Source: a phage
DNA: 64,000 nt
Sequence record: PZ386970.1
Direction: 5' to 3' (one strand)
Part shown: piece after piece, positions 1-64,000 of the stretch
Layout of the letters: every line of letters starts with the position of its first letter
Position numbering within the stretch: the first letter of the stretch is position 1
Made by a program: the position numbers and the translations under genes
The notes under the pieces: generated by a model
What the model was told of the DNA's origin: nothing
What the model saw: only the letters and a program-made list of their open reading frames with translations
The model's database searches: none

Positions 1-36
1 TTATTTTGGGCTCTTTTTCAAAAGCCCTGGTAAAAT

Positions 37-252
37 TTACAAACTCATTTCTTTAATAAGGCCAATAAGTTTTGCCTTTTTAGAACGAAGCTTTTCTAAA
101 TGATATCCGTTTGAACCGCGAACAACTAAAGAATTGATTTCAACTTCTAAGAAATTTAATTCTTCAACAAGTGCTTTACGGGGAGCATTCATACCAGGTT
201 TAGCTTTACCGAAACGAGTAGTTGTGTTTTGGGTTAATTTCATTTTAGACAT
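37..252 (-). CDS. hypothetical small basic protein (71 aa)
   Basis: ATG ORF directly downstream of an early-type promoter (281-320); no recognisable family. Confidence 0.45.
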   Translation of the reverse strand: MSKMKLTQNTTTRFGKAKPGMNAPRKALVEELNFLEVEINSLVVRGSNGYHLEKLRSKKAKLIGLIKEMSL

Positions 253-280
253 TTTATTTCTCCAATTTGGTTGTTTTGTT

Positions 281-320
281 TTGATAGGTCTATAATATCA
301 TGTTTGAAGCACATGTAAAC
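281..320 (-). promoter_or_regulatory. early-type sigma70 promoter (family A): GTTTACA-N17-TGnTATTAT followed by AGACCTATCAAAAC
   Basis: minus strand reads GTTTACA, 17-nt spacer, extended -10 TGATATTAT; same 40-bp architecture recurs >15 times upstream of minus-strand starts. Confidence 0.6.
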
Positions 321-340
321 TGTTTTGTGAGAAAAATGCA

Positions 341-361
341 CAAAAGGGAGCCGAAGCTCCC
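341..361 (-). terminator. UUCG-tetraloop hairpin (GGGAGC-UUCG-GCUCCC) plus short U run, 3' of gene 52
   Basis: perfect 6-bp stem with UUCG loop on the minus-strand transcript, followed by UUUUG. Confidence 0.5.
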
Positions 362-437
362 TAATCATGTTTGTCCAACCAATACAACCAAATCACTAGT
401 GCAGCTATTGCACCGAGAAATCCTAAGGCTAGGGCAC

Positions 438-1763
438 TCAAAGTGCCTCCAAGTCTTTAGTGTACTCTGTCACAACATCAGTAGACTTCCAATACTCATT
501 TTCTTCTTTCTTAGCTTTAGCTTCTTCTGCTAGTTTACGTGCTTCGTCAGAAGTGATATGGAAGATGTTAAGACCTACCAGCTTATCGACATGTTCTTTA
601 TACATTTCTATTTGTGCTAGCTCTTCAGTCAAAGCTTTACGAGTCTTGCCTTGAATCACAATTTCGCCACTGATAACTTTTTTGATGAAGTGTGCCTTAG
701 CAAAAGCCAGTTTAAATGCTTTTTCAGATTCAAGAATTTTGTTGTCGATACGTTTCTGAACGTAAGTCTTACGGACTTCAACAAAATCTTTGATTAAGTC
801 TACTACATTATCGTAGACCGCTAATTTACCTTTTTCATTAATCACTGTGATGTTTTGTGAACGACGTTCGATGAGACTAAAATCTTTCATGATTTTTTCA
901 TGACGTAGCTCTTCATCGTCTGGAAGCGAGTACTCTTTACGGAACTTCACCTTAAACCCAAAGCCGTGTTCACCACAATCATCTTCCCATGAGATTAGAC
1001 CTTTGTCTTCCAACGGGTCAAGAACCTTACTCACATACGTTTCACGGTCGAATTTATATGGTATTTCAGTTATCTGCATTTGAGTACGAGATGTGAACTT
1101 ATATGTTCCGTGAATCTCATAACGCCCATCAACTTCATGCACTTCACCACGGAATTCTGGGAATTCAACTTTTGGCTTAGCGACATTTTTACCTTGAAGA
1201 GCTTGTAATACAGCCTTTTTGACAGATTTAAAACTATGAGGCAGAATATTTGTTGCGTAACCGGTTGCAATACCAGAGACACCATTCAAAAGAACTGTCG
1301 GAATAATAGGAAGATAGAATTTTGGTGGAACGTGTTCTTTATCTTCATGAGCTGGAGCATATTCAGTATCTTTATAGACATTATAGAAATTTTTACTTAC
1401 ACGAGCAAAAATATAACGAGATGCTGCAGCTTTTTGGACTGTTCGAGAACCAAAGTTGCCTTGACCATCTAATAGTGGATAGTTGTTATTCCATGTGTTA
1501 GCCATCAATGCACCTGCATCTTGTGCAGAAGATTCACCATGGTGATAACCTAAATCTGCAACACCGCCTGCAATTGACGCAAGTTTATGAAATTTTTCTT
1601 TATTACCACGAGCCAAATCTAATGCACGATGAACCACAAAACGTTGAACCGGCTTAAATCCATCAATCATATTTGGGATTGCACGGTTTTCAACGGTGTA
1701 CATCGCATATGCTAAGGCTTCGTTATCAATAATACTTTTTAGATTACGAGAATTCAATTGCAT
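438..1763 (-). CDS. 52: DNA topoisomerase II medium subunit (GyrA-like), gp52
   Basis: 441 aa; N-terminus MQLNSRNLKSIIDNEALAYAMYTVENRAIPNMIDGFKPVQR matches T4 gp52; synteny ndd-52. Confidence 0.9.
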   Translation of the reverse strand: MQLNSRNLKSIIDNEALAYAMYTVENRAIPNMIDGFKPVQRFVVHRALDLARGNKEKFHKLASIAGGVADLGYHHGESSAQDAGALMANTWNNNYPLLDGQGNFGSRTVQKAAASRYIFARVSKNFYNVYKDTEYAPAHEDKEHVPPKFYLPIIPTVLLNGVSGIATGYATNILPHSFKSVKKAVLQALQGKNVAKPKVEFPEFRGEVHEVDGRYEIHGTYKFTSRTQMQITEIPYKFDRETYVSKVLDPLEDKGLISWEDDCGEHGFGFKVKFRKEYSLPDDEELRHEKIMKDFSLIERRSQNITVINEKGKLAVYDNVVDLIKDFVEVRKTYVQKRIDNKILESEKAFKLAFAKAHFIKKVISGEIVIQGKTRKALTEELAQIEMYKEHVDKLVGLNIFHITSDEARKLAEEAKAKKEENEYWKSTDVVTEYTKDLEAL

Positions 1764-1767
1764 ATTT

Positions 1768-1908
1768 TCACCATATTAATGAACGAATATCCATTATAAC
1801 ATCTGAAATGAAAAGCACTACTTGGATTAGTCCAAACATCACACCGTAGTACAGAACCGTAAGCAACAACAAGAGCCCGAAGGCTCCTGCTAAGATTTTC
1901 TTAATCAT
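1768..1908 (-). CDS. small hydrophobic membrane protein (46 aa)
   Basis: manual translation MIKKILAGAFGLLLLLTVLYYGV...; start overlaps upstream stop (TAATG); occupies the T4 ac/stp slot. Confidence 0.3.
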   Translation of the reverse strand: MIKKILAGAFGLLLLLTVLYYGVMFGLIQVVLFISDVIMDIRSLIW

Positions 1909-2054
1909 TACTCGCCTTTTAGCACGTTAATAAGAGCTAAGACCGCTAAGGTACCTTGTGATACGGCCTGTTGAAATACTGTTGTTTCGCCTGTAACTAA
2001 AGTGTTAACGAATAAAAACGACCAACACAGCAATGCAATAATCCATGCTACCAT
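1908..2054 (-). CDS. small hydrophobic membrane protein (48 aa)
   Basis: manual translation MVAWIIALLCWSFLFVNTLVTGETTV...; below ORF-track size cut-off; ac/stp slot. Confidence 0.3.
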   Translation of the reverse strand: MVAWIIALLCWSFLFVNTLVTGETTVFQQAVSQGTLAVLALINVLKGE

Positions 2055-2070
2055 TTTAATTACCTCAAAA

Positions 2071-2100
2071 ATAAATTAAAGGCCCTATTAAGTTGGGCCT
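2071..2100 (-). terminator. hairpin (GGCCC...GGGCC) followed by U-rich tract, 3' of ndd
   Basis: inverted repeat with U-rich downstream sequence on minus strand. Confidence 0.35.
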
Positions 2101-2107
2101 GTATAAA

Positions 2108-2554
2108 TTAGTAACTCTGCAGAATGAATTTGAAATTATCAGCCAGAAGACGGTTCATTTCAGTGAGTGTTTGATATTCTGATGTATGGTTGCGAGTGAA
2201 TGCCAGAGCCAATTGACCTTTACCATAACCAGTGGTCAGTGGTTTCATGTTCTTAGCTGCAACAAAGATTACATCATATTCAATATTGTTAGTGCCCATG
2301 GTACGGGCTAGTTGCGAACGGCCTTGACGAATGTGAGAAAGAATTGCATCCAACCCTTGTTTAGAACGTTGACGTCCTACAAAGAATCGTGCTGCTACTT
2401 GTCGCCAATCAGATGAACCTTTAACGAAGAAGTAAAAACCTTCACGAGAACGAAACTCTTTAGAAACTTCAGAACCGTATTCGCCATTACGAACTACTGC
2501 AACAACTTCACCGCCAACTGCCAGAAGGTCTTTACGAGTTAAATATTTGGACAT
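2108..2554 (-). CDS. ndd: nucleoid disruption protein Ndd
   Basis: 148 aa; FYVGxQRSKQG...LSHIRQxRSQLART...[21 protein letters not shown]...EMNRxLADNFKF matches remembered T4 Ndd. Confidence 0.8.
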
Positions 2555-2630
2555 GCTAATTTCCTCAATTGATTAATGTTTTTGTAATCCATGAGAGCAT
2601 TATACTCTGCTCTCAAGAGTTTGTACAATT

Positions 2631-2831
2631 TTATTCGGCTATATCAGAACGTTCAAAAAGCTCTTCAACAGTTAAACATTCAGTGTCATCTTCAATAAAG
2701 AATCGAGTCCAACACGTTGGGGCGATACAGTTATGAGTTTGTCCGGCGATAGAAGCTACACGAATAAGCTGCTGACCATTATTCAGAACAAATTTTTCAC
2801 CAATTTCAACATCTTTAAAAAGCTTAGCCAT
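2631..2831 (-). CDS. hypothetical protein (66 aa)
   Basis: ATG ORF with family A promoter immediately upstream. Confidence 0.45.
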   Translation of the reverse strand: MAKLFKDVEIGEKFVLNNGQQLIRVASIAGQTHNCIAPTCWTRFFIEDDTECLTVEELFERSDIAE

Positions 2832-2847
2832 TTTGTATTCCTCGTGT

Positions 2848-2889
2848 TTTGATAGGTCTACTATACCATAATCCTACCGTGATGTAAAC
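2848..2889 (-). promoter_or_regulatory. early-type promoter (family A)
   Basis: GTTTACA, 18-nt spacer, TATAGT, then AGACCTATCAAAACA on minus strand. Confidence 0.55.
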
Positions 2890-3081
2890 AATTAAATTAC
2901 ATTAAAATACGTTAAAGCCAACCATGTTCCAGTGAACGAACATGCGATGTAAAAACCCGTATCACAAATTGTTCTTAGTACAATAAGAAGTGCATTTTTC
3001 ATAAGTACCTCAATGCAATTGAAAATATTATACAAATCATAGGGATACTAAGCAACCATATTCCGATCCACATTTTAGAAC

Positions 3082-3345
3082 TCATATCTCAACTTCCGCG
3101 AGTTCCATATATCCTTTGTTGATAACCTCTTTAAGGTCTTTAGAAAGAATAACATTAAAATGGTCGTTCATATGCCCGTTAACCAGACGAGTTATTTCGG
3201 CTTCAGATGACATATAAGGCACGTCTGAGTCCCAATGAGATAGACCTAAATGAGTATAAATCATCCCTTCGTCATCTGCGGTGTTGTACATTGAAACAAA
3301 CTCACCAGTCACTTTATGTTTTGCGTAGAAAAATTTAAATTTCAT
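3082..3345 (-). CDS. hypothetical protein (87 aa)
   Basis: ATG ORF with family A promoter upstream. Confidence 0.45.
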   Translation of the reverse strand: MKFKFFYAKHKVTGEFVSMYNTADDEGMIYTHLGLSHWDSDVPYMSSEAEITRLVNGHMNDHFNVILSKDLKEVINKGYMELAEVEI

Positions 3346-3361
3346 GGTGTTATCCTCTTTT

Positions 3362-3401
3362 AGATAGGACTACTATATCATAGACCTACTTAGGTGTAAA
3401 C
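3362..3401 (-). promoter_or_regulatory. early-type promoter (family A)
   Basis: GTTTACA, 18-nt spacer, TATAGT, then AGTCCTATCTAAAAG. Confidence 0.55.
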
Positions 3402-3413
3402 ACTTTTATGAAA

Positions 3414-3971
3414 TTAAAGATGAAGATACCACCCGTTGTAGTTGCTCTTGCGGACGATTTTCTTTAGGTCTTCATGGTCTCCCACAAACTTTATAGAATA
3501 AGAGAAGACGTCAGGTGAGGTTTCTTTGACATCTAATATAATAATGCAATCTGCGACTCGATGGTTCAAGAAGGGCCCTATATTGATTCCATTACCACCC
3601 GGATAATCACCACTGTATCCTGTGGTAACCGAAATCCATTTAGAATCTATCTGGTGTGTCTTGACTTCGACACGCAGCCCGCAGTATTTAGGATGAGCTA
3701 ACACGTCCCATGCATACGTGTACGGGTCTTCTACGTCTTCAATACCTTTATTAACATATCCGTCTAGCCAATTTGCTACTACATACTCGGCAAAGACTGC
3801 AACCTTACAACGTCGAACTACGTCTTCTTTTATTTGACCTGGATCTTGTTTCAACGAGTACCGAGCGGTATCAGCGATCTTCACCTTCATTTCGCTAGTC
3901 AAAAACTCATTCGACAGGATAAATGTCGGAAGATTCTTCAGTCTCAACAGCCCCAAGTTCGTCTTTACCAT
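3414..3971 (-). CDS. hypothetical protein in the T4 denB (endonuclease IV) slot, 185 aa if started at MVKTNLG
   Basis: position downstream of rIIB; GAGG RBS 5 nt before the internal ATG; length equals T4 DenB from memory; no motif verified. Confidence 0.35.
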   Translation of the reverse strand: MVKTNLGLLRLKNLPTFILSNEFLTSEMKVKIADTARYSLKQDPGQIKEDVVRRCKVAVFAEYVVANWLDGYVNKGIEDVEDPYTYAWDVLAHPKYCGLRVEVKTHQIDSKWISVTTGYSGDYPGGNGINIGPFLNHRVADCIIILDVKETSPDVFSYSIKFVGDHEDLKKIVRKSNYNGWYLHL

Positions 3972-4194
3972 AGATACCTCTGATGTGTAGTTCGCCAAAA
4001 TAAATGCGGTCACCTTCTTCAAGATATTCTGCATCTACAGGCGGAATTTCAATAACAACTTCGTCGCATTCTAACCAGCCGTAGTGTGCGTCGCCAGGAT
4101 GTTTTACCAATTTAGCGCAATAAACTGATTTACACTTATGATGACCACGAAGATTAGCAATTTTGGATTCTGATACGTCAAATGGATGAATCAT
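3907..4194 (-). CDS. hypothetical protein (95 aa from MIHPFDVSE), His/Cys-containing
   Basis: ORF begins just after the rIIB terminator with an AGGGG RBS; 3' end overlaps the next ORF by 65 nt. Confidence 0.3.
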   Translation of the reverse strand: MIHPFDVSESKIANLRGHHKCKSVYCAKLVKHPGDAHYGWLECDEVVIEIPPVDAEYLEEGDRIYFGELHIRGIYGKDELGAVETEESSDIYPVE

Positions 4195-4205
4195 AATTAC
4201 CCCTA

Positions 4206-4232
4206 AAGAAAAAAAAGGGGACCGAAGTCCCC
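4206..4232 (-). terminator. strong rho-independent terminator (GGGGAC-UUCG-GUCCCC plus U8) 3' of rIIB
   Basis: perfect 6-bp GC-rich stem, UUCG loop, followed by UUUUUUUUC on the minus strand. Confidence 0.7.
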
Positions 4233-4237
4233 AATTA

Positions 4238-5185
4238 TTATTCTGCAAATAATTCAGTAACGTCTGAAATTACTTCATAACGACAAGTACGCATCTTAGC
4301 ATCACCATAGTCAACTGGGATGGATACAACATCACGCGGATGAACTTTAACCTTAACAACTTTATCTGAGCTAGAACCAAAGTAACGAATATATGATTTA
4401 GCGCAAACATGTAGACCACGGGAGCAGGTTTGAGTATCATCATCGTTAACACGAGTACGAGGCATTGAAACAACTTTACCTGGTGAGTTATCAAATGTAC
4501 CACTATAACAGTCTAAATAGTCCTTACGAACTACTTTCCATGCATAGAAATGTCCATCTTCAGTGATTTCAATGTCATTTGCAACCAAGAAGTCGAATAA
4601 ACGTTGTACAGCTTTTTCGCTTGGGTTTTCTAACAGGTTTTCAAGGAACGGCAGATAGAATTTAAAGTCTTCACCTTTTTCCATGGAATCAATAATACGA
4701 TTAACCAGTCCTGAACGAATTTCTATACCTTGATAAAATAAACTACCACCTTCAATAGTAACATTACCGTCAACAAACTTACTAATAGCTTTCTTGATGT
4801 TAATAAGTTCGACAGCTTTACTAAGGTTTCCTGCGACCAGATTAGCTTTAATTTCTTCAAAATTTGCATGACTTGATGGGGTCGCATTGTATGCTACGCG
4901 TCCTTCAATAATTGAAATAAATTTAGATGACGCGTTCCATACGATTTCAGGACGATGTCCGCCGATAATAGGTTCATCATTTTCTGGAACTTCTTCGATT
5001 ACATAAGAGGCATCGTTTGCTTCAGGGACAACGCCTTCTGCTTTAAAATTCTTAACAATCTTACGAAGAGTATCTGTTGAAATGTCGAAGTAATCGGCAA
5101 TTTCTTTACGAGTCCATTTGCCTGATTCAACCAGGCCGTAAGCTTCTAACTGTTCTTCTTGGGACAAGCATTTGATATTGTACAT
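4238..5185 (-). CDS. rIIB: rIIB protein
   Basis: 315 aa, N-terminus MYNIKCL...; immediately downstream of rIIA as in T4. Confidence 0.8.
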   Translation of the reverse strand: MYNIKCLSQEEQLEAYGLVESGKWTRKEIADYFDISTDTLRKIVKNFKAEGVVPEANDASYVIEEVPENDEPIIGGHRPEIVWNASSKFISIIEGRVAYNATPSSHANFEEIKANLVAGNLSKAVELINIKKAISKFVDGNVTIEGGSLFYQGIEIRSGLVNRIIDSMEKGEDFKFYLPFLENLLENPSEKAVQRLFDFLVANDIEITEDGHFYAWKVVRKDYLDCYSGTFDNSPGKVVSMPRTRVNDDDTQTCSRGLHVCAKSYIRYFGSSSDKVVKVKVHPRDVVSIPVDYGDAKMRTCRYEVISDVTELFAE

Positions 5186-5194
5186 AATGTTTCC

Positions 5195-7408
5195 TTATTT
5201 GGCTGCTTCCACAGCCTTCATGAATTTAACGATTTGAGCGACCTGTTCTTTGGAAAGAGTACCACGTCGTCCCATGTATTCTGACACAATATGATAATTG
5301 GTTTCGAATTCAATAACCATTTTATCATCATTATCGTAAGCATTATCTTTAAGCTTATCGAAAATTTTAGCACACAATTCTAACTTCCTGTTCAGGTCTG
5401 TATTAGTAGCACCTGCGAATCGATTCCATCCCCAACGATTATTTACTGTTGAGAGTTTTGCAAAGTCTTTACTGATTTCTTTGTTCTTAGAGCTAAAATA
5501 CTTACTAAGGAAATTAAGCTCTTCATTACGAGTAATATGATTCAAATAAGGCTGTGCTCTACGACTTGGTGATACATACTCATCATAATCTACTTTATCG
5601 ATTAGCATAATATAGTCATTAATTGATTTTTCAAACAAACATTCTACTTCACCGAGTTTACGAACTTTCTTAGCAATCTGTGGGCGGACTACAGTGAACT
5701 CTTTAATACCTGACAAATCGGCAATACGGGTCAAGAAATTAGAGTCATAGTTCAACCAACCTTTATCTGCGTCAAGACATTCAGCATTAGAACGATTACG
5801 AACTATAGCATAACCTTGGATTTCATCAGCTTCACTCGCTGGAATAAAGAGATCTTCTGATACCCAAACATCGTTTTCATTCTTAAAGAACCGATGAGCA
5901 CTTGGGGATTTAGGACGAGGCTCATTAGTCCGTTTCCTGACTTCAATCCATGGCTTAACGATTTGTAAAAGCTCTGAAGTCTTGTACATGTTAATGTTGT
6001 CGCCATCAAAGATAACTTTAAGGCGTTCCAGAAGTTTCATTGCATCTTCGTCTGTAGGGTCAACGAATAGTACGCTTTTACCAAAACCACGTGGAACTTT
6101 ACCTGATAATTTAACCTCGTCTTTAGACATTTCAATTGAATTAAGAGCTCGCATTAATGGAACGCGTCCCTTAACGTCGTCAATAACAATTTCAACGTTT
6201 TTAATGTTAATGCCGATCAGGCTGTTAATTGAAATGGTTGATGATGAGCTACCACTTTCACGAATACGACGAAGACGAGGAGATTCAACGATATCGTATA
6301 CGACGCCAAGATTACACCACTCAGGCCCCATTTTAAAACGTTTGTACAACTCAGAATAAGTTAGTTGTTCTTTAGAGTATTTCAGTGATTCAATATTAGA
6401 CCCAGCCTTTTCCATGTATTTACGAGCGGTATAGCCAAGAGAATCAATTTCGCGGAACACATGACGTGGGTATTTACAATCAATCCATTTCTTAGAATCT
6501 TCAGCGAACAATTTAGCATCGATTTCTGCAACGCGTTTATGGATATTTGCTACTGTACGTTTATCAAATGACAATGCTTCACGAGACGGGGCTACATCTA
6601 GTTCACCCATAGGGAATTTAATATAAGCTGTAGTGCATCGCGTCATCATCCATGTTTGTTCTTTAATAACACTTCCGATTGGATATACAATGCCGCCATA
6701 AACAGCCATGATATTACCACGTTCACCCCATGGAGCTTCCTTGGCTAAATAAACATCATCGAATTCCGGGAAGTATTTGATATCTTTAACACCACGAACT
6801 TCTGCAATATCGCCGAGAGGACGCATAACATAAGCAATTTCGGATGCAAACTTTTCAAAATCTTCCGGGTTAACCGGTACAACTACTTCTACACCCGTAC
6901 GGTCATCAGGACCCATCTTATCTACAAAGGTCGGCTTAATCTGTGGACCACTGTCATCTTGATAAATTACATAACCACGAACTTCACCATTATGATAAGA
7001 CGTAAGGTTAAACGTATCAGTATATGCTAATGGAGCTTTAGAGCCGAGTCCGAATCCACCAATGAAATCGTTACTCGATGTTTTAGTTGAAGCAAAATAT
7101 GAGTTATAAATTCCTGGCTCTTCGTCATTACCACGAATAGTGAAATCACTCATACCCGGACCAAAGTCTCGAACTACAAAACGTGGGTCTAAACGACCTG
7201 GAGCCTGAACAATAAACTTATCAGTGCAACCATTAAGAATTTGCCCATCAATACAGTTTGTGATTAATTCACGTACACAAGCCAATTCTTTGTTTGTATA
7301 AAGGTCATTAGACAAAATCTTATAAACTTTGCTATTGCCTTGAATAGTGAATGCTGTGCTCTTACCGCCTGAACCAATAATCGTTTCTTTAGCCGTTTCG
7401 ATAATCAT
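5195..7408 (-). CDS. rIIA: rIIA protein
   Basis: 737 aa, size and position between 39 and rIIB as in T4. Confidence 0.8.
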   Translation of the reverse strand: MIIETAKETIIGSGGKSTAFTIQGNSKVYKILSNDLYTNKELACVRELITNCIDGQILNGCTDKFIVQAPGRLDPRFVVRDFGPGMSDFTIRGNDEEPGIYNSYFASTKTSSNDFIGGFGLGSKAPLAYTDTFNLTSYHNGEVRGYVIYQDDSGPQIKPTFVDKMGPDDRTGVEVVVPVNPEDFEKFASEIAYVMRPLGDIAEVRGVKDIKYFPEFDDVYLAKEAPWGERGNIMAVYGGIVYPIGSVIKEQTWMMTRCTTAYIKFPMGELDVAPSREALSFDKRTVANIHKRVAEIDAKLFAEDSKKWIDCKYPRHVFREIDSLGYTARKYMEKAGSNIESLKYSKEQLTYSELYKRFKMGPEWCNLGVVYDIVESPRLRRIRESGSSSSTISINSLIGINIKNVEIVIDDVKGRVPLMRALNSIEMSKDEVKLSGKVPRGFGKSVLFVDPTDEDAMKLLERLKVIFDGDNINMYKTSELLQIVKPWIEVRKRTNEPRPKSPSAHRFFKNENDVWVSEDLFIPASEADEIQGYAIVRNRSNAECLDADKGWLNYDSNFLTRIADLSGIKEFTVVRPQIAKKVRKLGEVECLFEKSINDYIMLIDKVDYDEYVSPSRRAQPYLNHITRNEELNFLSKYFSSKNKEISKDFAKLSTVNNRWGWNRFAGATNTDLNRKLELCAKIFDKLKDNAYDNDDKMVIEFETNYHIVSEYMGRRGTLSKEQVAQIVKFMKAVEAAK

Positions 7409-7420
7409 GTTTTTCTCTCA

Positions 7421-7621
7421 TCACAAGTTACGTTTAAAAATTTCTGCTACTTCAAGAAGTTCTTCTTTAGTAGCTGTGTCGGTTTGTATTTTATATCGAA
7501 TTTCCTTAAAGCGTTCTTTAAAGGCTTCAGCTGATTCGATATCAAAAAATCTTTGGATAAGCCGGAATTCCCGGAGCACTGCTTTATCAAAAAGTTCCAA
7601 GTCCACGTTATATGTTCTCAT
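7421..7621 (-). CDS. hypothetical protein (66 aa), rIIA.1 position
   Basis: ATG ORF MRTYNVDL... with RBS; synteny. Confidence 0.5.
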   Translation of the reverse strand: MRTYNVDLELFDKAVLREFRLIQRFFDIESAEAFKERFKEIRYKIQTDTATKEELLEVAEIFKRNL

Positions 7622-7645
7622 AATATTCTCTTCAGTAGATTCCTA

Positions 7646-7698
7646 GGGCACTATTACTAAAGACCATATAATCTATCATCTTATGTGTAATAGTGCCT
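7646..7698 (-). other. perfect 11-bp inverted repeat (GGCACTATTAC / GTAATAGTGCC) with 29-nt AT-rich loop
   Basis: seen directly in sequence, between the glycosyltransferase stop and the next start codon. Confidence 0.6.
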
Positions 7699-7713
7699 CA
7701 GGCGATTCAGGAT

Positions 7714-8814
7714 TTACGCTGTGAAGATTTTATCCCACATCGCAACAACTGCATCTCGATTATACTTCTTCCATACTGCTTCAGCACGTTTAACTCGAGC
7801 TTCGTATGTGTCAGTGAATTCTAATACAGCTTTTGTGTAAAGCGCAACTACTTCTTTCTTAGGAGTAGAAGAATCAATTTCTACACGCACAGTATCTGGG
7901 TCATATTCGAATGTCGCATGAGGATAATCCTTAAAAACTAACTGGATTACAGGGACACCTTTAGAGATGGCTTCAATAGAACTATTCTCTACCGTACCTG
8001 TGTCAGGACACGTATTAATAAGTGCTTTAGCTGTTTTAAGACGTTCCATAATTTCACTGTGTGGAGCATCAATAATAACAGGATATTTAGCTGGTGGTGC
8101 CCATTTACTAGGACAGTATCCTGCACCATTTTCGCCTAGTGCTTTAATCGCTTCAAGAGCAACATCAGTACGACGCATTTTAGTGTCATAACGTTGTGCA
8201 CTAATAATCAGATCAGTCGCCGGAAGAACTTCAGGTTTCTCATTCAAACAAATAACCGGATAATCTTCGGCTTCAAACAACGGATTTGCTCGCCAATAAT
8301 CATAATCAATTTTGTCAGTCAGTCCCGAAGTCATATAACAATATTTACGTTCAAATTCACGGAAGGCTTTAGTAGGAGCATAACTCTTACCACCATTCTT
8401 ATGAATTTGAATAGTCTGGTCCCAAATTTGAACAATGCCACGAGATACCGGCTCAAATGGTGTTGCCATAAAATTCTTATGAACTTTAGAGAGACCTGCG
8501 TCTTTAATTGCCTGAACGGTTAGTTTGGTCGGTTCCATTGTAACAACGAAATCGTACTCATTAATGCCGGCTAGTTCAACAATCTTACGAGCCATAGTAT
8601 AACTCATACCTAGACTGAATTTAGTCAGATGACCAACAGGATGATGATTAACCTTCCAATCACCAAATGTGTCATTATCAAAGCCGATATAATCAATATC
8701 AGCACCGATGGACACAAGATATTTCAACACATTTAAATGTACTGCTTCAAGACCACCTTGTACACGTTCTGGGTTAAATGGGACTGCGCGAGATGGGATA
8801 AACATAACTTTCAT
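7714..8814 (-). CDS. GT-B fold glycosyltransferase (GT4-like), candidate DNA sugar transferase
   Basis: 366 aa; N-terminus MKVMFIPSRAVPFNPERVQGGLEAV is the GT-B donor-scaffold signature; C-terminal E..SIEAISKGVPVI motif; lies between rIIA and 39. Confidence 0.7.
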   Translation of the reverse strand: MKVMFIPSRAVPFNPERVQGGLEAVHLNVLKYLVSIGADIDYIGFDNDTFGDWKVNHHPVGHLTKFSLGMSYTMARKIVELAGINEYDFVVTMEPTKLTVQAIKDAGLSKVHKNFMATPFEPVSRGIVQIWDQTIQIHKNGGKSYAPTKAFREFERKYCYMTSGLTDKIDYDYWRANPLFEAEDYPVICLNEKPEVLPATDLIISAQRYDTKMRRTDVALEAIKALGENGAGYCPSKWAPPAKYPVIIDAPHSEIMERLKTAKALINTCPDTGTVENSSIEAISKGVPVIQLVFKDYPHATFEYDPDTVRVEIDSSTPKKEVVALYTKAVLEFTDTYEARVKRAEAVWKKYNRDAVVAMWDKIFTA

Positions 8815-8821
8815 AATTAAG

Positions 8822-8857
8822 CCTTATTAAAATTAAAATGAAGCTCCCGAAGGAGCT
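8822..8857 (-). terminator. UUCG-tetraloop hairpin (AGCUCC-UUCG-GGAGCU) plus U-rich tail, overlapping the HNH gene stop
   Basis: stem-loop followed by UCAUUUUAAUUUU on minus strand. Confidence 0.45.
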
Positions 8858-9654
8858 TAGGACATCCAACACATTTTATAACCTTTGCAGGTTCTGTTAG
8901 GATTATTTAATGCTTTCAATATATTAGAAGACCCTATACCTAAATACTCCCTTAATTCATAAAGATAGTTAAAATCAATAGTTTCACCTGTTTTTACACT
9001 TGTGATTCTTATAGGCCTTCTTTCATATTTAGATTTATACAACTCTCTAGTCTTAGCTTTAGTTTCTTCTGACCTAGGAGTGTATGGTTTAAATCCTTTT
9101 GTTTTAAATGTTTCCATTCTTGATTTAGTTATTTTATCCTGGTGTTCTTTTGTTTTTACAGGTGCTTTTCGCCCATTCTCCCAAGATAACTTGTTGGCCT
9201 GTATTATTTTATCTATTGCTTCTTGCGTATGAGTTTTACCATAAAATGGATTTAATTCGCCTATACGTTGTGAAGCAATATGTGACATTAATTCTCTTGT
9301 TGCTTTAGTATGTTTTTTACCTTTAAATGGGTTGCCATTTTTAGCAATCCATTCTTTCATAAATCTAGAGTGCTCTTTAGAGAATTCTTGTTTAAGCCAA
9401 TCATAATCTCTAGAATTTCTAGCTCCCATGTAAAAAGCTCTAATAGCCATAAGCGTAGAACGGTTCTTATGAATTTTATAAAGCAATAAATGGGCGATAA
9501 AATGCTCTCTAGGGGTCATTTTAACTAGATTTGATTTAGCATTACTCCCGCCCATAGATTTAGGCAAAATATGGTGAGTTTCAGTATAATTAGGAATAGT
9601 GCTGCGGTTTTTAGCCGCAGCGATAAGTTTATCATAAATTTTACGATAATTCAT
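8857..9654 (-). CDS. HNH homing endonuclease with NUMOD-like repeats (free-standing, Mob-like)
   Basis: HHILPKSMGGSNAKSNLVKMTPREHFIAH HNH motif; repeated NPFYGKxHT motifs; ATG overlaps gene 39 stop (TAATG); track start is an upstream TTG. Confidence 0.75.
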   Translation of the reverse strand: MNYRKIYDKLIAAAKNRSTIPNYTETHHILPKSMGGSNAKSNLVKMTPREHFIAHLLLYKIHKNRSTLMAIRAFYMGARNSRDYDWLKQEFSKEHSRFMKEWIAKNGNPFKGKKHTKATRELMSHIASQRIGELNPFYGKTHTQEAIDKIIQANKLSWENGRKAPVKTKEHQDKITKSRMETFKTKGFKPYTPRSEETKAKTRELYKSKYERRPIRITSVKTGETIDFNYLYELREYLGIGSSNILKALNNPNRTCKGYKMCWMS

Positions 9655-11474
9655 TATCCTAGCATCCAATCTTTACGGAGTTCAGGGTCGTTACCCATGA
9701 GCATTTCAAATAGTTCTTTCCAATTTTCAGGAAGTTTAACTACGTCGTACACAGGGTTTTGAATCATTTCTTTATATTCATCCCGCTGAAGTGAGCCCAA
9801 TCCCTTGATGTATCGAATACTATGCTTAGGCAGTGTATCTTTAGCTTCTTCATACTCAGCTACAGTATAAAACCATTTTTGAGATTTGCCAATTTGTGCA
9901 ATAATTACAGGTGTTTTAACAAAGCGAATACGTCCTTGTTCAAACAATTCAGGCCAATTACTAAAGAAAGCAAGCAAAGCCGGATAGATACTTCCAAGAC
10001 CGTCATGATCGGCATCGGTCATAATTGCAATATTACGATAGTTCGTATTCTCTGCCTTTTCACCAAGAATAAGACCTGTGATAGCACAGATATCAAAGAG
10101 CTCTTTGTTCTTCATCATATCAGCATATGACATACCCCAGCTATTCATCACCTTACCACGTAACGGGAATCCACCATGTAGTTCACGGTCACGAACATCA
10201 ATGAGATAACCAATTGCCGAATCACCTTCTGTTAAGAACAATGTCGTATCTGCATCTTTACCACATTGGTTAGCTTTAATATGCTTATGAACCTTAGCTT
10301 TAGTTGCCTTTTTAGCTGCTTTAGTTTCTGCAGCCTTTTCTGCTGCCAATTTACGAGCTAATGCTGCTTCAACAATAGGCATAATCAAGGCTTCGTTTTT
10401 AAGAAGCGCCTGAGCAATTTTCTTAGCATCTAATTGGATATGATTACGAATATCACCATACGTTGACGTTAAACGTTCTTTAGTCTGAGAATCAAAACGC
10501 ATGTTGCTCATGTCTCTAATAAACATCAACATTGTGAGACATTCTTTAACACGAGCTTTAGTGACTTCAATACCCTTATATTTCTTTTTAATACCCGGCA
10601 AAAGATGTTCGCAGATATCATCCATTACACATTCAACATGATGACCGCCATTTTTAGTATGGATGTTATTAACATAAGTTAAATGACGGAAGCCATCTGG
10701 TGATGTTGTGAATGCTATAGAGACTTTATCATTTTCTTGAATGATGTTATCTTCACCAAATTGTTTAGCAAATCGTTTAAAATTACCATCAACCTTTTTA
10801 CCATTAAATGTGAACTTGATATCAGGATAAACGACTGCCAATGTTTGAAGTCGGTCTAAAGTAATATCTAAATAAATTTGAGATAAATTATGCTCTTCAA
10901 ATGAAGAGAAATCAGGAGTGAAGATTACTTTAGTGCCTTTACCTTTAGATTTCTTAGAAGACCATGATTTGTTTTCCATTCCATTTGAACAGTTAACAGT
11001 GATTTCATTTTCACCATCTGACGTGATGCCTGTAAACAACGTAGAGAAGATATTAGTTAAACTACTCCCGACGCCGTTCATACCACCAGTCTTGCGTTCA
11101 GAATCATCACCAAAGTTACCACCAGCTTTTGGAATAGTCCAGGCTGCTACAGGCCCAGGAATTTGTTCACCTGTTTGGTCGGTAACTAAACCTTGAGGAA
11201 TACCACGTCCGTTATCTTCAACCGAAACTTGATTATTTTTAATTTGCACATCAATTTTATTTGCAAACTTAAATGATGTACGAATAGCTTCATCAACTGA
11301 GTTGTCAATAATCTCATCGATTAATTTAACCAGGCCAGGAACATATTCAACTTGTTGATATTTACCAAACAAAAAACGCTCATGTGCTTCTTTGGCCGAA
11401 GAACCAATATACATACCACTACGTTTCTTAATATGTTCTACATCTGACAATACCTTAATTTCATTTTTAATCAT
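9654..11474 (-). CDS. 39: DNA topoisomerase II large subunit (GyrB-like ATPase + Toprim), unsplit gp39
   Basis: 606 aa; MIKNEIKVLSDVEHIKKRSGMYIGSS N-terminus; Toprim LFLTEGDSA...DADHDG at C-terminus in the same ORF. Confidence 0.9.
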   Translation of the reverse strand: MIKNEIKVLSDVEHIKKRSGMYIGSSAKEAHERFLFGKYQQVEYVPGLVKLIDEIIDNSVDEAIRTSFKFANKIDVQIKNNQVSVEDNGRGIPQGLVTDQTGEQIPGPVAAWTIPKAGGNFGDDSERKTGGMNGVGSSLTNIFSTLFTGITSDGENEITVNCSNGMENKSWSSKKSKGKGTKVIFTPDFSSFEEHNLSQIYLDITLDRLQTLAVVYPDIKFTFNGKKVDGNFKRFAKQFGEDNIIQENDKVSIAFTTSPDGFRHLTYVNNIHTKNGGHHVECVMDDICEHLLPGIKKKYKGIEVTKARVKECLTMLMFIRDMSNMRFDSQTKERLTSTYGDIRNHIQLDAKKIAQALLKNEALIMPIVEAALARKLAAEKAAETKAAKKATKAKVHKHIKANQCGKDADTTLFLTEGDSAIGYLIDVRDRELHGGFPLRGKVMNSWGMSYADMMKNKELFDICAITGLILGEKAENTNYRNIAIMTDADHDGLGSIYPALLAFFSNWPELFEQGRIRFVKTPVIIAQIGKSQKWFYTVAEYEEAKDTLPKHSIRYIKGLGSLQRDEYKEMIQNPVYDVVKLPENWKELFEMLMGNDPELRKDWMLG

Positions 11475-11496
11475 GTTGTCTCCTCGTTATGAAGGT

Positions 11497-11523
11497 ATTC
11501 TATCATCCGAAATCTAAAGCAAA
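11497..11523 (-). promoter_or_regulatory. MotA-type middle promoter upstream of gene 39 (TTGCTTTA box, 12 nt, TAGAAT)
   Basis: minus strand tttTTGCTTTAgatttcggatgaTAGAAT; MotA box consensus (a/t)(a/t)TGCTT(t/c)A. Confidence 0.45.
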
Positions 11524-11538
11524 AAGGGCCGAAGCCCT
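11519..11538 (-). terminator. UUCG-tetraloop hairpin (AGGGC-UUCG-GCCCU) plus U5
   Basis: stem-loop followed by UUUUUG directly after the stop of the upstream gene. Confidence 0.5.
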
Positions 11539-11963
11539 TATTTAAATTTAATTTTCTGAAGTGCATCAATTGCAGCCAAACGCCCTTGTTCACTTTTAAC
11601 TGTAATGACCACATCGCCGGATACGATCACCGAACCATCAACAAATTCTATAGAGCCTTTTTTGAAATCGACAGCTGTATCTGGTTCCGGAACTTCTTCA
11701 AAGAATTTAAATTCTGCACCATAAAGCAGAATATCACCTTGCATACTATGAATAGTTCGGCCATAATCGCCTACGGCTTCTACAGCAATAACCGAAACGC
11801 CGTAACCAATCATCTCTTCCACAATAAAATCTTTGGACAATAAAGTAGTATGCAGATTAGTATTAAGACGTTTACCAGTTGTATTAAGAATTCTCAAGAA
11901 ATTATCTTCTTGACCTTTGATAATACGATATTTCTTACCAACTTCAAAACCTTTAAAAGCCAT
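11538..11963 (-). CDS. hypothetical protein (141 aa)
   Basis: ATG ORF MAFKGFEV...; no family recognised. Confidence 0.5.
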   Translation of the reverse strand: MAFKGFEVGKKYRIIKGQEDNFLRILNTTGKRLNTNLHTTLLSKDFIVEEMIGYGVSVIAVEAVGDYGRTIHSMQGDILLYGAEFKFFEEVPEPDTAVDFKKGSIEFVDGSVIVSGDVVITVKSEQGRLAAIDALQKIKFK

Positions 11964-11965
11964 AA

Positions 11966-12145
11966 TTAACCCTTCTTAAGTAAGTCGTAAAAACCGCCGT
12001 TCACATGTTTAGGAGCAGAAACCCGACGAGTAGACAGACGATGACATTCAGGGCAAACATCATTTTCTCGTTCAGAAATCCTTTTAATTTTTTCATATTC
12101 ATGACCACAATCTTCAGATTGACATTTATAGTCGTATAACGGCAT
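11966..12145 (-). CDS. zinc-ribbon protein (59 aa), FmdB-like
   Basis: manual translation [18 protein letters not shown]...CPECH; two CxxC pairs; TAATG-coupled to upstream gene. Confidence 0.45.
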   Translation of the reverse strand: MPLYDYKCQSEDCGHEYEKIKRISERENDVCPECHRLSTRRVSAPKHVNGGFYDLLKKG

Positions 12146-12558
12146 TATTGTTCCTTAAAGTGAGCTTTCAACATTTGATACAAAGACCATGCCTGGTCGT
12201 TATTTTCGATAGTAATCGTCATCACCGGAAATTCAGACAATTCGTCAAGTTCACTAGAATCTTGCTCTTCGGGCGCTTGATATGGATTTCCAACTTCGTC
12301 AAAGAACTCTGCTTCATTCGTGGAGAGCCAGATAAAGTTTTCATCAAGAATATCACCACCTGTTGCGTATCCAACCATGCCAGTAGATGTCACAATTTTA
12401 GTAGGTCGTCCAAGATGGTCAACATCTAATACTTTAAATGGTTCCATGCCAAGACGTCGTGCATAAATCCCATTATCAGTGTGGTCTTTAATAAACTCTT
12501 CTTGGGCACGTTTATCTTTAAATTGGTACCATGAGTTAACACGGAATTTATTAGCCAT
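12145..12558 (-). CDS. hypothetical acidic protein (137 aa from MANKF)
   Basis: internal ATG chosen because it couples (TAATG) to the upstream stop. Confidence 0.45.
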
Positions 12559-12785
12559 TAGTAAGTTTCCTTCCAATAAGTTGTACCGTTTTCAGTGATT
12601 TCACGGAAGATACCATAGATAGGCATTTCATCACCAAGTTTTTCGTAAACGTAAACCACTTCAGTGTAGCATAAAAATTCGGTCCAGTTTTTCTGTACAA
12701 CAACTAAATCAGGATTAAACAAAACATCTTCAAACTCATCGATGTTTGAATCAGTAGTTACGTTTTTAATGATTTGACGTTTCAT
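12558..12785 (-). CDS. hypothetical protein (75 aa from MKRQIIKNV)
   Basis: track N-terminus MVYDTIDLSKQEEN is a translation of the promoter repeat; true start follows GAGGAG RBS. Confidence 0.45.
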
Positions 12786-12799
12786 AATATTCTCCTCTT

Positions 12800-12843
12800 G
12801 TTTTGATAGGTCTATAGTATCATAGACCATAGTTGTTGTACAT
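12800..12843 (-). promoter_or_regulatory. early-type promoter (family A, -35 variant TGTACA)
   Basis: TACTAT -10 followed by AGACCTATCAAAACAAGAGGAG. Confidence 0.5.
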
Positions 12844-13367
12844 CATTTTAGCAAAATAAAATCAACTTGTTCTGCCAATGAACGTCTAAACATTAATTGA
12901 CAACTTCCGAGTATGAAATCAGGTGCTTCATAGACCGCGATGTAGTATCCTTTAGCTTTCAAGAGTTCAACATCCACTTGGTCATCAAACCATGCATAAA
13001 CCGCGTCAACACTTTCAAATCCAAAATAGAACCCTTGAGCCCAATCTTCGCTCAATTCAAATGTGTGCTCAATTCTATAGTATCTTAAGATATTTTGTTC
13101 AAGGAGTTTGTCTTCATTTACTGTAGGACGATTAGGGACGTTATAGTTGTCGCCGTGATGGTAGAAGTTACCTGAGAGTATTCCATGCTTATCAAGGAAC
13201 TCCCATGTTTCTTCAGAGTTGTCGGTGCCCGACCAACCGTATGGTGAGCGAGGTTCTTTATTCCAAGAGGTTTCCCAAATTCTGACGGCTTTGCCGTCTT
13301 CGATAGCAATTCCTGGTAATGATTCACGTTGAGTACAAAAACTACGTTCTACGCGGTAAACTAACAT
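12843..13367 (-). CDS. hypothetical protein (174 aa from MLVYRVE)
   Basis: start placed downstream of promoter 13388-13425 after GAGGAG RBS. Confidence 0.5.
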   Translation of the reverse strand: MLVYRVERSFCTQRESLPGIAIEDGKAVRIWETSWNKEPRSPYGWSGTDNSEETWEFLDKHGILSGNFYHHGDNYNVPNRPTVNEDKLLEQNILRYYRIEHTFELSEDWAQGFYFGFESVDAVYAWFDDQVDVELLKAKGYYIAVYEAPDFILGSCQLMFRRSLAEQVDFILLK

Positions 13368-13387
13368 ATTATTCTCCTCTGGTTGAT

Positions 13388-13425
13388 ATGGCTCTATAAT
13401 ATCAAATCCAGAGGAGAAGTAAACA
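13388..13425 (-). promoter_or_regulatory. early-type promoter (family A)
   Basis: GTTTAC, spacer, TATTAT then AGAGCCATATCAAC. Confidence 0.45.
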
Positions 13426-13428
13426 ACT

Positions 13429-13848
13429 TTATGCAAAAGATGCTGGACAATATTTTTTGATTCGGAACTCAGGAACTACCATGAACTGCCCGGCAAAAAC
13501 AATGTTGTAAAGCTTGACACCATCTTCAACCCATTGGTCGCTAATAAATCCGGCAATTTGCTTAGTTTTCCATGGTGTTCCATCAGTTGCAGCAGAAATA
13601 GTAAATTCATGGTCTTTTACAACTAAAACAGACCTGCACAGTTTCCATTTGAATGCTTTTTCTTCTGGTTCAATGAACCGGCTTTTAACGTAACCAATGT
13701 TACCATCAGCGTCACGAACTTTAACTTCGTTACGTCCAAAAACCGGATCACTTACATAAAGGACTTCAACCAACTTCCCAGCAACTTTAGAGCGAGAAGC
13801 ATCTGATACGTGTACATAATCACCAATAGAGAGATTTGCAATATTCAT
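13429..13848 (-). CDS. hypothetical protein, member 1 of a tandem three-gene paralogous family
   Basis: shares SDASRSKxAGxLVEV and GFISDQWVEDGxKLYNIVF motifs with the two genes upstream. Confidence 0.5.
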   Translation of the reverse strand: MNIANLSIGDYVHVSDASRSKVAGKLVEVLYVSDPVFGRNEVKVRDADGNIGYVKSRFIEPEEKAFKWKLCRSVLVVKDHEFTISAATDGTPWKTKQIAGFISDQWVEDGVKLYNIVFAGQFMVVPEFRIKKYCPASFA

Positions 13849-13857
13849 AATAATTCC

Positions 13858-14313
13858 TTAAGCTTTACGAGGAGATACATAGCGAGTGATTTCAGATTCT
13901 TTAACAACTCGGAAGTCACCTAAGAATACGATATTGTATAACTTTTCACCATCTTCAACCCATTGGTCACTAATGAAGCCACACATAGTATCAGTTTTGC
14001 TTGGATAACCGTATTCATCGATGAAGTCAAATTCTTTATCAGTCTGGAATTCAACACCTTTACACAAGACCCATTTGAACTGTACATTAGGTTCAGTAGA
14101 AGCAAAATGAGCGCTCACATGAGTTTCCAAGAATTTAGGACTTACGTAAGCGTACTGAGTTTCAGTTTTTCCAGAACTAGGAATGATTCGAACTTTAACT
14201 TCTTTAACACGACCAGTACCATTAGTACGAAGTCCTACCACTTCAACTAGACGACCTGCAGCTTTAGAACGAGATGCAGACGATACACGCTTAATTTCAC
14301 CAATAGTAATCAT
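13858..14313 (-). CDS. hypothetical protein, paralogue 2 (from MITIGEIKRV)
   Basis: paralogue motifs; start trimmed to lie downstream of promoter 14335-14372. Confidence 0.5.
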   Translation of the reverse strand: MITIGEIKRVSSASRSKAAGRLVEVVGLRTNGTGRVKEVKVRIIPSSGKTETQYAYVSPKFLETHVSAHFASTEPNVQFKWVLCKGVEFQTDKEFDFIDEYGYPSKTDTMCGFISDQWVEDGEKLYNIVFLGDFRVVKESEITRYVSPRKA

Positions 14314-14334
14314 AATTTCTCTCTCTTTGTTTAA

Positions 14335-14372
14335 ATTGAATTCACTATACTCCATCCATCCTTGGATGTACA
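14335..14372 (-). promoter_or_regulatory. early-type promoter (family B variant, palindromic spacer)
   Basis: TTGTACA, spacer GGATGGATGGAG, TATAGT. Confidence 0.45.
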
Positions 14373-14375
14373 ACA

Positions 14376-14870
14376 TTAATTTAGAATATTAACCACAGCA
14401 CTACGTGGAACTACACTAAAATCACCTGCATGAACAACGTTCAGAAGTTCAACACCGTCTTCAATCCACTGATCAGTTACCCATCCACTCACTGGTCCTG
14501 CGAACGGACGACGAATTGAAACAGCTTTACACAACAAATCAGTAGGCTCAATAGGCTTAATCAGAGTACCGTACATACAAGCGATATCCATATCAAAGTG
14601 GAGACCATCTTTAACAGGTGCTTCTTCAATCAACAGTTCAAAGTCGGTGCTTGGAAGGGCGGTAGTAGAAATTGTACCGTATGAATTTTTAATTTCTAAG
14701 AATAACCAAGGGCCTTCAGCTTGTTTGATGAAGTTAACAATAGTGAAACTATTACCTTGAGTGGCACCTAAAATTTCACAAAACTTTTCATAAGCTCGCA
14801 CTGAAGCACCGTACCAGTTGATTTGTTTTTCGTCTTTCAGGATGTAAGTAGCCGTAGTATTGATATTCAT
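14376..14870 (-). CDS. hypothetical protein, paralogue 3 (from MNINTTATY)
   Basis: C-terminal GWVTDQWIEDGVELLNVVHAGDF matches paralogue motif; start trimmed downstream of promoter. Confidence 0.5.
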   Translation of the reverse strand: MNINTTATYILKDEKQINWYGASVRAYEKFCEILGATQGNSFTIVNFIKQAEGPWLFLEIKNSYGTISTTALPSTDFELLIEEAPVKDGLHFDMDIACMYGTLIKPIEPTDLLCKAVSIRRPFAGPVSGWVTDQWIEDGVELLNVVHAGDFSVVPRSAVVNILN

Positions 14871-14894
14871 AATGGTTTCCCGTTTGGTTAAGAT

Positions 14895-14930
14895 AGAAAG
14901 ATTATACTCCAACCATCCTTGGTTGTAAAC
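14895..14930 (-). promoter_or_regulatory. early-type promoter (family B): GTTTACAACCAAGGATGGTTGGAGTATAAT
   Basis: near-identical copy at 57820-57857; related copy upstream of gene 43. Confidence 0.55.
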
Positions 14931-14935
14931 TGTTT

Positions 14936-15613
14936 TTATCGCTGTTTTACACTTAACGGGTCAGGATTCTCAGGGACATCTTCAAGGCCAAGCGCATAAC
15001 GCTGAGCATATTTTAACATCAAAATATCTTTAGCACAATCATGAATACTATCATGGGCAACGAATCCTTTTAGCGTACCCATCGGTAATGGACACATACT
15101 TAATCCTCGTGTCAACGAGTAAGCTTCGATTGCTGTACGAATATCACGTTGAGCCCAGAATTTAACCGGTTCTAATTTATCAGTATCAATATCTGGTTCA
15201 AGAACACCTTCATCACGATAGAGGTCACGAATCAAATCGACCAAGATTGGGAAGTCAAAGCTCATACCACGGCACCACATCTGTGATTTCCATTGGTCAA
15301 CTTTATTAGCTCGGCAATAGTCTAAAAAGATTTTAATGCCTTCAAGCGTAGTGACATCGTCTTCAGACGGGGCCAAGTTTTTACGTGCTTCAGCCGATTG
15401 TTCTTTCCACCATTTCATAGTGGATTTAGCGAAAACTCGCTTCCCTTTCTGAGAAGCTAAATTAAATTTAATTCGTTTACCTCGTTGAACAAGTTCTTCA
15501 AATGATTCAACAACTTCAGGGTCGGAATTATATGCAATAACCGCAAGGTCAATAACAGCCGCTTTTGATGTATTGCCGAATGTTTCAAAATCTATAATAA
15601 CATCAGTGCTCAT
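14936..15613 (-). CDS. dexA: exonuclease A (DnaQ-like 3'-5' exonuclease), DexA
   Basis: 225 aa, N-terminus MSTDVIIDFETFGN...AAVIDLAVIAY with DxE motif; position next to dda. Confidence 0.75.
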   Translation of the reverse strand: MSTDVIIDFETFGNTSKAAVIDLAVIAYNSDPEVVESFEELVQRGKRIKFNLASQKGKRVFAKSTMKWWKEQSAEARKNLAPSEDDVTTLEGIKIFLDYCRANKVDQWKSQMWCRGMSFDFPILVDLIRDLYRDEGVLEPDIDTDKLEPVKFWAQRDIRTAIEAYSLTRGLSMCPLPMGTLKGFVAHDSIHDCAKDILMLKYAQRYALGLEDVPENPDPLSVKQR

Positions 15614-15622
15614 AATTTTCTC

Positions 15623-16936
15623 TCAAATAAAATGGACGTCAAAACGACCACGAGTTGTGCCTACATACAATAATTGTTTAGCTAATTCTGAATCGGCATA
15701 ATGGATACACGGTGTATAAACAAAGGCCGTGTCAACAGACATACCTTGGGCCTTATGGAAGGTTGATACTGGTAGTGCCTTCACCTTAGTGAACATACGT
15801 TTAGCATCCCAGAATTCGCTCCATGGAGCTTTACCACCTTTATTCCAAAATTTGTATGTTTCTGCGGTCTTAGCCAAAAACAAATTGAATTTATAAAGCT
15901 CTTCTTCGGAAGAAATAACCTTTATATCCTCGCGGACATATTCTTCGTCATCCCCATATGTTTCTACTGTAAGATTCCAGTATCGTATCATATATTCGCC
16001 TGAAACACCACGTGCTTTAACAAATGTAGACGTTTCTACAGCATCTCGAATACGAACGAATTGCCCGTTATTGAAAAGCATTTCAGTCATATTTTTGCCA
16101 TCTAGCTTGTACGTCTTAGTAAACGGCTCTTGTAGAACAATGACTTCGTCTTTAATAAATGGCTTTTCTGTTTCAAGAAGTTTTCGGCGAATAATTGAAT
16201 TTAACTTGTCCACCGACTTATTTGTGAATGCCATCATTCGATTTTCGAAAAGGTCTTCAGGAGTTTTAACGACGTTAAAATAGTTCATCATATACGATTT
16301 AAGGTCTGTATATCCATGAACACCGTGTCCATCAACTACTTTATCGTAAATCCATTTGCCATTACGAATATCAGTCGCAACATCAATAATTGGTGCATTG
16401 CTACGTTTAACTTCTGTAAGGTTGCATTGCACGAAGTCTTTGTGAGTGAAGAAAGGACTTAGATACGCAGTTGATTCGCCTGGGTCGACCGGACGAATCT
16501 GACATCGGTCACCAATTCCAATTACTGTACACCATTTAGGGATACTAGCTAACATTATTTTAAACAGAGAACGGTCACACATTGACGCTTCATCAAATAA
16601 CAGTACACGGCACAAGGCTAAGTCGGGAACCTTTTTCTGTTCAAACAATACGTTTTCTTCGTATGTAGTTGGGTTGATTTTAAGAATGCTATGAATAGTC
16701 GATGCTTCTTGACCCGCAAGTTTGCTTAGAACCTTTTTAGCAGCATGTGTAGGGGCTGCTAAAATAATACCTGATTCTCCAGAAGAAATAAGGGCTTCAA
16801 CGATGAATCTAGTGAGGGTTGTTTTACCTGTACCAGCAGGCCCATTAATAGTTACGTGATGTTTCTTTTCTTTAATAGCGTTCATAACAACGTTGAAGGC
16901 GTTTTTCTGGCCTTCAGTCAAATCATCAAATGTCAT
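15623..16936 (-). CDS. dda: Dda DNA helicase (SF1B)
   Basis: 437 aa, MTFDDLTEGQKNAFN...INGPAGTGKTT Walker A; matches T4 Dda. Confidence 0.9.
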   Translation of the reverse strand: MTFDDLTEGQKNAFNVVMNAIKEKKHHVTINGPAGTGKTTLTRFIVEALISSGESGIILAAPTHAAKKVLSKLAGQEASTIHSILKINPTTYEENVLFEQKKVPDLALCRVLLFDEASMCDRSLFKIMLASIPKWCTVIGIGDRCQIRPVDPGESTAYLSPFFTHKDFVQCNLTEVKRSNAPIIDVATDIRNGKWIYDKVVDGHGVHGYTDLKSYMMNYFNVVKTPEDLFENRMMAFTNKSVDKLNSIIRRKLLETEKPFIKDEVIVLQEPFTKTYKLDGKNMTEMLFNNGQFVRIRDAVETSTFVKARGVSGEYMIRYWNLTVETYGDDEEYVREDIKVISSEEELYKFNLFLAKTAETYKFWNKGGKAPWSEFWDAKRMFTKVKALPVSTFHKAQGMSVDTAFVYTPCIHYADSELAKQLLYVGTTRGRFDVHFI

Positions 16937-17244
16937 CGTAAAGTCCCTGCAATTGGAATACTAACAATACGGCCTGTATCCAGGATTCGTTGATACAATT
17001 TTTGCGTCTCCGCATCTAGTTTAATGTGTTTCATTTCAAGCTTATTAAACCAGAACTTACGCGGAGTTTCGACCATTCTTAGAACTCCCATTTTTAAATC
17101 TGTTTTATACTGGGTTTTCAAAGTATCGAAAACTTTATCTGCAATATCCTTTCTAAAAAATACTGCAGGACGATGCTCATCAAGTGGAACCGGGACAGTA
17201 AATCCTTCCATATCTCGATAAACTATTGCATATACATAAACCAT
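16933..17244 (-). CDS. hypothetical protein (103 aa), dda.1 position
   Basis: ATGA-coupled to dda. Confidence 0.5.
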   Translation of the reverse strand: MVYVYAIVYRDMEGFTVPVPLDEHRPAVFFRKDIADKVFDTLKTQYKTDLKMGVLRMVETPRKFWFNKLEMKHIKLDAETQKLYQRILDTGRIVSIPIAGTLR

Positions 17245-17246
17245 AA

Positions 17247-17993
17247 TTAACCTTTAATAAGTTGGAATAATGATGCGCTAAGTGGTAAGCCACGTTTCAA
17301 TTTTAATTTACCAATGAAACCGATCTTTTCAAAACGTTGCAGACCTTGGATAACTTTATCATATGTATCGAAAAGCGATTCAGCGTCAGTTAATTTAGTT
17401 TTAGTTTTCCAGTCAGAGCCTTTAAGAAGAACGTTGAGTTTAGTAAGTTCATGGCCTTCTGCTTGATGTGAGCCATTAATGCGTGCTTTCAAAGCAACAA
17501 TTCTAAGTTTAGATTCGTTAGATAAAGGTTGATTTTTCGTCATGTTCGCCATATGCTTAACACGATTTTCACGTTTTGCTCGGATTTTTAAAATAGTACC
17601 ATAAACCTTTTTGATTTGGGCCCATTTCTTCTCGTCGAGATTAAGTTTCTCTACTTTACGGGCAGAAGGATTAGCGATACGCCTTGCAATGGCATCACGT
17701 TTCTCAATAAGTTCTTCTAATGTTAAATCAGAACGAGCAGTGTTATATTTTTTCTTAACTGGGATAACATTACCTTTAATGTAGCCGATATCGTTATTAA
17801 AACGTTCTAAGGATAATTTCTCACCTTCAACAGAGTTATTGAAAGATTCACCTGAGTAAGCGCAGACCTTTTGATCAAGAATGTTTTTAAGGTAATTAAA
17901 GTCTAAGTTAAAATCCTTAGAGCGTCTCTTCGCAGAAGCTCTGGTGTGGTCAAGACGACGATTGATTTTGTTAATTTTATTATTTGATAACAT
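17247..17993 (-). CDS. putative HNH-family endonuclease (248 aa)
   Basis: KDFNLDFNYL...CAYSGESF...LSLERFNNDIGYIKGNVIPV resembles phage HNH_3-type nucleases; sits in the T4 srd slot. Confidence 0.45.
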   Translation of the reverse strand: MLSNNKINKINRRLDHTRASAKRRSKDFNLDFNYLKNILDQKVCAYSGESFNNSVEGEKLSLERFNNDIGYIKGNVIPVKKKYNTARSDLTLEELIEKRDAIARRIANPSARKVEKLNLDEKKWAQIKKVYGTILKIRAKRENRVKHMANMTKNQPLSNESKLRIVALKARINGSHQAEGHELTKLNVLLKGSDWKTKTKLTDAESLFDTYDKVIQGLQRFEKIGFIGKLKLKRGLPLSASLFQLIKG

Positions 17994-18034
17994 AATATTT
18001 TCCTCTGTCTTACGGACGTTAAGGTCATTTAGCT

Positions 18035-18071
18035 GATAAGTCTATAATATCATGCCCTCAGGTAGTGTACA
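18035..18071 (-). promoter_or_regulatory. early-type promoter (family A, -35 variant GTGTACA)
   Basis: TATTAT then AGACTTATCAGC. Confidence 0.45.
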
Positions 18072-18146
18072 CTCTTTTTTCATAAAATGCTTTAATTTTT
18101 TATGTGTTATAATGGTTCTGAGTTCCATCCGGTTATTCCAATTCAG

Positions 18147-18755
18147 TCAGTAACTGACAATAGACAGATTCCAGATTGTATAACGTCCATTTTGAATAAT
18201 AGAATCTACACGCAGTGTAGTCCCTATAGGGAGCATAAATTCACATTCGTCAGATATAAGTCTAGCATTAGACCGTCTTGTCGCTTCAGGGAAAGCTCCA
18301 TTGAACTCACAAGATGGCGCAGCCAGAATCATGTTAAGCATATGTTCACGGAAGTTGAAAGCAAATGGTGCATCTTTGATGCAGAACATATTAAATGTTC
18401 CATAAAAATTATACGAAGCAAAGTTACGTGCTACACTGAACACTGGGCTGAAGCTCATTACTCTGTCAAATTTAATAATACTACCAATGCCTTTATCATC
18501 GAGTGTGGCCATAGTTTTCTTAGAGATTCCACGATACATTGTCTCAGGAACAGAAGACGTCCAATTTCTACGAACAATTGAACTTAAATCTTGTTGGATG
18601 CTATCAGGCTTGTTTTCCATACACTGCCACAGTACACTTTGTTCAATGTCGCTGAATTGACTATCAATTTCATACTGCAATTCATCTTGATATTCAGGGT
18701 TTTGAGCACGACGAACCATTTCTTCAATTTCACACTCGTTATACGGCATAAACAT
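18147..18755 (-). CDS. modA: ADP-ribosyltransferase, ModA-like
   Basis: R-S-E triad context: MYRGIS, SFSPVFSVARNF (STS-like), ECEFML; paralogue of next gene; synteny. Confidence 0.6.
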   Translation of the reverse strand: MFMPYNECEIEEMVRRAQNPEYQDELQYEIDSQFSDIEQSVLWQCMENKPDSIQQDLSSIVRRNWTSSVPETMYRGISKKTMATLDDKGIGSIIKFDRVMSFSPVFSVARNFASYNFYGTFNMFCIKDAPFAFNFREHMLNMILAAPSCEFNGAFPEATRRSNARLISDECEFMLPIGTTLRVDSIIQNGRYTIWNLSIVSY

Positions 18756-18769
18756 TTAGGTTTCTCCTG

Positions 18770-18813
18770 TGGTTGATAAAGGTATAGTATCATCATCGGA
18801 AGAGTTTGTAAAC
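18770..18813 (-). promoter_or_regulatory. early-type promoter (family A)
   Basis: GTTTACAAAC, 18-nt spacer, TACTAT. Confidence 0.5.
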
Positions 18814-19394
18814 TAAAAATTCAACATCTTTAAGTGAATGATTTTGTATACTCGAGACAAAGGGTCATACTCTAACTCTTCGATTTCCACAATCTCAAAT
18901 CTAGAGATGCCTGAGACCATGTACTCTTGTTCAGATTCAATCATATCTAGGACGTCAACACGCGTTTCTTCCATAACATGCTTAGGATTCTTTCCGGCAA
19001 GTACAATGTTAACCATGTTTTGGTAGTAATCAAAAATGAATGGAGCATTCCTGAGACTAAGAATAGTGTACGTCTGATATTCCCATCTCCCAGAGAATTG
19101 ACGAGCTGTACTGAAATCAGTTGTGAACGATGTTACTCGTCCAGGAGACCAATGGCATCCAACAGAAAGAAGGGAAAGACGTTCTACTTCTTCTGGAGTT
19201 ACACCACGGTAGAGTTCTACTGGTACTGTAGAAGTCATATGCTTACGAACAAGATGGTCTAATTCATAGTGGAAATCTGGGTCTTCCTTAGAATCAGTGC
19301 AAGCCCAGAGAATGTTTTGTTCTTGGCGGGTGAATTTACTATCAATCAGATTTGTTAGGTATTCGCGTTCTTGAAGTTCAGATTGACATGTCAT
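18813..19394 (-). CDS. modB: ADP-ribosyltransferase, ModB-like
   Basis: LYRGV, SFTTDFSTARQF, EQEYMV motifs; paralogue of ModA-like gene. Confidence 0.6.
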   Translation of the reverse strand: MTCQSELQEREYLTNLIDSKFTRQEQNILWACTDSKEDPDFHYELDHLVRKHMTSTVPVELYRGVTPEEVERLSLLSVGCHWSPGRVTSFTTDFSTARQFSGRWEYQTYTILSLRNAPFIFDYYQNMVNIVLAGKNPKHVMEETRVDVLDMIESEQEYMVSGISRFEIVEIEELEYDPLSRVYKIIHLKMLNF

Positions 19395-19409
19395 GATAGA
19401 CCTCCATTT

Positions 19410-19450
19410 AAAGATAAGTCTATCATAACACGAGAGGAGGGAATGTAAAC
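19410..19450 (-). promoter_or_regulatory. early-type promoter (family A)
   Basis: GTTTACA, 17-nt spacer, TATGAT then AGACTTATC. Confidence 0.5.
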
Positions 19451-19610
19451 TACTTTTTAAGCTTTCCTACTAAAGGACCGTCAGGACCGGGTTGTTCTAA
19501 CATGAATAAAGATGCTTTAAAAAGCAATGTCAACCCTTTCACCATTCGATACCATGTCTCAAAGTCTTTTTCCTTGATTTCTAGTAAGAATTTCTCTTTA
19601 AATTTCTCTT

Positions 19611-19799
19611 TCATTTCCAAGGACTCCATGGCGGAGGGTCGTCATAATAAGAGGCAAGGTCTTTCAGGGCTTCAACAGGTAAACTAAAGCCGTGTCGTTG
19701 TATAATACTATCTAGTTCATCAACAAGTTCACTACGATGCACTTTAGGAGCCTTGACTTCAGGCTCGTCAAACATACTCATAAGGTCCATATTATTCAC
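19611..19799 (-). CDS. hypothetical protein (62 aa)
   Basis: ORF only. Confidence 0.4.
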   Translation of the reverse strand: MNNMDLMSMFDEPEVKAPKVHRSELVDELDSIIQRHGFSLPVEALKDLASYYDDPPPWSPWK

Positions 19800-20256
19800 C
19801 TAAATAAAAACTAGCAGGTTCAGAGAATGTTTCTAGTGCTACACCTTTTGTCTTAAAAAATTTCCAAATAGCTCGTTGCAAATGGGTTAAATCTGCTAAT
19901 GATGTAATAAAGTATTTTTTGGCAAAATACTTATGGTCTCGCTTTTCAAACAAGTCTAAACGCTTTTCAGGATTCACATAAACGGCATTTTCCGTAGATT
20001 CATAACCTAAGTCCTTTATGCCTTCTTCAAGACTAAACGGAGAATTTTTAGAATGAGTAATAGCTCCAACTCGTTCTACACGAATTTTGTAACCTTTAGG
20101 AATCTGCAATTTGTAGAATTCTTCTACAATATATTGCGGATTATTTAGACTTTTGTTAATGAGAATAGCTATTTCTAGTGGAGTCTTATCTTCTACCGGT
20201 ATATGTTTAAATGACTTGGCTTCAAGCAAATACATTTTAAATAGCATAGCATCCAT
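19792..20256 (-). CDS. hypothetical protein (154 aa)
   Basis: ATG ORF; mrh/srh region by synteny. Confidence 0.5.
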   Translation of the reverse strand: MDAMLFKMYLLEAKSFKHIPVEDKTPLEIAILINKSLNNPQYIVEEFYKLQIPKGYKIRVERVGAITHSKNSPFSLEEGIKDLGYESTENAVYVNPEKRLDLFEKRDHKYFAKKYFITSLADLTHLQRAIWKFFKTKGVALETFSEPASFYLGE

Positions 20257-20435
20257 TATAATTTCCTCGATGGTTCACCCATATAAAGTTTTACAATACG
20301 TTCGCCTTCATCTTCGACGAGCTTTTCTTCATGTTTCTGGAATTCTTTAGCCATATTCTCTTCAAGAACATCCAGCCAATCTTCTGGACCGACACCATCG
20401 TCCCAGCTTTTAAACCATTTTACTATTCTGTTCAT
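20256..20435 (-). CDS. hypothetical acidic protein (59 aa)
   Basis: manual translation MNRIVKWFKSWDDGVGPEDW...; TAATG-coupled at both ends. Confidence 0.35.
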   Translation of the reverse strand: MNRIVKWFKSWDDGVGPEDWLDVLEENMAKEFQKHEEKLVEDEGERIVKLYMGEPSRKL

Positions 20436-20635
20436 TAATCACAACTCCCGGAGCTTGAACTACAATCAGAATAACTTGACCCAGAATCTCCAGACCAGGA
20501 TGATACGTAAGAATGATTATAACTTGAAGAGCTTGAAGCATTCGCCTGTTTTGTTTTTGGGCGAATAACTTCTTCCATCATTCCGTCACCAATATATTCC
20601 CAACTTTTTTCATGTGTATCAGGAATAGGCATCAT
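20435..20635 (-). CDS. hypothetical Ser-rich protein (66 aa from MMPIPD)
   Basis: C-terminus SSSSSYNHSYVSSWSGDSGSSYSDCSSSSGSCD; start trimmed. Confidence 0.35.
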   Translation of the reverse strand: MMPIPDTHEKSWEYIGDGMMEEVIRPKTKQANASSSSSYNHSYVSSWSGDSGSSYSDCSSSSGSCD

Positions 20636-20648
20636 ACCTTCGCCTGGT

Positions 20649-20876
20649 TTAACAGCAAATAACTTCTTCAGTATCGTAAGCATTAATTGTTCCTCGAACA
20701 AAACGAACACCACCATCATCCCAACGGATTTCGGCGTTAAATTTGACGTCTTCACCATCCATCATGAATGAGTGTACGACTACATCATCGTAATATCCAA
20801 GACCATATTTCAACGAAACTTCTTGAGCAATCAAAGCACCTAATGTGTTATTAGGTTTAATCCAACGATTTAACAT
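20649..20876 (-). CDS. hypothetical protein (75 aa)
   Basis: ATG ORF after GAGGAG RBS and promoter. Confidence 0.45.
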   Translation of the reverse strand: MLNRWIKPNNTLGALIAQEVSLKYGLGYYDDVVVHSFMMDGEDVKFNAEIRWDDGGVRFVRGTINAYDTEEVICC

Positions 20877-20894
20877 ATTGTTCTCCTCTTGAGT

Positions 20895-20934
20895 AAGTAA
20901 GAATATCTTAACATAGTTTTTAGTGGTTGTAAAC
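20895..20934 (-). promoter_or_regulatory. early-type promoter (GTTTACA, 18 nt, TAAGAT)
   Basis: same architecture as promoter at 49900-49940. Confidence 0.45.
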
Positions 20935-20942
20935 TCTAGAAA

Positions 20943-20968
20943 CGAAAAAAGGAATCCTTCGGGATTCC
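20943..20968 (-). terminator. rho-independent terminator 3' of soc (GGAAUCC-CGAA-GGAUUCC plus U6)
   Basis: 7-bp stem followed by UUUUUUCGUUU on minus strand. Confidence 0.6.
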
Positions 20969-20977
20969 TTAAATTAT

Positions 20978-21214
20978 TTAACCACTTACTGGTGTAGGGG
21001 TAAACATTGCAGCGTTCTTAGTACGCCAATCTGCTGCGTCAGTCACCACAGTAGTGTAAGCAGCTTTTTCAGATGGGAAAGTCTGATAATGAGCATCAGC
21101 AATCCGATGTTCGTTTGAATAAATCTCAAACGGTACAGAAACTTCCATACCTTTAACTTCTTTACCTTCACCAGCAGGATGCGTAAAGGTTTTGATGTTT
21201 ACATAACCACCCAT
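20978..21214 (-). CDS. soc: small outer capsid protein Soc
   Basis: 78 aa; GYVNIKTF...AHYQTFPSEKAAYTTV matches T4 Soc. Confidence 0.8.
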   Translation of the reverse strand: MGGYVNIKTFTHPAGEGKEVKGMEVSVPFEIYSNEHRIADAHYQTFPSEKAAYTTVVTDAADWRTKNAAMFTPTPVSG

Positions 21215-21245
21215 AATTAACTCCTTTGTTGTTTAATTACAGGTG

Positions 21246-21253
21246 TATTTATA
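21246..21253 (-). promoter_or_regulatory. late promoter TATAAATA upstream of soc
   Basis: exact TATAAATA on minus strand about 32 nt before the soc ATG; soc is a late gene in T4. Confidence 0.55.
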
Positions 21254-21259
21254 ACTTAA

Positions 21260-21781
21260 TTAGTAACCATTATCCTGACGTTCAAAGTTGTGTTGGTTTT
21301 TCAGATAATACAGTTTGAAGATTTCTTCAGCAGAAAGTCCTAGACCTTGGAACATATTTAGAACGAAATGCAGAATATCAATCATTTCGAATTTAATTTC
21401 AAGCTGGTCTTCAGGAGACAGTTCATCGATACGACGATTACGATATTCAGCATGCTGTGCCTTCCACGGCTTCCATACACTGCTGGCGGCTTTTTCACCA
21501 TTGCTCATACCACCAAGTGAAGTCAGCAGTTCACGGAATTCATCATCAATATAATCTTTCTGATTACGCAGCCAATCAACAACATCACCAGCAGTAGCCA
21601 ATTCATCAGGATGTTTGTTATGTTCAGGCTTGTCATTTGCCAGACGAACCTGTAAAGATTTCTGCATATCAAGCATTACCTGCAGTGGGTCTTTATCTTC
21701 GTGAATCAGAGCATTAAAATAAGCTTCTTCTGCTTTATCAACACCAGAAATAAGTTGTGAACATTCGTTAAAGTGTGCCAT
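21260..21781 (-). CDS. 56: dCTP pyrophosphatase (MazG-like), gp56
   Basis: MAHFNECSQLISGVDKA... matches T4 gp56; track start is an upstream TTG. Confidence 0.85.
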   Translation of the reverse strand: MAHFNECSQLISGVDKAEEAYFNALIHEDKDPLQVMLDMQKSLQVRLANDKPEHNKHPDELATAGDVVDWLRNQKDYIDDEFRELLTSLGGMSNGEKAASSVWKPWKAQHAEYRNRRIDELSPEDQLEIKFEMIDILHFVLNMFQGLGLSAEEIFKLYYLKNQHNFERQDNGY

Positions 21782-21870
21782 TATTTTTCCTTTCAATTCA
21801 GTATAAGAGAGTTAATTCTAACATTAATTTTATAAAGCGTAATAAATAATAAGGTAACTAAGGAGATATT

Positions 21871-22068
21871 ATGTTTAAACTTCCATCGTTAATCAACGCT
21901 ATTAAAGGCAATAAAAAGAAAACTGCTATCGCTGCAATAGTTGTAGGTGGCATTATTTCATGGAACTTCGGGATTGCACCATTGTTAGTTGCCCATGGTA
22001 TTATAGTTCCTTCTGTTCCATTGGATACTGTTGTTGACCTAGCTTTTGCTGTTATAGGGCTAGTCTAA
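21871..22068 (+). CDS. hypothetical small membrane protein (65 aa), plus strand
   Basis: strong SD (TAAGGAG) 7 nt before ATG; hydrophobic; only plus-strand ORF lying in an otherwise gene-free gap. Confidence 0.4.
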   Translation: MFKLPSLINAIKGNKKKTAIAAIVVGGIISWNFGIAPLLVAHGIIVPSVPLDTVVDLAFAVIGLV

Positions 22069-23087
22069 ATTTTAGAATACCGAGATAATCTCATTTTAGC
22101 ATGCAACCCACTTGAAATATTCTGTTTCATATATTCTAAAATTTCTTGTGGTGTTGCATTTTCTTTCATTACCATATCATTCACATCCTTTGAACTCCAT
22201 GGAGCTCTATCCCAGAACATAACACGTTCACCTGCATCTACTAATCGCTTCATACGAGCTATAGTATCCGGATGCCTAGGTTCATTATCCATTACCCATA
22301 CCCGACGTTCTTTAAATGGTACCACATCTAAATCTATTGAGCCGCCTGTAATAGCGATTGCATTGGGTATGAATAAACTATCAATAGGGCCTTCCATTAC
22401 CCAGACGTCTCCTTCCTTAACACGTTCAACACCATAAATTTTTGTTGCGGTCTCAAACGCTTTAATAGTGATATATTTTTGAGGAGCATCTTTACGAAGT
22501 GCACGTCCTTGGAATGACTCAGCCTTCCCATCTTTATTAAAAATAGGAATAACTAAACGTGGTTCTGGAATCTCTTTCTTATACGTACCAGGTTGAATCT
22601 TGTTGACCAATTTGGGCCATTCTAATGTGAACCATAATCTGTTCCATGATTCTTTAGGAATACACCGAGACTTAACATATTTCACAATAGGATGCTCTTC
22701 AGGCAACTTGTCCAGACGAGAACAAGACGGCAAAGAATTTATAGTCTTTTTCTCTGGCTCCGGCTTAGCTTCAGGAACCTTTTCAATCTTTGGTTCCATT
22801 CTAGCTTTTTCTTTACGAACTTCCATTAGATACTCGCGATAAAGCTCTTCATCGTACTCTTTTAAGTATCCGGAAATTGTATTGTGGTATTGACAGTTAT
22901 AGCAATGTACATTACCAGGAGTACCACCGTAATACCAACCGCGGGCTTTCATTGCATCTGTCTGAGAGTCGCCACAAACTGGACAACGAAATGTTAATTT
23001 AAATGTGCTTGAATTATTGATTTGTCTAAAACGAGGGAGGTGAGAAAACGCACGATAAGCAAATTCATTATCTATCCATTCAGCCAT
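22065..23087 (-). CDS. 61: DNA primase gp61
   Basis: 340 aa; CPVCGDS...CYNC zinc ribbon, MAEWIDNEFAYRAF N-terminus as in T4 gp61. Confidence 0.9.
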   Translation of the reverse strand: MAEWIDNEFAYRAFSHLPRFRQINNSSTFKLTFRCPVCGDSQTDAMKARGWYYGGTPGNVHCYNCQYHNTISGYLKEYDEELYREYLMEVRKEKARMEPKIEKVPEAKPEPEKKTINSLPSCSRLDKLPEEHPIVKYVKSRCIPKESWNRLWFTLEWPKLVNKIQPGTYKKEIPEPRLVIPIFNKDGKAESFQGRALRKDAPQKYITIKAFETATKIYGVERVKEGDVWVMEGPIDSLFIPNAIAITGGSIDLDVVPFKERRVWVMDNEPRHPDTIARMKRLVDAGERVMFWDRAPWSSKDVNDMVMKENATPQEILEYMKQNISSGLHAKMRLSRYSKI

Positions 23088-23126
23088 AGTATTCTCCAGA
23101 GGCCTTAAATTAATAAGGCCATCTTA

Positions 23127-23621
23127 TCACAACTTATTAATATTTACTTTAATTCGCTTTCTTTTCTTGGAAGGAATTTGTTCTGGACCTTTATTTACAA
23201 TTGCGCCTGTAGTAGTTCCTGATGCAATAGCTTGAGGACTGCCGCCTGAATCACCAGCAACCATATCCTCAAATAAAGGGAGTTCTTTAAATATTTCTTT
23301 CTGCTGTTCTTCTGTAATGTTATAGCGGGATGCTACAGCACTCCAGGCAGACATCATTGAGGCCATTCCATTAAGACCTGGAACAGTACTCATCATTCGC
23401 TTCATTGAACGAACTGAAGCATGAAAAGGTGTATAAGCCACTTTCTCTTCGGGAGTAGAAGGACGTTTAAGAACACTTCCACGTTCGTCGATGATTTTGG
23501 CTTCGTATGCTTTCCATTCGGTAAAAGGTTTTTGCATTAGTCGAATAAACTTATATGCGTAAACAGAATCTATTGCAGTGTTAATAATACCCATAGGTAC
23601 CTCCTGAGTATATTTAATCAA
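23127..23621 (-). CDS. hypothetical protein (164 aa)
   Basis: ORF; 61.1 position. Confidence 0.5.
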   Translation of the reverse strand: MIKYTQEVPMGIINTAIDSVYAYKFIRLMQKPFTEWKAYEAKIIDERGSVLKRPSTPEEKVAYTPFHASVRSMKRMMSTVPGLNGMASMMSAWSAVASRYNITEEQQKEIFKELPLFEDMVAGDSGGSPQAIASGTTTGAIVNKGPEQIPSKKRKRIKVNINKL

Positions 23622-23811
23622 TCACAAAGATCGCTTTATCACCGTTCGCATCTGTGACTTCATATGTAGTGCCTTCATACTGTGGAATATTCCAAATTAC
23701 ACCGTCATTAGCTTTTACGCTAATATGGCATTGGTGTTTTGAAACAACTTCATAATCTTCAAAACTTGTAAAAACACTAATTTTAGAACCAGTGCAAATT
23801 GCAGTAGTCAT
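23614..23811 (-). CDS. hypothetical protein (65 aa)
   Basis: ORF only. Confidence 0.4.
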   Translation of the reverse strand: MTTAICTGSKISVFTSFEDYEVVSKHQCHISVKANDGVIWNIPQYEGTTYEVTDANGDKAIFVID

Positions 23812-23812
23812 T

Positions 23813-24472
23813 TTAACCTCGATTCATAAATGCATTAAATATTTGGTCATCAACAGAAATTTCTAATTCGACTTCAATTGTTTCAGCCTTTTCTTCAGGT
23901 GGTAATTCGTATCCACACACTACAATTTTTTCATCGATATCAAAATATACAGAAGCAATACGATTAATGTTACTTTCAGTTAAGTCTAAATCAACATCAA
24001 CATCTTTTTGACCTACACTTAAAGGATAACTAATACGGGTTATTTTATTATCTTTAACAAAGAGTCCGCCAACATACTCTGTACTACGTTTGAAGTTTAC
24101 ACGTTTCCGAATTGAAAGATATGATACATCTTTACCATGAGCTCGGCTCATAGGACATAATGAATAGCTAGAATAAGAGATGTCAAATCCTACGCCTTCA
24201 ACATGTGCTAGAGTATCATGAGTAAACCAATTATAGTCGTATGCCAAATCCATTAAATTATAATATGTGAAAGGCACTGGATTAACATCGTATGTTGTAC
24301 CTTTAAAATCTGCCCAGGCGACGATTTCGTTATCTTTAACAATTACAAAAATTACACCAATATGATATCCGTTATTATTTTCATTCGGCGTTATATTATA
24401 ACATTGTGCATTAGGAAATTTACCATATTTAAATGGCGCATTTTTGTGCATATAATAAATCATATTATTCAC
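23813..24472 (-). CDS. hypothetical protein (219 aa)
   Basis: ORF only. Confidence 0.5.
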   Translation of the reverse strand: MNNMIYYMHKNAPFKYGKFPNAQCYNITPNENNNGYHIGVIFVIVKDNEIVAWADFKGTTYDVNPVPFTYYNLMDLAYDYNWFTHDTLAHVEGVGFDISYSSYSLCPMSRAHGKDVSYLSIRKRVNFKRSTEYVGGLFVKDNKITRISYPLSVGQKDVDVDLDLTESNINRIASVYFDIDEKIVVCGYELPPEEKAETIEVELEISVDDQIFNAFMNRG

Positions 24473-24758
24473 CTGTGATTTCGGTTACGATATCTTTGTT
24501 ATCGAAATTAGGGTCACAATACAAAACATAGTTGTACTGCATGATACCGCCAGACTTAAGTTGTTCAACAACTTTATTAACCATATTAGGACGGTCTCGT
24601 TTAGTGATGTTCATGATATCAGAGAAGATTTGTTGTTCAACATCTTCTTGATTTGCAGTCATTGACCACTCACAGAGGTCTTTATCATAACCTGCCGTAA
24701 CTGGAGCTGGTGCACATGATACTGCAAGTAAGATTGCTGCCAATGATAACTTTTTCAT
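24465..24758 (-). CDS. putative secreted protein or lipoprotein (97 aa)
   Basis: signal peptide MKKLSLAAILLAVSCAP. Confidence 0.5.
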   Translation of the reverse strand: MKKLSLAAILLAVSCAPAPVTAGYDKDLCEWSMTANQEDVEQQIFSDIMNITKRDRPNMVNKVVEQLKSGGIMQYNYVLYCDPNFDNKDIVTEITGE

Positions 24759-24775
24759 TTTAACTCCTTAGTTGA

Positions 24776-24818
24776 TTTGATAGGACTACTATACTATAGT
24801 CCATCTATAATGTAAACA
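24776..24818 (-). promoter_or_regulatory. early-type promoter (family A)
   Basis: GTTTACA, 18 nt, TATAGT then AGTCCTATCAAATC. Confidence 0.5.
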
Positions 24819-24821
24819 AAT

Positions 24822-25070
24822 TTATTCTTTTTCGCGAATAATAATTACTTGTTGAGGCTGCTGAGCCGATTTCTTTTCGGCAACGATAGACCAAATTAAA
24901 GTTCCAATCCAACCAACCATCGTCCAGTTAAAGAGTAAAGATACAAAGAAGATTGCTGTTGTGCTTTTTGTGCCACGAATAAGTGCGATTACCCAAGGCA
25001 ACATGTAAATGATGATTGAACCAATACCTGCGATTAAAACTGCTACTGAACTAGCTACGAATAATTCCAT
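24822..25070 (-). CDS. small membrane protein (82 aa)
   Basis: two predicted TM helices. Confidence 0.5.
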   Translation of the reverse strand: MELFVASSVAVLIAGIGSIIIYMLPWVIALIRGTKSTTAIFFVSLLFNWTMVGWIGTLIWSIVAEKKSAQQPQQVIIIREKE

Positions 25071-25089
25071 GTTAATTTCCTCTTGATTT

Positions 25090-25128
25090 GTTATGTTTAT
25101 AATATCTTGTTTTAACTTTGGTGTAAAC
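25090..25128 (-). promoter_or_regulatory. early-type promoter
   Basis: GTTTACAC, spacer, TATTAT. Confidence 0.4.
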
Positions 25129-25131
25129 CAA

Positions 25132-25500
25132 TTAATTAAATTTGTTTAAACGTTCAATACACTGGACGTAGTTATTCGCGATTTGTTTCTGGGTAGGCTC
25201 TTTACCAGTTGTTTCAACATAGCGAATGAATGCGATTTCAGTAGCCTGTAGGCAATGTTCTTTAACGCGTTGTTCTTTTGACAATGCGACAGTATCAGAA
25301 TCACGATAACGTTGAGCATGAGCATCAGCTTGAATCATTCGATTACCTACAGTAACCGGGTCTTCCACTTCAACTTTAGGTTGGTCGTACTGTTTAACAT
25401 TCGGATTGTAAATCAGTTGGCCAACGTTATTAGGGATAAAGCCATGAGCACCACATCCAGTTAATCCAAATACCATTGCTAAAGCGATTAATTTTTTCAT
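25132..25500 (-). CDS. putative lipoprotein (122 aa)
   Basis: MKKLIALAMVFGLTGC lipobox. Confidence 0.5.
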   Translation of the reverse strand: MKKLIALAMVFGLTGCGAHGFIPNNVGQLIYNPNVKQYDQPKVEVEDPVTVGNRMIQADAHAQRYRDSDTVALSKEQRVKEHCLQATEIAFIRYVETTGKEPTQKQIANNYVQCIERLNKFN

Positions 25501-25514
25501 TTCAATTTCCTCTG

Positions 25515-25558
25515 TAGTTGATAGAAAGATAGTAACACAGTACGTGGTGCTTGTAAAC
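25515..25558 (-). promoter_or_regulatory. early-type promoter (family A)
   Basis: GTTTACA, 18 nt, TACTAT. Confidence 0.5.
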
Positions 25559-25560
25559 AG

Positions 25561-25773
25561 CTATTTTAAACTTTTGCGAAATTTGCGTTTTTCTTGACGA
25601 ATCTGTCGTTTAGTCGGACGTACAGCAAATTTAACGAAGTCCACTTTGCCGTGTGGAAACTTTTCAGATGCTTCACAGTCCATCATTAGTTCCCATCCTT
25701 CCAGAATAAGAGCTTTCCATGGAGTGGTTGACACAAATTCGTACGGGGATGGTTTAAATACTGTTGAATACAT
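25561..25773 (-). CDS. hypothetical small protein with basic VRPTKRQ tail (70 aa)
   Basis: shares C-terminal FxVRPTKRQ[IL]R motif with ORF 55247-55444. Confidence 0.4.
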   Translation of the reverse strand: MYSTVFKPSPYEFVSTTPWKALILEGWELMMDCEASEKFPHGKVDFVKFAVRPTKRQIRQEKRKFRKSLK

Positions 25774-25774
25774 A

Positions 25775-25966
25775 TTAACCTCTGAAATCAGCTTCGAAAA
25801 CTTTCTCGTCATTAACAAATGCTTTAACTAATGCTTTGTTCACTTCAGCAAGTTGTACCGTAACCCACTCGATTTCTTCACGATCACCTGATAACATGAT
25901 ATCTTTAGTGAACATCTCACCGCTTTTAAACCAGCCAATAAAAGTAACTTTAGTTAATTTGCTCAT
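25775..25966 (-). CDS. hypothetical protein (63 aa)
   Basis: ATGA-coupled ORF. Confidence 0.4.
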   Translation of the reverse strand: MSKLTKVTFIGWFKSGEMFTKDIMLSGDREEIEWVTVQLAEVNKALVKAFVNDEKVFEADFRG

Positions 25967-26280
25967 ATTTCCTCGCAAAAGGCCCATTCAGCGTGATAAA
26001 CTGTAGCACCTTTAGTATCATTCATTTGAACTACGTCTACCGGAGAAATTACTCGATAGAGACGTGGTTCACCTCCATAAGAGCGTGCTGCTCGTCCTGC
26101 ATAAATCTTTGCTAAACCGATATCTTCAGTAAAGAATACACGATCCAAGTTTTTCTTACGTCCAGTTTCAGACAGAACTCCTGTTTCTTCAGGAGGACAA
26201 AGCATGTTTTCGATGTTAGCTGAACTACTTGAACCGTGATAAAAAATCTTAAATTCTGCTTTACAATCGATGGTTTTCAT
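25963..26280 (-). CDS. hypothetical protein (105 aa)
   Basis: ATG ORF downstream of family A promoter. Confidence 0.45.
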   Translation of the reverse strand: MKTIDCKAEFKIFYHGSSSSANIENMLCPPEETGVLSETGRKKNLDRVFFTEDIGLAKIYAGRAARSYGGEPRLYRVISPVDVVQMNDTKGATVYHAEWAFCEEI

Positions 26281-26291
26281 TTTGTTCTCCA

Positions 26292-26336
26292 GTAGTTGAT
26301 AGGTCTATAGTAACATGATTTAGGAGTGTTGTAAAC
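26292..26336 (-). promoter_or_regulatory. early-type promoter (family A)
   Basis: GTTTACA, 18 nt, TACTAT then AGACCTATCAACTAC. Confidence 0.55.
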
Positions 26337-26359
26337 CCCGAAAGGAGACCGAAGTCTCC
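26337..26359 (-). terminator. UUCG-tetraloop hairpin (GGAGAC-UUCG-GUCUCC) 3' of gene 41, weak U tail
   Basis: stem-loop seen; U run interrupted. Confidence 0.4.
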
Positions 26360-26365
26360 TTTCTA

Positions 26366-27808
26366 TTAAAATTTTAACTCATTGGCTAAGCTATCTAGGT
26401 CAGCACGTGTTGCTTTGGCTTTACCTACGCGTTCCGTACGATTCACCTCTGCCTGACGCATCTGAGCACCTGCGTTTTCATTTACTGTGTTAGGTGTGTT
26501 CATTCCTTCTTGCTCAATCTCAACCCATTTCTGATTGCCTTTACGTACACCCATCAGGAATTTATTCCACTTATTCTTATCACCATATCGTGATTTGATT
26601 TGTTTGATAAGTTGTTGTTCAGCTTGTGCAAGTTCTTCGGTTTCAATTACGGCCAACATGAAATCTGCCGTTGCTGGTAAACCTGCTGATTCTGCGATAT
26701 CACTCATGTTCATGTCTGAAGCATCCCATGCTGCACGTCCTACTTGAGCTGCAGTCCATAGAACTGTTTCAGATTCTACTGCTAATGCACGAAGTTCTTC
26801 TGCGATAGCTTTAACTAATGTGTAGCTATTTTCAGTGTAAACTCTGATACGACAAGACCCACAAATACCTAAGTAATCGACTATAATTACAGACGGCACA
26901 AAGTTCTTCTTGAGTTTTAACTCATTAAGCAATGCACGGAATGTATTAGCATTAGCTCCACCAGTAGGATACTGTTTGACTACTAAACGTCCTAATGTGG
27001 ATTTTGAACGCCATTTTTCCATTTTGGCTTTATATTCAGCATAAGATACGTTACCATCATCGATATCATCGAGTGATACGTCAAGCATGTTTGCATCTAT
27101 ACGCTTAGCACAAACTTCTTCAGCCATTTCCATGGAAATATAAAGAACATTATGGCCTGTTTGAAGATAATCTGCAGCAAGTGAACAAAGGCCTAAAGAT
27201 TTACCAACGTTAACACCGGCCATTAAAACATTCAGTGTACCGGTTTCAGCACCACCTTTAGTGATTTTATTCAAAATGTTTAATTTGAACGGGACCTTAC
27301 GTGCTTTGTTCAGATAAGAAAGCCAGCGTGCTTCGTAGTCTTCCATCCAGTCATGTCCAACATAACTATCAAACGAAATTGAAAGTGCTTGACGCATAAT
27401 ATCAGGAATAGCTCCTACGTCAGGCATTTTCTTGTTACGTTGTTCTGGAGGTAATTCAGCATTAGACTGAATCTCAATGATTTTGGATGTAGCATTATAC
27501 ATCGCTTTTTGCTGGACATATTTCTCAGTTTCTTTAACCAACCATTCGTGGTCTTCAGGAGTATCAGCCAATTTTTCAATTAGGTCTGAAGTTCCTTTAT
27601 ATTCGGCTTCAGTTAAAGAACTGTTATCTAAAGCCACCTTTAACGCATTGATAGACGGCATTGCATTATATTCGTTAACGTGGCTCTTTATAATTTTAAA
27701 GACATTTTTTGCCGGTCCACGCTCAAAATACTCAGAATCCATATAAGGCCAGACCTTAGAAAAATAAGCCTGGTCGTATACTAGATGAGACAAAATAATT
27801 TCTACCAC
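26366..27808 (-). CDS. 41: replicative DNA helicase (DnaB-like), gp41
   Basis: 480 aa; MVEIILSHL N-terminus, Walker A GVNVGKS; GTG start 5 nt after TAAGGAG. Confidence 0.9.
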   Translation of the reverse strand: MVEIILSHLVYDQAYFSKVWPYMDSEYFERGPAKNVFKIIKSHVNEYNAMPSINALKVALDNSSLTEAEYKGTSDLIEKLADTPEDHEWLVKETEKYVQQKAMYNATSKIIEIQSNAELPPEQRNKKMPDVGAIPDIMRQALSISFDSYVGHDWMEDYEARWLSYLNKARKVPFKLNILNKITKGGAETGTLNVLMAGVNVGKSLGLCSLAADYLQTGHNVLYISMEMAEEVCAKRIDANMLDVSLDDIDDGNVSYAEYKAKMEKWRSKSTLGRLVVKQYPTGGANANTFRALLNELKLKKNFVPSVIIVDYLGICGSCRIRVYTENSYTLVKAIAEELRALAVESETVLWTAAQVGRAAWDASDMNMSDIAESAGLPATADFMLAVIETEELAQAEQQLIKQIKSRYGDKNKWNKFLMGVRKGNQKWVEIEQEGMNTPNTVNENAGAQMRQAEVNRTERVGKAKATRADLDSLANELKF

Positions 27809-27817
27809 GATAACTCC

Positions 27818-28159
27818 TTAAAAGAATTTAAATTTTTTCTTGGTCCGTTCATTAAAAGCTTGTTGTACTTGCATTGTAACACATTTTTCAACATGTGGTG
27901 CAAGTTCTGCTTTTCTGTCTTGGTCAAGAACTGCAAAGTCCATTACGATTTTACCATCAACCCAGTCTAGTTTTGTAATATAGACTATATGATGAGAACC
28001 ATCTTCAAGTGTAATCAGAATCTCTTGAATGACATTTTCCATTGCTGAACGGATAATTTTAAGAGATTCATTAAACACTCGTTCTTTGCGAATGTCTTCC
28101 CCTTCCGAAGAAGGGGATTCATCAACGATTTCTAGATTTAAATCATCAAGATTATTCAT
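27818..28159 (-). CDS. 40: hypothetical protein at the gene 40 position (113 aa from MNNLDDL)
   Basis: synteny between 41 and uvsX; size close to T4 gp40; no motif verified. Confidence 0.4.
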   Translation of the reverse strand: MNNLDDLNLEIVDESPSSEGEDIRKERVFNESLKIIRSAMENVIQEILITLEDGSHHIVYITKLDWVDGKIVMDFAVLDQDRKAELAPHVEKCVTMQVQQAFNERTKKKFKFF

Positions 28160-29324
28160 CGAAATCTTCCATTTCGTCAAGGTCATTTTCTATATCTGCT
28201 GCAGACGGAGCATCAGAAGTTTTAACCGGAACTTTAGTTGTTGCTTTGCAATTAATAAGGTCGTTAACAGCGTCATCAACTTCTTTAATAGAAGAGATAG
28301 CACCTAGTTTATATTTAGTTTCAATTGCATCTCGGAAAGGTTTGTGTTTAAACAACGGTCCCCAGAATTCTACACAATCAGTAGCTTTAGCACGCCACGA
28401 TTTCTCTTCACGAATCATTTCACCTGTTTCTTCGTCAAGGAATTCACGAGCATACCAACCAGCTTTAGGCTTAACAACAAATCCAATTTCAGTTGCCATT
28501 TCTAACAAGCCACTGAATGGGTCGATACCACCATCAAAATTAACTGTGATTGGGAAAGTAGATTTTTCTTTAACAGTACGAGATTTTTCTGCTTTCAACG
28601 TGAAGTCATAACCTGTCAATTCTGTACCTTCTTTAACCTGACGTTTAGAGATAAAGAATACAGTGTTAGCAGAGTAAAGAATACCTGTACCACCACCCAT
28701 AATCTCTTTAGGATACAATCCACCAATTTCCATTGCGGTATGGTTAATTGCAACACACGGAATATCTTTAATAGTCAGATACGGGGTCACAATACGGAAA
28801 AGAGATTTAAGTGCCTTAGCACGAGACATATCACCTACGACTTTCTCGTTCAATGCATCTTCGGTTTCTTTCTTAGATGCAGTATTACCGATTGAATCGA
28901 TAAAGATAATAACTTTATCACCGCGTTCAATTGCATCAAGCTGATTAGTCATATCAACTTTAAGTTGTTCGACGGACTGAATTGGTGTATGAACTACACG
29001 GTCTAAATCAACACCCATTGAACGGAAGTAAGATTCTGAAGCACCGAATTCCGAGTCATAAAACAAACAGATTGCATCTTTATATTTCTTCATATACGCT
29101 GCAACCATGGTCAGCCCAAACAATGTTTTAAAGTGTTTAGAAGGAGCAGCAAAAATAGTTAAGCCTGATTGCAACCCGGCATTCAGTGCACCACCTAATG
29201 CAATATTCAACATCGGAATACGAGTAGGGACTTCATCACGATTATTAAACAGCTTAGACTTAGTCAAGTCGGCAGTCATTTTAGAAGTAGAAGCTTTAAT
29301 CAGACGAGATTTTAAATCAGACAT
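28152..29324 (-). CDS. uvsX: UvsX recombinase (RecA-like)
   Basis: 390 aa; RecA-like core; acidic C-terminus. Confidence 0.9.
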   Translation of the reverse strand: MSDLKSRLIKASTSKMTADLTKSKLFNNRDEVPTRIPMLNIALGGALNAGLQSGLTIFAAPSKHFKTLFGLTMVAAYMKKYKDAICLFYDSEFGASESYFRSMGVDLDRVVHTPIQSVEQLKVDMTNQLDAIERGDKVIIFIDSIGNTASKKETEDALNEKVVGDMSRAKALKSLFRIVTPYLTIKDIPCVAINHTAMEIGGLYPKEIMGGGTGILYSANTVFFISKRQVKEGTELTGYDFTLKAEKSRTVKEKSTFPITVNFDGGIDPFSGLLEMATEIGFVVKPKAGWYAREFLDEETGEMIREEKSWRAKATDCVEFWGPLFKHKPFRDAIETKYKLGAISSIKEVDDAVNDLINCKATTKVPVKTSDAPSAADIENDLDEMEDFDE

Positions 29325-29377
29325 TGTATTTTTCCATAGGCATCATTATATTTTACTCATGTTTAAAAGATAAGATG

Positions 29378-29402
29378 ATTATATACTAAGGGTTATACAG
29401 CA
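29378..29402 (-). promoter_or_regulatory. putative middle promoter for uvsX (imperfect MotA box TGCTGTA, 12 nt, TATAAT)
   Basis: spacing matches MotA-dependent promoters; box has one mismatch. Confidence 0.35.
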
Positions 29403-29432
29403 TTTAAAACTTTAAATGGCTCTTAACGAGCC
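29400..29432 (-). terminator. hairpin (GGCUC-GUUAA-GAGCC) with U-rich tail 3' of kinase gene
   Basis: short stem, AU-rich downstream. Confidence 0.3.
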
Positions 29433-29971
29433 CATTTAATGATTTCTGTAATCAAATAATTACGTTCGCTTGCATTAAATCCTATAACTTTGTTAGCACC
29501 ATCATGATTAAGTAATTGATACGTTTGGATTTTGTTATGAATTGCAAACTCTTCAAAATATGAAATGACTGTATTAAAACCGAATGAAGACAAAGTAATA
29601 AGGTCGTCTTCAAAACTTTCAGTCATTTCGTTACGTGTTAAAATAATTGTGAACACATCATGGTTTTGGCAAAGACGAACATAATCCTGTTCATAAACGT
29701 CAAGAACCGAGTCCACATCTTGTCGAATACGTCCATAAACCCAGTTACTAATATATCCACGGTCTAACAGATAAATCTTAGTAGGGTCTAAATAATTCAA
29801 CATCGTTTCGAAACAACCAACTTCATTTCGAGACTTAACATCGAAACGCCCATCAACTGTTCGTTTAGGGAAATCAATCTTTACATATCTTTCACTAATT
29901 TCCATTATGTCATTAATGAAAGTTGTTTTACCAGCATTATCTGGGCCGTCTACTAAAATAATTTTAGCCAT
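29423..29971 (-). CDS. P-loop nucleotide kinase, thymidylate kinase-like
   Basis: Walker A ILVDGPDNAGKTT; downstream DRGY motif resembling the Tmk DRx motif; 182 aa. Confidence 0.55.
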   Translation of the reverse strand: MAKIILVDGPDNAGKTTFINDIMEISERYVKIDFPKRTVDGRFDVKSRNEVGCFETMLNYLDPTKIYLLDRGYISNWVYGRIRQDVDSVLDVYEQDYVRLCQNHDVFTIILTRNEMTESFEDDLITLSSFGFNTVISYFEEFAIHNKIQTYQLLNHDGANKVIGFNASERNYLITEIIKWAR

Positions 29972-29972
29972 T

Positions 29973-30872
29973 TTATTCCTCGATTACGACATCTTCGTAT
30001 TTAGGTATATTATACGGTGAAGAAATTAAAGCATTAAAGTAGATGAACTCACCAAGACCTGGATGGAATACTTCTTCAGGATTTTCGAAATATTGAATTT
30101 TCGGACGTCCTTTAAGAATTTGATAGTACTCAGTTTTAGTTGGATTAAAAATTCGAATCAGCGCTTCTTCAGGATACTTATTTCTGTCGAAACTATTATT
30201 TGGATCAGTTATATAAAGCGGTTGACCTAATTGAATTGCGCATTCAACAACTTGTTCAAAACGATAGCATGGGTCACTAATTCGAAATGGATGAAAAATA
30301 CCATCTAGATGAATAGGAGCCAAATCACCTACAAGACGCTGCATGATGGAAGGACGTATAACTTTCTGAGTTACGATAATCTTATTACCATCTGCACCTG
30401 CGTTAACCAGCACTTCTTTTTGACGTTCATTCAACACAGTAGTTTGAAGTGAACGATTAACTGACAACATATCGGTTTTTAAGAATTCGTCAATATAAAA
30501 ACGTGGTTTATTAGGGTCTGCCGTGATATTGAAATTGAATTCTACATCAAAAGCGCCGTCATATCCAGTGATATCTGTTATTAGAAAATCACAATCATAA
30601 TAAGCAATTAATGAATCAACCACAAATTCATTTTCAGACCAGAAATATTTACGAGTGTTATACGCGTTATCTTTATACCATAATGGAACAAACTTAAATT
30701 CCGGGAAAAGACGTTCACATTCTTTAATATCAGATGCATTACGTGGATATGTAATCACATCACCCGGATTAGCACGGTGCAAATGAAGTTGGAAGTTGCC
30801 ATCCTTAAGGATAGCATACTGTCCAGTTTCATAAGACCGCATACTCAAGATTGGTACGCGGAAAATAGCCAT
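29973..30872 (-). CDS. hypothetical protein (299 aa), cluster member of unknown function
   Basis: TAATG-coupled to the hydroxymethylase-like gene; no family recognised. Confidence 0.5.
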   Translation of the reverse strand: MAIFRVPILSMRSYETGQYAILKDGNFQLHLHRANPGDVITYPRNASDIKECERLFPEFKFVPLWYKDNAYNTRKYFWSENEFVVDSLIAYYDCDFLITDITGYDGAFDVEFNFNITADPNKPRFYIDEFLKTDMLSVNRSLQTTVLNERQKEVLVNAGADGNKIIVTQKVIRPSIMQRLVGDLAPIHLDGIFHPFRISDPCYRFEQVVECAIQLGQPLYITDPNNSFDRNKYPEEALIRIFNPTKTEYYQILKGRPKIQYFENPEEVFHPGLGEFIYFNALISSPYNIPKYEDVVIEE

Positions 30873-31588
30873 TAGTCAAGGAATCCTTTAACATAATCAA
30901 AATCACGTTCAAACACATGGGCACTTACCATGGTATGAGTATAATCACCAACTTCTACACCACATTCGTTAGCGATATAATGAAGTAATTTTCCTTGGAG
31001 ATAAAAATCCAACTGCATAACAACAGCACAATTCTGAGAACGCATATGACAGTGGGTATAAAGCTTACCATCACGAATATAATAAGTCACTGAGTCAGTA
31101 CATGGATATTCAAGCGTTTCGTCCGAATCAAGCAAAGCCTGATCAGAACTTTCTAGAATTTGGAACACAACTCTTCGGGAGTTAGGCTTCTCTTTAAGTT
31201 CTTTTAGAAGAGCTGGTAATTGGGCCGCAATTCGAGGACCATAGAAAGTGTTGAAGTTCGCAGGCAAAGCATCTGATTTTGGTTTAGAAATAAATTTAGC
31301 GACATTAGGATATGCCTTAAACGCTTCTTCTGCATCAGTACCACCAGAAATCATAAACTTCCAGAAATCTTCGGCATATTCATAAGAGATGCGGTTAATA
31401 CGTGGGTCGGTCATTTTGAATGATGATGGAGTGTCAACAACTACTGTCATGGACCCAATTTCATTACAACGTCCAATACGAGAATCAGTTACGAATTCCG
31501 GGTTTTCTAAAATTTCACGATTGACTGCTTTAAATGCGGCTTGAAAATCTGCTGCTTTGATATATTTCATTGTGTTATGTTTTCCCAT
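30872..31588 (-). CDS. 42: thymidylate synthase-family pyrimidine hydroxymethylase, gp42-like (dCMP hydroxymethylase), divergent
   Basis: KPNSRRVVFQI and PCTDSVTYYIRDGKL align with T4 gp42 NPDSRRGIMIY and MCTNTVQYLIRDKKI (catalytic Cys); 238 aa. Confidence 0.7.
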   Translation of the reverse strand: MGKHNTMKYIKAADFQAAFKAVNREILENPEFVTDSRIGRCNEIGSMTVVVDTPSSFKMTDPRINRISYEYAEDFWKFMISGGTDAEEAFKAYPNVAKFISKPKSDALPANFNTFYGPRIAAQLPALLKELKEKPNSRRVVFQILESSDQALLDSDETLEYPCTDSVTYYIRDGKLYTHCHMRSQNCAVVMQLDFYLQGKLLHYIANECGVEVGDYTHTMVSAHVFERDFDYVKGFLD

Positions 31589-31607
31589 GTTTACCTCAAT
31601 ACAATTT

Positions 31608-31633
31608 ATTATATACTCAATTCGTAAAGCTTA
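31608..31633 (-). promoter_or_regulatory. putative middle-type promoter (GCTTTAC box, 11 nt, TATAAT)
   Basis: upstream of the hydroxymethylase-like gene. Confidence 0.3.
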
Positions 31634-31870
31634 TTTGAATTTCTTGGCAATGTTGATATAACGTAAAGCTTCAGAATCTATACTTCCAAGAACACTATGA
31701 AGGAATGCATCAGTGTAGTATTCCAATTGAACAGGTTCTTTAATCACTTTAGCCGCTTTGGTTTCAAACAGGCCCATCAGGGCCTTTTTAAGAATTTGTT
31801 CGTTAGTGTTCAGTTTTATAGTCAAAATCTCTTCATTAAGTTTATAATTAAAAGTTTTTCTAGAAATCAT
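31631..31870 (-). CDS. hypothetical protein (79 aa)
   Basis: ORF only. Confidence 0.4.
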   Translation of the reverse strand: MISRKTFNYKLNEEILTIKLNTNEQILKKALMGLFETKAAKVIKEPVQLEYYTDAFLHSVLGSIDSEALRYINIAKKFK

Positions 31871-33027
31871 TCCGGGTACCTCAAAGCGTCATCAGAGTTA
31901 GTTATATCAATAATAGATATAGAGTTTTCTGCTAACCCGTTTTTAGATAATTGACGTTTATAATACCTTTCACAATATGTACACGTTGACCCACAGATTT
32001 CATTAGCACAATCAAAATCCGGATGTCTGAACCACCTTTTTTCTAAAAAGCCATCTAACAAAGAGGTTTCAATATTTACTGTATGTGAAAACTCAGTCTC
32101 ATTTTCAAGAGTGAAAATAGTCTCTAAAGGCTTCCACAGTTCTAACAAATTACCTTCAAACTTTTCAGAAGCGTATGCTTCAAGAACTTTCAAAATGTAG
32201 TCTGTGCTACCTGTACGTCCTGAAACTTTGAATTGAGTGATACCAATATCATTATAAAGTTTCAAATCTTGTGGACGAACAAAACGAGTTCTCAACCAGT
32301 TAAACGGGTCTGTATCACGAGCTTTAATACAGTGCTGCATAGGATATCCATTTAAGGATTTAGCATCATCAGCTGTAACATCAGTACTATGGAAAATATA
32401 GCAAGAGTCACGATAGCTACAATGTGTTGTATACCCTTTACCAGCATTAGAACAGAACTCATTTACAAGAACTTCAAATATTATATTGTTTTTATTGCAA
32501 AACTCTGCTGCACGCTTCAGGAAAGAAACTGAACGGTTCTTATGAATTCCACAGCAGACCTTTTTGATATTATACTGGTCATGTAAGTATTTGATTTGAG
32601 TTACAGCATCGACATGTAGAATTGTTGAAACTTCAATCTCAATGTCTTTATTGACTTCACGAACAATTTCCATAACAACAGGGTTAGCGATAGTAATACG
32701 CCATACGCCTATTGACCAAAGATACTGAACATAATCCTGAATAGCTTTCTTCTTCCACTCAACTAGTTCTCTTTTTGAACCAGGATTTATCGTGTTGAGT
32801 GTATAGTTAAAGCAAATACCTAATTCGTTACAACGTTTAACATAATCTTCTAACATCTTTTTGTCAACGTCAGGAAGCCTAAAATCAGGTCTGGCTGCTA
32901 CAAAAGCCATTTCTCTTGTAGAGCCGTATACTTCGTTTATCAAGCTATTAGGATAAGTTTTATTGAGCTCTACGATTTTATCAAGAAGAGCTAAATCAAA
33001 ATTCGTTCCGATTTTAAAAGTATTCAT
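31867..33027 (-). CDS. Cys-rich putative metalloenzyme, weak resemblance to peptidase-U32-family Fe-S proteins
   Basis: 386 aa; EVLVNEFCSNAGKGYTTHCSY resembles the U32 signature; additional C-terminal CxxxxCxxxCxxC; N-terminal pattern similar to U32 barrel. Confidence 0.35.
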   Translation of the reverse strand: MNTFKIGTNFDLALLDKIVELNKTYPNSLINEVYGSTREMAFVAARPDFRLPDVDKKMLEDYVKRCNELGICFNYTLNTINPGSKRELVEWKKKAIQDYVQYLWSIGVWRITIANPVVMEIVREVNKDIEIEVSTILHVDAVTQIKYLHDQYNIKKVCCGIHKNRSVSFLKRAAEFCNKNNIIFEVLVNEFCSNAGKGYTTHCSYRDSCYIFHSTDVTADDAKSLNGYPMQHCIKARDTDPFNWLRTRFVRPQDLKLYNDIGITQFKVSGRTGSTDYILKVLEAYASEKFEGNLLELWKPLETIFTLENETEFSHTVNIETSLLDGFLEKRWFRHPDFDCANEICGSTCTYCERYYKRQLSKNGLAENSISIIDITNSDDALRYPE

Positions 33028-33083
33028 TTTTTTGCATCTCGCGTTAATTGATGCGATGGTTTTTGCAGGTCTTACTTAAATTA

Positions 33084-33452
33084 TTATAGATTCGGTTTAT
33101 ATGATTTAAATGTTTCGAATTCGCCTTTATTCATAAGAGCTTTGAATTCGTCAGGACGCATAGCTTTGTCGTCGATAATCCAATCATATACTGGTTTATG
33201 TGTTAGCAAATTATGGTACTTCAAACCAATGTTTTCCAAGTTCTGAATCAGACTTGGGAGAATGTCAATTGCTATACGACCAGGACCTACTGACTTCATA
33301 CCACGAGCAGTGTAAAGCGTTATGGTATGCCCTGCATCATACAGGGCATTAATGGCAGACACCATTTCGACGTCTGGTTTGAAGTTCACGTAATCACGAT
33401 TGTTATTCCACTCTGTTATACAATCATCGACATCAAAACAAAGATTAAGCAT
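33084..33452 (-). CDS. small HAD-like phosphatase (122 aa from MLNLCFDVDD)
   Basis: FDVDDCIT (motif I-like), TARG, DWIIDDK (motif IV-like); resembles KdsC-type phosphatases; motif I imperfect. Confidence 0.35.
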   Translation of the reverse strand: MLNLCFDVDDCITEWNNNRDYVNFKPDVEMVSAINALYDAGHTITLYTARGMKSVGPGRIAIDILPSLIQNLENIGLKYHNLLTHKPVYDWIIDDKAMRPDEFKALMNKGEFETFKSYKPNL

Positions 33453-33469
33453 GTTTTCTACACGGTGCA

Positions 33470-35155
33470 TTAGATTCGTTCCCATTGATGAGTGATATCG
33501 CCACCGATTGGACGATAGGAAACACCAGTTTCTTTATCAGTTAGTACCCATTTACCAGGATTTTTTGTAATCAGAGTAGCCGTTACAGGTTCTGCTACGT
33601 CATAACTAATAGAGCCGTCCTGAAGTACACGGCCCATGTTACGTAATTGCTTAGTCAGAAGTTCCATGCCTTTATAATATGCGGCTACCGCTTTAAGTGG
33701 ATTATTCTTGAAATAACCACCCAATGCAATCCAGATAATTGCCACCGCCAAATGATGATACTCGTTAAACGAACTCATCTTTCCATATTTGTAAACTAAT
33801 GGATTGATGTTAATAGTCACATTACAAGTTGTTTCATCAATAGTAAACTGACCCCAGGTCGGATTAGCATTGAATTCATCATAACCTGAAACAGCATAAA
33901 GCACTTTAGCTTCATCATATAATTTTGGCCCGTAAATCTTGGTTTCACCAAAATATCCACGAGGGTCGATAAACTTGACTTCGCCGTTATCAGTAATCAT
34001 AGTATTACTGAAGTTCGGGTCACCGTGAATAACAGAGTACTGTCCCTGAGAACGGTTATGATAACGAATAAGATGTTCTAAAGCTTGTTTCAACATTGGC
34101 TTCAGACGTCCAATCTTAGTGTAGTTCACGTGTGTGATTTTACCAAATGAATCAATCAATGGCTGAATGCTTTCACAACGATCAATAACTTTCGTATAGA
34201 ACTCTTTAGTGAAATCACGGCGAACAGTTTCAGGACTTACAAAATAAGTGTCTGTGCTGAATTTCAGTGCATCTAAAATTGCATCAACAATTTGTGGACG
34301 AGCAAGACTTGATTTGGATTTAATATATTCAAATGCCGGCTTACCTTTAATGCGTTCCATTTCAAAGTTATTTTCATTAACAGAAACTAACTGAGGAACT
34401 GAATCTGATTTCACTTTCAAATACCACGAAATCTCATCTTTCTGAAGAGCTCGACCCTGTTCGGTTAATGCGAATTTAGTTACAGTTTCTTCACCAATTT
34501 CAACTGCATTAAAACTACGATTAAGTTCACGAACTTCATGAGCTTTTTCAAGTTTAGGCATATCACCTAAATCAATTATATTCATAAGCTCTGATTTATT
34601 GAATGCGCCGCTGTAAAGGAATTCTACGAAATCACGTCCTTTGCAGTATTCATGAATTTCCTCATCGGTAGAACCCATATAGAATTCCCAGTCTTTGAAT
34701 TGATAAATTCCTACAACATTACCGCCTGTTGCACCTACATTAGTGATATTTTCACCGTCGAAATTATATCGACATTCATCACCCTTAACATAGATTGCGT
34801 TAACATTCCAAGACCATGAACCAAAATCAGGAATAATATCGCACCAGTTAACAATTACGTTATGGCCGTCTAAATCTTTGTGTAATTTAGCAAGAGCATA
34901 AGCAGAACCATACGCTTCATCAACTGTACGAATAGTCACATTGAACCCTTCTTGCTCACAATAAGCTCGAACAGTTTCAGCAAATTTTGAATGAACTACT
35001 ACAATAATTTCATCTGCGCCAAGGTCAGAATAAATTGTATATAAATTGCTCAGAATAGTGTCTTGTTTATAGTTAACAAGCACCTTAGGAATATGATGCG
35101 TTATTGGATACAAACGAGTTGCCAGTCCGGCACCAAGAATAACAGCTTTTTTCAT
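33470..35155 (-). CDS. bifunctional sugar-1-phosphate nucleotidyltransferase (N-terminal) / APH-like sugar kinase (C-terminal)
   Basis: N-terminus MKKAVILGAGLATRLYPIT (GxGTRL NTP-transferase motif); C-terminus VIHGDPNFSNTMI...FIDPRG (Brenner HGDxxxxN and DxE/D kinase motifs); 561 aa. Confidence 0.65.
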   Translation of the reverse strand: MKKAVILGAGLATRLYPITHHIPKVLVNYKQDTILSNLYTIYSDLGADEIIVVVHSKFAETVRAYCEQEGFNVTIRTVDEAYGSAYALAKLHKDLDGHNVIVNWCDIIPDFGSWSWNVNAIYVKGDECRYNFDGENITNVGATGGNVVGIYQFKDWEFYMGSTDEEIHEYCKGRDFVEFLYSGAFNKSELMNIIDLGDMPKLEKAHEVRELNRSFNAVEIGEETVTKFALTEQGRALQKDEISWYLKVKSDSVPQLVSVNENNFEMERIKGKPAFEYIKSKSSLARPQIVDAILDALKFSTDTYFVSPETVRRDFTKEFYTKVIDRCESIQPLIDSFGKITHVNYTKIGRLKPMLKQALEHLIRYHNRSQGQYSVIHGDPNFSNTMITDNGEVKFIDPRGYFGETKIYGPKLYDEAKVLYAVSGYDEFNANPTWGQFTIDETTCNVTININPLVYKYGKMSSFNEYHHLAVAIIWIALGGYFKNNPLKAVAAYYKGMELLTKQLRNMGRVLQDGSISYDVAEPVTATLITKNPGKWVLTDKETGVSYRPIGGDITHQWERI

Positions 35156-35183
35156 GTTGTGGTCCTCATTGGTAAGTAGGTGT

Positions 35184-35208
35184 ATTGTACACTATTCTAG
35201 TTAAAGCA
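35184..35208 (-). promoter_or_regulatory. MotA-type middle promoter (TGCTTTA, 12 nt, TACAAT) upstream of the nucleotidyltransferase-kinase gene
   Basis: exact MotA box core with canonical spacing to a TAnnnT -10. Confidence 0.45.
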
Positions 35209-35340
35209 TTCATACTTTGCCTGTAGACCAATCATAATCCATCCAATTACAAGTGTTGGAATCATTACTGGAGCCGTTAAGCTCCAGTAGATAGTCATGA
35301 CAAGCATCAATAGTAAAAGTCCTATTGTTATTGCTTTCAT
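35197..35340 (-). CDS. small membrane protein (47 aa)
   Basis: manual translation MKAITIGLLLLMLVMTIYWSL...; TAATG-coupled to SIS gene stop. Confidence 0.3.
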   Translation of the reverse strand: MKAITIGLLLLMLVMTIYWSLTAPVMIPTLVIGWIMIGLQAKYECFN

Positions 35341-35972
35341 TATTCGCCTCGTAACATGGCACCTAGTGCACCGCCAGGGTGGAACTTAAGGAAGTCATTA
35401 GAGGTAAATCCACGTTCAGAAGAAAGGTTGATAGCAAACGTATCGATAAGCGCTAACAACAATGTAGTGGACATTGTCGGAGCTAAAGAGTTCTCATCGA
35501 CCTCTACCGCGATGCCTGTACAGAAAGAGTAATCAAAAAGGGCTTCATTTTCTTGCGGAATGTCAGGGTTACAATGTAACAGAATCTGTTTAACCTGAGG
35601 ACGAATCATACGAAGATGTTTAGCAACACCTATCATTTCTTCGGTCTTACCAGAACGACTAATATGAATCAACACATCATTAGGCGCAATGAATCCTGCA
35701 TCACCGTGAGAATAATGCCCGGTGTTCAAGTACATACTAGGAATACCTAGTGAAGCAAATGTCTCAGAAGCTTTAGTTGCAATATTAGCATTCTTACCAA
35801 CACCTGTAATAATTACTCGGCTTTCATAATTACTAAGTCCTGGGCGTCGAAGAGTTTCTAGAATAGCATTATAACGAGCAGGGTTTTGACTAATTACTTT
35901 GGCCATAGTAGCCAAAGAAGAAGCTTGTTTTATGATTGCGTCAATAGCGATAGTGATTGGTGTAGTTTTCAT
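35340..35972 (-). CDS. SIS-domain sugar-phosphate isomerase, KdsD/GutQ-like (arabinose-5-phosphate isomerase-like), no CBS domains
   Basis: VIITGVGKNANIATKASETFASLGIPS...HISRSGKTEE and FLKFHPGGALG match the KdsD SIS domain; 210 aa. Confidence 0.7.
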   Translation of the reverse strand: MKTTPITIAIDAIIKQASSLATMAKVISQNPARYNAILETLRRPGLSNYESRVIITGVGKNANIATKASETFASLGIPSMYLNTGHYSHGDAGFIAPNDVLIHISRSGKTEEMIGVAKHLRMIRPQVKQILLHCNPDIPQENEALFDYSFCTGIAVEVDENSLAPTMSTTLLLALIDTFAINLSSERGFTSNDFLKFHPGGALGAMLRGE

Positions 35973-36012
35973 ATTTCTCTCATTTAATTAGTTTACCGTC
36001 CATGGTATTATA

Positions 36013-38724
36013 TCAAAAATCGAACATATCGAACAGAGATGCTTTCTTCTCGTAATCGAGTTTCGCTGCTGATGTGAATCCTTCAAGTGGTTTAATAAAT
36101 GTCTTCTCAAGGAGAACAGTGTAGTCCATCCAATGAAGTACGTCGTCTTTAATTAAATCTGTGATTTCAGTACCAGAAGGCCATGCGATACATTTATCAC
36201 CGAATGGGTTTCCATCACGTAAAGGCAGAACGTATACCTTTTCGCCTTCTACAACTTGTGGAGCATCAATATTACCTTTGATAGCCCGGTTATATGTCAG
36301 AATTCCACGAATATGGAACGGGCATTTAGGACCAGGGAATCCACCAACGTCATATTTAGCAATGTTATTCGCAGAAGATACCGACGCGATGCTAATATAA
36401 TTCAATTGACGGAATTCTTTTTCAAACTCTTTAAAATATTCTTGTAATGATTCTTCACCTTCTTGAAGCATACGACGAATACATTCTTTAAGAGCTTTCT
36501 GTACTGCTTTAGGGGTCGAAGATTTCTGAGTCTCTAGACCCATGATTTTGAGTTTAGGCTCAGCGTAACGAGTACCTTCCATATCCCACACGTTTAATGC
36601 ATAACGTTTCTTACCAGTCCAGAATCCACCAATACCTTTAGAACCAAGCGGAGGCCCAGCGATAGCTTCTCGGTCCATGAACATCAAATGTTGCTTATTA
36701 TTCATGTATTCGCACATTTCACGGAAACCTCTATCAATAGCAGGTTCCATACGTTCACGAGCGAACTTATCTAAGAAGTCTACCCAATGGTTGGTATCAC
36801 GGAATTTAGATTCACCAACCTTATCGATAATTTTATCAGCAGATACGTAAATAGAGTCTGTATCACCATAAAGAACGAAAGCTTCGCCTTCTGTACCACA
36901 AACTTCATTCAGATATTCATTAACTTTACGTTCAATCCACTGTAAAGCCATTTGCCCGAATGTTGTGATTGCAGTAGCATTACGCAAATCATAATAACGG
37001 AACCAAACGTTACCAAGTGCACCATAAAGTGAGTTGATAAGCAATTTACGGTTAATTTGTGCAGTCATACCTGCAACTTCAGTACGTTGAGCTCTAAACA
37101 GCATTTCATTAAGAGATTTAGCAGACAACTTTTTAATCTTTTCTTTAATCTCATCACTGAAGTCGAAACGATAATCAACATCTAATGGTTCGTCAACAGA
37201 AAGATTAGGATTATGCAATGCCTCTTTAATTATTTCACCATTACGTTGAGCTGCAAGCATGTAACCTTTATGTTCTTTACGTTGATTAAAGACCTTAGTG
37301 ATTTCAGTTGGAACTACACCATCACGGTCTTTATAATACATCATGCCGTTAGGAGAGCAACTGTACACATCTGAAGGACGTTCAGCAACAGCGTTAATAT
37401 AATCATGCAATGGAGCTACTTTAAACGTTCCTGCTATTGTTTCTGGGCTAATATTCACTTGGCGAATAATACTTGGATACAGAGATGTAAGGTCGAAACT
37501 CATTACATATTTGTATCGATTTGGAATAGGTTCCTTAACAAAAGCGCCTGGGTAAGGTTGAACTGGATGCGAACGACCTTGTGGAATCACCTTGTTCTGC
37601 TCTTTAAGGCTATTAAAAATAATAGCATCCCATGTTTTAATTGGGCTAAACACAGATTGAATCTGTATCTTAGCATAATAACCCATGTCCAAGCTCAAGT
37701 TAATGAACTGGCGTTTAGCATCAATTTGCAATACACGATACACGTCGATAATGTTATAAGAAATATATCGTTGGTGATTGCTTTCACGAAGCTTAGAAAT
37801 AGGGCCGTCGTATTTCAGTTTACCAACGTTCAATTCAAATTCTGAAATGTAATCCAGAGAATATGACGGTTGATTGGTAAAAGAGAATTTTTTGTAAAGG
37901 TCAATGTAATCAAGAACAGAGATACCGAACAATGTAATGATTTCACGAGAACCATACATGTTTTCGATAACTTTAACACGAGTTTTACGATGTGGCGATA
38001 AACGTTTCGCAGTAGATTCGCCAAAAATATTCTTGATTCGGTTATACACATATGGAATATCAAATGACTCAACGTTCCATCCAGTCAAAATGACAGGAGT
38101 TTTCTGTTGCCAGAAGTTGAGATATTCCATCAACAATTCTTTTTCGTTATCGAACGGCATATAAATGATTTTATCGATAATTTCAGATGGAACTTCATCA
38201 CCGCCTTGTTCTTGAAGCTTAGCCGCAATTTCGATAGACCATTCTTCTACATTACCATATGGAGAATTCAATAGATCAAATACGTAGAACCTGTCGTCAA
38301 TTGAGTCATAATGGGTGATAGCATCAATCGGATGTTTTGCTTGTGACGGCTCAGGGAACCCATCCGGAGATGTTACTTCGATGTCGAAGTTAGCCACACG
38401 AATTTTTGTATGGTCGTATTTGATTTCATAGTTATAAGTGTCAGACAAATACGCCAATTTGAAATCGTCCATGCCAAGTGCTTCAAGTCCGATATCTTCC
38501 ATGCGTTTAATCCATTGGGAGGCATCACGCATATTAGCGAACAACTTACGAGTACACGGCTTACCGTAGATATCGAAATATTTCGTAGCCTGACTTTCTG
38601 GACAATGAGCAAACAGTGATGGTTTATATTCTACTTCGCGAGTACGTTCACGGCCATTAGAATCGATGTAACGTTCAAAAATTGAATCACCAATCTGTTC
38701 AACCGTTAAGTAAAATTCTTTCAT
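36013..38724 (-). CDS. 43: DNA polymerase gp43 (family B)
   Basis: 903 aa; exo motifs FDIE and YNIIDV, pol motifs DLTSLYPS, KILINSLYG, YGDTDS. Confidence 0.95.
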   Translation of the reverse strand: MKEFYLTVEQIGDSIFERYIDSNGRERTREVEYKPSLFAHCPESQATKYFDIYGKPCTRKLFANMRDASQWIKRMEDIGLEALGMDDFKLAYLSDTYNYEIKYDHTKIRVANFDIEVTSPDGFPEPSQAKHPIDAITHYDSIDDRFYVFDLLNSPYGNVEEWSIEIAAKLQEQGGDEVPSEIIDKIIYMPFDNEKELLMEYLNFWQQKTPVILTGWNVESFDIPYVYNRIKNIFGESTAKRLSPHRKTRVKVIENMYGSREIITLFGISVLDYIDLYKKFSFTNQPSYSLDYISEFELNVGKLKYDGPISKLRESNHQRYISYNIIDVYRVLQIDAKRQFINLSLDMGYYAKIQIQSVFSPIKTWDAIIFNSLKEQNKVIPQGRSHPVQPYPGAFVKEPIPNRYKYVMSFDLTSLYPSIIRQVNISPETIAGTFKVAPLHDYINAVAERPSDVYSCSPNGMMYYKDRDGVVPTEITKVFNQRKEHKGYMLAAQRNGEIIKEALHNPNLSVDEPLDVDYRFDFSDEIKEKIKKLSAKSLNEMLFRAQRTEVAGMTAQINRKLLINSLYGALGNVWFRYYDLRNATAITTFGQMALQWIERKVNEYLNEVCGTEGEAFVLYGDTDSIYVSADKIIDKVGESKFRDTNHWVDFLDKFARERMEPAIDRGFREMCEYMNNKQHLMFMDREAIAGPPLGSKGIGGFWTGKKRYALNVWDMEGTRYAEPKLKIMGLETQKSSTPKAVQKALKECIRRMLQEGEESLQEYFKEFEKEFRQLNYISIASVSSANNIAKYDVGGFPGPKCPFHIRGILTYNRAIKGNIDAPQVVEGEKVYVLPLRDGNPFGDKCIAWPSGTEITDLIKDDVLHWMDYTVLLEKTFIKPLEGFTSAAKLDYEKKASLFDMFDF

Positions 38725-38730
38725 TTAATT

Positions 38731-38751
38731 TCCTTTAGACGAGTTATTGTC
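38731..38751 (-). promoter_or_regulatory. gene 43 translational operator-like element: short hairpin with loop AAUAACUC next to the SD
   Basis: minus strand GACAAUAACUCGUC then AAGGAAAUUAA-AUG; loop resembles remembered T4 gene 43 operator loop. Confidence 0.4.
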
Positions 38752-38771
38752 TTTTGTTTGTTGATGAACTT

Positions 38772-38800
38772 ATTATACTCCAAATGGGACCGAAGTCCCA
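38772..38800 (-). promoter_or_regulatory. promoter for gene 43 (TATAAT -10 of the family B repeat; -35 overlaps terminator hairpin)
   Basis: TATACTCCAA motif shared with family B promoters. Confidence 0.4.
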
Positions 38801-38805
38801 TTGCT
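38785..38805 (-). terminator. UUCG-tetraloop hairpin (UGGGAC-UUCG-GUCCCA) 3' of regA
   Basis: stem-loop followed by UUUGG. Confidence 0.45.
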
Positions 38806-39174
38806 TTAATTACCAATTGTATATTTTGCTTTCAAAGTCCAGTCGTCTTTCTGTTTAAAAGAGATAACACGGAAGTTATTAGTCAGGCTAAATAGATCTT
38901 CACGAGCAGAGTCTTCAATAACAATCAATCCCCAGTCTTCAAGCAACTGAGCAATCGAATCACGTCGCTGATAGTCTTCACCGTCAATATCAACCTGGCG
39001 TCCATCCATACGCAGCATTTCTTTAAAGTGGACAATATAGTACTTACCTTGCTTTTGGAGGATATGACAAGACTGGTAAAGGACTTTATCTTTGTTATTA
39101 GCGATGCCCATACGGGTCAAAGTCTCTTTGACTTTCAGAAAATCTTCAGGGTTCTTCAATTTAATTTCAATCAT
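38806..39174 (-). CDS. regA: translational repressor RegA
   Basis: MIEIKLKNPEDFLKVKETLTRMGIANNKDKVLYQSCHILQK near-identical to T4 RegA; 122 aa. Confidence 0.85.
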   Translation of the reverse strand: MIEIKLKNPEDFLKVKETLTRMGIANNKDKVLYQSCHILQKQGKYYIVHFKEMLRMDGRQVDIDGEDYQRRDSIAQLLEDWGLIVIEDSAREDLFSLTNNFRVISFKQKDDWTLKAKYTIGN

Positions 39175-39176
39175 TT

Positions 39177-39740
39177 TTACCATTCCAATGCTAATTTTTT
39201 AAATTGTTTTTGTTCTTTCACGTTTTTGGTAACTTCTTTAAGAAATTCATCAGTGACCATGGCCTTCAGTTCTTTAAGGACTATTGGCAACTTGTTATTT
39301 TTTTCAAGGAGCCGCTTATACTCGGTAGCATCATTCATGTTGATTGTGTAATGTTTCATCAACAGTTTGATAACTAGTAACTCTGAAGTGTCTTCAACTA
39401 GTTTAGCCCATTTAGAGAATCGACGACCACGCGGAATTGCCGCCATCATATAGTTGAAGTGCGCTTCATCACTTAATTCAGAACCGACTAAGTTCATCAT
39501 GTAAACGGCTGGCATACATTCTGGGAACTGTGATAATGAGTTCTCAACCATAAATTTTGAGTAGTCGACCTGAGCAATTGACATAGATTTCTTTTCATTA
39601 ATAGCATTAATGATTTTAAAGAATTCATTCTCAGGTTTTTCTTTAAACATATCAGCACATTTTTGAATCGCATCAGCGTCATTAGACTTCCATGCAATTT
39701 GGTGCTCGTTAAGCTGGACGTCATCATCGAATAAGTTCAT
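39177..39740 (-). CDS. 62: clamp loader small subunit gp62
   Basis: 187 aa; matches T4 gp62 throughout. Confidence 0.85.
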
Positions 39741-39741
39741 A

Positions 39742-40704
39742 TTATTTCCAAGTCAGTTCACAGGTCAGTTGAAGAAGCATATACATAACATGTAATTCAA
39801 TATTACTTGCTAGTCCATGAAACTTATTATTTTCGCCTGCAATTTCGTAAAGCGAAATAATACTTTTACCAGGTGCAACTTGGTCATAACATTCTGAAAC
39901 TAATTTATCGATGAACCATGAATAATCTGCAGCATATTTTGGAGCTAATGCACGAAGTTGTTTGATATCTTTGTTCTTCATTGCTTCGATAACATCAGAG
40001 ACTGTGCCACGGTCATTAGTTACGATAGACAGAATACCTGCATCAAGAACACCTTTAGACGAGTACTGGTCTAATTGGCCAATTGTACGACGAAAGTCTG
40101 GGAAGTTCTTTTTAACCAGAGCTGCAACAACTTTCATATCAGCGATTTCGATATTTTCGTTCTTACAGATTTCAACCATACGATGAATCATTTTCTTCAT
40201 CATCGAGATTTTATCTTCTTCAGTCGGACGACCGAATTCGATAACTCGACAACGGCTACGTAATGGTTCAATAATTCCGTCAATGTTGTTAGCAGTGATA
40301 ATAATAGAGCAGTTACTAGAGAATTCTTCCATAAACGTACGAAGGTGACGTTGTGATTCGGCGAGGCCACTACGGTCAAATTCATCAATAACAATAACTT
40401 TAGGCTTGCCTTCCATTGAGACTGAACGAGCGAATGCAGTTAACGGACCACGCACAAAATCAATCTTACAATCAGAACCGTTGACGAACATCATTTCGGC
40501 ATTGATATCATTACATAATGCTTTTGCTACGGTTGTTTTACCTGTACCAGGAGAAGGAGAGTGCAAAATAATATGAGGAAGTTTTCCTTTAGATACTAAA
40601 GACTTGAATGTTTCGTGGTCATACGCAGGCAGAATACATTCGTCAATGGAAGAAGGACGATATTTCTGTTCTAGAATGTGTTCTTTGGAATTGATAGTAA
40701 TCAT
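39742..40704 (-). CDS. 44: clamp loader ATPase gp44 (AAA+)
   Basis: 320 aa; Walker [15 protein letters not shown] Walker B, SRC motif. Confidence 0.9.
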
Positions 40705-40779
40705 GTAATTTTCCTCATTATCATTAAACTGGAGGATTTCTCCTCCATAATCGTACTACATTAAACGTAAAGCTTTGAC

Positions 40780-41466
40780 TTAGAAGTCGTGAGTAGAATC
40801 AGCTTCCATTGCAATAACATAACTTACTTGAGAGCTTTCAAACTTAGCTGCAACTTTATCACCAGCTCCCCACAACATTACTTTATAGTTACCTGGCTGG
40901 ATTTTCATATTAGCCATATTGATTACGAAGTTAAAGTTGTTAGAACCATCATAATCGGTAAGAGTCAAAGAATACTTAGGACGAGTCAAGCCAGAATCTT
41001 CAACTTTATTGTAACCGTTGATAACAATTTTACCATCTTTATTTGTAATAGCAATTGTATCAATCTGCAGTCCACGTGAAACTCGGAGCAATTGTTGGAG
41101 GTCTTCAGCTTTAATTTCAGTAATAACGGAAGCTACTGGGAACTGAATTGGCTTATTCGGGAACACGATAGTGCTCTTGTCAGCGGCAGGCCAATAAACT
41201 GTGGAACGTGTATCTGCAATTTTAATATTACCGTCAGTGTGCATTGAAATTTCAGCATCATCAGACACTAGACTCAAAATGCTTAAGAAGCTATTCAAAT
41301 CATAAAGTGCTACGTCAAAATCAATTTCATCAGAGATATTTGCTTCTGCATAAGTGGTGCCATTAACTGCACGAGTCATAATAAATTTACCTTGACTCAG
41401 AAGAATACCGGAGTTAATAGAGGCAAAGTTTTTCAGAATAGCGATAGTATCTTTAGACAGTTTCAT
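40780..41466 (-). CDS. 45: sliding clamp gp45
   Basis: MKLSKDTIAILKNF... matches T4 gp45; track start over-extended by 5 codons. Confidence 0.9.
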   Translation of the reverse strand: MKLSKDTIAILKNFASINSGILLSQGKFIMTRAVNGTTYAEANISDEIDFDVALYDLNSFLSILSLVSDDAEISMHTDGNIKIADTRSTVYWPAADKSTIVFPNKPIQFPVASVITEIKAEDLQQLLRVSRGLQIDTIAITNKDGKIVINGYNKVEDSGLTRPKYSLTLTDYDGSNNFNFVINMANMKIQPGNYKVMLWGAGDKVAAKFESSQVSYVIAMEADSTHDF

Positions 41467-41506
41467 TTTATTTCCTTTCAAGACAATTCAAAGTTTAACA
41501 AATTTA

Positions 41507-41923
41507 TTATGCAGCAACCATCTGCTTTTTAATAGCTTCAGGCAGTGATTCAATATATTCTGGAATTTTAGAAGCAACAATTTCGCCAGCTGCAATTAGT
41601 TGTTCGTCGGCATCAACACAGTAAAAATCTTCAAGGCGTTCAGAACCGTCTTTATCAAGAACGATTTTAGCACCTGCTTCGATAGAATCTTTATAGTGCT
41701 TACGCATCAGATGAATCCACATATCAGATACATCATTATCAATAAAACCATAAATCATAAAACGAGTTTCTTGTGGCAAAGATTGAAGCTTTTTAGCACT
41801 TGCGTCATCACAATGCAGGACCCATGCTTTACGAACACGATTATGGTTATGCGGGTTAGCGTCAGTACGGATAGAAGTAACTTTCAGATCAGCAGCGGTA
41901 AAACCTTTAGCAGTAGTAAACAT
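41507..41923 (-). CDS. rpbA: hypothetical protein at the rpbA position (138 aa)
   Basis: synteny between 45 and 46 only. Confidence 0.4.
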   Translation of the reverse strand: MFTTAKGFTAADLKVTSIRTDANPHNHNRVRKAWVLHCDDASAKKLQSLPQETRFMIYGFIDNDVSDMWIHLMRKHYKDSIEAGAKIVLDKDGSERLEDFYCVDADEQLIAAGEIVASKIPEYIESLPEAIKKQMVAA

Positions 41924-41935
41924 ATTATTTCTCTC

Positions 41936-42136
41936 TTATTCGTAGAAGTCGGTAACTGTCCATGCGGAATTGCGATTAGACATTATTTTATTATACTCAT
42001 CTTTAAAAGCAGATTTGAGCATTTGTTCAGTAACAATATGTTCTTCACCTGAAAAAGTATTGGTCAAAACATATTTTTTAATTTCAGGGACAACGAGAAG
42101 ATGTTGTCCGGTTGAATACTCCATGTTGTTCTCCAT
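41936..42136 (-). CDS. hypothetical protein (66 aa)
   Basis: ORF; 45.2 position. Confidence 0.4.
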   Translation of the reverse strand: MENNMEYSTGQHLLVVPEIKKYVLTNTFSGEEHIVTEQMLKSAFKDEYNKIMSNRNSAWTVTDFYE

Positions 42137-42178
42137 TTAATTTGATGTGGTCATTATAACCACATCGTGTTAAAGCGT

Positions 42179-43867
42179 TTATGAAACAGTCATCACAGTA
42201 AATCGTCCAACTTTGCTCATTTGAAGATGTTGTCCATAAGCTTGTGGGTCATGGTCTCTGTGACTAATTATAAACACGTTTGCATCGGTTAGAGAGTTAA
42301 GAATTGTTGAAATAGCTTTAATACCTTCAGAATCAGTCGCTGAATCCATGACTTCGTCCATAATTAATGTATTGATTCTAACACCAGAGACCTTTTCAGC
42401 AATATCTCGCCATGTAAACAACAATGCGATATCGATACGTGCCTTTTCACCTTGACTAAATGAAGCATAACTAAAATCTTCACGGCCACGTGATTTTATA
42501 GATTCATTGAATTCTTCGTCAATAGAAAACACGTAATCAGCTTCCATGATTTTAAGATAATGGTTAATCTGCTTGTTGAACAGAGGCACATATTTTTTAA
42601 TGATAGCACCTTTAATACCAGAATCTTTTAACATATCTGTGATAATACCACGATGGTATTTTTCAAGAACGATATCTGATTTTGTTTTAATGATTTTATC
42701 AAGTTCTTTTTGAAGCAAAGCTATCTCATCGGCATGGTCGATAAATTCTGCTGAGGCTTGTTCTATTGCAGCTTTAACTTTCTTAGCTTTATCAATAGTG
42801 GCAATCATTGCTTGTTTCTTGGTACGAATATCAGATGCAAGGTCCTGTTTAGTCTTAACATTAGCTCTATATTCGTCCACTAGGACACTCAGATTATCTC
42901 TGTGACAGGTAAGTTGCTCGAATGAGTGATTACATTCATGAAGCTTATCGGTAATCTTAGAGACAATAGGATCACCCTGGTGCAACTGTGATGCGCAAGT
43001 AGGACATGTACCGCCATCATGATACATCTTAATAACTTTGTTATATGAGTCAATTTTAGATTTAATCAAGAATGCTTCTTGTCCTATCTTGTTGAATGCC
43101 TCAGTAGGATCTTCATCAAGAACGATATTAAGTAGTCGCTCATTAGCTTCTTCGATTTCTGCTTTTAATGAACGAGCTTCTTTGGCTAGGTCGTCATACA
43201 TATTCTGTAGACGCGCTACATTATCACCAGATAATTTCTTTTGACGTTCGATATTATCGTTATAAATCTTAATTTGTTGGATAATACCATCTTTCTTGGC
43301 ATCAAGAACTTGTCCCTGGGAATTAAGTTCTCGAACTTGAGACTTATTGATTTTATCCATTTCAGCGAGTGTGCCAACTTCTAAAAGGTCTTCGACAAGT
43401 TTTCTACGAGCAGGGGTGCTAAGAGCCATGAAAGGGGTATACCCTGCCGTCCCAAGCACAACGATTTGTTTAAAAGACGCGTATGACATTCCGATGCTAC
43501 GTTCAAATTCTTCTTGGAAGTCACGACTGCTGGCAGATTCATCGAGACGAACACCGTCAACGGAGATTTCGAAAATATTGGGCTTTTGGCCGCGTTTAAT
43601 GAAGTATTTTTTATCATCGAATTCCATCCAAAGCTCAACTAAGAGCTCTTTCTTGTTCGTGCTATTAATGATTTGTCCTTTCTTAACATCACGAAATGGT
43701 TTACCGAAAAGTCCGAAAGTAATGGCTTCTAACATCGTAGATTTACCACCGCCGTTTTTACCGGTGATTAATGTCTTTTGGACTTTATCTAATTGGATAT
43801 CAATAGGATTCCCACCTACCGACATGATGTTTTGATAACGAACACGATTTAATTTAAATGATTTCAT
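42179..43867 (-). CDS. 46: recombination nuclease subunit gp46 (SbcC/Rad50-like ATPase)
   Basis: 562 aa; Walker A GKNGGGKST, coiled-coil middle, CPTC zinc hook-like, C-terminal DE Walker B. Confidence 0.9.
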   Translation of the reverse strand: MKSFKLNRVRYQNIMSVGGNPIDIQLDKVQKTLITGKNGGGKSTMLEAITFGLFGKPFRDVKKGQIINSTNKKELLVELWMEFDDKKYFIKRGQKPNIFEISVDGVRLDESASSRDFQEEFERSIGMSYASFKQIVVLGTAGYTPFMALSTPARRKLVEDLLEVGTLAEMDKINKSQVRELNSQGQVLDAKKDGIIQQIKIYNDNIERQKKLSGDNVARLQNMYDDLAKEARSLKAEIEEANERLLNIVLDEDPTEAFNKIGQEAFLIKSKIDSYNKVIKMYHDGGTCPTCASQLHQGDPIVSKITDKLHECNHSFEQLTCHRDNLSVLVDEYRANVKTKQDLASDIRTKKQAMIATIDKAKKVKAAIEQASAEFIDHADEIALLQKELDKIIKTKSDIVLEKYHRGIITDMLKDSGIKGAIIKKYVPLFNKQINHYLKIMEADYVFSIDEEFNESIKSRGREDFSYASFSQGEKARIDIALLFTWRDIAEKVSGVRINTLIMDEVMDSATDSEGIKAISTILNSLTDANVFIISHRDHDPQAYGQHLQMSKVGRFTVMTVS

Positions 43868-44112
43868 ATGTATTCTCTTCGAATGAAGTCCTCTACATAT
43901 TTTAACATGTCATCCCTATCAGCAAAATATTCATCTAGTTCTGCATACATAACAACACCTGGTGCGTACTCACAGGTAACATACATTGTTCCAAAGAAAC
44001 GAGGAGTTGATTCCTCGTAATTCTCAGTCCATTCTACGATACCAAAATAACCGTCGCCAATACTAAATTCATGGCGCTGGTATTCATTAGTCTTCGTAGT
44101 CATTATAAGCAT
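43864..44112 (-). CDS. hypothetical protein (82 aa)
   Basis: ORF; 46.1 position. Confidence 0.4.
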   Translation of the reverse strand: MLIMTTKTNEYQRHEFSIGDGYFGIVEWTENYEESTPRFFGTMYVTCEYAPGVVMYAELDEYFADRDDMLKYVEDFIRREYI

Positions 44113-44347
44113 CCTCGATGCAGGCTTCAGCCATTTTCAGAAGAGAACCAGGAGTATCACCGTCCATTACATTGAAACTGAATTCCACAGCCCAGTCTGT
44201 ACAGACACGAACTGCTTTAACTTCACCGTCTTCAACTCGTAATGGTTCAATCCAGTATTTCACTGTGTTCTCGAATCCATCATCATCTTTAACGTCTATT
44301 TCAACTTCAAGCCCGAGCCCAGCATTGTTAAATTCATCTAAAGTCAT
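44087..44347 (-). CDS. hypothetical acidic protein (86 aa)
   Basis: ORF; 46.2 position. Confidence 0.4.
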   Translation of the reverse strand: MTLDEFNNAGLGLEVEIDVKDDDGFENTVKYWIEPLRVEDGEVKAVRVCTDWAVEFSFNVMDGDTPGSLLKMAEACIEDAYNDYED

Positions 44348-45363
44348 TGTGTTGCCTCAATATAAAGTTCGTTGGAATATTTGACCAGCGCTTCTCTGTC
44401 TTCGTCTGAGATATCTGGAATCGCATCAATATATTCTTTAATGATATCTTGAAGTGATTTAATCTCGATTTCCTGGTCGTCATCGGATTCAACACTGTTA
44501 TCAACTTTAGAAACCATACGAAGAGAGTGAACTACTTTTTCAAGTTCAGATTCAAACTTAGTCAATTCTGAATCAATTTCTGATACTATAACACGTACGG
44601 CTAGATTAGTATAATCAGAATAATTGATTTTGCCTTTAAACGGATAAGTGATTCGTCGATGCCATGTTGTTTCATTAGGAATAAATTCCATACGTTCAAC
44701 ATCAGTGTCAAATACCCAGAATCCGCGCGGGTCATTCTCATCGCCTGCAGTAAGGGTCCATGGTGTCCCAATATATTTGACGTTAGCAGCTTCAGAGATT
44801 GTGTGGAAGTGGCCAGACCAGACTTGTTTATAGGTCTTTAAGAAATCAGGTTCAAGCCCATGAGACTTCATTCCTTTATAGAAATAAAAGCCATTCAGTT
44901 CCCAGTGTCCAACACAATACGCAGCAGAAGAAGTCTTGATGTGCTCTAAGATTTCACCTGTATTTTCTTCACACATCCATGGAATTAAATCAATCAGACA
45001 CCCATCGAAATCAACAGTCGTAGGTTTATCATAAATAACAACATTTTTACGATGAGACAAAAGCTCTTGGGTTGTATTAGGGTATAAAGTTGTCTTATAA
45101 AAAAGGTCGTGGTTACCCAAAATAGTGTGAACGGTTATTCCAGCGTTTTCAGCCATATCAAATAATTCACGAGTAAACTCCATACAACGTTGTGTTGTGT
45201 GAGCTCGTACATCAAATACGTCCCCGTACTGTATCCATGTTGTTATTCCATTTTTAACAGAATAATCCACCATTTGTTTGAATCCGTGTCGTTGGATGTT
45301 TTGAATCCAAACATCATCCTTTTTTACACCTAAGTGCAAATCGCCCACGTTAAGAATTTTCAT
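44344..45363 (-). CDS. 47: recombination nuclease subunit gp47 (SbcD/Mre11-like phosphoesterase)
   Basis: MKILNVGDLHLG, GNHD, GHxH phosphoesterase motifs; start trimmed to MKILNVG. Confidence 0.9.
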   Translation of the reverse strand: MKILNVGDLHLGVKKDDVWIQNIQRHGFKQMVDYSVKNGITTWIQYGDVFDVRAHTTQRCMEFTRELFDMAENAGITVHTILGNHDLFYKTTLYPNTTQELLSHRKNVVIYDKPTTVDFDGCLIDLIPWMCEENTGEILEHIKTSSAAYCVGHWELNGFYFYKGMKSHGLEPDFLKTYKQVWSGHFHTISEAANVKYIGTPWTLTAGDENDPRGFWVFDTDVERMEFIPNETTWHRRITYPFKGKINYSDYTNLAVRVIVSEIDSELTKFESELEKVVHSLRMVSKVDNSVESDDDQEIEIKSLQDIIKEYIDAIPDISDEDREALVKYSNELYIEATQ

Positions 45364-46177
45364 ATTGCACCTTAAATTTACCATAAATTATACTGTGATA
45401 ACTTAAATCAGGAAAACCTTCTGCGACGGCTAAAGGTCTAAACTTCTTAGGACTTATTCTACCACATTTTACCCAAAGAGTATATAGTGCTTCATAATAT
45501 TCAAATAATGGTCCTTTACGAGCTTCAGAAACAGTTTTACGCACTTTGTCCTTTATTGACGGGTCTAAATTTCTAAGGGTTTCACTAATTTTGTTTCGAT
45601 GGGTTTCATTAATAAGATTTCCTTTAACCCAGCCTTCAGGTTCAGTCCCTGGGACAAACATTTTCTTTTCTTTGCCATTATTATACCATTTGCGACCTTT
45701 ATTGTGACTAGAGGCTTTATATTCAGGAGAACGACCTTTTACATTACCTTCTGGTATATAAGGTAGAAAACTTTGTTCTAACGTTTCAGGGTTGTATGAG
45801 TGTATATGGCCTTTACCATTATGTGAGCCGTACAATGGGTGCTCTTCTTTTGGAAGTGATAATCCGAAAAATCCTTTAGGAGCAGCAATTGCTTTATTCA
45901 TATACATCGGGTTATTGGCAGCATCCACCTTTAGTTGGAGTAAACGTTCAGCTTTTGTCGCTTCTTCTCTTGTGGCGTGTTCACTTACAATACATGAATC
46001 AAAAAGATGTGGATTCATTTTTAGTTCAGAATTGTAAATTTCCTTATACGCTTTTGATAAAACCGTTCCGTGATATCCAGCTTTATGTTTTGCAATATTT
46101 GTGGAACCTATATAAAACGGTGGAAGTTTGTCACCATCATAAATCGTAAAATATACTATGTACATGTTATTCTCCAT
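45350..46177 (-). CDS. GIY-YIG homing endonuclease (Seg-like) with NUMOD-type repeats
   Basis: MYIVYFTIYDGDKLPPFYIGST GIY-YIG-like core; repeated basic GKxHxxYN / KGRKWYNNG motifs; occupies the T4 alpha-gt slot next to 47. Confidence 0.6.
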   Translation of the reverse strand: MENNMYIVYFTIYDGDKLPPFYIGSTNIAKHKAGYHGTVLSKAYKEIYNSELKMNPHLFDSCIVSEHATREEATKAERLLQLKVDAANNPMYMNKAIAAPKGFFGLSLPKEEHPLYGSHNGKGHIHSYNPETLEQSFLPYIPEGNVKGRSPEYKASSHNKGRKWYNNGKEKKMFVPGTEPEGWVKGNLINETHRNKISETLRNLDPSIKDKVRKTVSEARKGPLFEYYEALYTLWVKCGRISPKKFRPLAVAEGFPDLSYHSIIYGKFKVQYENS

Positions 46178-46185
46178 TTTGTATA

Positions 46186-46220
46186 GAAATTACTATATCA
46201 TAGTTTATACTGTTTGTAAA
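46186..46220 (-). promoter_or_regulatory. early-type promoter (GTTTACA, 18 nt, TATAGT)
   Basis: drives the GIY-YIG gene. Confidence 0.5.
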
Positions 46221-46227
46221 CCCTAGA

Positions 46228-46254
46228 AACGAGAAAAGGAACTCCGAAGAGTTC
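46228..46254 (-). terminator. UUCG-tetraloop terminator (GGAACUC-UUCG-GAGUUCC plus U-rich tail)
   Basis: 7-bp stem followed by UUUUCUCGUUU. Confidence 0.55.
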
Positions 46255-46428
46255 CTATCCACATAGTACACCGTACAGAGGCTCATTTGAACTTTTAAAT
46301 CGAATGGGCTTGTATGTAATAGTTCCTTCGGCAGAAGCTTTATCATAAGACTCTTTAAAACGTCTCATTCTTTCTGCTTTGCCTTTACGGATTTTATCGA
46401 AATTTTCAGAAGTCGGGATGTTCGTCAT
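46255..46428 (-). CDS. hypothetical small basic protein (about 57 aa)
   Basis: manual translation MTNIPTSENFDKIRKGKAERMRRF...; coordinates approximate to 1 nt. Confidence 0.25.
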   Translation of the reverse strand: MTNIPTSENFDKIRKGKAERMRRFKESYDKASAEGTITYKPIRFKSSNEPLYGVLCG

Positions 46429-46467
46429 GCATAAGCACCTCTCAGAAAATGCCTAAATCGATTTCTC

Positions 46468-46674
46468 TCATCGTTTCCACCATTTCTTAACTTGAAATGA
46501 ATCAACCCACACGAGTTGTTTTGGGTCTGCCTTTACAATAGGCAGACAAATTTCTGTAATAGAACCGTCGTGATATTCCTTTTCAGAAATTTTAACACAA
46601 AGAGGACCTCCCAATTTAAGGGTGAACCCTGCGTTCAGCTTCAGACGTTTAAACTTTGTTTGAACTAGCGCCAT
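46468..46674 (-). CDS. hypothetical protein (about 68 aa)
   Basis: ORF; start uncertain. Confidence 0.3.
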   Translation of the reverse strand: MALVQTKFKRLKLNAGFTLKLGGPLCVKISEKEYHDGSITEICLPIVKADPKQLVWVDSFQVKKWWKR

Positions 46675-46972
46675 TAATGATGTCCTCAATAGCCTGACGA
46701 GTAGTAACCCACTGGATTTTAATTAACTTGTCATTATATGGTTGTCGTAGAATATCCCGAGATTTCTTAATAGCATATTCGTAAGCTTCGAAGTTGTTTT
46801 GAATTGCTGCTTCTTGAGCATGAGCATAAAGACGGTTTAGCTCAAAACGATTCTTTTTAAGAATCTTTTCGGATTTTTTACGTGCTTCAGCTTCATTTTT
46901 CTTTTGTATTTCTTGTAGCATTTTGGCTACTGCATCTTCTGCTTCTTTATTTTCAATAATCTCGGTAGTCAT
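46649..46972 (-). CDS. hypothetical protein (107 aa)
   Basis: ORF only. Confidence 0.45.
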   Translation of the reverse strand: MTTEIIENKEAEDAVAKMLQEIQKKNEAEARKKSEKILKKNRFELNRLYAHAQEAAIQNNFEAYEYAIKKSRDILRQPYNDKLIKIQWVTTRQAIEDIINGASSNKV

Positions 46973-46973
46973 A

Positions 46974-47189
46974 TTATCTCATTAAATTAAAATAAAAACG
47001 TCCGTCCTCTTCAATACAGAACTCGTACTCAACTGGAGTCCCATTTATCGAAAATGACACGTCATGTGGGTTCAAAGGGTCGATGTCAAAATTAATTTTA
47101 AATTCTCTACCCAACAGTTTTACCAAATAAGGGATTGCTTCGTCAAAAGGTTCTTCTAAGTAGTTAGAGATGTCAATTGTTATCCTCAT
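46974..47189 (-). CDS. hypothetical protein (71 aa from MRITIDIS)
   Basis: track start overlaps gene 55 by 95 nt; trimmed. Confidence 0.35.
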
Positions 47190-47730
47190 ATAAAAAATCC
47201 AAACTAGGCGAATCGCTAACAACTTCCTTCTTTTCAGCCCCAGGAGCTTTATAAGCTGATTCTTCATAATGCGTCATTTTATCGTAGATGTCTTGAATAA
47301 ACGTTTCATCTACCAACGCTACCATATCATCGTCATGACTGTCGTAGACATTATGAACGAAGTAACTATATTTCTTTGCAACTTCCTTACGTTCTTTTTT
47401 GATACGTTGGACAAAAGCATTAAAACAAGCTCGAGTTATGTATGCATGTGGGTTATTGTACTTAGTTTCGTCGAAATTATGAAGTCCCTTAATAGAGGCT
47501 TCAATCCCATCTGCAATCATCTCCTGCTTCCAAGACTGGGTATATCCTGAAAAGTTGAAACGTTTGGACAGGCCTTCGGCGATAAGCATAATTGCTAAAC
47601 CGATGGTATCATTCTGACGAATAATTTTGTTTGGGTCTTTATTATTTAAGAGCTCCTTTTTCCACTCGATTATAGCGGCGAGAAGCTCTTTATTATTCAC
47701 ATAGTTATTTTTAGGTTTTTGTTCAGTCAT
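47173..47730 (-). CDS. 55: late sigma factor gp55
   Basis: 185 aa; [24 protein letters not shown]...; matches T4 gp55. Confidence 0.85.
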
Positions 47731-47754
47731 AAGTACCTCTTAGCTCAATTCATA

Positions 47755-47790
47755 GGTCTATTATATCATAATATTTAGAGACCTATCTTA
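47755..47790 (-). promoter_or_regulatory. promoter upstream of gene 55 with TATAAT and flanking inverted copies of the ATAGGTCT motif
   Basis: TATAAT then AGACCTATGAATTG; second ATAGGTCT copy in opposite orientation replaces the usual -35. Confidence 0.4.
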
Positions 47791-47802
47791 AAGCACGAGA
47801 TA

Positions 47803-48072
47803 CTATCGGAGCAAACAATAAGCCTGAAACACTTTTTCCATTAAACGTTTGAACTCATGGATATCGATATAAAGCTCAGTAAGACCGGCATTATAAAGAA
47901 AATCTAAAAAGTTCTCATGTGTTTCGTTATAGTCGCCTTCGTTTAATTGAGATACATGAGTTTCCCAAAAACCAACACCTTTAACGAATGGAAAATACGT
48001 GACTTTCATGTATTCGTCAACATAAAATTCGCCAAGCTTTTCTTCTGTTATAGAAATTCGAGATAGTTTCAT
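47803..48072 (-). CDS. hypothetical protein (89 aa)
   Basis: ORF only. Confidence 0.45.
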   Translation of the reverse strand: MKLSRISITEEKLGEFYVDEYMKVTYFPFVKGVGFWETHVSQLNEGDYNETHENFLDFLYNAGLTELYIDIHEFKRLMEKVFQAYCLLR

Positions 48073-48296
48073 TCTATTTCCTTTGCTGCTTCAAGAGCAG
48101 CATCCAGCGAATCAAATTGGTCAACGAAATCAATATTCAACGCATCGTCAACCGTAGCATATAACCACCATTGTTTGAATTCATATTCTAGGATAAATCC
48201 AGGCCCTTCAATCTGAGGAAGACCTAGACTATTTGTACCAACTTCGTAACCAGCTAGACGCAGGTCATTAATCAAAGTTTCTGTTAATACGCTCAT
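48069..48296 (-). CDS. hypothetical acidic protein (75 aa)
   Basis: ATGA-coupled. Confidence 0.45.
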   Translation of the reverse strand: MSVLTETLINDLRLAGYEVGTNSLGLPQIEGPGFILEYEFKQWWLYATVDDALNIDFVDQFDSLDAALEAAKEIE

Positions 48297-48673
48297 TTTA
48301 CCGCCTTAACAATTTTCAGGTCAGCGAATTTTTTCTTACGTTGATTTTTCATACGACGGATAGTCTTTTCAGAGATTTCATGTTTCTGATAAGCTTTAGA
48401 TTCAACACCAAATGCAGCAACGTCAAATTCAGAAAGAATATATTGTACTAGAATTTCACGAATAGAATTACGTCCAATTTTCTGGTCGTGTTTTTGCATG
48501 ATTTCATAAAGACGGAATTCCCACGCGTCAAGAACTTGAGGAGTAACAATATTGCCGGATTCCAGAAGAGCAACAACTTTATCGAAAGCGAAAGAATTAA
48601 CTACGTTTTTGATTTTAGTAGACATATTATTTTCCTCGGTTATTTTATTATCCAACGAGAGAATTATACTCAT
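48293..48673 (-). CDS. hypothetical protein (126 aa)
   Basis: ORF only. Confidence 0.45.
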   Translation of the reverse strand: MSIILSLDNKITEENNMSTKIKNVVNSFAFDKVVALLESGNIVTPQVLDAWEFRLYEIMQKHDQKIGRNSIREILVQYILSEFDVAAFGVESKAYQKHEISEKTIRRMKNQRKKKFADLKIVKAVK

Positions 48674-48691
48674 CTCCCAAGAGTTTGTATA

Positions 48692-48931
48692 TTATTTTTT
48701 AAGCATGAAAAGTAAGTAATTTGTATCACGTGGAGTAATATCAACACCCATATCAAAGATGCCTTTATAGATTGGGTATTTGTTTTCGGTTGTATCGAAG
48801 CTGAAACTATTTCCATCACAACTAACAGTAATAGCATCTGTTAAAATGTCATACTCAACCCTAACAATTGAATCCCCAATTTTAACGTCGAGGTGTTTTT
48901 TGAATTTGATAAAATCTAATTCTTGGGCCAT
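48692..48931 (-). CDS. hypothetical protein (79 aa)
   Basis: ORF only. Confidence 0.45.
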   Translation of the reverse strand: MAQELDFIKFKKHLDVKIGDSIVRVEYDILTDAITVSCDGNSFSFDTTENKYPIYKGIFDMGVDITPRDTNYLLFMLKK

Positions 48932-48994
48932 GATATTTTCCTCATTTTAAGACGATAGGAAGACATGTTATTATCTTCCTATCGTTGTACATTA

Positions 48995-49207
48995 TTAACC
49001 GAACTTTTTAGCGCCTTTCCAGCCTTCGTACATAACTGCACAAGTCAGTAGTACAGCGTGCTGGCATTCTTTGTATTTGTAAATCCAGAACCAGCGTAAG
49101 AAGTCTTCATCCTCAACGCCGTTGAGTTTCATATTGGCAAAGAATTCGGCACGTTCTTCACGAAGTTGCCATGACACAATATTTTCAGGATTCATTTTGT
49201 GTTCCAC
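48995..49207 (-). CDS. hypothetical protein (70 aa)
   Basis: ORF only. Confidence 0.4.
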   Translation of the reverse strand: MEHKMNPENIVSWQLREERAEFFANMKLNGVEDEDFLRWFWIYKYKECQHAVLLTCAVMYEGWKGAKKFG

Positions 49208-49333
49208 GCCCCATTTTCATCGATGAACTTAATCCAGTCATTTACAGACCATTTAGTTGTATCACCCTTTGGATTAACATTTAAAGTATATAATCCCTGC
49301 TTAAAAAGCATTCGTTTGATATTCATAATTTCC

Positions 49334-49627
49334 TCAACTGTAACGATAACATTCGTTAGCTTTACGTTTGGCTTCAGTATGAGAAGTATTATAATCATAC
49401 TCTTCTTTACTGTAAACATCTTTTTTCAACTTACGAACTTCTTTGCGGAGTTGTCGATTCATTTCATTCTTGACTTCAGAATCAACACCTTTCATACGTT
49501 TCCATTTATCTGAGCGGAAGATGTTTTCAACCATGTTTTTGTGGCTAACACCATCAGGAGCTTTACGCTTACCAAAATAGTCGTAATCGCGAACTTTCAA
49601 ATCTTTACGACGATATGTTTTACCCAT
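49334..49627 (-). CDS. hypothetical highly basic protein (97 aa from MGKTYRRKD)
   Basis: Lys/Arg-rich; start trimmed. Confidence 0.4.
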   Translation of the reverse strand: MGKTYRRKDLKVRDYDYFGKRKAPDGVSHKNMVENIFRSDKWKRMKGVDSEVKNEMNRQLRKEVRKLKKDVYSKEEYDYNTSHTEAKRKANECYRYS

Positions 49628-49634
49628 AAGTACC

Positions 49635-49883
49635 TCAGAGGTTGATTGATACAATGCGTTTGATAAAATTCACTTCACTTACTGAAAGGTCTTTAAGACC
49701 GATTGATTCTAAACGCTGAGTAAGCGTCAACATCGGGATATAGTCCCATTGAGTTTTAGACGCTTGATAAGTACGAACGCCATTAGCAATTTCAACATGC
49801 AAATTTGAAATGGTAACGAATACCAGACGCTCATCATTAACTTTAAGGGTTAGAACAACTTTCTTTGAATCTAAACTAATCAT
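49635..49883 (-). CDS. hypothetical protein (82 aa)
   Basis: ORF downstream of promoter 49900-49940. Confidence 0.45.
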   Translation of the reverse strand: MISLDSKKVVLTLKVNDERLVFVTISNLHVEIANGVRTYQASKTQWDYIPMLTLTQRLESIGLKDLSVSEVNFIKRIVSINL

Positions 49884-49899
49884 TTTATTTTCCTCTATA

Positions 49900-49940
49900 G
49901 TAGTTGGTTTAATCTTAACATATCTATCGAGGATGTAAAC
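49900..49940 (-). promoter_or_regulatory. early-type promoter (GTTTACA, 17 nt, TAAGAT)
   Basis: same architecture as 20895-20934. Confidence 0.45.
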
Positions 49941-50030
49941 TGTTTTATGAAAATATTTTTATTTGAGAGGGGCACAAGGAGATAGTGAAGTGAAGATTCC
50001 AATGGATTATATTAGAAATAGGATAAAGAA

Positions 50031-50050
50031 GACCAGGCGGCACCTGGTCA
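50031..50050 (-). terminator. hairpin (GACCAGG-loop-CCUGGUC) with U-rich tail 3' of glutaredoxin gene
   Basis: 7-bp stem followed by UUCUUUAUCCUAUUU. Confidence 0.4.
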
Positions 50051-50371
50051 ATCTTCTATGATATCAGAGTCGTATCCTAATGAAATCAAAGACTTTTTAA
50101 ACTCTGCAATATTCTTTTGTTTCTTATCATTTAAAAATATGACAGGATAACGAATATTAAGTGAAGTGAATCCTGCACGTTTAGCAAGAGATACGATTAA
50201 AGGACGGTCATATTCAATCTTACCATTATTAGTGAGGACTTTATAAAATGTATAAGGAGCATTGAGCTCCTTTAAAAGTTTTGTAACAGTATAACATCCT
50301 GGACAACGTCCTACTTCTTCAGGGATGCCGTAGATTTCAATCTTATTCTTTAAGTTCGAGTTTTGTTCCAC
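50048..50371 (-). CDS. nrdH: glutaredoxin-like protein (NrdH-like), probable GTG start
   Basis: CPGC redox motif in IEIYGIPEEVGRCPGCY; no in-frame ATG after upstream stop, GTG at 50371 in frame. Confidence 0.5.
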   Translation of the reverse strand: MEQNSNLKNKIEIYGIPEEVGRCPGCYTVTKLLKELNAPYTFYKVLTNNGKIEYDRPLIVSLAKRAGFTSLNIRYPVIFLNDKKQKNIAEFKKSLISLGYDSDIIED

Positions 50372-50654
50372 GAGAAATAATTCCTTGATAAGCCCAATAA
50401 GGAGGATTAACAGAATCCTCACCCGAGTTTTCTTCAGGAAAATAAACCTGGATAACAAATCCAGATGCATCAAAGGTAAAATAAACCGTAGGCAGTTCAC
50501 CTAACAATTCGGCACGAGCGTTGATTTCTTCGAGGTCTTGTTCACGTCCAGCCCAAAAACTAGGATTTAGACTACATTCGTAAAAATAATAGTCATTACC
50601 GAACATATCAAACCCCTTCCAACTCTCTACCACGTACCGCTCAAAACTAATCAT
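50343..50654 (-). CDS. hypothetical acidic protein (103 aa)
   Basis: ATG ORF. Confidence 0.45.
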   Translation of the reverse strand: MISFERYVVESWKGFDMFGNDYYFYECSLNPSFWAGREQDLEEINARAELLGELPTVYFTFDASGFVIQVYFPEENSGEDSVNPPYWAYQGIISRGTKLELKE

Positions 50655-50656
50655 AA

Positions 50657-50872
50657 TTAAGCCTTTTTATCAAGAACAGAATTCAGTTTGTTAGTAATTT
50701 TGTCCAGACGCTCATTGAACTCACTAGAAGATAAGCCCTTTTCCGGAGAAATTAAACTAATCACGAAAAATACACCAGTAAAAGGAATAAGAAAAATAGC
50801 TCCAACTGCCATAAACAGAAAGAATGTTACAGTTGTAAGAAAATCAGCTAAACCTTTACGAAATTTATACAT
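50657..50872 (-). CDS. small membrane protein (71 aa)
   Basis: two TM helices. Confidence 0.45.
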   Translation of the reverse strand: MYKFRKGLADFLTTVTFFLFMAVGAIFLIPFTGVFFVISLISPEKGLSSSEFNERLDKITNKLNSVLDKKA

Positions 50873-50983
50873 ATTTACCCTTAATTAATTAACCAAGCGT
50901 TGATAAGCAAACCATATTGCGAATAAAATTCTGGACCAAAATGAAAAATCATATCATTTATAGTATCCATAATGTAGTTCAAT

Positions 50984-51454
50984 TTAATCATGTTTCCACA
51001 CCCCATCGGTATTTGACCAAAGTCGCTGATTATCTGATCCTCGCCACAGCTTTTTGGTCGGAAGATTTTTCTCATACTTCCCATCAATAATAACATCAAC
51101 ATATTTAAGCATTTCTAGCTGTTTAATATCTTCAAACTTATATCCTGTCCACAACCAAATGCTTTTATTAGGATAAAGATTTTTTACTGTTTGAACAATG
51201 CAATGAATAACATCTCGGTTATCAGGATAGAGAGGGTCACCTCCGGTTATAGTCAATCCTTCTATATAATCATTATTCAAACATTCAATTAATTGTTCTA
51301 GTGTTTCACCAGTGAATGGAATACCATTTCTAGCATTCCATGTTGATTTATTATAACACCCTTCGCATTTATGCAAACACCCTGTAACGAAAAGAACGAC
51401 CCTACAACCAGGGCCATTCACAAAATCGCAAGGATAAAACCTATCATAATTCAT
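50984..51454 (-). CDS. nrdG: anaerobic ribonucleotide reductase activating protein NrdG (radical SAM)
   Basis: 156 aa; CLHKCEGC (CxxxCxxC) radical-SAM motif, GGDP. Confidence 0.85.
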   Translation of the reverse strand: MNYDRFYPCDFVNGPGCRVVLFVTGCLHKCEGCYNKSTWNARNGIPFTGETLEQLIECLNNDYIEGLTITGGDPLYPDNRDVIHCIVQTVKNLYPNKSIWLWTGYKFEDIKQLEMLKYVDVIIDGKYEKNLPTKKLWRGSDNQRLWSNTDGVWKHD

Positions 51455-52751
51455 TGGTGTTTAACCCTATGCATGATTTCTTTATTTTTACCGAGATTAA
51501 ATCCGCGTTCGTTCGGATTTCCCAAATAGCCGCATGTTCTTCTTATGGTGTTCATCTTTTTAGGATCAGTTTCTCCACAAACTGAACAAACAAATCCGTT
51601 TTCAGTAGGAGTCATTTCATGAGTACTTCCGCATGTAAAACATTTATCCACTGGCATATTAACACCAAAATAATCTAAATGTTGTGCAGCATAATCCCAG
51701 ACAGCCTCAAGACCCTTTAAATTGTTTTTCATATCTGGAAGTTCAACATAAGAAATGTGACCACCTGTCGCAATGAAATGATATGGCGCTTCACGAGAAA
51801 TCTTTTCAAATGGAGTAATATTTTCTTCTACTGAAACATGGAAACTGTTAGTGTACCAGCCTTTATCGGTAACATCTTTTACACTTCCATATTTTTCTGT
51901 GTCTAGTTTACAGAAACGATAACAAAGGTTTTCAGCAGGAGTAGAATACAAACTAAAAGCAAATCCAGTTCTTTCAGTCCACTGTTTAAGATGAGCATTC
52001 ATTTTAGTTAAAATTTCTTGCCCAATATCACGACCAACAAGAATATTCAATTCATGAATACCAATGTATCCTAAAGACACTGAACTTCTACCATTTTTAA
52101 ATAACTCAATTATGTCATCATCAGGTTTAAGACGAACCCCGAATGCACCTTCTTGGTAAAGAATAGGAGCAACAGTCGCTTTAACTCCTTTTAAGGAACT
52201 AATTCTACACATCAAAGCTTCAAAACATAAATCCATTCGTTCATTGAATAATTCAACAAATTTCTGTTCATTGAACTGTGTTCCAATATAAGAATCTAAT
52301 GCGATACGAGGAAGATTCAGTGTTACAACACCGAGATTATTACGTCCATCAAGAATTTCATTACCAGTCGAATCTTTCCATACACTCAAGAAACTACGGC
52401 AGCCCATTGGAGAAACAGGAACAGATGAACCGGTAATAGCTTTATTATTCTTAACAGAAATAATGTCAGGATACATTCTTTTGCTTGCACATTCTAACGC
52501 AAGTTGTTTAATATCATAGTTCGGATCATCTTTATAAAGATTAACACCCTCTTCAACAAACATAACAAGTTTAGGAAAAATAGGAGTTATCCCATCACGA
52601 CCAAGACCTTTAATACGATTTTTCAGAATTGCTTTCTGAATCATTCGTTCAGTCCAGTCAGTTCCCGTACCAAATGTAATTGTTACAAAAGGCGTTTGTC
52701 CATTAGAGCTGAAAAGTGTATTTACTTCATCATTATATTCAGCATGAGTCG
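51451..52751 (-). CDS. nrdD: anaerobic ribonucleoside-triphosphate reductase NrdD, exon 2
   Basis: C-terminal CxxC...C and glycyl-radical region (RTCGYLG); 5' boundary predicted from intron terminal G and reading-frame continuity. Confidence 0.75.
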
Positions 52752-52756
52752 CAAAT

Positions 52757-53527
52757 TCATGCCCGTTTATATGAAACAACAAAATTTGGATAGTCCATAG
52801 ATATGCAACGTTCTTTTATAGTGCTAGGATGAAAATTTAGCGCTTTAGCTGCTTCTATATAAGACGTATACTTAATACCGTCAACAACCACATATTCAGG
52901 AACTTTATGAATAGTAGTCTTAATACTCAAAACAAGAGGATGAGTTTCGACTTCACTTTCAGTGCAATTTAAATATTCCGCTGCTTTTTTAAAACTTCTA
53001 AAAGTTTTATTTTTAAGCTTTATCGATACTTGTTTTTTACTTTTTCGACTATTGATATTATTTTGCACATGTTCCTTAGATCTTCCATTTTTAGCATAAT
53101 ATTCAGCTACAGAAGATTTTATATTGTTTTTATGAGATTTGGATAACACTTTACCCTTATGAGCATCTCTTAATTTTTGAATATGTTCTTCAGTATCCGG
53201 ATGTTTATAAAACTTTTTACCGCCTATGGATTTATTTAAACATTTTTTGCTATAAAAATATTTACGTATGACCTCTTCTTCATGTTTTAATGCATCTTTA
53301 TAACTATCAAATGTTTTTAAAATTATCCATTTAGTAGGTGTATCAGTTTTTAAGCGTTCATTTATATACTTAGATGACGTTGTGTAAGTTTTCCAGTTTG
53401 TGGGCTTGTTTTTAATTGTTCTAAATTTTTTATAACCGATATAAATGTCGCCATTAGAAAACTTAACTAAGTATGTAAATGCGTCTTTATCTTTTATTTT
53501 AGTACAACGTCTTTTTATCCATTTCAT
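52757..53527 (-). CDS. intron-encoded GIY-YIG homing endonuclease (I-TevII-like)
   Basis: 256 aa; FTYLVKFSNGDIYIGYKKF GIY-YIG core, NUMOD-like repeats, C-terminal HTH-like IKYTSYIEAAKALNFHPSTI; own RBS GAGGTG. Confidence 0.75.
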   Translation of the reverse strand: MKWIKRRCTKIKDKDAFTYLVKFSNGDIYIGYKKFRTIKNKPTNWKTYTTSSKYINERLKTDTPTKWIILKTFDSYKDALKHEEEVIRKYFYSKKCLNKSIGGKKFYKHPDTEEHIQKLRDAHKGKVLSKSHKNNIKSSVAEYYAKNGRSKEHVQNNINSRKSKKQVSIKLKNKTFRSFKKAAEYLNCTESEVETHPLVLSIKTTIHKVPEYVVVDGIKYTSYIEAAKALNFHPSTIKERCISMDYPNFVVSYKRA

Positions 53528-53556
53528 TGTTTCACCTCGTATTCATAAGATAATCT

Positions 53557-53564
53557 TATTTATA
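53557..53564 (-). promoter_or_regulatory. late promoter TATAAATA inside the intron, upstream of the homing endonuclease ORF
   Basis: exact TATAAATA about 30 nt before the ATG; T4 intron endonucleases are late-expressed. Confidence 0.5.
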
Positions 53565-53776
53565 CAAGATGACTGCTGCATGTCGCCATGCAGATTAGAC
53601 TATATCTTCATCTTTCGATGCCGGCCGTTTCGAATAGCATTAGCTTCTATTCTACACCGTTACATTCATCACGGTTAGTCGTTAGGCATTTAGTTCAAAA
53701 GAACATTTAGCACGGGATTGTCTTACTAGAGAGGTTCCCCGTTTAGACCGGTTTTACATGAGCCTGAATTAAATTA

Positions 53777-54314
53777 ACTCATACGCCTGAAATGCATCGT
53801 ATACATCTTTTTCTGTTTTAGATTGAGCATAATTCAACGCATCAGCGATTTGCCATTTTTCTGCATCCTCAATATGTTTTGCATAGGTGCGTTTAACATA
53901 AGGAGAAAGTACTTTATCTACATTTGCAAAAGTCGTTCCGCCGTATTGATGGGAAGCAACCTGTGCAGTAATTTGTGCCATAATTGCAGTAGCAACGCCA
54001 ATTGATTTAGGAGTTTCAATCTGTGCATTACCTAGCTTAAATCCATTTTCAAGCATTCCTTTTAAATCTACTAAACAGCAATTAGTAAAAGGAAGAGCAG
54101 GGGAATAATCAATATCGTGCACGTGAATAATTCCGCTTTCATGCGCTTTCATAATAAAAGACGGGACCATATTTTTGGCAATGTGTTTAGACACAATACC
54201 AGCCATAAGGTCCCGTTGAGTTGGAAAAACACGAGAATCTTTATTAGCATTCTCGTTCAAAAGATCTTTATTAGTTTTATGAATTAATCCTTCAATTTCT
54301 TTTTCAATTTTCAT
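53777..54314 (-). CDS. nrdD: anaerobic ribonucleoside-triphosphate reductase NrdD, exon 1
   Basis: 181-aa ORF ends in a stop just inside the intron; exon ends at U of GAGU predicted by P1 pairing. Confidence 0.75.
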
Positions 54315-54784
54315 TTTAAACTCTTTCTAAGCTGCTTTTTGAATGAAGCTATTAATTGTGGTTTAGTATCAGATTCATTATATTCAAATCCTCTTTGAAG
54401 CATCTCAGCCATCATTTCCTCTTTACCTAAACGAGAAAATTCCTTTGATTTATCTCCAACAAAATTAGGATGGATATTATTATCAGAATAATCTTGTTTC
54501 AAATAAGCAAGAAGAGCTTCAAGCCATTCTAGGTAGTCGACATCACGGCCTTTAAGACCAGAACGGTTGAACTTATGCTTCATTTGACCTTCTGCTGCGT
54601 TGCACAGATTACAGAGTAATCCACGAACTCTACCGGCTTTTGGCCCGTTTAATTCGTGGTCGTGGTCAAGATGGTTACCTTGAACATCAGGGTCTAATTC
54701 ACGGTGGCAAATAGGACACTTACCGTTCTGTGCATCATAAAATTTTTGTTTTTCTTCTTTATATTTTGCGCCTGATAATAACAT
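54311..54784 (-). CDS. 49: endonuclease VII (Holliday junction resolvase), gp49
   Basis: 157 aa; CPICHRELD...HLDHDHELNGPKAGRVRGLLCNLCN matches T4 endo VII. Confidence 0.9.
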   Translation of the reverse strand: MLLSGAKYKEEKQKFYDAQNGKCPICHRELDPDVQGNHLDHDHELNGPKAGRVRGLLCNLCNAAEGQMKHKFNRSGLKGRDVDYLEWLEALLAYLKQDYSDNNIHPNFVGDKSKEFSRLGKEEMMAEMLQRGFEYNESDTKPQLIASFKKQLRKSLK

Positions 54785-54819
54785 GATAAACCCTTACCTT
54801 AAATAGATAAGGGTATTTA

Positions 54820-55245
54820 TTAACTTAAACGTCTTTCTAAATATTCAATGTATTCTGCGGCTGCTTGCATCAGGTTACCTTCATATCCGTCATTATTTTC
54901 TTGTCCGGCTAATTTAGCTAATGCATAAGAAATTCGTTCACCTTCGAATTCACCAAGTTTACTACCTAGCACATCCGCAATATCAGCCGAATCAATTTCT
55001 TCGAGTTCATCTATTGAATGGGATTCCCAGAAGCACCAAAGAGAAGTATCACGGTCATAGATGCAAAGTTTCTCACCTGTGTTCAACATCACTTCGTTAA
55101 TGCCATGGTCGCCATAACCATCCTCGGTAGTAGTACCAATTACCTTGATGATTGTTCCTTTCTTTAATTCAGGAAACTTGGCTTGTAGTTCTTCATCTTC
55201 TTTAACAATCTTGAACCATTTACCGCGAGTTTCAGAAATATTCAT
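54820..55245 (-). CDS. hypothetical acidic protein at the pin position (141 aa from MNISETRG)
   Basis: synteny only; track start overlaps upstream ORF and was trimmed. Confidence 0.35.
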   Translation of the reverse strand: MNISETRGKWFKIVKEDEELQAKFPELKKGTIIKVIGTTTEDGYGDHGINEVMLNTGEKLCIYDRDTSLWCFWESHSIDELEEIDSADIADVLGSKLGEFEGERISYALAKLAGQENNDGYEGNLMQAAAEYIEYLERRLS

Positions 55246-55246
55246 A

Positions 55247-55444
55247 TCAATATTCTCTATAAAAGTTACGATGAGAACGTTTAGCTTTGCGAAGCTGACG
55301 TTTAGTAGGACGAACTGTAAATGGTTGTCCAGAGAAAAAATTCGGATCGGTTTTAATAAGCAAATACCAATCATGCTTGCCATTTTTTAATAAACGGTAC
55401 AATAATTTAACTTGCATAATAATCTCTTCCCATTTCCATATCAA
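55247..55444 (-). CDS. hypothetical small protein with basic VRPTKRQ tail (65 aa)
   Basis: C-terminal FTVRPTKRQLRKAKR shared with ORF 25561-25773. Confidence 0.4.
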   Translation of the reverse strand: MIWKWEEIIMQVKLLYRLLKNGKHDWYLLIKTDPNFFSGQPFTVRPTKRQLRKAKRSHRNFYREY

Positions 55445-55545
55445 TTAATTCATTTATTGAAGGTTCATCATAACACGTTTCTTCGTCGTTGTAAACTGTT
55501 TCGACGTCTGGCTCGACTGTCTCCCATCGAGCGGTATACCATGGT

Positions 55546-55881
55546 TTAACCCCGGAGTTTATTGAGCTCTTCATAATCAACCCAGGATTCTAGCCCAGAT
55601 GGCAAAGCTGATTCAACGTTCCACAGAAGCTCTTCGATGGCTTGTAGGCGATTATATTCTTCAACAGTAATAGTAACCATTGTTTCAGGCTTTTTAACCA
55701 TCATGTCATTCATCAGAATGTACAGGTCTTCACAAACAGCCGGGTCGTCCCATGTCCATATTTCAGCATCTCGAACCAATGAAGTCGGAATCGAATTTAA
55801 AACTTCAAGCTTAGTAGGAGCGTCAGGGCCGAGAAGAGTTGCTACAAATTTATATGCTTTGGCGAAATCAATATCGTTCAT
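55546..55881 (-). CDS. hypothetical acidic protein (111 aa)
   Basis: ORF only. Confidence 0.45.
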   Translation of the reverse strand: MNDIDFAKAYKFVATLLGPDAPTKLEVLNSIPTSLVRDAEIWTWDDPAVCEDLYILMNDMMVKKPETMVTITVEEYNRLQAIEELLWNVESALPSGLESWVDYEELNKLRG

Positions 55882-56141
55882 TTAAAATATTCTCGCAGTT
55901 GGTCAAATCCACCAATGTGACTTCCGTCAGGAGCAAACACTTGAGGCATAGTCAATCCAACTTGTGATTCACGTCCAAGCTTAACCAGAAGCTCAGCAAT
56001 TTTCTCATCGTCGAACACACCTTTTTCTGGCATAACATTAATGAATTCGAATGGCTGTTTCTTAACAGTCAGCAATCGTTTCGCATTATCACAATAAATG
56101 CATTTATGAATAGTAGAGTCATACCCGTACACTTTAAACAT
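55878..56141 (-). CDS. nrdC: glutaredoxin/thioredoxin NrdC
   Basis: MFKVYGYDSTIHKCIYCDNAKRLL...TMPQVFAPDGSHIGGFDQLREYFK near-identical to T4 NrdC; 87 aa. Confidence 0.85.
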   Translation of the reverse strand: MFKVYGYDSTIHKCIYCDNAKRLLTVKKQPFEFINVMPEKGVFDDEKIAELLVKLGRESQVGLTMPQVFAPDGSHIGGFDQLREYFK

Positions 56142-56547
56142 TATTTTTCCTTTCATCGATTAAATATGCAATGCCAAATACAATACATGTAATAAAACCT
56201 GTGATACAGATAGAAACCAACAACACTGTACCAAAGAACCAAATCAAGTTATCTTTAGTAGTTTGTTTGATATCCATCTCACGAATTTCTATAGCTATCG
56301 TATCACCTTTATTCAGAAGCGTATAAAACGATGGTGATACATGCCTGTCAAAAACTCGACCTTGTTCATCTTTATAAACTGCAATAAATTCCAATTTAGA
56401 ATATTTTCCTGTAGATTGGCCTGAGATTAATTCCACTACCTCCACAGGAATTACTTTAGTTTCCATGTAAGTATTCTGGCTGTTCCAAATGAATGGAATG
56501 ATGGCAAAAACTAAAGCTGCGATAAAACAACGAAGGCTATATCTCAT
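56134..56547 (-). CDS. membrane protein (137 aa)
   Basis: N- and C-terminal TM helices. Confidence 0.45.
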   Translation of the reverse strand: MRYSLRCFIAALVFAIIPFIWNSQNTYMETKVIPVEVVELISGQSTGKYSKLEFIAVYKDEQGRVFDRHVSPSFYTLLNKGDTIAIEIREMDIKQTTKDNLIWFFGTVLLVSICITGFITCIVFGIAYLIDERKNNV

Positions 56548-56852
56548 TATAATGTTCTCTCAAATTTGTGGAAGCATTTACGGCATTTCAATTTCAAGTT
56601 ATCAGTGGTCCAGTTAACCAGTTGGACTTGGATAGTTCCACATTCCGGGCATGGGTGTTTTGCTGCCGATTTGGCAGCATTTTCACGTCGTTCAACCATT
56701 TTCATTATTTCGTTCCATGCCGGAGGAACGAACTCTTCTTCACCGTGGATTTTATCTCGCTGAACAAATTCAATCTTTGAACTATCGTCAATAAACTTAA
56801 CCAAGCCATGATTAGTGCTCATATCAATATCCTCTAAAAGACGTAGTTTCAT
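56547..56852 (-). CDS. zinc-ribbon protein (101 aa)
   Basis: CPECG...CRKC motif. Confidence 0.45.
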   Translation of the reverse strand: MKLRLLEDIDMSTNHGLVKFIDDSSKIEFVQRDKIHGEEEFVPPAWNEIMKMVERRENAAKSAAKHPCPECGTIQVQLVNWTTDNLKLKCRKCFHKFERTL

Positions 56853-57799
56853 TATAACACCTCAATGGCATTTCGTAAACCGTCCGCTTTCGCATTCAGA
56901 GCTTTTAACGATTTAGTCTGTTCTTTAATCTGGGCTTCGACTTCTTTCAGACGAGATTTGAGGTACTCACGTTCTTCGCTCAAGTTGTCAACTTTTTCTA
57001 CTTTAGGTTCTTTAATAGTCTTAAGTTTATACTCGTTAGGGTTCTTCAGCTTAATTCGGGTGCGAGAACTGAATAACATTGAACCGTTATCTTCGGATTC
57101 GTCGAACGTTTCAACAACATCCATAGTCTCTAACAATGTAATAAGTTTATAAGACAACGAACGAATAGTTTTGTTGTGCTTATTAATTTCTTCGGCTTTC
57201 ATGGTACCGAGATTACGTGAGTAATAATAAGGAACCTGGATATTAATTGATAATGATGCGTTACCATTACCGGTTGGTTTGAATACTGCAGTAACCCAAT
57301 CTTTAACATGAACTTTATTTGTACGACCATCACCACCTGTGAATAATTTACGAGAATGTTTAAAAAGCATATTCACTTGGTTATTGAATTCACAAGCAAA
57401 TTTATCAGCAAATTTAGTTTCAGGAATGGTAGAGAACCAATCGGCTAAATGGGTCTTTTTAACATCGTTAATAATAGTAAATTCAACTAAATCTGATTTA
57501 GATTCCACTGATTTGAAGCATGGCTTCATAAAGTTTTTAATATTATCGCGAGCTACAGTAGAAGATAATAAACGAGAACGTTTGAACCATTGAAGCAGTG
57601 TCCCTAATGAATGAGAATACGCATTCTGAGTATCTTTACAGATATGATTTTCTTGGTCTGTGTATGTACCAAAATCTCGAAGAATACCACTTACTACATC
57701 TCGGTGTGGAACATCAAATCCTAGTGTACCAGTGGCGCGCTGAGCATGAACGTTAGCGATAAGACCGGCAAAGTATTCAATGTAATGTGAACGTGTCAT
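56852..57799 (-). CDS. hypothetical protein (315 aa) with C-terminal coiled coil
   Basis: ATG ORF downstream of family B promoter. Confidence 0.5.
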   Translation of the reverse strand: MTRSHYIEYFAGLIANVHAQRATGTLGFDVPHRDVVSGILRDFGTYTDQENHICKDTQNAYSHSLGTLLQWFKRSRLLSSTVARDNIKNFMKPCFKSVESKSDLVEFTIINDVKKTHLADWFSTIPETKFADKFACEFNNQVNMLFKHSRKLFTGGDGRTNKVHVKDWVTAVFKPTGNGNASLSINIQVPYYYSRNLGTMKAEEINKHNKTIRSLSYKLITLLETMDVVETFDESEDNGSMLFSSRTRIKLKNPNEYKLKTIKEPKVEKVDNLSEEREYLKSRLKEVEAQIKEQTKSLKALNAKADGLRNAIEVL

Positions 57800-57819
57800 A
57801 ATATTTTCCTCTCGTTAAG

Positions 57820-57857
57820 ATAGATTTATTATACTCCAACCATCCTTGGTTGTACAT
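57820..57857 (-). promoter_or_regulatory. early-type promoter (family B): TGTACAACCAAGGATGGTTGGAGTATAAT
   Basis: near-identical to 14895-14930. Confidence 0.55.
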
Positions 57858-58852
57858 CATTCCTTAAGAAGTTTTACTACTTGAATAAGATTAGCTCGTT
57901 CTGTTTTATTTTTACCGTTCAATCCGGCCAGTCGCGAGATTTCATCGTCAATCTGTTGAATAGTTACATTAAGTTCGTTAATCAAAGCTTCAAAGTATTT
58001 GATTTGCTCAGCATGTTTTGATTCAAATTTCTGAACCGGAATAACGTCTTGGTTCAGTTCATCAATAAGGTCTTTAAGAGCATCTTCTTGGTTGATATCG
58101 TATTCAACTTCTTTTATTTCTTCAACGAGCTCGTCTTTATATCTAACGTCTTTTAGTCCTGAAGCTGGTCCTGAAATCTCTTCTTTAAGAGTACAAACAT
58201 ATCCAATACGGTATCCAATGCCGTCTCGCTTGATATCAACTTCGTCGATAAATCCACAATGTTTAAGCCCGGAGCCAATTAGGTCAAAATATCCTTGACG
58301 TCGTCCTTCAAACGTTACACGAACTACTAAGACAGTTTTACCTGCAACCTTTTGAAGCTCACATTTATAAAAGTCAGTTGAACCTGAATAACGTGGATGA
58401 GTTTTAAAGTTCATCTGACGATCTAGACCCATTTGTAAACGTGCTGATACGGCCAGAAAACGTGTTTGGTTCTCGTTAAGATGAGCAACAATCCATTTCA
58501 AAGGCATTTTACCCTGTTCACGGCCGAACAAATCAGTACGTCCTAAATTACGCAGGATATTGTTAGAGTTAATCATCGACAGAACGTTAAGTTTATTCAG
58601 CGCGCTGAAGATTCCATCAGCCATTGATTTTCCATAACCTTTACACGCTTTAATAAGTGCTCGCGGCAGATTAGTATAGATTTCAGACGGCATATGAAAA
58701 TCAAATTTACTAGTCAGTAATTGATGAACTTGGATAGCAATTTGTTCATAATTAAGTGCTCTGCGATCATTATGGTCTTTAAACCACACTTTAATCTGTG
58801 AAGCACATAAACCGTTAATTTCATGTTTTACCGCATCAGATGTAATGCTCAT
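57857..58852 (-). CDS. hypothetical protein (331 aa) with C-terminal coiled coil
   Basis: ORF only. Confidence 0.5.
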   Translation of the reverse strand: MSITSDAVKHEINGLCASQIKVWFKDHNDRRALNYEQIAIQVHQLLTSKFDFHMPSEIYTNLPRALIKACKGYGKSMADGIFSALNKLNVLSMINSNNILRNLGRTDLFGREQGKMPLKWIVAHLNENQTRFLAVSARLQMGLDRQMNFKTHPRYSGSTDFYKCELQKVAGKTVLVVRVTFEGRRQGYFDLIGSGLKHCGFIDEVDIKRDGIGYRIGYVCTLKEEISGPASGLKDVRYKDELVEEIKEVEYDINQEDALKDLIDELNQDVIPVQKFESKHAEQIKYFEALINELNVTIQQIDDEISRLAGLNGKNKTERANLIQVVKLLKE

Positions 58853-58914
58853 AACTATTTCCTCAGATTGAATTGGAACTCAAAACCATTATAACCCGTC
58901 CTTGGGTAAAGCGT

Positions 58915-59442
58915 TTATGCGTGAACCGACTTTAAACGTTCTTCAAATTTCCGAAGAGTACTAATACGTTCTGCTTTCTGTTTTGTGTAGTTTGCAATAC
59001 GTTCTGAAGTGAGAGCGTATCGTTCGTTTACTGATTCTTTCATGAAGTCAGGGATTTCACGAGAAGCTTTAATTTCATCAAACTTATCGAGTACTGCCTG
59101 GTCTTCAGCAATTAAATTTTCGTACATCTCGATATCTTTCTTGATGAAGTCGATATCTTCCTGGGTTACTTTGGATAAACGAGATGCTTTATCCTTTTTG
59201 TACTGCTCGTTAGTTTCACGAGACCAGAATAATGTACGTTTTTTATTAGTGTTTTTGTAGACTTCCACAATTCCAACTGAATCGATGATAACAATCCAAT
59301 TCCAGCGAGATTTGAAAATCTGACCTCCATCCACGGTAATCTCGTTACCATAAGCAACGTCATTAAAGAACTTGCTCTGTGCTTCAGATTTAAATTTACC
59401 GTCGTTATAATTTACCAGGTTGAAAATATCTTTAGCGTTCAT
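58915..59442 (-). CDS. hypothetical protein (175 aa)
   Basis: ATG ORF downstream of family A promoter. Confidence 0.5.
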   Translation of the reverse strand: MNAKDIFNLVNYNDGKFKSEAQSKFFNDVAYGNEITVDGGQIFKSRWNWIVIIDSVGIVEVYKNTNKKRTLFWSRETNEQYKKDKASRLSKVTQEDIDFIKKDIEMYENLIAEDQAVLDKFDEIKASREIPDFMKESVNERYALTSERIANYTKQKAERISTLRKFEERLKSVHA

Positions 59443-59454
59443 GTTTTACCTCCA

Positions 59455-59496
59455 GTAGTTGATAGGTCTATAATAACATAACCATAGACCTTGTAA
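59455..59496 (-). promoter_or_regulatory. early-type promoter (family A)
   Basis: GTTTACA, 17 nt, TATTAT then AGACCTATCAACTAC. Confidence 0.55.
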
Positions 59497-59500
59497 ACAA

Positions 59501-59788
59501 CTAAAAGAAACTTTTTTCGGTATTTTTTCCACTGAACCAAACCGACTTCGGGTTTTTTTGTAATTTTTCAGATTTAAGTTTCTCTTCCTGTTCTTTCTTA
59601 TATACACCCTTGTCGTACTGGAGCATCTCTATGGCACTCTTTTGCAAACGATCTAAGGTAATTAAGGCTTTAGTTTTTCCTTTCAAGGAAGAGTCCTGGC
59701 GAACCTCCTCGCTATATTGCATTGTAGAACTAACCATACGATGAGCATAGAGTTCGACTGCGGCTTTAATTTTTTGCATAAAATCCAT
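59501..59788 (-). CDS. hypothetical protein (95 aa)
   Basis: ORF only; overlaps an alternative frame ORF. Confidence 0.3.
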   Translation of the reverse strand: MDFMQKIKAAVELYAHRMVSSTMQYSEEVRQDSSLKGKTKALITLDRLQKSAIEMLQYDKGVYKKEQEEKLKSEKLQKNPKSVWFSGKNTEKSFF

Positions 59789-59926
59789 AACATATCCTCT
59801 TTGATTTGTACATCATTATTTTTAAATATTTCTATGCCCTCAGTAGGTTCCTGGTGTCCTTCTTTGAGGTAAGCTATATGATTATTCATCTTTATGGCTT
59901 TTGTTACCTCAGAACTTCCTATAAGC

Positions 59927-60907
59927 TTATTTCAGTAAAGTTACTTCAGAGATTTCCTCCCAACCATCTTTATCAGTTGAAATAAAATCTGCTACATAAA
60001 GAGCCGTACGTAATGATACATTGCGAAGACGAGATACGTTAGCCTTCATCCAGGACAATGCTTTATACGTTTCTGCATCCGTCAGACCACGTTTCTGCAT
60101 CATGTCAGTAGATAATATTACATCTTCAACTCGAACCATAATCTCTTCATTAGAGTGTACTCCAAGGTCGAGATACACTGAACGAGATACTAAAGCTTGA
60201 AGGTGCGGAGCAAGTTTCGAACCACGTTCTAACTCTTTATCGATATCAACGTTTGTAATGAAAACGATAGTACCTTCAAACTCAAATTCTTTATCAATAC
60301 CCTTATCATCGAGATAAGATGACGCAGTACTCCAACAAACTTTGCGTTTATCGCCAGTATCCAATGCTGCTTTAAGAAGGTTCAGGATGTCCATATCCGA
60401 GAATACGTCAACGTCGTCGATTAAGAGAACGCTGTCTGCATCACGGTTGAGCCAAAGTTGTTCGTAAAGGCCAATACCAGAGATTTTGCCATTAATGCTT
60501 TTGTATTTGATGAAACCGTTATCATTAGCATTATTAAGTGCTTTATCCAGAGAATACGTCTTACCAATACCAGCTGCACCTGAAATAATGAGTGAACGAA
60601 TTTTGCCATCGATAATGCCATTCGTCATCATGTTCATTACTTTAAAGCGTTTGTTGATACGAGTTTTCATATCTTCAGTGCTTTCAACAACTGCAACTGG
60701 TGATGTCTCAACTCCTTCCATTACGATGTCTGATTTGAAGACCCATACTCCACGTTCAGAACCATCAATCATAACGAAAATTTTACCATCACCTAAGTGG
60801 GAACATTCAGGATTAAGCTTTGCCGGGAACCATGTCTTTGTGGCAACATAAGAACCAGAGATTTCGTTATTACGATAGATACCTTTTTTGATTTGAACGT
60901 TGAACAT
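59927..60907 (-). CDS. P-loop NTPase (AAA-like), about 326 aa from MFNVQIKKG
   Basis: Walker A SGAAGIGKT, Walker B LLIDDVD; start trimmed to the ATG preceded by GGAGAA RBS. Confidence 0.55.
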   Translation of the reverse strand: MFNVQIKKGIYRNNEISGSYVATKTWFPAKLNPECSHLGDGKIFVMIDGSERGVWVFKSDIVMEGVETSPVAVVESTEDMKTRINKRFKVMNMMTNGIIDGKIRSLIISGAAGIGKTYSLDKALNNANDNGFIKYKSINGKISGIGLYEQLWLNRDADSVLLIDDVDVFSDMDILNLLKAALDTGDKRKVCWSTASSYLDDKGIDKEFEFEGTIVFITNVDIDKELERGSKLAPHLQALVSRSVYLDLGVHSNEEIMVRVEDVILSTDMMQKRGLTDAETYKALSWMKANVSRLRNVSLRTALYVADFISTDKDGWEEISEVTLLK

Positions 60908-60934
60908 TTTATTCTCCAATTTACTCATTTCGTT

Positions 60935-60974
60935 TCGATAGGTCTATAATAACATGTTTAAAGCAAAAGTAAAC
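60935..60974 (-). promoter_or_regulatory. early-type promoter (family A)
   Basis: GTTTAC, 17 nt, TATTAT then AGACCTATCGAAAC. Confidence 0.55.
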
Positions 60975-60976
60975 AA

Positions 60977-61195
60977 TTATTTGCGACGAGATTTTTTGGT
61001 AAGAGGTTGAAAGAACACTGCTTTACCTGCCGGGGTTAAGGTGACTCGTAATGCGTTACCGATTCCTAAGGATGCTTTAACTAGTCCTTTAGCTTTCAGT
61101 TCACCGAATGCTTGACGTTGGTCTGCATCACGAGTGTTAACCATAAGACCTTTATCACCAGCTTCACGAATCATTTCTAACATTTTGGTTTTCAT
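60977..61195 (-). CDS. hypothetical small protein (72 aa from MKTKMLEMIREAG)
   Basis: track N-terminus IIDLSKQEEN is promoter read-through; trimmed. Confidence 0.45.
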   Translation of the reverse strand: MKTKMLEMIREAGDKGLMVNTRDADQRQAFGELKAKGLVKASLGIGNALRVTLTPAGKAVFFQPLTKKSRRK

Positions 61196-61210
61196 TTTGT
61201 TCTCCTCTTG

Positions 61211-61251
61211 TTTTGATAGGTCTATAATAACATATCCTAAAAGCATGTACA
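61211..61251 (-). promoter_or_regulatory. early-type promoter (family A, -35 variant GTGTACA)
   Basis: TATTAT then AGACCTATCAAAACAAGAGGAG. Confidence 0.5.
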
Positions 61252-61276
61252 CTACTTTTTAAAAATATTTTGACCC

Positions 61277-61299
61277 CCTAAAGGGACCCGAAGGTCCCC
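61277..61299 (-). terminator. UUCG-tetraloop hairpin (GGGACC-UUCG-GGUCCC)
   Basis: stem-loop directly 3' of the secreted-protein gene; weak U tail. Confidence 0.4.
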
Positions 61300-61303
61300 A
61301 CAT

Positions 61304-61570
61304 TTACTTATCGCACTTAGCAACATAATTAGGCATATCACAGAATACGGAGCGAGTAACTACTCGGCCCTTTGACCATGCTTCAGTTGCTTGTCCTGCC
61401 GTGCTATTAATATAGCTTGATTTAATGTTCTCAATACCCTGAGAATGTGATGCATTTACCGAACCGTTGGAAGGTGCAGAAGACTGGTTACCACCAGCTC
61501 CTGTACCTGTGGTAGCACCAACAGAGAATGCCATCATTACTGCGAATAAACCAATTACTAATTTTTTCAT
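61304..61570 (-). CDS. putative secreted/periplasmic protein (88 aa)
   Basis: signal peptide MKKLVIGLFAVMMAFSVGA; late promoter upstream. Confidence 0.5.
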   Translation of the reverse strand: MKKLVIGLFAVMMAFSVGATTGTGAGGNQSSAPSNGSVNASHSQGIENIKSSYINSTAGQATEAWSKGRVVTRSVFCDMPNYVAKCDK

Positions 61571-61601
61571 ATTTACCTCAAGTTAAGAGTTATTTATCTA
61601 C

Positions 61602-62591
61602 TTATTTATAGTAAGAATTATGATTTTCGAGATAGACTTGCTCAAGGAAATCATCCCAGAAACTCATATCTACTTTTTGTTGCATACCGTTCTTAGCGGC
61701 CTGTTCTGATGCTTGTTCTACCTGGTCAACGATATCTTCTAGGAATTCTTGTACAGTTTTAAACGTATGTTTACCAAGCTTAACATCGAGAATAAATGGA
61801 GCATCTTGAAGTGGGTAAACCAGGTCGCCGGTTTTATAAATTTCCAATAGTTGAAGTCCACCACGACATGCATGACTCAATGCTTTCCAGTCAATACCTT
61901 CGTTAGCTTCTGCCTTACGAGCACGTTCACCGTAGTTCTCTTCCAGTTTAACCAGGATGGCATTGAACTCTTTATTGGTTAACGTGTCTTGGAATTTACG
62001 GTCTAACAGACTATAGAACGTTTGCTTACCTGTTTTCTCGTTTTCGGTTTCAACCCATGAAGCAAATTCACCTACAGGCAGAACATTCTTCATATGTGAT
62101 AAACGAATTACTGCACCATTATCAAAGTATTGTCCCCATTCATTAGAACGTTTAAGGGCTTGACGAAGAACAGCCAGTCGAGAACCCTTGACACCGTATT
62201 TAGAAGCTTGCTTACGGACATACCCTAAATAAGATTTCATGTTAGTGGTATAGAAACGAGACCTGTTATCTTGAATATACTTCCATACATCAGGCAAATC
62301 AGATTTAACTACTAGACTTTGTGGAGTGTGAAGCATATCTAATGCGACGGTTTCACCATCCGCAGCTAGTTTAAAGAAATATTTGAGACTATATAACTCA
62401 TGGTCCACGTCGTCTTTTGTGTTCTTAGAAGATGTGTTATTCGTGTTCTTGCTCATATGTTCTTTAACGTTACCGGTCAAGATATCACGAGCATGAGGGA
62501 CATAAATTTCTTTAAAATCGACGTCAGATTCAGGAGTAGACGTTCCATAAAGGTGGCTACCAAAGTAGCCTTTCATAATTGTTTTCATCAT
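61602..62591 (-). CDS. nucleotidyltransferase-fold protein (329 aa)
   Basis: GSHLYGTSTPESDVDF resembles the Pol-beta-type NTase motif (G[SG]...DxD). Confidence 0.45.
   Translation of the reverse strand: MMKTIMKGYFGSHLYGTSTPESDVDFKEIYVPHARDILTGNVKEHMSKNTNNTSSKNTKDDVDHELYSLKYFFKLAADGETVALDMLHTPQSLVVKSDLPDVWKYIQDNRSRFYTTNMKSYLGYVRKQASKYGVKGSRLAVLRQALKRSNEWGQYFDNGAVIRLSHMKNVLPVGEFASWVETENEKTGKQTFYSLLDRKFQDTLTNKEFNAILVKLEENYGERARKAEANEGIDWKALSHACRGGLQLLEIYKTGDLVYPLQDAPFILDVKLGKHTFKTVQEFLEDIVDQVEQASEQAAKNGMQQKVDMSFWDDFLEQVYLENHNSYYK
61603..61610 (-). promoter_or_regulatory. late promoter TATAAATA
   Basis: exact TATAAATA about 33 nt before the ATG at 61570. Confidence 0.5.
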
Positions 62592-63061
62592 TTAGCCTTA
62601 TATTCAAGAGTAGGACAGACTTTTTCTTTACGAGCTTTAAGGTATTCACCTATTAATGATTTCTTACGTTCAATAGGCTCAAGTCCATTTTTAATTCGTT
62701 CTTGGTTTTGCGCAATGAGCTCAATTTCTTTATAATATTTTCTGTCGTTATATTTGTCTAACAACCAAGACGGACCAATTACCAACCCGGTAGCAATAAA
62801 AGCCATGACTGCTACAATTAAAATGCCTACACCAATTGAGGCTGGAACTAATGTCCATAGACTGCTAAAAACAAAGAATTTAGTTAAAATTTCCTGGCCA
62901 ATGATTGTGACTGCTGCTAAAATCGCAAATCCAATAATTGAAACAGCCAATACCGGGATTAACGTTTTCCAAAAATAAGCACACAACGTTTTCGGACGAT
63001 TCCATGTACTATTGAACGCGGCATAAATTTTAAAGTGCCAAGAGTTTTCATTGATAATCAT
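62588..63061 (-). CDS. membrane protein (157 aa)
   Basis: multiple TM helices. Confidence 0.45.
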   Translation of the reverse strand: MIINENSWHFKIYAAFNSTWNRPKTLCAYFWKTLIPVLAVSIIGFAILAAVTIIGQEILTKFFVFSSLWTLVPASIGVGILIVAVMAFIATGLVIGPSWLLDKYNDRKYYKEIELIAQNQERIKNGLEPIERKKSLIGEYLKARKEKVCPTLEYKAK

Positions 63062-63070
63062 AATAATTCC

Positions 63071-63613
63071 TTATTTCAAAGTCGGGATAATAGAATCGAG
63101 ATAAGCTTTAAGAGCAACCGCTTCATCTTTGTCTAATGTAACGATATGCTGACGAAGGTCATCAATTTGGCGAATAACTACGACATCACCGTCTTCATAA
63201 GAAGGATTAACGCCTAGGACTGTTGTATAGTCAGGGCGGTCCTGATTTGTAATAAAAGCATTACGGCATTTAGCCCATTGAAGTTTGGCCTTTTTGGCTG
63301 TTTCAGATTCCACGAATTCTTTCACCTTAGTGACGAATGTTTTCCAATTATTAATAGAAAGGCATTCATCTTCTGTTTCGATATTAACCCCACTATAAAG
63401 GCCGTGATAAAAACGAACTTGAAGGTCTTCATCGATGTTAATTACAGATGCATGGCCGGGCGGATTGAGTTTCAAAATCTTGTCCAGTTCCATAGGAAGA
63501 ATAGTAATAGAATCATCTTCTTGTGTCAGAACATACACATAACCGCGTTTTTCGATACATAAATCGCCAAACAACTCGGTTGTTTCAATTACGGTTTTCA
63601 TATTATTCACCAA
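63071..63613 (-). CDS. hypothetical protein (180 aa)
   Basis: ORF only. Confidence 0.45.
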   Translation of the reverse strand: MVNNMKTVIETTELFGDLCIEKRGYVYVLTQEDDSITILPMELDKILKLNPPGHASVINIDEDLQVRFYHGLYSGVNIETEDECLSINNWKTFVTKVKEFVESETAKKAKLQWAKCRNAFITNQDRPDYTTVLGVNPSYEDGDVVVIRQIDDLRQHIVTLDKDEAVALKAYLDSIIPTLK

Positions 63614-63782
63614 TTAAAGTTTCAACAAAATTCACCAAAGCATTCTGGCAAGCGTCAACCTGATTTTCATAAAAGTCTCCGTTATCATTTACCGCATGAT
63701 AAGCTACATCACTCAAATCTGAATCGGCTTCACGTAAGTCACGGATAAGGTCCATCAATTTATTAGCTTGTTCACGGGTCAT
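63603..63782 (-). CDS. hypothetical small acidic protein (about 58 aa)
   Basis: manual translation MTREQANKLMDLIRDLREADSD...; coordinates approximate. Confidence 0.25.
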   Translation of the reverse strand: MTREQANKLMDLIRDLREADSDLSDVAYHAVNDNGDFYENQVDACQNALVNFVETLIGE

Positions 63783-63904
63783 TTTACCATACTCGTTTCA
63801 ATAAGATTCACTATGCCGTTTACCATGTTATAAGTAAACATCGGATAATTGTATTGTACTACAACATAAGCGATAAGCAAAAGTTTCATTTTGTTCTCCA
63901 ATTG

Positions 63905-63946
63905 TTTTGATAGGACTACTATAACATAGTCCTACCAAGATGTAAA
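63905..63946 (-). promoter_or_regulatory. early-type promoter (family A)
   Basis: GTTTACA, 18 nt, TATAGT then AGTCCTATCAAAACAA. Confidence 0.55.
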
Positions 63947-64000
63947 CTACCGATTATGTTTTAAATGTTGATAAAGTTCTTCAACTTGTTTAGGGTCCAA

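Follow-up and report, generated by a model that had tools for sequence, protein, structure and literature searches.

A probable mobile group I intron in nrdD of a T4-like phage, a diverged sister of the T4 sunY element

Results

The interrupted nrdD gene and its spliced product

The window, i.e., the whole stretch of 64,000 nucleotides of phage DNA that was analysed (sequence record PZ386970.1), derives from a T4-like phage (Tequatrovirus). Its nrdD gene, for the anaerobic ribonucleotide reductase, occupies 54314..51451 on the minus strand, the limits already assigned by an earlier, sequence-only reading, and contains a group I intron, an element well known from this gene in T4-like phages; all features described below lie on this strand. 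Exon 1 (53777..54314, 538 nt) has the 3' end ...GCG TAT GAG T, the last base being T 53777. It matches positions 1-141 of the Pfam NRDD model (E 1.5e-40), shares 96.7% identity with T4 exon 1, and its boundary agrees with the intron-less nrdD of phage RB61. Alignment to T4 and RB61 thereby upholds both the exon length and the 5' splice site that had been proposed. Exon 2 (51451..52730, 1280 nt) starts with AT GAA GTA AAT..., covers NRDD positions 145-562 and Gly_radical, and is 94.5% identical to T4 exon 2. The nrdD stop codon is overlapped by the nrdG start at 51454.

Excision of 53776..52731 leaves an uninterrupted NrdD of 605 aa, and the gene should be annotated as join(54314..53777, 52730..51451). 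The protein obtained by splicing can be aligned over 605 aa with NrdD of phage RB3 (97% identity) with no gap and agrees with the T4 NrdD sequence from PDB entry 1h78. When the spliced junction was used as a 400-nt query, 621 phage records matched over at least 80% of it. The predicted exon ligation junction is ...UAUGAGU followed by AUGAAGUA..., and a cDNA across it should fall 1046 nt short of the DNA, with the reading ...GCGTATGAGT joined to ATGAAGTAAAT.... Public records of this allele annotate two nrdD coding sequences, for which a spliced gene model is given here instead.

Intron limits and the 3' splice site

The intron (52731..53776) is 1046 nt long and runs from UAAUUU... to ...AUAAUG. 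These limits are based on the intron-less RB61 nrdD, which lacks exactly 53776..52731, missing as a single block. At the 3' splice site (52731..52733), the terminal G 52731 comes directly after the dinucleotide AU, which is the P9.0 partner of J7/9. P9.0 consists of A-U and U-A in this allele versus two A-U pairs in T4, which is a compensatory change, and a P10 of 4 bp with exon 2 forms only with the 3' splice site at 52731. The terminal G, P9.0 and P10 required of a group I intron are all found at G 52731, a position that is independently set by the intron-less genes. P9.0 was reportedly treated by Michel et al. in 1990, and a remote 3' splice site by Michel et al. in 1992. The 3'-terminal hairpin GCAUGA / UCAUGC (52742..52762) holds the endonuclease stop codon. 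Compared with its T4 counterpart, GUAGAG / CUCUAC, all 6 of 6 pairs are kept, 4 of them with both sides changed.

The sequence-only reading had placed the 3' splice site at 52752, in the loop of this hairpin, with an intervening sequence of about 1025 nt, an exon 2 of 1301 nt and a 612-aa product joined as AYE-S-THAEYNDEV. Intron-less RB61 and RB3, the sequences of T4 NrdD crystal structures and P9.0/P10 show that site to be 21 bases too early. The intron limits taken from RB61 give 1046 nt and leave 1280 nt for exon 2 (52730..51451), and intron-less nrdD, the PDB sequence and P9.0/P10 agree on a 605-aa product with ...AFQAYE-Y-EVNTLF... at the junction. The proposed check of the junction by alignment to intron-less NrdD (RB61, RB3) and to T4 NrdD itself moves the site 21 nt downstream and shortens the protein by 7 residues. 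The element does end in G, as had been stated, but both candidate ends are G and the observation does not discriminate between them.

The ribozyme core

The ribozyme core (53576..53776) corresponds to intron positions 1-201 and comprises the 3' strand of P1, the helices P3, P4, P5, P6, P6a, P7, P8 and P9, and the IA-specific P7.1 and P7.2. A local scan of 1.3 kb with the Rfam model RF00028 gave a match at 53812..53576 with 72.3 bits (E 4.3e-18, model positions 1-253), the gathering score being 50, and with this covariance check the earlier assignment of a group I intron in nrdD stands. Rfam scans of the whole window, by gathering threshold and by E-value, reported no group I match, which we attribute to the Rfam speed filters and not to absence of the intron. 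P3, P4, P5, P6, P7, P8 and P9 all pair, with P3 and P7 in pseudoknot order. Every helix pairs here and in the T4 allele alike, and compensatory double changes between the two alleles are found at 13 base pairs.

A P1 helix (53757..53783) can be formed, as had been suggested, by exon UAUGAGU plus intron U1 (53783..53776) and the internal guide GGCUCAUG (53764..53757). It places a U.G wobble at the 5' splice site (exon U 53777 with G 53763), and the pairing is as in T4. In a search of the window for a second intron by the P7' motif, the only exact match was the nrdD intron. The window copy carries an extra A in loop L5 (53724/53723) that occurs in no public copy.

The endonuclease gene

The homing endonuclease gene (52757..53527) encodes an I-TevII-like GIY-YIG protein of 256 aa with NUMOD1. 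This ORF lies between the core end at 53576 and the 3' splice site at 52731, i.e., between P9 and a 3'-terminal domain of roughly 80 nt, and the earlier description of a GIY-YIG homing endonuclease ORF on the 3' side of the core, like that of T4 sunY, proved correct (53527..52757). The protein is 56% identical to T4 I-TevII (E 2e-101) and matches PHROG 314 'homing endonuclease' (E 7.5e-29). In addition to NUMOD1, residues 9-106 match Pfam SegE_GIY-YIG with 27.4 bits, the cut-off being 25 bits; distant relatives match the same family in 10 of 10 cases, with up to 60 bits. The columns that are invariant with I-TevII include residues of the FTY, YIG, HEE and LNKS motif regions. An AF2 model of the protein was too weak to assign the fold firmly (pLDDT 61, pTM 0.36), and its top Foldseek match was the I-TevI catalytic domain (1ln0, TM 0.54) at a non-significant E of 0.6. 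A sequence search of the PDB with the endonuclease gave no match.

Late-promoter box, hairpin and long-range helix

The internal late promoter that had been noted is represented by a T4 late-promoter box, TATAAATA (53557..53564, read 53564..53557), which precedes the endonuclease ATG by 29 nt and falls within the loop and 5' arm of a hairpin. The position of the box is conserved with T4, the record of phage SA20RB annotates a late promoter at it, and the gene for gp55, the late sigma factor, is found in the same window (47730..47173). The box sequence is not enriched, with 3 occurrences per 64 kb versus 7.9 expected, and it is meaningful only through its context.

The hairpin (53532..53572) hides the endonuclease Shine-Dalgarno sequence, GAGG (53538..53535), in its 3' arm. 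It has a folding energy of -17.6 kcal/mol (z -5.3; shuffles folding as well, 0 of 200), and the equivalent T4 hairpin one of -15.6 kcal/mol, whereas RNA beginning downstream of the box folds with only -3.7 kcal/mol. With the box located within the hairpin, late transcripts would lack the 5' arm that hides the Shine-Dalgarno sequence; an arrangement of a late promoter with a hairpin hiding the ribosome-binding site has been described (PMC2988022).

A long-range helix pairs a 5' strand that covers the endonuclease start codon (53515..53536) with a 3' strand in the last codons of the ORF (52770..52793). Its energy is -20.5 kcal/mol, a value reached by 0 of 500 shuffles; its T4 counterpart has -16.3 kcal/mol (3 of 500). 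The helix is also present in the fold of a natural 345-nt mini-intron, and the DNA of 52770..52793 is far better conserved between the two alleles than the remaining ORF. This helix loops the ORF out and draws the 3' end close to the core. We also considered whether a homing-site-like 'operator' precedes the endonuclease. The best candidate scored 14/20, at the same place in both alleles, and was equaled by 3-6% of shuffles; it is suggestive only and was not retained.

Relation to the T4 nrdD and td introns

The closest relative overall is the T4 nrdD (sunY) intron with I-TevII. The two elements occupy the same host gene and insertion point (...TATGAGT before ATGAAGT), have a common helix set including P7.1 and P7.2, and carry the ORF downstream of P9. 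They also share the late-promoter box, the Shine-Dalgarno hairpin, the long-range helix, the 3' hairpin and a homologous endonuclease. Nevertheless, identity is about 75% in the core (75% over 244 nt), 67% for the intron as a whole, about 66% for the ORF DNA and the above 56% for the endonuclease protein, and the T4 intron has 1033 nt versus 1046 nt here. P8 consists of 4 bp here and 6 bp in T4, P7.2 is longer here, P4-P6 is td-like, unlike that of the T4 nrdD intron, and no mobC adjoins nrdD here, unlike in T4. The T4-type allele is at least 99% identical in the 25 records carrying it, and the window element lies outside that near-identity. Intermediate alleles between the two nrdD intron types were found neither in 50,697 phage records nor in 5.8 billion protein clusters. 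Judged by these comparisons, the window element is a diverged sister allele and not T4's own.

The core had been called nearly identical to that of the T4 td intron. This holds for two patches, 41 of 42 nt over J3/4-P4-P5-P4'-P6 and 17 of 17 nt over P6'-P7, but not elsewhere, the remaining core being about 66% identical. The td intron, with I-TevI, has the same subgroup architecture and a GIY-YIG endonuclease under late-promoter and hairpin control. It differs in its host gene, in having P2 and in the location of the ORF, which lies inside the core in P6a and not downstream of P9, and the I-TevI sequence has no detectable similarity to the endonuclease described here.

Distribution of the allele

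This nrdD intron allele is already known from public genomes. It occurs at 99% identity or more in about 45 GenBank phages (JK45, SHSML-52-1, SA20RB, JB75, HY03 and some 40 more), in which the endonuclease is 99.2-99.6% identical and the flanking genes are the same. RB3, suggested as a carrier by a GenBank note, is intron-less and was ruled out. No description of the allele was found in the literature searched. Between the window and phage JK45, identity is 99.5% in the intron and 99% in the first 100 nt of exon 2, but only 95.7-96.5% for the whole exons. This pattern is a homing signature, and an intron more conserved than its exons among carriers indicates recent spread. Relative to the public copies, the exons of the window differ by 3-4%. 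Deleted copies of the allele are found in 215Ecol030PP and BYEP01, and frameshifted copies in F1 and FN. In natural derivatives of 479 and 345 nt from which the endonuclease is deleted, the core and at least the last 82 nt are retained.

Discussion

We interpret the element as a mobile self-splicing group I intron of IA2 type at the T4 nrdD (sunY) position, a diverged sister of the T4 element, and place the probability of this reading at roughly 0.93. For splicing, promoter use and cleavage, we infer the behavior of this allele from the T4 paradigm. Early or middle nrdD pre-mRNA would be spliced via guanosine attack after U 53777, with exon ligation after the terminal G 52731, which P9.0, P10 and the 3'-terminal domain would position. 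In this pre-mRNA the endonuclease would stay untranslated, the local hairpin hiding the Shine-Dalgarno sequence and the long-range helix hiding the AUG. Late in infection, gp55-directed transcription would begin just downstream of TATAAATA, within the hairpin, and the ribosome-binding site would be freed. The I-TevII-like GIY-YIG enzyme would then be produced and, in a co-infection, would cut the other phage's intron-less nrdD close to the site of insertion; repair of the double-strand break would copy the intron, together with neighboring exon sequence, into that gene (homing).

Among other explanations, the one that survives best, although we consider it improbable, is that the window holds a decaying, non-mobile copy whose ribozyme still splices and whose endonuclease is inactive or unexpressed. 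Deleted and frameshifted copies of the allele do exist, and the GIY-YIG Pfam score is barely above the cut-off. However, the endonuclease ORF in the window is intact and shares 99.6% identity with the copy that most carriers have, and the columns invariant with active I-TevII include residues from the GIY, YIG, E and N motif regions. No damage is seen in the promoter, the Shine-Dalgarno sequence or the hairpin, and the conservation of the intron above its exons among carriers indicates a recent spread.

It is considerably harder to maintain that no splicing takes place and that insertion of a homing endonuclease split nrdD into genes for two assembling polypeptides. This is how public records would be read, since most GenBank records annotate two separate nrdD coding sequences and the endonuclease with no join, and a split ribonucleotide reductase gene of such kind has been described (PMC3653736); Aeh1 nrdA, split by mobE, exemplifies the type. 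Against it stand a group I core that is complete, scores highly and carries compensatory changes, and a site and architecture equal to those of the intron in T4, where the crystallised 605-aa protein is the product of splicing. The ORF for the 'second half' of nrdD begins with TTG inside the endonuclease gene and lacks a ribosome-binding site of its own, and the endonuclease-deleted derivatives retain exactly the ribozyme parts.

Splicing of the identical intron after G 52752, to yield an intron of 1025 nt and a NrdD of 612 aa in which STHAEYND replaces Y, is the least credible alternative: the base is a G and the reading frame stays open, but the 21 nt occur in no intron-less nrdD, the T4 NrdD crystal sequence (1h78) lacks 7 residues of the 612-aa version, as does a distant NrdD (9d3x), 52752 sits in the loop of a covarying hairpin, and at this site the second P9.0 pair is absent and P10 pairs at 1 of 6 positions.

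A mobile intron spliced at G 52731 leaves knowledge of group I introns and homing unchanged. Its value for annotation is direct, as nrdD appears in the carrier genomes inspected as two fragments with a separate 'homing endonuclease'. It also gives a classic model ribozyme its second natural allele, with many compensatory changes and natural endonuclease-less mini-introns, through which the sunY structure, P9.0 and the 3'-terminal domain included, can readily be tested by covariation.

Intron domain shuffling was reportedly considered by Bryk and Belfort in 1990. A speculative and, in our estimate, rather unlikely extension of the present reading is that two deeply diverged, non-intergrading nrdD intron lineages share one insertion site in host genes that are otherwise about 95% identical, and that the present lineage was partly built by ribozyme-domain exchange with td, an exchange suggested because its P4-P6 is td-identical; the target or cleavage preference of its endonuclease may have shifted as well. 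If so, mixed infections could see either allele compete with the other or home into it.

Identification of a group I intron in nrdD

The nrdD gene (54314..51451, minus strand) is preceded by the gene for gp49 endonuclease VII (54784..54311, minus strand) and followed by nrdG (51454..50984, minus strand); elsewhere, the window encodes the late sigma factor gp55 (47730..47173). The order gp49-nrdD-nrdG is shared with T4, but in T4 mobC is located between nrdD and nrdG. Here, mobC is absent from this position, and the two genes overlap in ATGA (51451..51454), which holds the stop codon of nrdD and the start codon of nrdG. The region 51451..54314 was matched by 913 phage records, nearly all of them T4-like enterobacterial phages, with top matches approximately 97% identical over the full length.

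The NRDD Pfam domain was found in two pieces, with domain positions 1-141 in an ORF at 54314..53769 and positions 145-562 in an ORF at 52782..51451. In a local Rfam scan spanning 1.3 kb, the group I intron model (RF00028) matched 53812..53576 (minus strand) over its full length (72.3 bits, gathering score 50 bits; E 4.3e-18). Both the split domain and the covariance model match support the earlier proposal, made from the sequence alone, of a group I intron in nrdD. This intron was reported by neither of two scans of the whole 64-kb window against Rfam, with gathering and E-value thresholds, which we read as a filter effect; full-length scans could likewise overlook further structured RNAs. A sub-threshold match to the rhinovirus CRE at 20508..20596 (minus strand; 36 bits, gathering score 45; E 0.0017) is most likely due to chance.

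The exons are 95-97% identical to T4 nrdD, and the first nucleotide of the intervening sequence coincides with that of the T4 nrdD (sunY) intron. The element is a textbook case of the mobile group I intron in nrdD of T-even phages, i.e., of an already known kind. By analogy with T4, we infer that splicing, late-promoter use and cleavage would occur.

A sister allele of the T4 intron

Sequence comparison distinguishes the intron from T4's own allele: the core is approximately 75% identical, the ORF DNA approximately 66% and the endonuclease protein 56%. The window element is a common sister allele of the T4 copy. It is matched at no less than 99% identity by 43 records of the phage collection, and approximately 45 carry its endonuclease at no less than 95%; the T4 allele is carried by 25 records, most of them T4 or close relatives, and no intermediates between the two types were found. 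When the endonuclease was searched against 5.8 billion protein clusters, again only these two types were returned, with more distant GIY-YIG relatives beginning at E 4e-42.

Between the two alleles, 13 predicted base pairs in P3, P4, P6a, P7.1 and P7.2 are changed on both sides and still paired, and complementarity is kept in both for every helix, P8 and the P7 pseudoknot strand among them. These observations provide strong comparative support for a functional IA-type ribozyme with P7.1 and P7.2.

Loop L5 contains an extra A (53723..53724), reading UAGUAAGA here versus UAGUAGA in the td intron and in approximately 45 public copies of the allele, none of which has the additional nucleotide; nearly all public copies are 1024 nt long versus the 1025-nt query. 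Either this copy has acquired a private mutation or the extra A is a sequencing error.

The core had been described as nearly identical to that of the T4 td intron (L001). This holds for two patches, J3/4-P4-P5-P4'-P6 (53705..53747; 41/42 nt) and P6'-P7 (53676..53692; 17/17 nt), but elsewhere identity is approximately 66%. In P7.2 and P8, the td intron is closer to the T4 nrdD allele than to the window allele. The similarity between the td and nrdD cores is therefore a mosaic, which hints at occasional exchange of ribozyme domains between introns of one phage. Bryk and Belfort are said to have demonstrated domain shuffling between T4 introns by experiment in 1990.

Splice sites and the NrdD product

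The sequence-only reading placed the 5' splice site correctly, with exon 1 ending at T 53777. The exon-end UAUGAGU and the first intron U pair with GGCUCAUG (53764..53757), and the pair at the splice site is a U.G wobble. Its 3' splice site (52752), in contrast, was misplaced by 21 nt; intron-less genes, NrdD structures and P9.0/P10 pairing all point to 52731. Exactly 53776..52731 is missing from the intron-less nrdD of phage RB61, and a 400-nt query carrying the 52731 junction was matched by 621 phage records at a coverage of at least 80%, with the intron-less ones among the matches listed aligning in a single piece. The spliced 605-aa protein aligns with the uninterrupted 605-aa NrdD of phage RB3 with zero gaps, whereas the 612-aa version proposed earlier shows a 7-residue gap (AYE-----Y--EVNTLF) against both the 605-aa T4 NrdD (1h78) and a distant NrdD of 734 aa (9d3x).

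At 52731, the two nucleotides preceding the terminal G pair with J7/9 to form P9.0, one pair of which shows a compensatory change (U-A here, A-U in T4), and the guide region pairs with four exon-2 nucleotides to form P10. Splicing at 52752 would break one P9.0 pair and leave P10 with one pair. Moreover, 52752 lies in the loop of a hairpin (GCAUGA/UCAUGC, 52762..52742) whose T4 counterpart (GUAGAG/CUCUAC) keeps all six pairs via four double changes. The site at 52752 was rejected on these grounds. Because the 3' site is 52731, the intron is 1046 nt long rather than 1025 nt, exon 2 measures 1280 nt, and the protein reads across the junction as ...AFQAYE-Y-EVNTLF....

The endonuclease gene and its control

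The intron encodes a 256-aa homing endonuclease (53527..52757, minus strand) that matches the Pfam domains SegE_GIY-YIG (27.4 bits, cut-off 25) and NUMOD1, as well as PHROG 314 'homing endonuclease'. All ten remote relatives scanned were GIY-YIG proteins. With a weak AF2 model (pLDDT 61), the top fold match was the catalytic domain of I-TevI, the T4 td intron endonuclease, and the I-TevI DNA-binding domain ranked fourth, neither being significant.

A late-promoter box, TATAAATA, is located at 53564..53557 (minus strand). Since the motif occurs three times in 64 kb (21246..21253, 53557..53564 and 61603..61610, all on the minus strand) versus 7.9 expected, it proves nothing alone; it is the context of this copy that carries weight. 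A hairpin at 53572..53532 (-17.6 kcal/mol, z -5.3) has the box in its 5' arm and loop and the Shine-Dalgarno sequence GAGG in its 3' arm, whereas RNA starting just 3' of the box folds with only -3.7 kcal/mol. An equivalent Shine-Dalgarno hairpin is present in T4.

In addition, a long-range helix (-20.5 kcal/mol, 0/500 shuffles as good) forms between the region of the endonuclease AUG (53536..53515) and the last ORF codons (52793..52770); it is also found in T4 (-16.3 kcal/mol, 3/500). By looping out the ORF, this helix brings the remote 3' splice site nearer to the core.

Mobility and decay

Relative to JK45 (L006), the closest genome, identity is 99.5% for the intron and 99% for the first 100 nt of exon 2, versus 95.7% for exon 1 and 96.5% for exon 2 overall. 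This pattern is that expected from recent homing with co-conversion. Natural endonuclease-deleted introns of 479 nt (phage 215Ecol030PP, L003 501..979) and 345 nt (phage BYEP01, L004 601..945) both keep the core, the promoter/hairpin and at least the last 82 nt, i.e., the 3'-terminal domain. In phages F1 and FN, the intron ORF is broken by frameshift.

Just upstream of gp47, a 275-aa ORF (45350..46177, minus strand) matched PHROG 10820 'HNH endonuclease' (E 6e-75) and no Pfam family; 45037..46234 has no counterpart in JK45, and the ORF region is probably a free-standing homing endonuclease insertion. The C-terminal ~25 residues of RB3 NrdD (L009 540..620) differ sharply from their window and T4 counterparts, and this end adjoins a segD-like endonuclease gene in place of mobC. 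Finally, window positions ~30800..45000 correspond to JK45 28636..42863 (97% identity). The displayed part of the JK45 annotation for this stretch lacks an alpha-glucosyltransferase; it lists arabinose-5-phosphate isomerase, a GlmU-like protein and a U32 peptidase beside DNA polymerase, which may point to a non-glucose hydroxymethylcytosine modification.
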